DNA of 31,901 nt from Gemmatimonadota bacterium (lineage in GTDB: Bacteria; Gemmatimonadota; Gemmatimonadetes; Gemmatimonadales; Gemmatimonadaceae), in contig JANMLN010000188.1 in the NCBI GenBank assembly GCA_031372565.1, positions 1 through 31,901 of the forward strand. The letters run 5' to 3'. Every line of letters starts with the position of its first letter. Positions within the stretch are counted from its first letter, which is position 1. The notes under the pieces were generated by a model. The model had not been told where the DNA came from. It searched no databases and saw nothing but the letters and a program-made list of their open reading frames with translations. Shown here in pieces: positions 1 through 31,901 of the stretch. The translations under genes were made by a program, and so were the position numbers.

Positions 1-606
1 CAGGGCGAGGCCGGTGATCCAGCGCGCCAGGTCGCGTGCGCCGGGGCCCGCCGTTCCCACCGATGAGCTGGCCGAGCTGCCGGTCGTGTAGATGGCGTTG
101 GCGTGCAGGCGCACGCCGGCGTCGAACGAGCGCGTGACCAGTGCGCCGAGGCTCGTGTAGACGCGATCAGGGCCCAAACCACCGCCGGGGAGCAGTGCGT
201 CGACGCGGAGCGCGAGCGCCGGGAGTGTGGTGCTCTCGGCGTTGAGTTGATGCAGGACGCCGATGTCGATGCCCGCGAGCGCGGTGGTCCGCGTGCCTCC
301 CGCGTCGAACATGGCGAGCGGAAGGCCGAGCTCGAGTTCGGTGCGTGGCAGGATGCCGAGCGTGAAGCCCGGTTCCATGCCCCAGAGGTAGCTGCCGCCC
401 TTGGAGCGTTCGAGGCGCAGCGGGGCGACCTGGAGCTCCAGGCCCCAGCGCTCGACCGCGACCGCATCTTCGATCGTGAAGGGGCGGCCACGATCGGTGT
501 TCATGAAGTCGGTCTGAGCACTCGCCGGTCGGGCGAGACTGAGCAAAAGGCACGCACGCAATGCGAGGCCGAGACGGCGTCGCGCGTGCAGCATGTTCGG
601 TGGCAT
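1..606 (-). CDS. Secreted, probable outer-membrane beta-barrel/transporter-like protein (partial, runs off the left edge)
   Basis: Not in the ORF track because it has no stop in the window. Manual translation from ATG 606 (alt ATG 594): MPPNMLHARRRLGLALRACLLLSLARPASA|QTDFMNTDRGRPFTIEDAVAVERWGLELQVAPLRLER...WGMEPGFTLGILPRTELELGLP...LHQLNAESTTLPALALRVDALLP. Sec signal peptide with ASA cleavage site, then amphipathic beta-strand patterns. Confidence 0.75.
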   Translation of the reverse strand, partial: MPPNMLHARRRLGLALRACLLLSLARPASAQTDFMNTDRGRPFTIEDAVAVERWGLELQVAPLRLERSKGGSYLWGMEPGFTLGILPRTELELGLPLAMFDAGGTRTTALAGIDIGVLHQLNAESTTLPALALRVDALLPGGGLGPDRVYTSLGALVTRSFDAGVRLHANAIYTTGSSASSSVGTAGPGARDLARWITGLAL

Positions 607-619
607 GGGTGGCAGTCCA

Positions 620-709
620 GTCCGGATGGCGCGCCCCGAAGTACGCCGGGCGGACGGTCGTCCGCGGCGAGGGGGCGGGATCACGCGCGCCACGGTGGGC
701 GCGCCGGAC
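620..709 (-). promoter_or_regulatory. Intergenic mRNA stem-loop between the leader ORF stop and the RBS region of the downstream gene
   Basis: On the mRNA, GTCCGG-CGCGCCC (709-697) pairs with GGGCGCG-[CCAT]-CCGGAC (636-620). An inner hairpin GCGGAC/GTCCGC lies at 650-665. The 3' arm ends next to GGA motifs 9-15 nt upstream of ATG 606. Confidence 0.5.
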
Positions 710-712
710 GGG

Positions 713-1153
713 TCAGCGCGGAGGGGGAGTTTCGGGGGCGTCCGAGCGGGACGCGAGTGCTGCTGGCTCAGGGGCATTGGCCCGTTCCACCGTGGGCACG
801 ACGATCAGATCGGTCATGCTCACGGGAACGGTTGGCGCCGCATTGGCGCACGCCGCCATGAACGCGCAGGCAGTGGTGCGGCCGTGGTGCGAGGGCGCGG
901 CGGGTACCCCGGCGTCGTGCGGCGCAGCGGTGAGCGCTTCGGCCGCAACGACGTGGTGATTGCCGTGCGCTGCGTGTGCGTCAGGCGCCGGCGCAACGGG
1001 CGCCTCTTGGGCTTCGGCGTGGTGCGCGCTCGCCACTCCATGCGCATCCCCCGCGACCGACACCGACGCGCACCACGTGCCCGCGCGCGCCACCTCTCCC
1101 GGGAGGAGCAGCAGCGCGGCGAGCAGCGCGAAGAGGCGACGATGGCGGGTCAT
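713..1153 (-). CDS. Small secreted His/Cys-rich protein with C-terminal PETPPPR; CutF/CruR/CopL-like putative regulatory leader
   Basis: ATG 1153, 4 nt after the upstream stop; 146 aa. Signal peptide MTRHRRLFALLAALLLLPGEVARA, 10 His in the mature region, CAFMAAC motif, about 40-aa spacer, ends APETPPPR*. Confidence 0.7.
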   Translation of the reverse strand: MTRHRRLFALLAALLLLPGEVARAGTWCASVSVAGDAHGVASAHHAEAQEAPVAPAPDAHAAHGNHHVVAAEALTAAPHDAGVPAAPSHHGRTTACAFMAACANAAPTVPVSMTDLIVVPTVERANAPEPAALASRSDAPETPPPR

Positions 1154-1157
1154 GCGA

Positions 1158-2192
1158 CTACGGTCGGCAGGAGACGCCGCGATCGTAGACGCCACTGTTG
1201 AAGGTCACCTGCGTCAGGGTGACCGCCGGCGACGTGCGCGCGATGTAGACGTGCGAGGCGCGGTCATTGCCCAGCGCCGTGAAGGCAATGCGTGTCTGGC
1301 TGAGCCAGCACACCGAGAAGTCGCTCAGCGAGTTGGGCTGGATGGTGAGCGGCAGCGTCGGAATGGTGACGATGCTGGCCTCGCCCGTGCCGTCCGGGTT
1401 CATCGTCTTGAGCGTCGTTGCGGTGAGTTGATCGGCCGCGTCGTACGCCAGCTCGAGGAAGGCGATCTTGCTCGCGTCGGGCGACCAGGTCGCGCCCTGG
1501 AAGATCGGGCCGATGCCGCTCCGGGTGTCGGAGCGCAGCATCACGCGATTGCCGCCGTTGAAGTTCATCGCCCAGATGCGCCACCCCGACGAGCTGGTGA
1601 CGAGGAGCAGCCGGTCGGCGGCATTCACGGACACCGGGGCATCGGCGTTCCAGGTAAACGACTGCGAGTCGGGGAGCAGCAGCGTATCGCGGATGCTGCC
1701 GGCGGTCGGGTTCTGGCGGACCACGACCGAGCGGCCGTTGCCACGGTACAGGTAGTAAACCTTGGTGCCGTCGGCCGACCAGCTTGGAAATTGTTCCACC
1801 TCGACGCCGCTGGTGAGGCGCGTCTCGATCGAGTCGGTGATGCGTGTGGTGTACACGTCGAAGATCGAGCTGCCGGACTGCGTCTGCGCCCCGTACACCA
1901 GCTGCCCCGTGGTCGGGTTCTGCAGCGCCCGGTCGACGGCGCGACCCCCGAGGAGGTTCTGCACCCGTCGGGCGGTGCCATCGATCAGGTAGATGCCGCG
2001 AAAGCACCCGGCGGTCGTGCCAAACCGCTGGAACGACAGCTTGGCGCCGCCCAGCGAGTCGTACGGGGCCAGCTCCAGCGCCGGCAGGATCGACACCGCG
2101 CAGGTGGAGGTCGGATCGTCGATGACCGACGACCCGAAACAACCCGACAGCGACACGGCGACCACGGCACAGGCGAACAAGCGAAAACGCAT
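1158..2192 (-). CDS. Lipoprotein with TolB-like/PD40 beta-propeller repeats
   Basis: ATG 2192, lipobox VSLSGC, PD40-type motifs FPSWSADGTKVYY and ATWSPDASKIAF. Confidence 0.8.
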   Translation of the reverse strand: MRFRLFACAVVAVSLSGCFGSSVIDDPTSTCAVSILPALELAPYDSLGGAKLSFQRFGTTAGCFRGIYLIDGTARRVQNLLGGRAVDRALQNPTTGQLVYGAQTQSGSSIFDVYTTRITDSIETRLTSGVEVEQFPSWSADGTKVYYLYRGNGRSVVVRQNPTAGSIRDTLLLPDSQSFTWNADAPVSVNAADRLLLVTSSSGWRIWAMNFNGGNRVMLRSDTRSGIGPIFQGATWSPDASKIAFLELAYDAADQLTATTLKTMNPDGTGEASIVTIPTLPLTIQPNSLSDFSVCWLSQTRIAFTALGNDRASHVYIARTSPAVTLTQVTFNSGVYDRGVSCRP

Positions 2193-2326
2193 CAGACAGG
2201 CTCCAGAAACGGGACGACGGGGGCGGATCAACCCGTTCGTACCCTCGCGCTTGGCGTGAGGGTCCCCCAAGTTAGCGGGTCATCCCGCCCTCCCGAAGGG
2301 CGCTCCCCCGTCCTCGTCGTCTCATC

Positions 2327-5305
2327 ATGCCCCGTCGACTCGTCTCCCGCGCGCTGCTCGCCCTGCTCACCCTGTCGTCGCTCGGCGCCCTCCCGCTCTC
2401 GGCCCAGCGCCCCCTCGTGGCCTCCGACCTGGGCGCGCTGACCTTCCGGTCCATCGGCCCGGCGGCGATGAGCGGTCGCATCACCGACCTGGCCATCGTC
2501 GAGCGCGACCCGACGGTGATCTATGCGGCCAGCGCCACGGGTGGTCTCTGGAAGACGACCGACGCCGGCATCACCTGGGCGCCGGTCTTCGACCGTGAAG
2601 CCACGAACTCCATCGGGGCGGTGGCCGTCTCCCAGGCGCGACCGACCGACGTCTGGGTCGGCACCGGCGAGGCGACCAACCGGCAGAGCTCCGGGTGGGG
2701 CGACGGCGTCTACAAGTCGTCCGATGGTGGCAAGAGCTGGCGCAACGTCGGGCTCGGCGATTCGCACCACATCTCGCGCATCCTCGTGCACCCGTCCAAC
2801 CCGGACATCGTGTACGTGGCCGCGGTCGGGCATCTGTGGGGACCGAACAACGAACGCGGGTTGTACAAGACCACCGATGGCGGCCGCACCTGGACGCGCG
2901 TGCTCTTCGTGGACAACGAGACCGGCATCGCCGACATCGCCATCGACCTGTCCAATCCCGAGATCGTGTACGCGGCCAGCTACCAGCGCCGCCGCCAGCC
3001 GTTCGGCTTCGTGGGCTCAGGCCCTGGCAATGCGCTCTGGAAGACCACCGACGGCGGCGCGACCTTCAAGAAGCTCACCAACGGCCTCCCCACCGGCACG
3101 CTCGGCCGCATCGGCATCTCGATCTACCGCAAGACGCCGTCAACGGTGTACGTGAGCGTCGAGCAGGGGCTCCGCTACACGTCGTCGATCTCGTACGACA
3201 AGCGACTCGCCGGTGTCTATCGCTCGGCCGATCGCGGTGAGTCGTTCCGTCGCATGGGCGACTGGAATCCGCGTCCGGCGTACAGCTCGCGCATCACCGT
3301 CGATCCGAACGACGAGTCGCGCATCTACATGGTGCAGTACTCGGTGTCCGACGACAGCGGCAAGACGTTCAAGGAGCCGCGCCAGACGCTGCACGGCGAT
3401 GATCGCCTCGTGTGGGTCGATCCCGCCGACTCGCGTCACCTGGTCAAGGCGGACGACGGTGGTGTCGGGATTTCATGGGATCGCGGCGTGAAGTGGCTGT
3501 ACGTGAGCACCTTGCCCGTGAGCCAGTGGTACCATGTGCGCGTCGACAACGCCCGCCCGTACAAGGTGTACGGTGGCTTGCAGGACAACGGCAGTTGGGA
3601 AGGCCCGAGCGCGACGTACTCCACCAATGGCATCGCCAACGACGATTGGTGGCGCGTCGGCGGCGGCGACGGCTTCCTCATCATCCCGGACACGGTCGAT
3701 CGCACCACGATCTACGTCGAATCGCAGTACCTGGGTCTCGAGCGGTTCAACCGCATGACGCGCGAGAGTGCGAGCATCCGCCCGGTCGGACCCGAAGGGG
3801 AAGGGCCCAAGCTCGGCAACTGGGGTGCGCCGGATCCGCGCATCGGCAAGAAGGTCAAGCCGGCCAACTGGAACGCGCCGTACCTGATTTCGCCGCACGA
3901 CAACAACACGCTGTATGCCGGCATGAAGGAGCTCTACAAGAGCACCGATCGCGGCACCACGTGGACGTCGCTCGGTGATCGCACGACGGGCACCAACCGC
4001 CGCACGCTGGCCATCATGGGGCAGCTCCCGGCCGATACCACGCTGTCGCTCGACGATGGCGTGAGCTTCTGGCCCACGATCTCGGCGCTCGCCGAGTCGC
4101 CGATGCGGAAGGGGGTGCTCTGGGTCGGGACCGATGACGGCAACGTGCAGCGGTCGCTCGATGGCGGTCGCACCTTCGTGAACCTGGCCGACAAGGTGCC
4201 GGGCTTGCCGAAGGGGACGTGGATCGCGGCGGTGACGCCGTCACGGCACGCGGCCAAGCGCGTGTATCTCGCCGCCGATGGTCACCAGGCCGACGACTAC
4301 ACCAACTACCTGTGGGTGAGTGAGGACGATGGCGCGACGTTCACGTCGATCGCGAGCGACCTGCCGCCCGGGCGCGTGATTCACGCCGTGGTCGAGGCGC
4401 TGGCCAACCCGGATGTGCTCTACCTCGGCACCGAGTTCGGCCTGTTCGTGTCGGTCGATCGCGGCGCGCATTGGCTCTCGATGCGCAACAACATGCCCAA
4501 CGTGCCGGTCAACGACATCGCCATTCAACCGCGCGAGCGCGATCTCGTGCTCGCCACGCACGGGCGGGGCGTCTGGATTCTCGACGACATTTCCGCGATT
4601 CGGGACCTCTCGCCAGCCGTGCGTGCGAAGGCGCTCCACCTCTTTCCGCCGCGCGAGGCTGAAATGAAGCGGCTCGCGAACGAGCGCCCGCATACGGGCG
4701 ACATGTATTTCCGCGGGGAGAATCCCGTGAACGGCGCGTTGATCACCTACTGGATGGCGAATGCCGGCAACGCGGCGCAGGTGACGCTCACCGTGCACGA
4801 GGCCAAGGGCGGCGCGCTGGTGGCGACGCTCAAGCCGACGGCCAACGCCGGGCTCAATCGCGTGAACTGGAACCTGCGCTATCCGGATCTGCCGGGACCC
4901 GCCGCGCAGGGCGACGACGACGAGGGACCGCAGGCGCCGCGAGGCCACTGGGTGCGACCGGGCGCATATGTCGTGCGCCTGACCGCAGCTGGGGTGACGA
5001 CCGAGCAGCCGCTGACGGTCGTGGATGATCGTCGGATTGCGGTGCCCGCCATCGTGCGCGGCAACTGGCACACGACCATGCGGTCGCTCACGGCGCTGTA
5101 CCTGGGCGCCGACTCGCTGGCCACCAAGGCCAAGGGGCAGGGGGACAAGTCGGAACTCGCCCTCACCGCTGGCGAACTGCGCACCCGGATCGGCGCGCTC
5201 TATCGCAACGTGTTGCGCGTGACCGCCGAGCCCACGGCCGCACAGAAGGCGCAGGCCAGGTACTTCGCGGGGGCGCGGGACTCCCTGCGTGCGCTGATCA
5301 AGTAG
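2327..5305 (+). CDS. Secreted BNR/Asp-box (VPS10/sortilin-like) repeat glycosyl hydrolase-like protein
   Basis: 992 aa with signal peptide; FRSIGPAAMSGRI; many S/TxDGGxTW Asp-boxes; YGGLQDNG, GGGDG, GTDDG and ATHGRG motifs. Confidence 0.9.
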   Translation: MPRRLVSRALLALLTLSSLGALPLSAQRPLVASDLGALTFRSIGPAAMSGRITDLAIVERDPTVIYAASATGGLWKTTDAGITWAPVFDREATNSIGAVAVSQARPTDVWVGTGEATNRQSSGWGDGVYKSSDGGKSWRNVGLGDSHHISRILVHPSNPDIVYVAAVGHLWGPNNERGLYKTTDGGRTWTRVLFVDNETGIADIAIDLSNPEIVYAASYQRRRQPFGFVGSGPGNALWKTTDGGATFKKLTNGLPTGTLGRIGISIYRKTPSTVYVSVEQGLRYTSSISYDKRLAGVYRSADRGESFRRMGDWNPRPAYSSRITVDPNDESRIYMVQYSVSDDSGKTFKEPRQTLHGDDRLVWVDPADSRHLVKADDGGVGISWDRGVKWLYVSTLPVSQWYHVRVDNARPYKVYGGLQDNGSWEGPSATYSTNGIANDDWWRVGGGDGFLIIPDTVDRTTIYVESQYLGLERFNRMTRESASIRPVGPEGEGPKLGNWGAPDPRIGKKVKPANWNAPYLISPHDNNTLYAGMKELYKSTDRGTTWTSLGDRTTGTNRRTLAIMGQLPADTTLSLDDGVSFWPTISALAESPMRKGVLWVGTDDGNVQRSLDGGRTFVNLADKVPGLPKGTWIAAVTPSRHAAKRVYLAADGHQADDYTNYLWVSEDDGATFTSIASDLPPGRVIHAVVEALANPDVLYLGTEFGLFVSVDRGAHWLSMRNNMPNVPVNDIAIQPRERDLVLATHGRGVWILDDISAIRDLSPAVRAKALHLFPPREAEMKRLANERPHTGDMYFRGENPVNGALITYWMANAGNAAQVTLTVHEAKGGALVATLKPTANAGLNRVNWNLRYPDLPGPAAQGDDDEGPQAPRGHWVRPGAYVVRLTAAGVTTEQPLTVVDDRRIAVPAIVRGNWHTTMRSLTALYLGADSLATKAKGQGDKSELALTAGELRTRIGALYRNVLRVTAEPTAAQKAQARYFAGARDSLRALIK

Positions 5306-5418
5306 TCGTCCTGAGCGAAGCGAAGGACCTGCTTGTCGTCGTCCTGAGCGAAGCGAAGGACCTGCTTGTGCCGTTCCGCCGCAACAAGCAGATCCTTCGC
5401 TTCGCTCAGGATGACAAC
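5305..5418. repeat. REP/REPIN-like palindromic element cluster 1 (two 33-bp left arms, loop, one inverted arm)
   Basis: GTCGTCCTGAGCGAAGCGAAGGACCTGCTT at 5305 and 5338; inverted arm AAGCAGATCCTTCGCTTCGCTCAGGATGACAAC at 5386-5418. Confidence 0.9.
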
Positions 5419-5453
5419 TGGCGTTTGGCCCCCCCGCGGGTGATGATTCCCGC

Positions 5454-6611
5454 ATGATCAGCGTCGACGCCGCTCTCCTCTTCCGCCGCGCGTTCGGCGA
5501 CGATCCCGACGTCGTCGCCTCGGCGCCCGGGCGCGCCAACCTGATCGGCGAACATGTCGACTACGTGGGTGGCCCCGTGCTGCCATTCGCGCTCGATCTT
5601 CGCACGGCCGTGGCGGTCCGCGTGCGCCCCACGGGCGCCAGCCGCGCCGTGAGTCTGCAGGACGGCGGCGTGGCGCAGGAGTTCGACCCCACGTTGCGCG
5701 CGCGCACGGGCAGCTGGACCGACTACATCGGTGGCATCACGCGTGCCCTCCACGTGAACGGCGTGGCCATTGCAGCCATCGATGTTGCCGTGGCCAGCGA
5801 CGTGCCGGTGGGGTCCGGCCTGTCGTCGTCTGCGGCGCTCCTGGTGGCCGCCGGCTCCGCGATTGCGCAGGCAACGGAGCAGCCCACCCAGCCGCTCGCG
5901 GTGGCGGGGCTGGCGCTGCGTGCCGAGCGCGAATTCATCGGCGTCCCCTGCGGCATGATGGATCCGTGGGCGTCGGCGCTCGGCCGTGAGGGACACGCGC
6001 TCTACCTCGAGTGCGCCACCGGGGCGACGCAGCAGGTCCCGTTCGGCGATTCGGTGCTGCTGATTCACAGCGGCGGCGCGCGCAGCCTGGCCGATTCGCC
6101 GTACGCCGAGCGTGTGCGCGACTGCGCCGAGGCGCTGACCGGGCTCCGGCAGATCGTGCCGGGCATCGAGGCGCTGGCGGAGGCCACCGAAGCGCAGGTG
6201 CTGGCGGCGCCGATGAGTGCGACCGCCCGCAAGCGAGCGCTGCATGTCGTGGGCGAGACGGCGCGCGTACGCACCGCCGTGGCGGCGATGCTCGGCGGTG
6301 CCCGATTTCCCGGGGAGCTGCTGACGGCGTCGCACGCGTCGCTGCGCGATCTGTTCGAGTGCTCGACGCACGACCTCACCTGGCTGGCCGAAGCGGCCGA
6401 CGCGATGGATGGCGTGCGCGGCGCACGCCTGACGGGCGCCGGCTGGGGTGGCTGCGTGCTCGTGCTCGGCGATGCGCTGGCATTGCCGCGGGTCGCCGAG
6501 CGGCTTGCGCGCGACTACGAACGACGGACTGGTCACGCCCCGAGTATCTGGATCTCCCGCGCCTCCAGCGGCGTCTCTCTCGACCTCACGCATGTCGGGC
6601 ACCGGCATTAG
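5454..6611 (+). CDS. galK: Galactokinase (GHMP kinase)
   Basis: GRANLIGEHVDY, PVGSGLSSSAA, CGMMD and GARLTGAGWGGC motifs. Confidence 0.88.
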   Translation: MISVDAALLFRRAFGDDPDVVASAPGRANLIGEHVDYVGGPVLPFALDLRTAVAVRVRPTGASRAVSLQDGGVAQEFDPTLRARTGSWTDYIGGITRALHVNGVAIAAIDVAVASDVPVGSGLSSSAALLVAAGSAIAQATEQPTQPLAVAGLALRAEREFIGVPCGMMDPWASALGREGHALYLECATGATQQVPFGDSVLLIHSGGARSLADSPYAERVRDCAEALTGLRQIVPGIEALAEATEAQVLAAPMSATARKRALHVVGETARVRTAVAAMLGGARFPGELLTASHASLRDLFECSTHDLTWLAEAADAMDGVRGARLTGAGWGGCVLVLGDALALPRVAERLARDYERRTGHAPSIWISRASSGVSLDLTHVGHRH

Positions 6612-6654
6612 GCAGCGGATCACCGCGGCGTCGCTCCTCGAGCGGCGCTTCGAG

Positions 6655-7434
6655 GTGACGCGCGCGGTCATTCCGTGCGCGGGCACCGGCTCGCGCATGC
6701 GGAGCATCACCAACGGCGCTCCCAAGGAGCTGCTTGACGTCGGTGGCAGCTCTCCGCTCGAGCACGTGCTGCGCGAGTGCGCGGCCAGTGCCATCACGCG
6801 CGCGATGGTGGTCATCGCCCCGGGCAAGGAGTCGATCGCCTTCAAGGTGCTCAAGCTCGCGGGCACCCCGGGTTTTCCCGCCGAGATCGTCGTGATGGAA
6901 CAGCCGGCGGCCGTGGGGTTGGCCGACGCCATCGGTCGCGCCCGCGACACCGCGCCGGAGCAGCCGCTGGCCGTCGTGCTCCCGTCGGTGCTCTACCGCG
7001 GCGACCGACCGGCGCTCGCCCAGGTGATCACGGCGTACCGGGCCTCGCTGCACTCCGTGATGGGGATGGTCGAGGCGCGCGCCGCGATCGCCGCCACCAA
7101 GCAGGCCGTGCCCGTGATCGGCGGCGTGCTGCTGGGCGAGGAAGTGAAGATCGACCAGATCCCGGACGTCGGGGTCGTGGGCCAGTTGCCGACCGGGTCG
7201 GCGCCGTTCGCGAGCGGCGGCCGCATCGTGCTTGCCCCCGATGCGTACGTGGCGCTCGATGCCGTGCTGCGTGCACCCGCCAGCGCGGGTGAGACCGACG
7301 TGACGGCCGTGCTGCAGCGCCTGCTCATGCGCGGGCAGCTCGTGGGCAAGATGATTCGCGGGCGCTACTGCGACCTGACCGTGCCCGCCGGATACGCAGA
7401 CGCGCAGGCCGTATTCAGCGCGCCGACGGGCTGA
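6655..7434 (+). CDS. GalU-like sugar-phosphate nucleotidyltransferase, divergent
   Basis: GTG 6655 (alt ATG 6592). RAVIPCAGTGSRMRSITNGAPKELL N-terminal signature and QPAAVGLADAI; several catalytic motifs are altered. Confidence 0.75.
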   Translation: MTRAVIPCAGTGSRMRSITNGAPKELLDVGGSSPLEHVLRECAASAITRAMVVIAPGKESIAFKVLKLAGTPGFPAEIVVMEQPAAVGLADAIGRARDTAPEQPLAVVLPSVLYRGDRPALAQVITAYRASLHSVMGMVEARAAIAATKQAVPVIGGVLLGEEVKIDQIPDVGVVGQLPTGSAPFASGGRIVLAPDAYVALDAVLRAPASAGETDVTAVLQRLLMRGQLVGKMIRGRYCDLTVPAGYADAQAVFSAPTG

Positions 7435-7468
7435 GCACGGCTGGCGCGCTGGCCGTGCCCGACAACCG

Positions 7469-9280
7469 CTACTTGCCCGTCACCTCGATCGTGCGTTCGG
7501 CGTGCAGCGCGATGGCCTGCCCCTTGAGCTCGATGTCGATTTCGATCCGCCACACCCCCTTGTTGAGCGTGGAGATGTCGAGCGAGACCGCACGTGAGGC
7601 GCGATTCACGCCGGGGGTGGTCTGGTCGCCGATGCGCATCGAGACCGGCTCCGTCGCCTTCATGAGGCTGAGTCGCCGCGCCTGACGGGTGAAGAACCCC
7701 GCGTCGTCGATCTCCGGGATGACGGTGATCGTCACCGTGGCCTGCTCACCGGCGGCATCGACGCCATACAGCTCCCAGTACATCCCGATCTTGTCGGTCG
7801 ACTTGAGGCGCAGCACGCCCAGCGCCACCGCGGCGGCTTCGTCGAGCGTGGCGGGTGACTCGCCCCCGGCGCGGTACAGCAGCAGGTCGGAGAGCGTGAC
7901 GCGCGCGCCCACCGACAGCGGCGGCTGAATGCCGTAGCGACTGCGTGCCGCCCACGACTTGGCGAGGTTGCGCAGTTCGGCCGAGAGGAGCACCCCGCCC
8001 CAGCGGGTGCGCGCCATGAGCGAACCGGTGGCGCCCTCGAGGGTGGCCCGTGCGACGCCGGCGCGCAGGCTGCTGTCGGAGACGCTGATGGCGGCCTCGA
8101 AGGGGCCCGCTGGCGCCTTCTGGTCGCGCGCGTCGAAGGCCACGACGACGACGGCCGTATCACCCCGGCGAAAGAGCGCGGCCTGATGGGTCAGCGGCAC
8201 CAGCGTGTTGGCGTAGCTGGGTCCGTAGCGTCCGAACGCCGGGCGATAGTCGGGCGCCCAGAGCGACGAGTCGGTGCGCCACGGATAGTCGAACATCCCG
8301 GTGAGCGGCACGAACGGATAGGCGGGCACGTGCTCGTGTCCCACGATCGACTCCGGCACCCCCTGACCGCGCCCGCGACTCTTGCTCCAGGCCATCGAGC
8401 GCCCGTAGCGAATGAGCATCTCTCGCTCGTCCTTGTTGAAGGCGAACTGATAGGGACTGATCGTGCCGTCGAGGATCTGCGCCATGGTGAGGCGCGCGTG
8501 GAACTCGGAGCGCGCATCGTTGGGGCCCCGTCCGAAGAACGGGCGCGCGAGCCACCAGAAGCGCTGCTCGAAATCGGCCTTCTGCTCGCAGGTCATCTTG
8601 AGGTAGCGACCGCGCAGCGCGTCGTCGAGCAGCATCAGGATGTCGCCCCACCGGCAGCGCTCGAGCGGCGTCATGCGACCCAGCGCATCGGCAAAGGCCG
8701 CCTCGGCTCCGGCAAAGTTGGACGCTTCCTGCAACGCGAGGCCCAGCAGCTGCGCACACCACGGGCCGGTGGCGGTACAGGCTCGCGCCGCCCGTTCGGC
8801 GTCGGCCACACGTCCCGCCTCGAACAGGTAGCGAATGCGCTGCCCGGCAATCCAGCGCTCGCCGGGAAAGGCGACGGCGATGGAGTCGAGCAGGATCAGC
8901 AGTCGCGCGCGCGCCTTGCCGACGGCCGGATCTTCGACCGGCGGCGGTGGCGCCTTGGGATCGTACCAATAGCAGAACGTGCCGATCTGTTCATCGCAGT
9001 CGCCCGAACCGCGGCCCAGGTCGGCTTCGCGCAGCCGCCACCGCCGGTACGCCTCGAAGTCGCGCTGCGCGACGCGCGCGTCTTCGGGGGTCGGTGGCTC
9101 CGTCATGCCGCTGTCGCGCGCGCCCGGCGCCTGATTGGTGTCGATGGCGGGCGCCATGCCCCCGCGGGGCGGACCGGGCGGGAAGCCACCGCCACGACCA
9201 CGTCGCTGCGCGTTGGCGATCCAGGGGAGCGCGGCGGAGCCGAGCAGGAGCGCGATCAGGAGGGGTCGAAGGCGGGGCAT
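7469..9280 (-). CDS. Secreted hypothetical protein with a helical (TPR-like) region and a divergent GWxTD-like segment
   Basis: 603 aa, signal peptide ending ANA|Q, Gly/Pro-rich linker, FWWLARP...NDARSEFHAR...DEREMLIRYG, beta-rich C-terminal domain. Confidence 0.7.
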   Translation of the reverse strand: MPRLRPLLIALLLGSAALPWIANAQRRGRGGGFPPGPPRGGMAPAIDTNQAPGARDSGMTEPPTPEDARVAQRDFEAYRRWRLREADLGRGSGDCDEQIGTFCYWYDPKAPPPPVEDPAVGKARARLLILLDSIAVAFPGERWIAGQRIRYLFEAGRVADAERAARACTATGPWCAQLLGLALQEASNFAGAEAAFADALGRMTPLERCRWGDILMLLDDALRGRYLKMTCEQKADFEQRFWWLARPFFGRGPNDARSEFHARLTMAQILDGTISPYQFAFNKDEREMLIRYGRSMAWSKSRGRGQGVPESIVGHEHVPAYPFVPLTGMFDYPWRTDSSLWAPDYRPAFGRYGPSYANTLVPLTHQAALFRRGDTAVVVVAFDARDQKAPAGPFEAAISVSDSSLRAGVARATLEGATGSLMARTRWGGVLLSAELRNLAKSWAARSRYGIQPPLSVGARVTLSDLLLYRAGGESPATLDEAAAVALGVLRLKSTDKIGMYWELYGVDAAGEQATVTITVIPEIDDAGFFTRQARRLSLMKATEPVSMRIGDQTTPGVNRASRAVSLDISTLNKGVWRIEIDIELKGQAIALHAERTIEVTGK

Positions 9281-9420
9281 TGCGGGCAGTCAGGGTCGGT
9301 CGAACCATCGGGAAGCGGGGCGTGGGCCACCGTCGCCCCTCCCTTACACGCCAGAAGGCTAATCTGTTCGCACGCTGCCCCCTTGCGGTTGAGCGCGGCC
9401 TTGGCGAGCATGGGCATTCC

Positions 9421-10638
9421 ATGTCATTCGTCATCTTTGTCTGTCCGATGTACTCGCCCGCCGCGACGCACATGATCGAGGCGACGGCGGGGCTCGCCGG
9501 CATCCGTTGCGCGGTCATCTGTCCCGAGCCGTGGGACGCCATGCCCCGGCCGGCACGCTCGGCCGTGGTGGGCCATTGGCGCGTCGACAACCTGTTCGAT
9601 GTCAAGCAGCTCGCTGGAGCGGTGCAGGCGCTCTCGGCGCGGCATGGCCCGGTGCATCGGCTCTTGGCCGCGCTCGAACAGCTCCAGGTCCCCATTGCAC
9701 AGGTGCGCGAGCAGTTGGGGATCGAGGGGATGGGGGTCGAGGCGGCCCGCAACTTCCGCGACAAGCACCGGATGAAGGCGGTCTTTCGCGAGCATGGGTT
9801 GCCGTGCGCGAAGGCCGAACTCGCGAACAATGCGGAGGAGGCGGTGGCGGGAGCCAAGCGGATCGGCTTCCCGGTGGTCATCAAGCCACCCGAGGGGGCC
9901 GGCGCCATGGCCACCTTCCGTGCCGACTCCGAGGTGCAGCTGCGCGAGGGGCTCGCCGCCTTCCGTTTTGGCGAGACGCCGACGCTCGTCGAGGAGTTCG
10001 TGCAGGGGAGCGAGCACTCCTGCGAATCGATCACCATCGAGGGGCGCACGATCTGGCAGTCGGTCAGCCACTACCACCCGACGCCGCTCGAGGTCAAAGC
10101 CACCCCCTGGATCCAGTGGGCAGTGCTGCTGCCGCGCGAGCACATGGACCCGGCGTTCGACGACATCCGTTCCGCGGCCGCCAAGGCGCTCTCGGTGCTG
10201 GGCATGGACACCGGCCTCTCGCACATGGAGTGGTTCCGGCGTCCCGATGGCTCGGTGGCCATCAGTGAAGTCGCCGCACGTCCGCCGGGCGCGCAGTTCA
10301 CGACGCTCTTGTCGCGAGCGCACGACGTGGACTTCGTGCAGCTGTGGGCGCGGCTCCTGATCGAGGGCACCTTCGCGATTCCGCCGCGCGCGTACGCCGT
10401 GGGCGCGGCGTACCTGCGGGGACAGGGGCGCGGGCGCGTCAAGGCGGTGCACGGGCTCGACGACGTGGAGCGCACGTTGGGCCCGCTCATCTGCGATCAC
10501 CGGCTGCCGGTCGTCGGCGACACGCCGAAGGACACGTACGAGGGTGACGGCTACATCATCGTCCGTCATCCGGACACGGCGGTGGTCGAGAAGGCCCTCC
10601 GCAAGATCATCACGACCGTTCGCGTCGAGCTCGGCTAG
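9421..10638 (+). CDS. ATP-grasp ligase, copy 1
   Basis: ATG 9421; FRDKHRMK, GFPVVIKPPEGAG, VEEFVQG, SHMEWF and EVAARPPG motifs. Confidence 0.88.
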   Translation: MSFVIFVCPMYSPAATHMIEATAGLAGIRCAVICPEPWDAMPRPARSAVVGHWRVDNLFDVKQLAGAVQALSARHGPVHRLLAALEQLQVPIAQVREQLGIEGMGVEAARNFRDKHRMKAVFREHGLPCAKAELANNAEEAVAGAKRIGFPVVIKPPEGAGAMATFRADSEVQLREGLAAFRFGETPTLVEEFVQGSEHSCESITIEGRTIWQSVSHYHPTPLEVKATPWIQWAVLLPREHMDPAFDDIRSAAAKALSVLGMDTGLSHMEWFRRPDGSVAISEVAARPPGAQFTTLLSRAHDVDFVQLWARLLIEGTFAIPPRAYAVGAAYLRGQGRGRVKAVHGLDDVERTLGPLICDHRLPVVGDTPKDTYEGDGYIIVRHPDTAVVEKALRKIITTVRVELG

Positions 10639-10661
10639 TACACTCCCACCCTCCCCGGTCC

Positions 10662-11882
10662 ATGAACGTCCTCTTCGTCGCCCCCGGCTATCCGGCCGAG
10701 ATGCCCTACTATGTGCGCGGTCTGCGCGCGAACGGTGCCACCGTGTTCGGGCTGGGCGACCAGCAGCCGCACGAACTGCCGCCGATGGCGCGCGAGAACC
10801 TCGCCGACTACGGTCGCTTTCACGGCATCTTCAACGACAACGCGGACTTGGCGCCGGTGCGGGCCTGGCTCGGGGAGCGGAAGATCGACCGTGTGGTGTG
10901 CCAGTGGGAGCCCGGCGTGCTGCTGTGCGGTCGACTGCGCGACTTCCTCGGCGTCCACGGCATGGGATACGAGGCGCTGCTGCCGTTCCGCGACAAGGCG
11001 GTGATGAAGGACAAGATTCGCGAAGCCGGGCTGCGCACGGCGCGCAGCGAGCGCGCCAATACCGAGAAGGGCGTTCGAGACGCCGCCGCGATCGTCGGCT
11101 ATCCGCTCATCGTGAAGCCGATTGCGGGCGCGGGCTCGATGGACACCTTCCGCTGCAACAATGCGGCCGAGCTCGACGCCGCGCTGGCCAAGATGAAGCA
11201 CGTCGACGATGTGGCGATCGAGGAGTTCATCGAAGGGGAGGAGTACACCTTCGATACCGTCTGTCACGAGGGGAAGGTGCTGTTCTGGAATATCTGCTTC
11301 TACCGGCCGCGTCCGTTGATCGCGCGCACGCTGGAGTGGGTATCGCCGCAGACGATGGTGTTGCGCGATGTGGACAACCCCAAGTACGCGGCCGGCAAGC
11401 AGCTCGGCTTCGACGTGCTCAAGGCGCTCGATTTCCAGACCGGCTTCAGCCACATGGAGTGGTACCTCCTGCCCAATGGCGAAGCGGTGTTCGGCGAAAT
11501 CGGCGCGCGTCCGCCCGGCGCGCACACCGTGGACATCATGAACTGGGCGAACGACATCGACCTGTTCCACGGCATGGGCGAAGCCGAGGTGAAGGGGACG
11601 TTCAGCCAGACGGTGGAGCGCAAGTACAACTGCACCTGTCTCACCAAGCGCGCACAGGGGCAGGGGATCATCCGGCGCATCGATGGCGTGGATCAGGTGC
11701 GCCGCACGCTGGGCGATCAGCTGGTCGCGCTCAACCTGCTCAACTTGGGCGACCACCGACGCGACTGGAAGCTGACGCTGCTCGGCGACGGGTGGGTGGT
11801 GGTGCGAGATCCGGATGCGCAGGCGTGCATGGACGCCTGTGATTACGTGGGGCAGACGCTCCAGATGTACGCGATGCCGTAG
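10662..11882 (+). CDS. ATP-grasp ligase, copy 2 (paralog of the upstream gene)
   Basis: FRDKAVMK, GYPLIVKPIAGAG, IEEFIEG, SHMEWY and EIGARPPG motifs. Confidence 0.9.
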   Translation: MNVLFVAPGYPAEMPYYVRGLRANGATVFGLGDQQPHELPPMARENLADYGRFHGIFNDNADLAPVRAWLGERKIDRVVCQWEPGVLLCGRLRDFLGVHGMGYEALLPFRDKAVMKDKIREAGLRTARSERANTEKGVRDAAAIVGYPLIVKPIAGAGSMDTFRCNNAAELDAALAKMKHVDDVAIEEFIEGEEYTFDTVCHEGKVLFWNICFYRPRPLIARTLEWVSPQTMVLRDVDNPKYAAGKQLGFDVLKALDFQTGFSHMEWYLLPNGEAVFGEIGARPPGAHTVDIMNWANDIDLFHGMGEAEVKGTFSQTVERKYNCTCLTKRAQGQGIIRRIDGVDQVRRTLGDQLVALNLLNLGDHRRDWKLTLLGDGWVVVRDPDAQACMDACDYVGQTLQMYAMP

Positions 11883-11910
11883 CGAACCACCGTGGGGCGC
11901 TAGGGCGACC

Positions 11911-12681
11911 TCAGCCCCGCCGCGCCACGTGCCAGGCCACCCCGCCCAGCAGCTTCACCCCGCGCGCCTCGATCACGAACCCGAGGCGCGCGAGTTCGTT
12001 CTCCCACTCCGCAATCGTGCAGAAATGCGCGATGCTCGGCGCGATGTACCCGTACACGATGCCGTGCCCGTGCCACGCGTATCCCACGATTTCGCCGGCC
12101 GCGCGCAGATAGCCGAGCAACACCGTGCGCCAAGCGGCATTCGACGGCCGATAGAAGTCGAGCGTCGCGAGGTACCCGCCGGGCTGGATCGCGCGCGCCG
12201 CCTCGGCCAGCGCGGCGCGCCAATCGGGGGTGTTGCGATAACCGTAGCCTGCCGTGATCGCGTCGAGTTCGCCTTCGGATGCGCCAAGTGCGCCCAGGTC
12301 GCCCTCGACGAACACCGGTGACGGCCCGCCCGTGGCTGACCGGGTGGCGCGCGCCGCGTTCGCCTCGGCGATCATCCGGCTCGAGGCGTCGAGCCCCGTG
12401 ACGTGGAGGTCGGCGCGTCGCCCGAGCAGGCGGAACGCCAAGTCGCCGGTGCCGCACGCGCCGTCGATCACGATGGCGCCCTGCGGCAACCGCGGCACGA
12501 TCGCATCAAGCAGTTCACGCTTCCAGCCCACGTCCATCCCGAACGAGAAGAGGCGCGTGAACGCGTCATAGCGCGGCGCGATGATGTCGAACATCGGCGT
12601 CACGAACTGCTGCTTGCGCGCCGGGTCGGCGAGATGCGCCTCGAGGTCGAGGCCGCGAAGTGTGGGGTCGGCGGGCACCAC
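11911..12681 (-). CDS. UbiE/MenG-family class I SAM-dependent methyltransferase
   Basis: GTG 12681 or 12678; MFDIIAPRYDAFTRLFSFGMDVGWKR and motif I DGACGTGD. The upstream ORF extension is translated repeat. Confidence 0.82.
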   Translation of the reverse strand: MVPADPTLRGLDLEAHLADPARKQQFVTPMFDIIAPRYDAFTRLFSFGMDVGWKRELLDAIVPRLPQGAIVIDGACGTGDLAFRLLGRRADLHVTGLDASSRMIAEANAARATRSATGGPSPVFVEGDLGALGASEGELDAITAGYGYRNTPDWRAALAEAARAIQPGGYLATLDFYRPSNAAWRTVLLGYLRAAGEIVGYAWHGHGIVYGYIAPSIAHFCTIAEWENELARLGFVIEARGVKLLGGVAWHVARRG

Positions 12682-12702
12682 CCAATATGTCGCCGTCCCC
12701 CA

Positions 12703-13012
12703 GTTGTCGCCCTGAGCAAGTTGTCGCCCTGAGCAAGTTGTCGCCCTGAGCGAAGCGAAGGGCCTGCTTGTGCACTTCAGGGGGGGCAAAAGCAGATCCT
12801 CATGTCGCCCTGAGCAAAGCGAAGGGCCTGCTTGTGCAGTTCAGAGGGGGCAAAAGCAGATCCTCATGTCGCCCTGAGCAAAGCGAAGGGCCTGCTTGTG
12901 CAGTTCAGGAGGGGCAAAAGCAGATCCCTATGTCGCCCTGAGCAAAGCGAAGGGCCTGCTTGTGCAGTTAGGAGGGGGCAAAAGCAGATCCTTCGCTTCG
13001 CTCAGGATGACA
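12703..13012. repeat. REP/REPIN-like cluster 2: two 17-bp arm fragments plus four 64-bp tandem units, the last with a complete inverted arm
   Basis: GTTGTCGCCCTGAGCAA at 12703 and 12720; 64-bp units start at 12739, 12803, 12867 and 12931; ends ...GATCCTTCGCTTCGCTCAGGATGACA at 13012. Confidence 0.92.
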
Positions 13013-13051
13013 GTGACTGGCCACCCACATCCCCCACCAGCATATTTCCGC

Positions 13052-13915
13052 ATGCGCGACATGACGGGAGCATTCACCCTCTTGACCGGGGCCGCCGGCG
13101 GCCTCGGGCCGGTCATCGCGCGCACACTCGCCGCGGAGGGCTGTCGCCTCGCCCTGTCTGCGCATCCCGACGACGATCTGGGTCCGGTCGTCGCTGCGAC
13201 CCGCGCCGCTGGTGCCGAGGCCTTTGCCATCCCGTGCGACCTTGCGCTCGAGGGCGCGACGGACGAACTCGCCGAGCGCGCCGAGTCGGCGTTGGGGGGG
13301 CTCGACATTCTGGTCAATGGTGCCGGTATCGAGAAGATGGCCGCCTACGACCAGCTCTCGACTGCCGACATCGCCCGGATGATCGCGATCAACTTCACGG
13401 CGCCCCTGCTGCTCACGCGCGCCGTCCTCCCGGGCATGCTGCTGCGGGGCCGCGGCCACATCGTGAACCTGGCAAGTCTGGCCGGCATCGGCCCGCCCCC
13501 GTACGGCGTGCCCTACGGCGCGACCAAGGCGGGACTCGTCGCCTTCACCCGCGCGCTTCGCACCGAGTGCGCCGACCGGGGCGTGAGTGCAAGCGCGATC
13601 TGTCCCGGCTTTGTGTCGGACGCCGGCATGTACCACCGGATGACGTCGACCTCCGGCGTCGAGTCGCCGGCCTTGCTCGGCACCTGTACGACCGGAGAAG
13701 TTGCAGACGCGGTGCGGCGCGCCGTACTCGACGACGAACCCCTCATCATCGTGAACCCTGGCCCCGTGCGGTTGCTCCGCGCGTTGGAGGCGCTGTTGCC
13801 ACGCACCGGCGACTGGATCTATGGGGCCATGGGCGTGACCACCGTCATGCGCCGATGGGCCGAGCTCAACACCGGGGCCCCCGCGGTCCCGCTGCACGAG
13901 GTACATCCGGAATGA
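13052..13915 (+). CDS. Short-chain dehydrogenase/reductase (SDR)
   Basis: ATG 13052 or 13061; TGAAGGLG, LVNGAG, catalytic Ser and YGATK. Confidence 0.9.
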   Translation: MRDMTGAFTLLTGAAGGLGPVIARTLAAEGCRLALSAHPDDDLGPVVAATRAAGAEAFAIPCDLALEGATDELAERAESALGGLDILVNGAGIEKMAAYDQLSTADIARMIAINFTAPLLLTRAVLPGMLLRGRGHIVNLASLAGIGPPPYGVPYGATKAGLVAFTRALRTECADRGVSASAICPGFVSDAGMYHRMTSTSGVESPALLGTCTTGEVADAVRRAVLDDEPLIIVNPGPVRLLRALEALLPRTGDWIYGAMGVTTVMRRWAELNTGAPAVPLHEVHPE

Positions 13916-15102
13916 CGCCGATCGGCGGCGGTCCCGATACGGGACGGACCAAGGGATTCACGGGATCGGTGTCGGATGCCACGGGCACGACGCTCGCCGA
14001 GCCGCAGGCCGAGAGCGAGACGGAGCCGTCGGTCGGCGTCTCGATGTGGGCGATCGTGTTGGCGGGCGGGATCGGGTCGCGGTTCTGGCCGCTCTCGTCG
14101 CCCGACCGCCCCAAGCAGCTGCTCCCCCTGGTCAACGATCGGCCCCTGATCGCCGACACGATCGCGCGGCTGTACCCGCTCATCCCGCCCGAGCGCGTGC
14201 TCGTGGTCACGAGTCGCGACATCGCCGGCGCGATCCACGCCTGCATTCCGGAAATCCCGCACGCCAACGTGCTGGCCGAGCCGATGCCGCTCGGCACCGC
14301 GGCGTCGCTCGCGTGGGGCGCAAGCGAGATCGCGCGTCGCGCCGGACCCAAGACGGTCTTCTGCTGCCTTCACGCGGACCTGGCCGTGGGGTATCCCGAG
14401 GCGCTCCGCTTCTCGCTCCGTCGCGCGGCCGGCATCGCATCGCGCGACGAGGTGCTCGTGGCCTTGGGCGCCGATCCGAGCCGCAATGACACGGCATTCG
14501 GCTACTTGCTGCCGGGCTCGGCGCTGGACTACGAAGATCCGGTCACCGATGGCGGCGCGGCCAATGTGGCCAAGTTCCGCGAGAAGCCCGATCCCGAGAC
14601 CGCGCTGCGCATGATTGCCGATGGCGCCCTGTGGAACACGGGCATCTTCGTGTGGGAAGCAGGCGAGGTGCTCGACCAACTCGCCGAGCATACCCCCGAA
14701 GTCGAGCCGGGACTCGCCGCGCTGCGCGACAACGACATCGAGCGCTTCGCACACGAGGTCGGGTCGATCTCCCTCGAACGCGGTCTGCTCGAGCGCACCG
14801 ACGACCTGGTCGTGCTGCCCACGGACTGCGGTTGGGACGACGTCGGCACCTGGGCCTGCCTCCGACGCTCGCGCGAACTCGACGACGACGGCAATGGCGC
14901 CATGGGCCCGGCGCACTTCGTGGACGCAACGTCCAACATCGTGCACGCCGAGCATGGCCAGGTGGTGCTCTACGGCGTGCACAAGCTGCTGGTGGTGTCG
15001 CTCGACGGGATCACCTTCGTCACCACGCTCGATCGCGCACGCGACCTGAAGCTGTTGCTCGACCAACTGCCGGGCAGCCTGCGACTGCGCGCAGGGAAGT
15101 AG
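13912..15102 (+). CDS. manC: Mannose-1-phosphate guanylyltransferase (no PMI domain)
   Basis: ATGA overlap with the SDR stop (alt ATG 14044); VLAGGIGSRFWPLS...PKQLL, FREKPD, WNTGIF, GWDDVGTW. Confidence 0.82.
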   Translation: MTPIGGGPDTGRTKGFTGSVSDATGTTLAEPQAESETEPSVGVSMWAIVLAGGIGSRFWPLSSPDRPKQLLPLVNDRPLIADTIARLYPLIPPERVLVVTSRDIAGAIHACIPEIPHANVLAEPMPLGTAASLAWGASEIARRAGPKTVFCCLHADLAVGYPEALRFSLRRAAGIASRDEVLVALGADPSRNDTAFGYLLPGSALDYEDPVTDGGAANVAKFREKPDPETALRMIADGALWNTGIFVWEAGEVLDQLAEHTPEVEPGLAALRDNDIERFAHEVGSISLERGLLERTDDLVVLPTDCGWDDVGTWACLRRSRELDDDGNGAMGPAHFVDATSNIVHAEHGQVVLYGVHKLLVVSLDGITFVTTLDRARDLKLLLDQLPGSLRLRAGK

Positions 15103-15151
15103 TGTTCGACATGCGCACGCGTCACGTTCCCCCATCGAAGGCGTAAGCTCC

Positions 15152-16138
15152 ATGCGCGCTGTCATCTACACCGCTGCGGGCGACGCATCCGTCATCGCGC
15201 TCGGCGAGCGTCCCGATCCCGTGGCTGGCCCGGGTGAGGTCATCGTGCGCGTGCGCGCCTCCGCGCTCAACCGCGCCGACATCCTGCAGCGACAGGGCCG
15301 GTATCCGCCACCGCCGGGCGCCCCGGCCGATATCCCCGGCATCGAGTACGCGGGCGAGATCGCCGAGTTGGGTGCGGGGGTCGATGGATGGAAGCTGGGC
15401 GATCGCGTCTTTGGATTGGCGGATGGCGGCGCGCACGCCGAGCTCGTGCGCGTGCACGCGACACATCTGGCGCGCGTTCCGGTCACGCTCGACTGGACCG
15501 CCGCGGCCGCGGTGCCCGAGGCGTACATGACTGCGCATGATGCGCTGGTCACGCAGGGCGGCCTCGTGCGCGGATCGCGCGCGATCGTCACGGCGTGCGG
15601 CTCCGGCGTGGGCACGGCCGCGCTGCAGCTCATTCGCGCCTGTGGCGCCGAGGGGTTCGGCACCACCCGCTCCGCCGACAAGCTCGAACGCGCGCGCCTG
15701 CTCGGCGCGAATGGCGGCATCGTGCTCGCGGCCGATCCTGCGCCGATGGCCGACGCGATCAAGGCGTGGAGCGGTGGCGCGGGCGCCGACGTTGCCTGTG
15801 ACCTGATCGGCGGCCCGTACGTGGGCGCGTGTGTGGCCAGCATGGGGCTCAAGGGACGCGTGATTGTCGTCGGCCTGCTCGCGGGACTGAGCGTCCCGCT
15901 CGATCTGGGCGTGCTGCTGCGCCGCCGCCTCACGGTGCGTGGTACCGTGCTTCGGTCGCGCGATGTGGCCGAGAAAGCGGCGGTCACGGCGGCATTCGCG
16001 CACGACGTGCTGCCGCTGCTCTCCGATGGTGCCTGCCAGCCCGTCGTGCATGCGGTGTATCCGTTCAGCGCGATGGCCGACGCGCACCGCGCCATGGAAG
16101 CGGGCGACCCCTTCGGCAAGCTCGTCGTGGCCTGGTGA
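15152..16138 (+). CDS. NAD(P)H-quinone oxidoreductase, PIG3/zeta-crystallin (MDR) family
   Basis: LNRADILQRQGRYPPPPGA...PGIEYAGEI, SGVGTAA, GTVLRSR, GKLVV. Confidence 0.92.
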   Translation: MRAVIYTAAGDASVIALGERPDPVAGPGEVIVRVRASALNRADILQRQGRYPPPPGAPADIPGIEYAGEIAELGAGVDGWKLGDRVFGLADGGAHAELVRVHATHLARVPVTLDWTAAAAVPEAYMTAHDALVTQGGLVRGSRAIVTACGSGVGTAALQLIRACGAEGFGTTRSADKLERARLLGANGGIVLAADPAPMADAIKAWSGGAGADVACDLIGGPYVGACVASMGLKGRVIVVGLLAGLSVPLDLGVLLRRRLTVRGTVLRSRDVAEKAAVTAAFAHDVLPLLSDGACQPVVHAVYPFSAMADAHRAMEAGDPFGKLVVAW

Positions 16139-17991
16139 ATCGCGACCGGATCACGGCGTTCGCACGGCAAGCGGTCGAACCGCTGCTCGCGTCGGGCGTG
16201 CTCGTGGCCGGTGCGCTGGCGCTCGGCGTCGCGGTCGACCACCGCGTTGCGCCGACCACTTGGTACTGCGGTCTGCTCATTCTTGGCGCGCCCGTGGTGT
16301 GGCGCACGGTCGCGGGCATGCTCCGCGGACATTTCGCGAGCGACGTGGTGGCGATGCTCGCCATCGTGGTCGCCATCGCGACGCTGCAGCCGCTCGCGGG
16401 GCTCGTGATCGTGCTCATGCAGACGGGGGGCGAAGCGCTCGAACGGTATGCCGAAGGACGCGCCTCCAATGCGGTGCGCGAACTCGAAGCGGCCGCGCCA
16501 CGCATCGCGCATCGCGTCAATGCCGACGCGGCCGAGGATATTGCCGTCGACGCGATTGTCGTCGGCGATCGGCTGCTCGTGCGGCCCGGCGAGATGTTCC
16601 CGTGCGACGCCGAAGTCATCGATGGACGCTCGGATGTCGATGTCTCGCGCCTCACCGGTGAGCCCGTGCCGGTCAGCGCCGCCGCCGGCACGACGCTGCC
16701 GTCGGGCGCGCTCAACGGGCAGGGACCGCTGACCGTGCGAGCGCTGAAGGTGAGTCGCGATTCACTGTATGCGCGCATCGTCGAACTGGTGCGCTCGGCG
16801 CAGGACGCGAAGTCGCCGTTGCAACGACTGGCCGATCGGTATGCCATCTGGTTCACCCCCATCACGCTGGTGGCGTGCGTGGCGGCGTATCTGTTCTCGC
16901 ACGACTGGCTCCGCGTGCTTGCGGTGCTCGTGGTCGCCACGCCGTGTCCGCTCATTCTGGCAACGCCGGTCGCGATCATCGGGGGGATCAACCGCGCGGC
17001 GCGCCGCATGATCATCGTGCGCACGGGGAGCGCGCTCGAGTCGCTGGCGAAGGTGCGCATTGCGGTGTTCGACAAGACGGGGACGCTCACGCTCGGCCGT
17101 CCGGTCGTGGAGCGCGTGGAGGTGTTGGGCACGCTCGACGCCAACCAGGCGCTGCGACTTGCGGCTGCGGTGGAAACGCAGAGTGGACATCTGCTCGCCC
17201 GCACGCTGGTGGACGCGTCCGTCGCGCTCAGCGGCGCGCCGCCCGAGCCCACCGCCGTGATGGAGGCCCCCGGGCGCGGCATCACCGGGACGGTGGAGGG
17301 TCGCGTGGTCGCCGTGGGATCGCCGCGCTGGTTGGCCGACACCTACCCCGCGCAGGCTGCGCGCGTGACCGAGCTGGCCGAACGCACCGAGGGGCTGCGC
17401 GCGTTCGTGATGGTGGATGGCGTCCCCGCGGCCATCGTGCATTACGCCGATGCGGTGCGCCCCGGTGTCGGCGCCGTGCTCTCCCGACTCAAGTCGCTGG
17501 GGGTCACGCGCACGCTGCTGCTCTCGGGTGATCACGGGCCGAACGCCGAGCGCGTGGCGCGCGAGCTGGGGATCACCGAAGTGAAGGGCGACCTGCTGCC
17601 GCAGGACAAGACTGCCATCGTGCAGCAGCTGGTGGCACAAGGCGAGTCCGTGCTGATGGTCGGCGACGGGACCAACGATGCGCCGGCGTTGGCGGCGGCG
17701 TCGGTCGGCATCGCCCTGGCCGGACATGGCGGCGGGATCACGGCCGAAGCGGCCGATGCGGTGATTCTGGTCGACGACATCGACCGCGTGGCCGATGCGA
17801 TCGCGATCGGGCAGCGCACCATTCAGGTGGCGCGGCAGAGCATCGTGTGGGGGCTCGCGCTGTCCGGCGCGGCCATGGTCGTGGCCGGGCTCGGGTACCT
17901 GCCGCCGGTGATGGGGGCGTTGGTGCAGGAGGGGATCGACGTGGCGGTGATCCTCAATGCGCTGCGCACGAGCCGCGACCCGTCGGGCTGA
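16135..17991 (+). CDS. Heavy-metal P1B-type ATPase, P1B-5 subclass
   Basis: GTG 16135 (GTGA overlap). LTGEP, TM motif TPCP, DKTGTLT, GDGTNDAPAL, QX4GX3SX3M and PX6QEX2DX5N. No N-terminal metal-binding domain and no C-terminal hemerythrin. Confidence 0.9.
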   Translation: MNRDRITAFARQAVEPLLASGVLVAGALALGVAVDHRVAPTTWYCGLLILGAPVVWRTVAGMLRGHFASDVVAMLAIVVAIATLQPLAGLVIVLMQTGGEALERYAEGRASNAVRELEAAAPRIAHRVNADAAEDIAVDAIVVGDRLLVRPGEMFPCDAEVIDGRSDVDVSRLTGEPVPVSAAAGTTLPSGALNGQGPLTVRALKVSRDSLYARIVELVRSAQDAKSPLQRLADRYAIWFTPITLVACVAAYLFSHDWLRVLAVLVVATPCPLILATPVAIIGGINRAARRMIIVRTGSALESLAKVRIAVFDKTGTLTLGRPVVERVEVLGTLDANQALRLAAAVETQSGHLLARTLVDASVALSGAPPEPTAVMEAPGRGITGTVEGRVVAVGSPRWLADTYPAQAARVTELAERTEGLRAFVMVDGVPAAIVHYADAVRPGVGAVLSRLKSLGVTRTLLLSGDHGPNAERVARELGITEVKGDLLPQDKTAIVQQLVAQGESVLMVGDGTNDAPALAAASVGIALAGHGGGITAEAADAVILVDDIDRVADAIAIGQRTIQVARQSIVWGLALSGAAMVVAGLGYLPPVMGALVQEGIDVAVILNALRTSRDPSG

Positions 17992-17998
17992 GCTGCGT

Positions 17999-18282
17999 GT
18001 TGTCGTCCTGAGCGGAGCGAAGGACCTGCTTGTTGTCGTCCTGAGCGGAGCGAAGGACCTGCTTGTGCTGTTCACGAAAAACAGAAGCAGATCCTTCGCT
18101 GCGCTCAGGATGACAGAAGCAGATCCTTCGCTGCGCTCAGGATGACAGAAGCAGATCCTTCGCTGCGCTCAGGATGACAGAAGCAGATCCTTCGCTGCGC
18201 TCAGGATGACAGAGGATTCGCTGCGCTCAGGACGACAGAGGCGTCGCTGCGCTCACGGTCACGGAGGCGTCGCTGCGCGCCG
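17999..18282. repeat. REP/REPIN-like cluster 3: two 33-bp left arms, loop, four 32-bp inverted arms, three decaying 26-bp copies
   Basis: Left arms at 17999 and 18032; ACAGAAGCAGATCCTTCGCTGCGCTCAGGATG at 18081, 18113, 18145 and 18177; degenerate copies at 18209, 18235 and 18261. Confidence 0.92.
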
Positions 18283-18296
18283 CCCGTCGATCGCGC

Positions 18297-19355
18297 TCAC
18301 GACGTCGCCGGCACCCGCAGCGTGCACCCCGGCAACTCCGCCACGAACCCCGCCCCGAACGCCAGGCTCGGCGTCTGGTACCCCGCGGCCACGCCTCCCG
18401 CCAGCATGCGCCGCACGCACTCCACCGACGCCTGCGCCGTGTGCACATACCCCTCAGGCGTCGTGAGCGTCCCTTCGACCACCGTGCCTGCCGCGTCGCG
18501 CACGCGCCCCCAGAGCTCCATCCGCGCACTCGTGCGCGCGGCTTCATCGGGCCCCGCCGGCGCCGCATCGATGCGCGCCTCGAGCCACCGCTGCACCGGC
18601 CCCAGCGCCAACAGCGGCCCGATGTACCGCGCCAGCTTCATGAACCGGATCTGCGACGGCGGCGCCGCAATGGACGTCGTGATATCGGGAATGCGCGTCG
18701 AACGCCACGCGGTCGCCACGTCGCCCCATGGAATCGACACGACCGTGCGCCGCCTGTCGTGAAACGACGCGTGGCTGATCAGGTAGGCCATCGGCACCCG
18801 ACGAATCTTCCCGTCGCGTCGCACTGCGCCGCCCTGGCCCAGTCCGCTCGCCATCGTCTTGGCCGTGCCGCGGCTCCAGCCAGCGCCACCACCGAACGCG
18901 AGTTCAAGCGACGTCGCACCGGGCAGCGCCGCCTTGAGCGACGCCGCCAGCGAATCGCTTGGCACCACGTCGAAGCCCACGCCGGGCATGACCGTGATGC
19001 CTGCCGCCTTCGCCTCGGCGTCCTTGCGCGCGCACCCTTCGAACACGGCAATCTCGCCCGTGATGTCGAGATAGTGCGCCTTGGCCGCGAGGCATCCGCC
19101 CAGCATGGATTCAAAGGTGCGGAAGAAGGGGCCGGCACAGTGCAGCACGAGCACCATCCCCTCGACACCGCGCGCGACCGTCGTCGCATCCTCCAACCCG
19201 AACACCCGATGCTCGAGCCCGTGCGCGGCCGCGAGCGCCTGCACCTTGCCCGCGTTGCGCCCCGCGAGCACCGGGCGCAGTCCGCGCCGCACGGCCTCGG
19301 CCACGATCAACTCGCCCGTGTAGCCGTTGGCCCCATAGATCATCCACTGCGCCAT
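18297..19355 (-). CDS. Saccharopine dehydrogenase-like NAD(P)-binding oxidoreductase
   Basis: IYGANGYTG, LAGRN, LHCAGPF, HYLDITGE, GVGFDVVPSD. Confidence 0.9.
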   Translation of the reverse strand: MAQWMIYGANGYTGELIVAEAVRRGLRPVLAGRNAGKVQALAAAHGLEHRVFGLEDATTVARGVEGMVLVLHCAGPFFRTFESMLGGCLAAKAHYLDITGEIAVFEGCARKDAEAKAAGITVMPGVGFDVVPSDSLAASLKAALPGATSLELAFGGGAGWSRGTAKTMASGLGQGGAVRRDGKIRRVPMAYLISHASFHDRRRTVVSIPWGDVATAWRSTRIPDITTSIAAPPSQIRFMKLARYIGPLLALGPVQRWLEARIDAAPAGPDEAARTSARMELWGRVRDAAGTVVEGTLTTPEGYVHTAQASVECVRRMLAGGVAAGYQTPSLAFGAGFVAELPGCTLRVPATS

Positions 19356-19361
19356 GTCGCG

Positions 19362-20255
19362 TTACCCGAAGAGATGATGTCGCGCTGCCTCGGAGATCGT
19401 GACGACCGCCGGGTGCTTGAGCTTCCGATCCGCCGAGATGGCGTAGAACCGTTCGCGCACCTCGTCGAGGCGGCCGAGCACCTGCACGCCATAGGAGGCG
19501 CGCACGCTCGTTTCGGCAACGGTCGGCGCGGCAAACAACCCCATGCCCGCCTGGCCGAACACCTGCAGGATCGCCACGTCGTCCACTTCGGCGACCACCG
19601 ACGGGCGGACCCCGGACGTGTGAAACCACTGTTCGAGGGAACGCCGCAGCGCGCTCGTTTCGCCATGCAACAGGAACGGCGCGCCGTCGAGTGAGTGCGG
19701 AAAGTTGCGCCGGTACTTGCGCGCCAGTGCCGGCGTGCCGAACACGGTCACGCCACACTCGCCGAGCAAGTGGTTGAAGGCGCGAATGCGCACGGTCGGT
19801 GGCACCGGCACGTCGGCGAGCACGAGATCGAGCGCGTGAATGGCCAGGTCGCCCAGCAGTCGATCCACCTTGTCGGTGCGACAGGTGACGCGATACTCGG
19901 CGGCGGCGTTTCCCAGTGCTGGCTCGAGCAGCTTCCACGCCGTGAGCTTGGGAAGCGCGTCGCTGATCCCGACGGCAAAGCGCACGGGTCGTCCCGTGGG
20001 ACGGCCGGCCAGCGTGGTGACCAGTTCGCGGCCGAGGCCGAAGATCTCCTCGGCGTAGCGGAGCGTGACCTGTCCGACGTCCGTGAGCACGAGGTTGCGC
20101 CCGCGCCGCTGGAACAGTTGCTCGCCCAACTCCTGCTCCAGCGCCTTGAGCTGCACCGAGATGGTCGGTTGCGTGAGCCCGAGCACGCGCGAGGCGCGCG
20201 AGATCGATCCCTCGCGCGCCGTGACCCAGAAGTAGTGCAGGTGTTGGTAGTTCAG
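19362..20255 (-). CDS. nhaR: LysR-family regulator, NhaR-like (probable CTG start)
   Basis: The frame extends upstream of the ORF-track start to (L/M)NYQHLHYFWVTAREGSISRASRVLGLTQPTISVQLK, the NhaR-type HTH. Also LAIHALDLVLAD, FNHLLGEC, ERFYAIS, HPAV. 297 aa from CTG 20255. Confidence 0.82.
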   Translation of the reverse strand: MNYQHLHYFWVTAREGSISRASRVLGLTQPTISVQLKALEQELGEQLFQRRGRNLVLTDVGQVTLRYAEEIFGLGRELVTTLAGRPTGRPVRFAVGISDALPKLTAWKLLEPALGNAAAEYRVTCRTDKVDRLLGDLAIHALDLVLADVPVPPTVRIRAFNHLLGECGVTVFGTPALARKYRRNFPHSLDGAPFLLHGETSALRRSLEQWFHTSGVRPSVVAEVDDVAILQVFGQAGMGLFAAPTVAETSVRASYGVQVLGRLDEVRERFYAISADRKLKHPAVVTISEAARHHLFG

Positions 20256-20270
20256 GGCCGCTCCCCGTCG

Positions 20271-21158
20271 CTAGTACTTGTACGTGAGGATGAGTCGCGT
20301 GATCGAGACGTCATCCGGGCTCGTGTAGATCTGCCCGGTGAGATCCACCCGGCGAAACATCCGCCACGTGGCACCGCCGCCCAACGTGAACCGGTTGATG
20401 CGCTCCTTGATCGTCACGAGCGACCGATCGACCGGCGGCAGCGGCGTGATGTATCCCACGCCCGGCTGGAAGTTCACCTGGAACTCGGGCTGCATCGAGT
20501 TCACGCCGGTGGTGAGGAAGACGGCATACTCGCCGAGGTCGATGGCGGCCGACAGCTCCGCCCCGGACACATTGGGCGTGTAGCGGTCGTTCGAGATCTG
20601 CTTGCCCCAGCAGTCCTGCGTGGCATTGGCCTGCAGCGCATCCAGGCCGCACGTGATCGGTCCTTCGACGGAGCCAAGCACGGTGTGCACGCGGGCCTGC
20701 GCAATCAGGCTCGATCCGGCCACGATCGCCACGCGACGGGTCCACGCGAGCGCCACACCGAGCAGGTTGGCGGTCGCGTCCTTGACCTGGAGCGGCGGGA
20801 CATACGACAGCTCGACCTCGAAGTTGAACGGCAATCCCACCGTGAGGCGCGGCCGCGGAAAGATCGACGCGAGGTTGGTCGACTCCTGCTTCGAGCTGGC
20901 GTAGCAGTTGGTGGCCCGCTGCGCGCTGTTCGCCGACGGCATGGGCGTGACGTCCAACGAGAGCCGCCACTGGCCGGGGCGCAGTTGATCGGGCTGCACC
21001 GAGGTGCTGAAGGCGAGCGGCACGGCATAGAACGCGAGGAGCCTGGCCTCCGGACTCGTGACCGGGAGGTTGGTGCACTGGGCCGCCATGGAGCGAAGCG
21101 GCAAGACGACCACGGCGGCCGCGACGAGCGCGGCCGACAATCGGCGGAGAGGCATCAT
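20271..21158 (-). CDS. Secreted probable outer-membrane beta-barrel protein
   Basis: Signal peptide ending MAA|Q, amphipathic strands (PRLTVGLPFNFEVELSYVPP), C-terminal aromatic TYKY, four Cys. Confidence 0.65.
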   Translation of the reverse strand: MMPLRRLSAALVAAAVVVLPLRSMAAQCTNLPVTSPEARLLAFYAVPLAFSTSVQPDQLRPGQWRLSLDVTPMPSANSAQRATNCYASSKQESTNLASIFPRPRLTVGLPFNFEVELSYVPPLQVKDATANLLGVALAWTRRVAIVAGSSLIAQARVHTVLGSVEGPITCGLDALQANATQDCWGKQISNDRYTPNVSGAELSAAIDLGEYAVFLTTGVNSMQPEFQVNFQPGVGYITPLPPVDRSLVTIKERINRFTLGGGATWRMFRRVDLTGQIYTSPDDVSITRLILTYKY

Positions 21159-21243
21159 CAGAAGTTGGTTCGCGGGGCTGCGGTGCGGAAGCTACCCCGA
21201 CTGGCGCCCGCCGTTCCGCCGCATTTGTCCGCTGCGATGCACT

Positions 21244-21279
21244 GCGATGCGGCGCCCCCAAGCCGGAGCGCCGCATCGC
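21244..21279 (-). terminator. 12-bp perfect hairpin just downstream of sbtB; possible terminator or mRNA-stability element
   Basis: GCGATGCGGCGC (21244-21255) and GCGCCGCATCGC (21268-21279), 8 nt after the sbtB stop; no U-tract. Confidence 0.45.
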
Positions 21280-21287
21280 GAGGGTGC

Positions 21288-21605
21288 TCAGGCGTACTTC
21301 TCGCCGCGCAGCACGTGGACCTCGCTCACCCACGCGATCACGGCGTAGTGAGCGAAGTAGTGTGCGGCCATGTGGTCCATGATCGCGTGTGCGCTGGCGG
21401 CCGAGACGACGCACTCGAGGCGGACGTGCGCGCCGCCGAAGTCCGAGGCCCGGATGCCGCGTGAGCCTTGGCCGCGCCCTTCGCTCACGGAGAACCCGCG
21501 GGCGCCGAGCGACCGCAGCTCGCGCGTGAGCTGTTCCTCGAGCACGGGTTCGGCGATGATCGTCACGAGCTGCAGCGTGGTGCCAAGAGGCGAGGCTGAC
21601 ATCAT
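21288..21605 (-). CDS. sbtB: P-II-like signalling protein, SbtB-like
   Basis: TGATG overlap with sbtA; LVTIIAEPVLE...LGARGFSVSEGRGQGSRG...VLRGEKYA; 105 aa. Confidence 0.85.
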   Translation of the reverse strand: MMSASPLGTTLQLVTIIAEPVLEEQLTRELRSLGARGFSVSEGRGQGSRGIRASDFGGAHVRLECVVSAASAHAIMDHMAAHYFAHYAVIAWVSEVHVLRGEKYA

Positions 21606-22603
21606 CACATCCCGGCCGCCCACTGGGCGGCCCTGAAGTAGAGGGGAATCCCGAAGAGCACGTTGAACGGGAAGGTGATCGCGAGTGCCGAGGTGAGGTA
21701 CAGGGTCGGGTTCGCGTCGGGGAGCGTGACACGCACCGCCGGCGGTGCGGCGATGTAGGACGCGGACGCGGCCATGGTCCCCAGGACCGTGGCACCGCCC
21801 ACCGACAGACCGGCCAGCGTGCCGAGCCACGCGCCGAGGCAGCCGTGTACGACCGGCCACGCGATCGCGAAGACGAAGAGGAAGGGTCCGACCTTGCGCA
21901 GGTCGCCCAGGCGCGCGCCCGCGAGCACGCCCATCTCGAGCAGGAAGATGCAGAGGACACCGCGGAAGATGGCGCCCTTGGAGTCATAGAACGGCTGCAC
22001 GACCTCCCAGTTCTTGTGTCCCATCAGCGCGCCGATGATCAGGCCACCGACGAGCAGCACCATCGTGCGGGCGGTGAGGACCTCGTGCAGGACGTGCTTG
22101 ATGTTCTGTTCCGGGCGCGCCGTCTTGATGGCGCCGATCGCGAGCGCAATGTGGATGCCCGGGCTCTCGAGGAGCGCGAGCAGCGTGGGCATGAACCCCT
22201 CGACGGGCGGGATGGCGGGGTTGGCCTGCGCCATGGCGGTCATGAAGTTGCCGGCCGCGACGAAGGTAACCGCGGAGACCGACCCGTAGTGGGCGGCGAT
22301 GCCGGCCGAGTCCGAGATGGAGAACTTGCCGAGATAGCGCAGCGTGCCGTAGGCGCTCAGCGGCGTGATGACGCCGAGCAGGATCGTCATGCCGGCCGGC
22401 TTGAGGATCGACGCGAAGGAGGCGTCGGCCAGCTCCACGCCGCCCTTGAGGCCGAGGGCGAAGAGGAGGTAGACGGAGATGCCGGTGTAGATGTCCTTGG
22501 GCAGGGAGAACTCGCTCCGGATGAGCCGGGCGACGATGCCGAGCGCGAAGGACAGCGCGATCGGGTTCAGGAGATTGGCCTTGAGGAGGCCGGACATGTC
22601 CAT
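21605..22603 (-). CDS. sbtA: Sodium-dependent bicarbonate transport family permease, SbtA-like
   Basis: Polytopic; YLLFALGLKGG, AAHYGSVSAVTF, LLESPG, FLLEMG, ASASYIAAP, ITFPFN. Confidence 0.92.
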   Translation of the reverse strand: MDMSGLLKANLLNPIALSFALGIVARLIRSEFSLPKDIYTGISVYLLFALGLKGGVELADASFASILKPAGMTILLGVITPLSAYGTLRYLGKFSISDSAGIAAHYGSVSAVTFVAAGNFMTAMAQANPAIPPVEGFMPTLLALLESPGIHIALAIGAIKTARPEQNIKHVLHEVLTARTMVLLVGGLIIGALMGHKNWEVVQPFYDSKGAIFRGVLCIFLLEMGVLAGARLGDLRKVGPFLFVFAIAWPVVHGCLGAWLGTLAGLSVGGATVLGTMAASASYIAAPPAVRVTLPDANPTLYLTSALAITFPFNVLFGIPLYFRAAQWAAGM

Positions 22604-22646
22604 GCGGGGCGACTCCGGGTGCGGGGCGGATGTGTGACCTGCATGA

Positions 22647-22694
22647 ATACTAAGTGAAACAAAACAGTATATGCAACACTTAGAGCAGGTCTAT
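22647..22694 (-). promoter_or_regulatory. Putative sbtAB sigma70-type promoter with tandem LysR T-N11-A boxes
   Basis: AT-rich island. Minus-strand TTGCAT (22676-22671), 18 nt, TAGTAT (22652-22647). Dyad TAG-N7-CTA at 22681-22693; second T-N11-A at 22670-22682 overlapping the -35. Confidence 0.55.
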
Positions 22695-22866
22695 ATAGCG
22701 TCGGCGCGGGCCACACCGCCGCCGTGAGCCGCATCACCGCCGCCGACCGGTCGTGGGTCGTATTGTCGTGCACGCCTGCCGCGCCGCGCGCCGCGTGGTT
22801 GCCCCGGCCCGTGCGGGGGCGCACTATTCACAGGTCGTCCTGCTTCCTCGAAGCCCCGTCGTAATC

Positions 22867-25800
22867 GTGCGCTTCCGCCGCGTTGTTGTTCTGGCTCTGG
22901 CCGCTGTTGCGCTGGCTGCCGCGTGCTTCCCCGATTCGACCGGCCCGCGGCTCCTCGCGCGCGCTGCGCTCGCGGTCCTTCCGACCTGGGCCAATCCACT
23001 GTCGGCGGGCGCCCCCGTCGCCCGTGCGCGCATCATCGCGCGGCGCGCGGACGGCTCGGTCGCCAAGGACACGGTGGTCACCTTCCCGGCGGGTGCAGAT
23101 TCGCTCGTCGTCAGCCTCGACGTGCCCTTGGCCGGCGGTGGCGCGGGTGGCAGCGAGCCGTTTGGCGTTGCGTTCAAGCTCATCGGGCCGGCAGGCGACA
23201 CGATCTTCACGGGTGGCCCGGTGCCGGTCACCGGATATGCACCGGGCCGCGCGCCCGCCGGACAGGTGGCGGTCACCGTGCCGACCATCTATGTCGGGCC
23301 GGGCAAGAACGCGCAGTCCATCAACGTCATCGTGCGGGACACCTCGGTTGCCTTCGGCGATTCGATCACCCTCACGGCTCTCGCCAGGGATTCCGCCGGC
23401 GCCCCCCTCCCGGGGACGCTCATCGCGTGGACCTCGACCGACACCACGCGGCTCACGGTCACCGACAAGTTCGGTGGCACGCTCAAGGGGGGCACGCGAC
23501 GCGGCCTCGTCAAGGCGCTTGCCAGGACGCTGACCGGGCAAGCGGACACGGTGAATGTGACCGTGCAGCCCGTGGCCAGCGCCGTGTTCAGCCTTGGCGG
23601 CAACGGGCAGAGCGGGGCCGCGGGCTCGCGCCTGCTCCCCTTCCGCATCAAGGTGATCGCCCCCGACTCGCTCGGCGTGCGCGGTGTGGCGGTTGCCTGG
23701 AGCATCGTCTCTGGCGGCGGCACCCTGTCGAGCGCGACCGTCTTCACCGATTCCGGCGGCGTTGCTGCCGACACGCTCACCTTGCCCACTGTCCCCGGGC
23801 CCGTCAGCGTGCGCGCGACCGTCGCCGGGCTCGCAGGTTCTCCGGTGACGTTCCTTGCGACCGCCGTGCCAGGTGTGCCGACCCGGCTCGTCTTCACGGT
23901 CAATCCGCCGGCGGTCAGTCTCGCCGGGCAGGGGCTCGTCCCCACCGTGACTGTCACCGAGCAAGATGCGCTCGGCAACGTCGTGACCACGGCCACCGAT
24001 TCGATCGTGCTCGCGATCGGCGCCAACCCCGGAAGCTCCGCGCTCTCGGGCGTGGTCCGTGCGCGGGCCATCAACGGGGTGGCCACCTTCCCCGGCATCG
24101 CCCTCAACCGGGTGGGCAGCGGCTACACGCTGAGCGCCAGCACTCCCACGCCCGGCATCACGGCTGCGACCTCAACCACGTTTGCGATTTCCGCCGGTGC
24201 GCCGGCCGTCCTGGCCGTTATCACGGACCCGTCGTCGACCAGCTCACTCTCGCCGATTGCACCGCCGGTGGTGATCGAAATCCGCGACGCCGCGGGCAAC
24301 CCGGTCACGTCGGCGACGAATCCAGTCACGCTCGCCATCACCGCGGGCTCGGGCACCGCGGGCGCGACGCTGGGTGGCACCAGGACGGTGAGCGCGATCG
24401 GCGGGCTTACGACCTTCAGTACGCTGACGGTTGACCGCGTCGGCACGGGCTACCGGCTCGACGCGACGGCCCCCGGTCTCGCGAGCGTCACCACGGCTCC
24501 GTTCGTGATTGGCGCGGGCGTGCCCGCATCGCTCTTCTTCATCGCACCACCGCCCGCGACCGCGACGTCGCTGTCGCCGTTCAGCACGACCGTGCAGATC
24601 CGCGATGCGATCGGCAACGTGGTCACGAGCGCCACGGATACGGTCACGCTCAGCATCAACACGGGGCCCGGTGGCGGAGCGCTCGCGGGCCTCGTGAAGG
24701 TCGCGGCGTCGGGCGGCGTGGCCACCTTCCCGAGTGTCACGCTCGACAAGGCCGGCGCGTACACGATCAACGCCACGCGCACGGGCACGCCGCCGGCGAC
24801 GTCGGGAAGCATCGCGCTACAGCCCGGTGCGCCGGCCGTCCTTGCCGTCATCACGGACCCGTCGTCGACCAGCTCACTCTCGCCGATTGCGCCGCCGGTG
24901 GTGATCGCCATCCTCGACGCCGCTGGCAACGCGGTCACGTCGGCGACGAATCCGGTCACGCTCGCCATCACCGCCGGCTCGGGCACCGCGGGCGCGGCGC
25001 TGGGTGGCACCAGGACAGTGAACGCGATCGGCGGGCTGGCGACCTTCAGTACCCTGACGGTTGACCGCGTCGGCACGGGCTACCGGCTCGACGCGACCGC
25101 CGCCGGTCTCGCGAGCGTCACCACGGCTCCGTTCGTGATTGGCGCGGGCGTGCCCGCAACGCTCTTCTTCATCGCGCCACCGCCCGCGACCGCGACGTCG
25201 CTCTCGCCGTTCAGCACGACCGTGCAGATCCGCGATGCACGCGGCAACCTGGTCACGAGCGCCACGGATACGGTGACGCTCAGCATCAACACGGGGCCCG
25301 GTGGCGGAGCGCTCGCGGGCCTCGTGAAGGTCGCGGCGTCGGGCGGCGTGGCCACTTTCCCGAGCGTCACGCTCGACAAGGCGGGCGCGTACACGATCAA
25401 CGCCACGCGCACGGGCACGCCGTCGGCGACGTCGGGGAGCATCGCGCTACAGCCCGGTGCGCCGGTGTCACTCCAGTTCGTCGTGTCGCCCTCGTCCACG
25501 GGGAGTGCGGGGGTCTCGATCCCCGGGCAACCGATCGTGTTCGTGGCGGATGCGGCGCTCAACACGGTGACCTCCGCGACCGGCACGGTGACCGCGACCT
25601 ACGTCGGTCCTGCAACCGTGACCGCCGGCGCGACCGCGACGATCTCGAGTGGCGTTGCCGCCTTCACGTCGCTGGCCATCGGCGGGATCGTCAGCGCGGG
25701 AACACTCACCTTCTCCGATGGCACGCGGACCACGCCGGGCGCGTCGTTCACGCTGCTCGCCGGTCCGCCCTCGGCGGTGCTGGCGGATTCCGGCAACGCG

Positions 25801-28800
25801 CAGACGGGCAACCCGAGCGCGTCGCTCGGCGCGAGCCTCGTGGCGCGTGTGCTCGATGCGTTCAGCAATCCGGTGAGCGGCGTTCCCGTGTCGTTCGCGG
25901 TCAACGCCGGCGGTGGATCACTCGGCGCGCCGAGTGGTGTGTCGGATGCCAACGGACGCGCGCGCACCTCGTGGACCTTGGGTGGCGGATTCGGTGGCAA
26001 CAGCGTCGATGCGACGGCAACGGGGGTCGGCGTGCCCGTGCCGTTCGGCGCGTTCGCCGTGCCGGTCGGTACCACGGCGACATGGGTCGGTACCAGCAGC
26101 ACCAACTGGACCACCGCGCTCAACTGGAGTCCTGCCCTCGTGCCCACGGCCGCGAGCAATGTGTTCGTGCCGAGCGGGACGACCTTTGCGCCGGTGCTCA
26201 CGGCGGCGCAGTCGACGCTCGACATGACCGTCATGCCGGCGGTGCCGTTCAATCTCGGCGCGTTCAATCTGACGGTGAACGGCAACTTCGACGGGGGCAC
26301 GGCGATGCTGGCCGCCGGTGGTCAGGTCTTGATGGCGGGCTCGGCCCGGACGATCGTCGGGCAGAACTTGCCGGGCGTGATCGTCAACAACGTCACCGTG
26401 GTGGGCGGGCGCACGACGCTCGCCGGTACGCTGTCGATCGCGGCGGGCAGCCTCAATGTGAACGGCCGAACGCTCGTGGTCGCGGGCACCTTCGGCACAT
26501 CGGGGCTCGGAGTCCTCGTGATGCAGAACCCGCTCGACTCCCTGCTCGTGGCGGGAGCGGTGAGCTTCGCCGGCAACAGTACGTCGGGCTTGCTTACGGC
26601 CGGGACGTTGCTGGTCCAAGGCCCGAGTTTTGCGCAGGCGTCGCCCACCAGTCCGAACGCCTTTGCCGCGAGTGGCAACCACACCACCGTCTTCACCGCG
26701 GCCGGCGGCACGAGCGTGTCGTTCGCCGCACCCACGGCGTCGCGGTTCCAGCACCTCACGATCGCCAGCGGCGCCGTGACCTTTGGATCATCGGCCGCGA
26801 TCGGCGGCGACGCCACGCTCCAGGGCGCGGCGGGCACGGTGTTGGCGCCAGGCAGCACTGACACGGTAACGGTCGCGGGCAACCTCGTCGATCCGTCAGG
26901 TACAGCCAAGTGGCAGGTCGGGCGCACCAAGCTCACGCGCTCCGGGGTGACCGTGCTGCCGACGCTCATGGGCGTCACGGGAAACAGCATCGAGATCGCC
27001 ACGGCAGGCGCGCTCGCGCTCAACACGCCGGTGCGCATCGCCGGGAATGTGCGCGTCACGACCGGCGCGCTGGAGATTCTGGCGGCCACGGACACGATCG
27101 ATGGCTTCTTCGACACCGCCCTGTCGGGCGCGTTGCGCATGGCGACTGCGGGTGGCGGCCTGCTGCTGAGCCGCAGTGCGACCTTCGCTGGCGGCAGCAC
27201 GGCGTCGCAACTCACCAACGGCATTCTGGCGTTGGGCGGGAACCTGACGCAGACGACGACGAACAATGCGTTCGCGCCGAGTGGGCTGCATGAGACCGTG
27301 TTCGTGGGCGCCGGCGTGCAAGTGGTCAACTTTGCGTCGACGACGGGATCATTCTTCGCGAACCTGACGGCCGCGAGCGGCGGCACGGTGACGCTGCCGT
27401 CGGGCACACTCGTCAACGGCAACATGGCCGCGTTCAGCGCGGTAGTGGGGCCGTTGGTCACCATTGGCGGCGACCTCACCGATGCATTGCCTGCGGGCAG
27501 TCCATTCTGGCAGGTGGGCACGACGCAGTTCACAAGGAATGGCAGCGTGAACCTGCCAACCCTCATCGGCAGCAGCAGCACGATCATCGCCACGGCTGGC
27601 ACCTTCAGCCCCACCGGGCGCGTGCGCTTCGCCGGGACGCTGTCGGTGACGACCGGTGCGTTCAATGTTGGCGCGTTCGCGGACACCGTCGCGGCGTCCT
27701 TCGCCACGTCGGGCACCGGGTCGCTGCGGATGGCGTCGCCCTCGAGCAGCCTGTTGGTGATTGGCAACGCGTCGTTTGGCGGCGGGACGACGGGTGGTCA
27801 GCTCTCTGCGGGCACACTCCGGGTGCGGGGCAACTTCGTGCAGAACACGACCTCCACGGCCTTCGCCCCGACCGCGGCGCACGTGACGCGATTGGAAGGC
27901 ACGGTCGCGCAGACCGTGAACTTCGCGAATCCGGCAGCCACGACCGGCTCGAGCTTCGCGTCGCTCGTGACGAGGAATGCTGCGGGTGTGGTGTTCAACA
28001 CCAACGTCGTGATCACGGGCGCCATGATCGACTCCGTCGGCACGGTGACCGGTGCGGCGGTGACGGCCACGTTGAACGGCTCACTGTTTGACTCGACCGC
28101 GACGCGGGCCGTTCCGGCGCCGTCGTGGCAGGTGGGCACGACGCGATTCACCGCGGGTGCCGTGACGGCACTGCCGCCCGTGATGACCTCCACCAACGTG
28201 CAGTTCGCATCGCTGTCGTCGTTCACGATGGCCAACGGCGTTCAATTCAACGGCACCGGCGGCGTGGACGTGCAGGCGGGGACGCTCGATCTGAACGGCC
28301 TGAATTCCACGGTGGCGGGCAACTTCAGCACCACGGGTACCGGCGTGCTGCGCATGGCGTCCGGCACTCCGAACCTGCTCATTCAGGGCAACGCGCTCTT
28401 CAGTGGCGGGTCGACGTCCGGCGCGCTCGTCGCCGGGCAGATTCGGTTCGCGGGCAATCTCACGCAGAGCGGTGGGCCCTCGACGTACGACGCCACGGCC
28501 ACACATACGTCGAATTTGCTGGGTGTCGCAACGCAGCAGACCGTGTCGATCGCGAGTCCATCGACGTCGCGGCTGGGCTCGTTTGTGACGTCCGGCACGT
28601 TCAACAAGGTGTTCGCGACCGACGCGACGATTCTGGGCAACGTGGGCATAACGGGGACGGGGCTGATCACCGGACTCAATCGCATGATCACGGTCGGTGG
28701 CGACATGGGCGATGCGGGGGTGCTGTGGGATCCCGATTCCACGACCTTCACCAAGGGCGGCACGTTGACGCTGCCGGCGACCGTGAACGCCATCACCACG

Positions 28801-30990
28801 TTCGCCAACCTCAGTTCGGCGTCGCTGGTCACGAACACGACCTTTGCCTCGGACGTGTACGTGACGTCGGGCTCGCTCGATGTGGCCGCAGCGCAGGTCG
28901 TGCTGAACGCGAACTTCACCACGACGGGCACGGGCAGCCTGCGCATGACGAACGCGGCCGGCACCTTCCGGGTGAAGGGCAACGCCTTGTTCAATGGCGC
29001 CTCCACGGCGAGTAACCTGACCAATGGGAAGCTCTTCCTCGAGGGCAACCTCACGCAGGGTGGCGCGAGCGCGCAGTCGTTTGCGGCGAGCAACGCGCAC
29101 CTGACGCGGTTCGAGCCGCCTCTGGTCACGCCCATCATCACCTTCGCCAACCCGGGGAACCCCAGCACGCTATCGGGCTTTGGCAACCTCTCCTTCGCGA
29201 ATGCGCGCGGTGCAAACTTCGCAACGGCAGCGTTCGTGGCCGGGACCGATTCGGTGATCGGTGCGGGCAACAACATCACGTCCACGCCGGGCCGCGCCAT
29301 CACGCTCAATGCAACCGGCGCCGTGACGGCGCTGGTGGACGCCAGCGCGCGGTGGAGGCCCGACACGACCATCCTTGGCGGCAGCGGAGCCATTCCGGCG
29401 TCGACCTTTGGCACGTACCTGGTTGCTGCCGCGCGCTCGCTCGCGGCGAACTGGAACCACACCGGAAATCTGGACCTCGCGCAGCAGCTGACCGTCAGCT
29501 TGCGTACGCTCCGCGTGAGTGGGCGCCTGCAAACGATCGGTGCGAGTGGCACGCTGCGGGAGACGGCAGTCGGCGACAGCGTGGATGTCGACTCGGTGAC
29601 GTTCCAGGGTGCGGACCAGACCACCCACCTGACGGGCGGCGTGCTCCTTGTGCGAGGCAACTTCAGGCAGGCGGCGACCAACTCGACGACCAGTTACGTG
29701 TCGTCGGGAACGCACACGACCATCCTGGCACCGGGTACTCCCGCCGGGTTGAGCATGGCGACCGGCGACTCGCTGAACTCGCGGTTCCAGAACGTCGTGT
29801 ACTCGACCGTGGCGACCAGCACGATCGCGGTCGCTGGGCAGGTGTTCATTGCCGGCACCCTGACCGGATCGGGATCCGGACCTGGCATCATCGGCAGTCC
29901 CACAGCGCAGATCTTTGTGCGGGGCGCACTGAGCATGTCGGGCATCACGGCGCTGGGTACGTCGCTCAACAAGTTCAGGGCGATCGGCATCGGGGCCGGC
30001 ACGGCATCGTTCGCCACGGTCGGCGCACAAGCGGACACGCTCGTGTACTTCAACACGCCGTTTACCGCGGGCACCTTCCCGTCGTTGATCGGGTTCCAGT
30101 CGCTCCGCCTCGGCAACACCACCTTAGCCGCGCAGCATGCCTCGGTGGGCGGTGGCCCGCTGAGCATCACCGGCGACCTGTCGATTGTGGGGGTGAACGC
30201 GCGGTTCAAGCCGAACCGCGCCTGGAACGTGGCGGGCAATTTCGTGACGGACTCTGGTGCGGTGCTGGTCATGACGGCGGCGTCGGACTCGCTGAGCGTG
30301 ACAGGGAATGCGACCTTCAGGGGTGGCTCCACGGCGGGCTTGCTCACATCGGGCAACCTGAGCATCGCGGGTGACTTCACGCAGATTGCTGCGACGTCGC
30401 CGCGGTCGTTCGTGTCGAGCACGGGACACATCACGCGGCTCAGCGGCACGAGCGGCAACCAGAACATCACCTTCGCCACGCCGGACACGACGTTCACGAA
30501 TGTGGGTTCGAGTTTTGCGCGATTGGTACACGGCGTCGGTTCCATCAGCACTCTAGTCCTCCAGTCAAGCGTGGCAGTCACTGACTCGGTGAGTTTTGCG
30601 CCAACGACGGGTCGGTTTGCGAATGGCGCGGGCTCCGTTCGGACGCTGTTCACGCGCGGCATGAACATCAGCAACACTGCGTTCACTCAGGTTCGCATCG
30701 TATTCAACCGCCCGGGCATCGCGGCGTCGGGTGCCCAAAGCGGCAACAGCTTCATCGGACCGTACGGATCCAACGACGTCGTCACCGTTCTCGGCAACAG
30801 CATCGCGTCGCTGCCAGTGCTCACGTGGAGTTTCATGACTTTCTCGGCCACGGGACAGACGGCCGGGTGCTTCGTGCGGGCGACCAACTCACTGGCCATG
30901 ACTGTCACGCTCACCTTCTCATCACCAGTGGGCGCTTCTGCCTTCAAGACAGGCTGCGGAGCGGCGCCCGTCACGCTGAACTTCCCGTAG
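22867..30990 (+). CDS. Giant (~2,707 aa) surface lipoprotein/adhesin-like protein with Ig-like (Big-1/Big-2-type) domains and beta-rich repeats
   Basis: GTG 22867: MRFRRVVVLALAAVALAAAC (lipobox). Invasin-like Ig motifs (GNGQSG...V.W...GGG.LS, DAAGNPV), Thr/Gly/Ala/Ser-rich, seven ~200-aa C-terminal repeats. Confidence 0.88.
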   Translation: MRFRRVVVLALAAVALAAACFPDSTGPRLLARAALAVLPTWANPLSAGAPVARARIIARRADGSVAKDTVVTFPAGADSLVVSLDVPLAGGGAGGSEPFGVAFKLIGPAGDTIFTGGPVPVTGYAPGRAPAGQVAVTVPTIYVGPGKNAQSINVIVRDTSVAFGDSITLTALARDSAGAPLPGTLIAWTSTDTTRLTVTDKFGGTLKGGTRRGLVKALARTLTGQADTVNVTVQPVASAVFSLGGNGQSGAAGSRLLPFRIKVIAPDSLGVRGVAVAWSIVSGGGTLSSATVFTDSGGVAADTLTLPTVPGPVSVRATVAGLAGSPVTFLATAVPGVPTRLVFTVNPPAVSLAGQGLVPTVTVTEQDALGNVVTTATDSIVLAIGANPGSSALSGVVRARAINGVATFPGIALNRVGSGYTLSASTPTPGITAATSTTFAISAGAPAVLAVITDPSSTSSLSPIAPPVVIEIRDAAGNPVTSATNPVTLAITAGSGTAGATLGGTRTVSAIGGLTTFSTLTVDRVGTGYRLDATAPGLASVTTAPFVIGAGVPASLFFIAPPPATATSLSPFSTTVQIRDAIGNVVTSATDTVTLSINTGPGGGALAGLVKVAASGGVATFPSVTLDKAGAYTINATRTGTPPATSGSIALQPGAPAVLAVITDPSSTSSLSPIAPPVVIAILDAAGNAVTSATNPVTLAITAGSGTAGAALGGTRTVNAIGGLATFSTLTVDRVGTGYRLDATAAGLASVTTAPFVIGAGVPATLFFIAPPPATATSLSPFSTTVQIRDARGNLVTSATDTVTLSINTGPGGGALAGLVKVAASGGVATFPSVTLDKAGAYTINATRTGTPSATSGSIALQPGAPVSLQFVVSPSSTGSAGVSIPGQPIVFVADAALNTVTSATGTVTATYVGPATVTAGATATISSGVAAFTSLAIGGIVSAGTLTFSDGTRTTPGASFTLLAGPPSAVLADSGNAQTGNPSASLGASLVARVLDAFSNPVSGVPVSFAVNAGGGSLGAPSGVSDANGRARTSWTLGGGFGGNSVDATATGVGVPVPFGAFAVPVGTTATWVGTSSTNWTTALNWSPALVPTAASNVFVPSGTTFAPVLTAAQSTLDMTVMPAVPFNLGAFNLTVNGNFDGGTAMLAAGGQVLMAGSARTIVGQNLPGVIVNNVTVVGGRTTLAGTLSIAAGSLNVNGRTLVVAGTFGTSGLGVLVMQNPLDSLLVAGAVSFAGNSTSGLLTAGTLLVQGPSFAQASPTSPNAFAASGNHTTVFTAAGGTSVSFAAPTASRFQHLTIASGAVTFGSSAAIGGDATLQGAAGTVLAPGSTDTVTVAGNLVDPSGTAKWQVGRTKLTRSGVTVLPTLMGVTGNSIEIATAGALALNTPVRIAGNVRVTTGALEILAATDTIDGFFDTALSGALRMATAGGGLLLSRSATFAGGSTASQLTNGILALGGNLTQTTTNNAFAPSGLHETVFVGAGVQVVNFASTTGSFFANLTAASGGTVTLPSGTLVNGNMAAFSAVVGPLVTIGGDLTDALPAGSPFWQVGTTQFTRNGSVNLPTLIGSSSTIIATAGTFSPTGRVRFAGTLSVTTGAFNVGAFADTVAASFATSGTGSLRMASPSSSLLVIGNASFGGGTTGGQLSAGTLRVRGNFVQNTTSTAFAPTAAHVTRLEGTVAQTVNFANPAATTGSSFASLVTRNAAGVVFNTNVVITGAMIDSVGTVTGAAVTATLNGSLFDSTATRAVPAPSWQVGTTRFTAGAVTALPPVMTSTNVQFASLSSFTMANGVQFNGTGGVDVQAGTLDLNGLNSTVAGNFSTTGTGVLRMASGTPNLLIQGNALFSGGSTSGALVAGQIRFAGNLTQSGGPSTYDATATHTSNLLGVATQQTVSIASPSTSRLGSFVTSGTFNKVFATDATILGNVGITGTGLITGLNRMITVGGDMGDAGVLWDPDSTTFTKGGTLTLPATVNAITTFANLSSASLVTNTTFASDVYVTSGSLDVAAAQVVLNANFTTTGTGSLRMTNAAGTFRVKGNALFNGASTASNLTNGKLFLEGNLTQGGASAQSFAASNAHLTRFEPPLVTPIITFANPGNPSTLSGFGNLSFANARGANFATAAFVAGTDSVIGAGNNITSTPGRAITLNATGAVTALVDASARWRPDTTILGGSGAIPASTFGTYLVAAARSLAANWNHTGNLDLAQQLTVSLRTLRVSGRLQTIGASGTLRETAVGDSVDVDSVTFQGADQTTHLTGGVLLVRGNFRQAATNSTTSYVSSGTHTTILAPGTPAGLSMATGDSLNSRFQNVVYSTVATSTIAVAGQVFIAGTLTGSGSGPGIIGSPTAQIFVRGALSMSGITALGTSLNKFRAIGIGAGTASFATVGAQADTLVYFNTPFTAGTFPSLIGFQSLRLGNTTLAAQHASVGGGPLSITGDLSIVGVNARFKPNRAWNVAGNFVTDSGAVLVMTAASDSLSVTGNATFRGGSTAGLLTSGNLSIAGDFTQIAATSPRSFVSSTGHITRLSGTSGNQNITFATPDTTFTNVGSSFARLVHGVGSISTLVLQSSVAVTDSVSFAPTTGRFANGAGSVRTLFTRGMNISNTAFTQVRIVFNRPGIAASGAQSGNSFIGPYGSNDVVTVLGNSIASLPVLTWSFMTFSATGQTAGCFVRATNSLAMTVTLTFSSPVGASAFKTGCGAAPVTLNFP
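24194..25465 (+). repeat. Near-identical 630-bp intragenic tandem duplication (210 aa, two Ig-like domains per unit)
   Basis: CCGGTGCGCCGG unit starts at 24194, 24824 and 25454; protein GAPAVLAVITDPSSTSSLSP...ATSGSIALQP occurs twice. Confidence 0.95.
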
Positions 30991-31011
30991 GATTGTCTCG
31001 CTCGTGAACCC

Positions 31012-31901
31012 ATGAGCGCCCCGCCGCCGCCATCAGCACCACGCGCGGCGCCCACCACCCGCGACTCCGGCGTGATGGCGCAGCTCCCCCGCGTGCGCGC
31101 GCCCACGCCGGTTCGCTTCATCATCTACGCGTACGGGCTCACCTGGCTCGTGGCGTGGCCGCTCCTCCTCTCGCGCGCCGGGATGCTCCGCACCCCCGCG
31201 CCGTTCTGGATGCACTACCTCACGGGCTTCGGCCCGCTGCTGGCGGCGGCCGTTGTCGCGTACGGTGAAGGTGAAGGCTCCGGTGTGCGGGCCTGGGTCA
31301 CGAGCCTCGTGCGTCCTGTGTCGACGATCTGGTGGGTCGTGGGCATTGCCCCGCTCGTGGCCTACGGCATGGTCGACGGCGTGCTGACGGCCTCTGGGTA
31401 CGCCCTGCGCCCGATCGCCGACCTCGGGCGACTCAGCTTTCTTCCTCCCATGCCGGCGCTGCTGGCGCTGCTCTTCTGGACCCTCACCTCCGGGCTTGGC
31501 GAAGAAGCCGGGTGGCGCGGCCTCCTGCAGCCGATCTTGCAGCACCTGTACGGACCGCTCCGCGGCACGCTCATGGTCGCCGTCGTGTGGGCCGGGTGGC
31601 ACGCGCCGTTCTTCTTCTACCTGCCGAGCTATGCGGGGTTCGGGCCGATCGCCGTCGTCGGGTTCGTGGCCAGCCTCATCTGTGGCGCGGTGCTGTTGGC
31701 GTGGATGCGGAATGCGAGCGGCAGTGTCTTGCCGTGCATCCTCTGGCACGGCGCGTTCAACACGGTGACCGGGTCGGCGGTGGGGCAGGGACGCGTGGCG
31801 GCCGCGCTGTCGGTCATGGTGATCGTGGCGGCCGTCGTGGTGCTGGTGGTGACGCGCGGCCGGCTTGGCGCGAGGCTGTCGCCGGGGGATCCGATGTCGC
31901 T
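31012..31901 (+). CDS. CPBP (CAAX/Abi family) intramembrane metalloprotease (partial, runs off the right edge)
   Basis: Not in the ORF track. Manual translation from ATG 31012 (alt ATG 31075) gives GEEAGWRG, VWAGWHAP and LWHGAFN motifs with multiple TM segments. Confidence 0.9.
   Translation, partial: MSAPPPPSAPRAAPTTRDSGVMAQLPRVRAPTPVRFIIYAYGLTWLVAWPLLLSRAGMLRTPAPFWMHYLTGFGPLLAAAVVAYGEGEGSGVRAWVTSLVRPVSTIWWVVGIAPLVAYGMVDGVLTASGYALRPIADLGRLSFLPPMPALLALLFWTLTSGLGEEAGWRGLLQPILQHLYGPLRGTLMVAVVWAGWHAPFFFYLPSYAGFGPIAVVGFVASLICGAVLLAWMRNASGSVLPCILWHGAFNTVTGSAVGQGRVAAALSVMVIVAAVVVLVVTRGRLGARLSPGDPMS

Follow-up and report, generated by a model that had tools for sequence, protein, structure and literature searches.

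A candidate CutF/CruR-like arrest leader upstream of an outer-membrane channel gene in Gemmatimonadota

To our knowledge, CutF and CruR are the only two experimentally worked-out cases in which a nascent exported peptide reports copper to the ribosome. CutF, from the cutFOG operon of Rhodobacter capsulatus, carries the motif C69xxH72C73 and ends in P109-E-P-E-G-P-P-P-R-L118; CutO production is abolished when the last ten residues are deleted or the cysteines are mutated (Ozturk et al. 2021, PMC8456105). As described in a later study, cutF must be translated, exported by its Sec signal and placed in cis, cutO's ribosome-binding site is hidden by a stem-loop, and the distance of ~45 residues is argued to keep the Pro motif within the ribosomal tunnel while the Cys motif occupies SecY's periplasmic vestibule; TnaC and SecM are cited there as analogues (PMC9973294). 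The PPP stall of CutF has since been reported to interact with EF-P, and the nascent chain to cross-link inside the tunnel (10.1101/2025.02.05.636593). In Bordetella pertussis, CruR (bp2923, DUF2946; 145 aa) has a CXXC motif 45 residues before a RAPP motif that lies three residues from its end; this spacing is conserved and functionally important, AlphaFold2 (AF2) gives the protein little structure, and Rho-dependent termination was reported for the transcript, which has a 162-nt spacer and a C>G bubble (PMC9426467). A survey that combined iterative jackhmmer searches from CutF-like seeds with a set of rules (a length of about 150 aa at most, PP among the final 15 residues, a signal peptide, and a neighbour on the same strand no more than 1000 nt away) assembled 5,334 CutF-like proteins in 29 clusters, whose Cys/His motifs and gene neighbours vary and which include, as a labelled node (Fig. 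6C), SilD of plasmid pMOL30 from Cupriavidus metallidurans (PMC9973294).

The leader gene and its family

The window examined here is a stretch of 31,901 nt from a Gemmatimonadota bacterium, with a G+C content of about 70-72%. Near one end lies a leader gene for a CutF-like, predicted exported peptide (713..1153, minus strand), an ORF of 146 codons that runs from 1153 to 713, with its ATG at 1153-1151 and its TGA at 715-713; the initial annotation of this DNA had left the strand unstated. By translation, the product (P0001) is 146 aa long. Its N-terminus, MTRHRRLFALLAALLLLPGEVARA followed by G, shows a basic n-region, a 12-residue hydrophobic core and an A-x-A motif, and by eye a putative signal peptide (residues 1-24) can be delimited in which R3, R5 and R6 are the basic residues, LFALLAALLLLP is the core and ARA precedes the glycine. 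The N-terminal hydrophobic stretch is kept across the 15 full-length members of the family introduced below, and AF2 models residues 3-34 of P0001 as an N-terminal helix. Beyond the putative signal come a conserved C28, a variable His/Ala-rich (Ala/His/Pro) region, the segment HHG-x-T-x-A-C96-x2-M99-x2-C102-A, a variable spacer of 36 residues and finally A139-P-E-T-P-P-P-R146 and the TGA. In P0001 the Cys site reads HHGRTTA-C96-AFM-AA-C102-A, that is CX5C; 40 residues separate C102 from P143-P144-P145-R146, after which the frame stops; and the 11 histidines include 10 beyond the putative cleavage site. The elements from which the initial annotation had started (signal peptide, CX5C motif CAFMAAC, 40 residues, PPPR before the stop, 10 His and a 106-nt gap to the next gene) are thus all present in the sequence. 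The putative arrest site consists of the codons CCC CCT CCG CGC (716..727, minus strand; P143-R146), directly before the TGA at 713-715.

Base and codon composition alone cannot decide whether this frame is a gene, since its GC3 (0.78) is not above its GC1 (0.80) and a mirror ORF of 202 codons lies opposite to it on the plus strand. Both features would suit a chance ORF, as would the GC3 of 0.84-0.90 in the neighbouring genes, and Pro/Arg/Ala-rich frames are common in 72% G+C DNA. A word-indexed homology search with P0001 alone recovered nothing except P0001, and none of 72,556 plasmids was matched by tblastn (E up to 10). When 1.84 billion representatives were searched exhaustively with HMMER, four relatives emerged, and a profile search of a 5.8-billion set brought the family to 15 full-length members and one truncated form. 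Two members lie on contigs of Gemmatimonadota metagenome-assembled genomes (hereafter L001 and L002), so that three loci could be compared at the DNA level; the other 12 members are known as proteins only. In each of the three pairwise comparisons of the window, L001 and L002, substitutions fall mainly at the third codon position (differences at positions 1/2/3 of 36/34/72, 49/40/66 and 43/35/59), indels among the three leader genes are in frame, and at all three loci the leader starts exactly 4 nt past the stop of the upstream gene. Fifteen homologues with conserved motifs, together with differences biased to codon position 3, indicate that the ORF is translated. From these sequence comparisons we conclude that the leader ORF is a real, conserved gene; its being a chance ORF is effectively refuted by the homologues and the codon-position pattern, and we regard that reading as scarcely credible.

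Two motifs and the distance between them are what the family preserves. All 15 full-length members have the Cys motif C-x2-M-x2-C-A (with G in place of M in one of them) and end in APExPPPR plus zero to two residues. The second Cys is separated from PPP by 39-40 intervening residues in every member, which corresponds to 45-46 from the first Cys. By contrast with this constant length, the N-terminal half and the sequence between the Cys pair and PPP are divergent and carry indels. The first Cys is found at positions 68 to 105 across the family, and at 176 in P0015, the start of which has probably been called too early. Twelve of the members are at most 150 aa long (11 of 141-146 aa and one of 118 aa), the others having 151, 155 and 226 aa, the last probably because of a mis-called start. 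One subgroup has a further Cys, in a GCPxHxxTxxC motif. Because length is kept between the motifs and sequence is not, a ruler fits the pattern better than a domain does, and we describe the family as a ruler between two motifs rather than a folded domain. At the DNA level, the last four sense codons, CCC CCT CCG CGC, do not differ by a single nucleotide among the three loci, whereas those just upstream show synonymous differences.

The initial annotation had proposed to test whether conservation among orthologues is limited to the signal peptide, the pair of Cys, the length of the spacer and a terminal PxxPPPR, and this is indeed the pattern conserved in the 15 members; PPPR is present in all of them, and the gene order is kept at the three loci. 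Its further statement that PPPR stands immediately before the stop applies to 3 of the 15 members, P0001 included; in the other 12 the motif is followed by residues of varying identity, one in 10 members and two in 2. A His-rich sensor, which it had also suggested, proved to be specific to the P0001 copy and not a feature of the family, where each member has between 3 and 11 His and the sole widely kept one directly precedes the first Cys.

With the E-value limit set at 10, Pfam yielded no match for any of the 15 members, to DUF2946 or otherwise, with the caveat that most matches above about 0.1 are lost to HMMER's filters; P0001 gave nothing against Pfam at E up to 1, and NCBIfam returned nothing for P0001 or for P0002. 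P0001 also lacks the CXXC and RAPP motifs of DUF2946, having CX5C and PPPR. In a language-model look-alike search the clusters nearest to P0001 (0.95-0.96) were automatically named DUF2946, which serves as a lead only and not as a test. An hhalign comparison of the leader family with pMOL30 SilD yielded a probability of 1%, so homology of the family to the CutF-like class is unproven and the resemblance could be convergent. SilD itself has no match in Pfam, which indicates that the CutF-like class is only loosely tied to DUF2946. Given the failed DUF2946 tests, we file the family under the rule-defined CutF-like class, as a functional kind, and not under the Pfam DUF2946 family. As to the rules of that class, P0001 has 146 aa, PPPR at residues 143-146 and a same-strand neighbour after a spacer of 106 nt (105 nt in L001), and the feature of a Cys/His motif at a fixed distance is seen in all 15 members, with 39-40 residues to PPP as against 40 in CutF.

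The operon, the channel gene and the intervening RNA

The leader is the second gene of its operon. Upstream, on the same strand, lies a gene for a TolB-like PD40 beta-propeller lipoprotein (1158..2192, minus strand; lipobox LSGC), the stop of which is 4 nt before the leader ATG; the same 4-nt gap occurs in L001 (2018 to 2023) and in L002 (6948 to 6953). A sortilin/BNR-repeat gene (2327-5305) is oriented divergently from the leader array. Downstream of the leader, the presumed target is a gene for a secreted outer-membrane beta-barrel (1..606, minus strand), which starts with an ATG at 606 and is represented by its first 202 codons before it runs off the window. Synteny is kept at the three loci, the downstream DNA being present in two of them (the window and L001), and it is in these two that the constant position upstream of metal-related genes suggested by the initial annotation could be looked at. 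Neither the 202-residue barrel fragment of the window nor its full-length orthologue in L001 (P0019, 276 aa) matches Pfam. Homologues of the barrel gene number 93, those with names coming mostly from Gemmatimonadota, and of the 57 homologues that were aligned, all with E-values of 1e-39 or better, 39 match PF13557 (Phenol_MetA_deg). The AF2 model of P0019 (pLDDT 88, pTM 0.79) is a barrel according to its DSSP strands. Foldseek places this model close to FapF (5o68, TM about 0.6) and to the COG4313 channel 4rl8 (TMq 0.57), with PcoB at 0.41, and a profile of the channel family found no PDB sequence other than FapF (E = 0.13). The secreted beta-barrel that the initial annotation had placed downstream of the leader is thus confirmed, and on the basis of the structural model it is a 12-stranded outer-membrane channel of the COG4313/PF13557 type.

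A link to metals is suggested by a neighbour of the channel gene. In L001, the channel gene is followed after 2 nt by a gene for a secreted protein in which His/Met motifs of the HAGH(T/N)MPM type recur, and for this protein no family was found in Pfam or NCBIfam and nothing usable in the ESM Atlas. Motifs rich in Met and His are known as Cu(I)-type ligands. By analogy, the Cys, Met and His ligands of the leader and the Met/His repeats of the L001 protein would together point to Cu(I). In the rest of the window nothing metal-related was found. No metal role is known for COG4313 channels, and in a literature search together with copper neither term occurred in any title or abstract of the three papers that came up.

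The spacer between the leader and the channel gene (607..712, minus strand; 106 nt) is C-rich, with 51 C and 34 G, and its counterpart in L001 measures 105 nt, with 45 C and 34 G; the L002 contig ends 40 nt past the leader stop. It lies within a C>G bubble (~779 to 650) that extends from ~66 nt before the leader stop to ~63 nt after it, where C minus G amounts to +0.23 to +0.28 in 78-nt windows. Values of at least 0.20 occur in only 1.5% of 1004 coding-strand windows from trusted genes, and L001 has its own peak of +0.21 across the leader stop. Nine nucleotides past the stop begins a hairpin, SL1 (685..704, minus strand), with the arms GCGCGCC and GGCGCGC and the loop CACCGU. A perfect GC-rich hairpin begins at +9 at all three loci; its stem has 7 bp in the window and is longer in L001 (10 bp) and L002 (9 bp), and the stems differ in sequence among the loci and include two compensatory pairs. 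Such hairpins are rare: on each strand of the window, only 18 of 31,901 positions mark the start of a perfect one of at least 7 bp. Both the hairpin and the C>G bubble are real features of this locus. The position of SL1 inside the C-rich stretch counts against a fully unstructured rut site.

Other searches of the DNA and RNA around the leader were negative. Rfam gave no match over positions 1-2600 at E up to 1, and hence no known riboswitch or leader RNA; a scan for sigma-70 promoters returned 0 sites; and folds of the whole spacer were not significantly more stable than those of shuffled sequences (z = -1.7 and -0.6). Shine-Dalgarno-like motifs at -10 to -17 were seen at only 4 of the 14 starts checked, and with so few of them the shielding of a Shine-Dalgarno sequence may not be a relevant concept in this organism. 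Two candidate elements were rejected. A terminator-like site inside the channel gene (565-553) is attributable to chance, one such site being found and 0.9 expected from shuffles. A three-arm alternative pairing, suggested by a copy of GCGCGCC (the 5' arm of SL1) ~30 nt before the channel ATG in the window, fails in L001 by eye.

Comparison with known leaders, proposed mechanism and alternatives

Several traits bring the leader close to CutF. Both are small (118 aa in CutF, 146 aa in P0001) with a Sec-type signal peptide, predicted in the case of P0001; both have a Cys pair with a nearby His and one or more further Cys near the mature N-terminus; both end in P-E-x-P-P-P-R followed by zero to two residues; and in both the next same-strand gene encodes an exported protein after a spacer that contains a stem-loop. 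In P0001 the second Cys stands as far from PPP as in the published CutF sequence, where 40 residues lie between C73 and P114. The systems differ in the Cys motif (CxxxC in CutF, CxxMxxC or CX5C here) and in the target, a multicopper oxidase for CutF and a COG4313-type outer-membrane channel here. Moreover, SL1 stands just past the stop and leaves the target's start region, ~60 nt further on, uncovered, and the family belongs to Gemmatimonadota and has no sequence homology with CutF detected here. With CruR the leader shares its size (145 and 146 aa), a predicted export, a predicted lack of structure, a Pro-containing motif at the very C-terminal end with a Cys motif ~45 residues ahead of it, a long spacer rich in G+C (162 and 106 nt) with a C>G bubble over the end of the ORF and the spacer, and an outer-membrane beta-barrel as target, which in CruR is a TonB-dependent transporter. 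Unlike the leader family, CruR has CXXC and RAPP in place of CX5C and PPPR and matches DUF2946; its regulation requires neither the signal peptide nor EF-P, a factor of which PPP motifs are classical clients. The leaders of CutF and CruR are also first in their operons, whereas this one is second. Taken together, the terminus and the spacing match CutF (40) and come close to CruR (45), in agreement with the lineage-specific CutF/CruR-like variant that the initial annotation had proposed. SilD resembles the leader in being small, with a hydrophobic N-terminus, a CxxxC motif, PRPPPRP near the C-terminus and a position upstream of a metal-efflux outer-membrane gene; it differs in having 47 residues from the second Cys to PPP and 11 residues after PPPR. 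TnaC and the secretion monitors SecM, MifM and VemP, which sense tryptophan or secretion activity and have no sequence relation to the leader, likewise arrest translation C-terminally, at or next to the stop, and control a downstream gene in cis, TnaC by masking a Rho site and SecM by opening a stem-loop.

By analogy with these systems, we consider that the leader is probably a metal-sensing arrest leader of the CutF/CruR class which would control the next gene, the channel gene, in cis, with copper as the most likely metal. We infer stalling, action in cis and the direction of the response, as well as the metal and the read-out, from this likeness. In such a mechanism, the leader would sense a thiophilic metal as a short nascent chain, largely without structure and exported by Sec. 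It would be translated right after the TolB-like gene, the stop of which lies 4 nt upstream, and its signal peptide would engage the translocon. With the ribosome at P143-P145, the H-x5-C-x2-M-x2-C site, 40-46 residues back, would have emerged just past the exit tunnel, in or at the translocon, and metal binding at the Cys site would alter the dwell of the ribosome on PPPR and the stop codon. A ribosome with a stop codon in its A site reaches to about +9. Since this reach coincides approximately with the start of the hairpin, a stalled ribosome would abut SL1 or begin to open it; the parked particle would sit over the leader's 3' end and over 9-12 nt at the beginning of the spacer.

For the read-out, we lean, again by analogy, towards premature termination of the Rho type or another effect on mRNA fate, as in CruR and TnaC, which among the leader models seems somewhat more probable than an unmasking of the start region as in CutF. 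When folding was simulated with a ribosome-sized block at the leader stop, the predicted accessibility of the channel start stayed as it was (window, 0.53 to 0.54; L001, 0.36 to 0.38). As such a block exposes no start region, the CutF-type read-out was not adopted, and it finds no support at this locus.

A different explanation is that P0001 is a stable periplasmic metal-binding protein acting in trans, a metallochaperone or buffer which would be a partner of the TolB-like lipoprotein, the channel and the His/Met-rich protein, the Pro-rich end serving as a docking motif in a polyproline II helix. The signal peptide, the three conserved Cys with Met and His, and the tight operon with envelope proteins would all suit such a role, and the authors of the 2021 CutF study considered it for CutF (PMC8456105); for CutF, however, it was later replaced by cis-acting translational control (PMC9973294). 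The predicted structure also speaks against a stable protein, as the AF2 model built from the alignment of 15 sequences shows no fold (mean pLDDT 56, pTM 0.21) and is confident for P0001 only at the N-terminal helix and the last few residues. Moreover, only length is kept between the motifs, for which a ruler is the better account, and a protein acting in trans would leave the hairpin at +9 and the nucleotide-identical last four codons without a role. We therefore hold this explanation to be unlikely, if still a serious competitor.

It is more improbable again that the leader is an envelope protein without any part in metal sensing or regulation, in which the APExPPPR end would be a tag for sorting, anchoring or proteolysis and the Cys would form structural disulfides. 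Three conserved Cys in an exported protein could indeed form disulfides, and the leader belongs to no Pfam family, yet neither a transmembrane segment nor a basic cluster follows the motif, the tail after the Arg consists of zero to two variable residues, and the match to the terminus and ruler of CutF would be left unexplained. Among known envelope signals, PEP-CTERM was considered on account of the 'PEP' in APEPPPPR and was rejected for want of a transmembrane segment or basic tail behind the motif; a lipoprotein modified at the conserved C28 was likewise rejected, as GTWC/AVWC is not a lipobox. The arrest leader remains the reading that we prefer.

Novelty and significance

The leader family is not categorically new, since the 2023 survey (PMC9973294) already describes thousands of CutF-like proteins with varied motifs and neighbours. 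It differs from CutF and CruR in the CX5C(M) site, the position in the middle of an operon, a new kind of target and the conserved hairpin just past the stop. The main text of that survey mentions neither PF13557 nor Gemmatimonadota, and 'Gemmatimonad' is absent from three of its supplement files, which do not include the full protein list (File S1), where the family may already figure; in a literature search, no paper named both DUF2946 and Gemmatimonadota.

In its most specific form, the arrest-leader reading would be that a mid-operon, copper-sensing arrest peptide specific to Gemmatimonadota gates a COG4313 channel and its His/Met-rich partner by masking a Rho loading site, the hairpin at +9 being part of the switch. 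We regard this full version as possible, though doubtful. If true, COG4313 channels would for the first time be tied functionally to metal traffic. Copper or a copper complex is a candidate class of cargo for these channels, the physiological substrates of which are poorly known. For genome annotation, such leaders are missed by Pfam and NCBIfam and are recognisable by rule.

The family represents an independent, very divergent lineage in another phylum, without any HMM match, which keeps the parts found to be essential in experiments (the signal peptide, the Cys pair, the ruler of 40-45 residues and the PExPPPR end) and has changed in all others. It thus offers a natural comparison that shows which features the mechanism physically needs, and a clean case for the ruler hypothesis. 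If the proposed function is correct, the combination of PExPPPR with a ruler of ~45 residues would have arisen, or been kept, across phyla without detectable homology, and these features would then be physical requirements of a ribosome-translocon sensor rather than heirlooms.

Gene order around the leader

The gene preceding the CutF-like leader encodes a TolB-like PD40 beta-propeller lipoprotein with an LSGC lipobox (window 1158-2192, minus strand), and in all three loci (the window and the Gemmatimonadota MAG contigs L001 and L002, which bear leader homologues) exactly 4 nt separate its stop codon from the leader ATG. No SD-like motif lies 5' of the leader, suggesting that its translation is coupled to that of the TolB-like gene. 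Divergent from the operon lies a gene for a secreted 992-aa sortilin/Vps10 and BNR-repeat protein (window 2327-5305, plus strand), an arrangement kept in both L001 and L002. In L001, a further gene (L001:3392-5032, plus strand) starts 2 nt past the beta-barrel channel gene and encodes a secreted His/Met-rich protein, over 547 aa long, in which His/Met motifs recur (HAGHTMPMP, HAGHNMPMA and HDMATMDHAAHMAAM). No family was found for this protein in Pfam, NCBIfam or Atlas, and the window counterpart of its gene falls outside the window's edge.

Other genes in the window

A candidate ORF of 2745 codons with weak Big_1 (bacterial Ig-like) matches occupies 22753-30990 (plus strand); its opposite strand carries a run of overlapping 100-480-codon ORFs with likewise high GC3, and either strand may code. 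A secreted 603-aa protein with high GC3 and a signal-peptide-like N-terminus, without any Pfam family found, is encoded at 7469-9280 (minus strand). Three further genes or ORFs share the minus strand at 19362-22603: one for a LysR-type regulator, an ORF of 295 codons and unknown identity, and one of the Sbt_1 family (Na+-dependent bicarbonate transporter superfamily).

Variant family members and the final codons of the leader

The 82-aa P0005 matches the leader family over its first ~60 residues and diverges thereafter; it is therefore probably a copy that is frameshifted or mis-assembled. The 80-residue N-terminal extension of P0015 (226 aa) looks like a mis-called start. The last four sense codons of the leader, CCC CCT CCG CGC (window 716-727, minus strand; L001 2440-2451; L002 7394-7405), are identical in nucleotide sequence across the loci, three in number only, despite many synonymous differences elsewhere. 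Codon-specific stalling or an RNA constraint could lie behind this identity, seen as it is in just three sequences.
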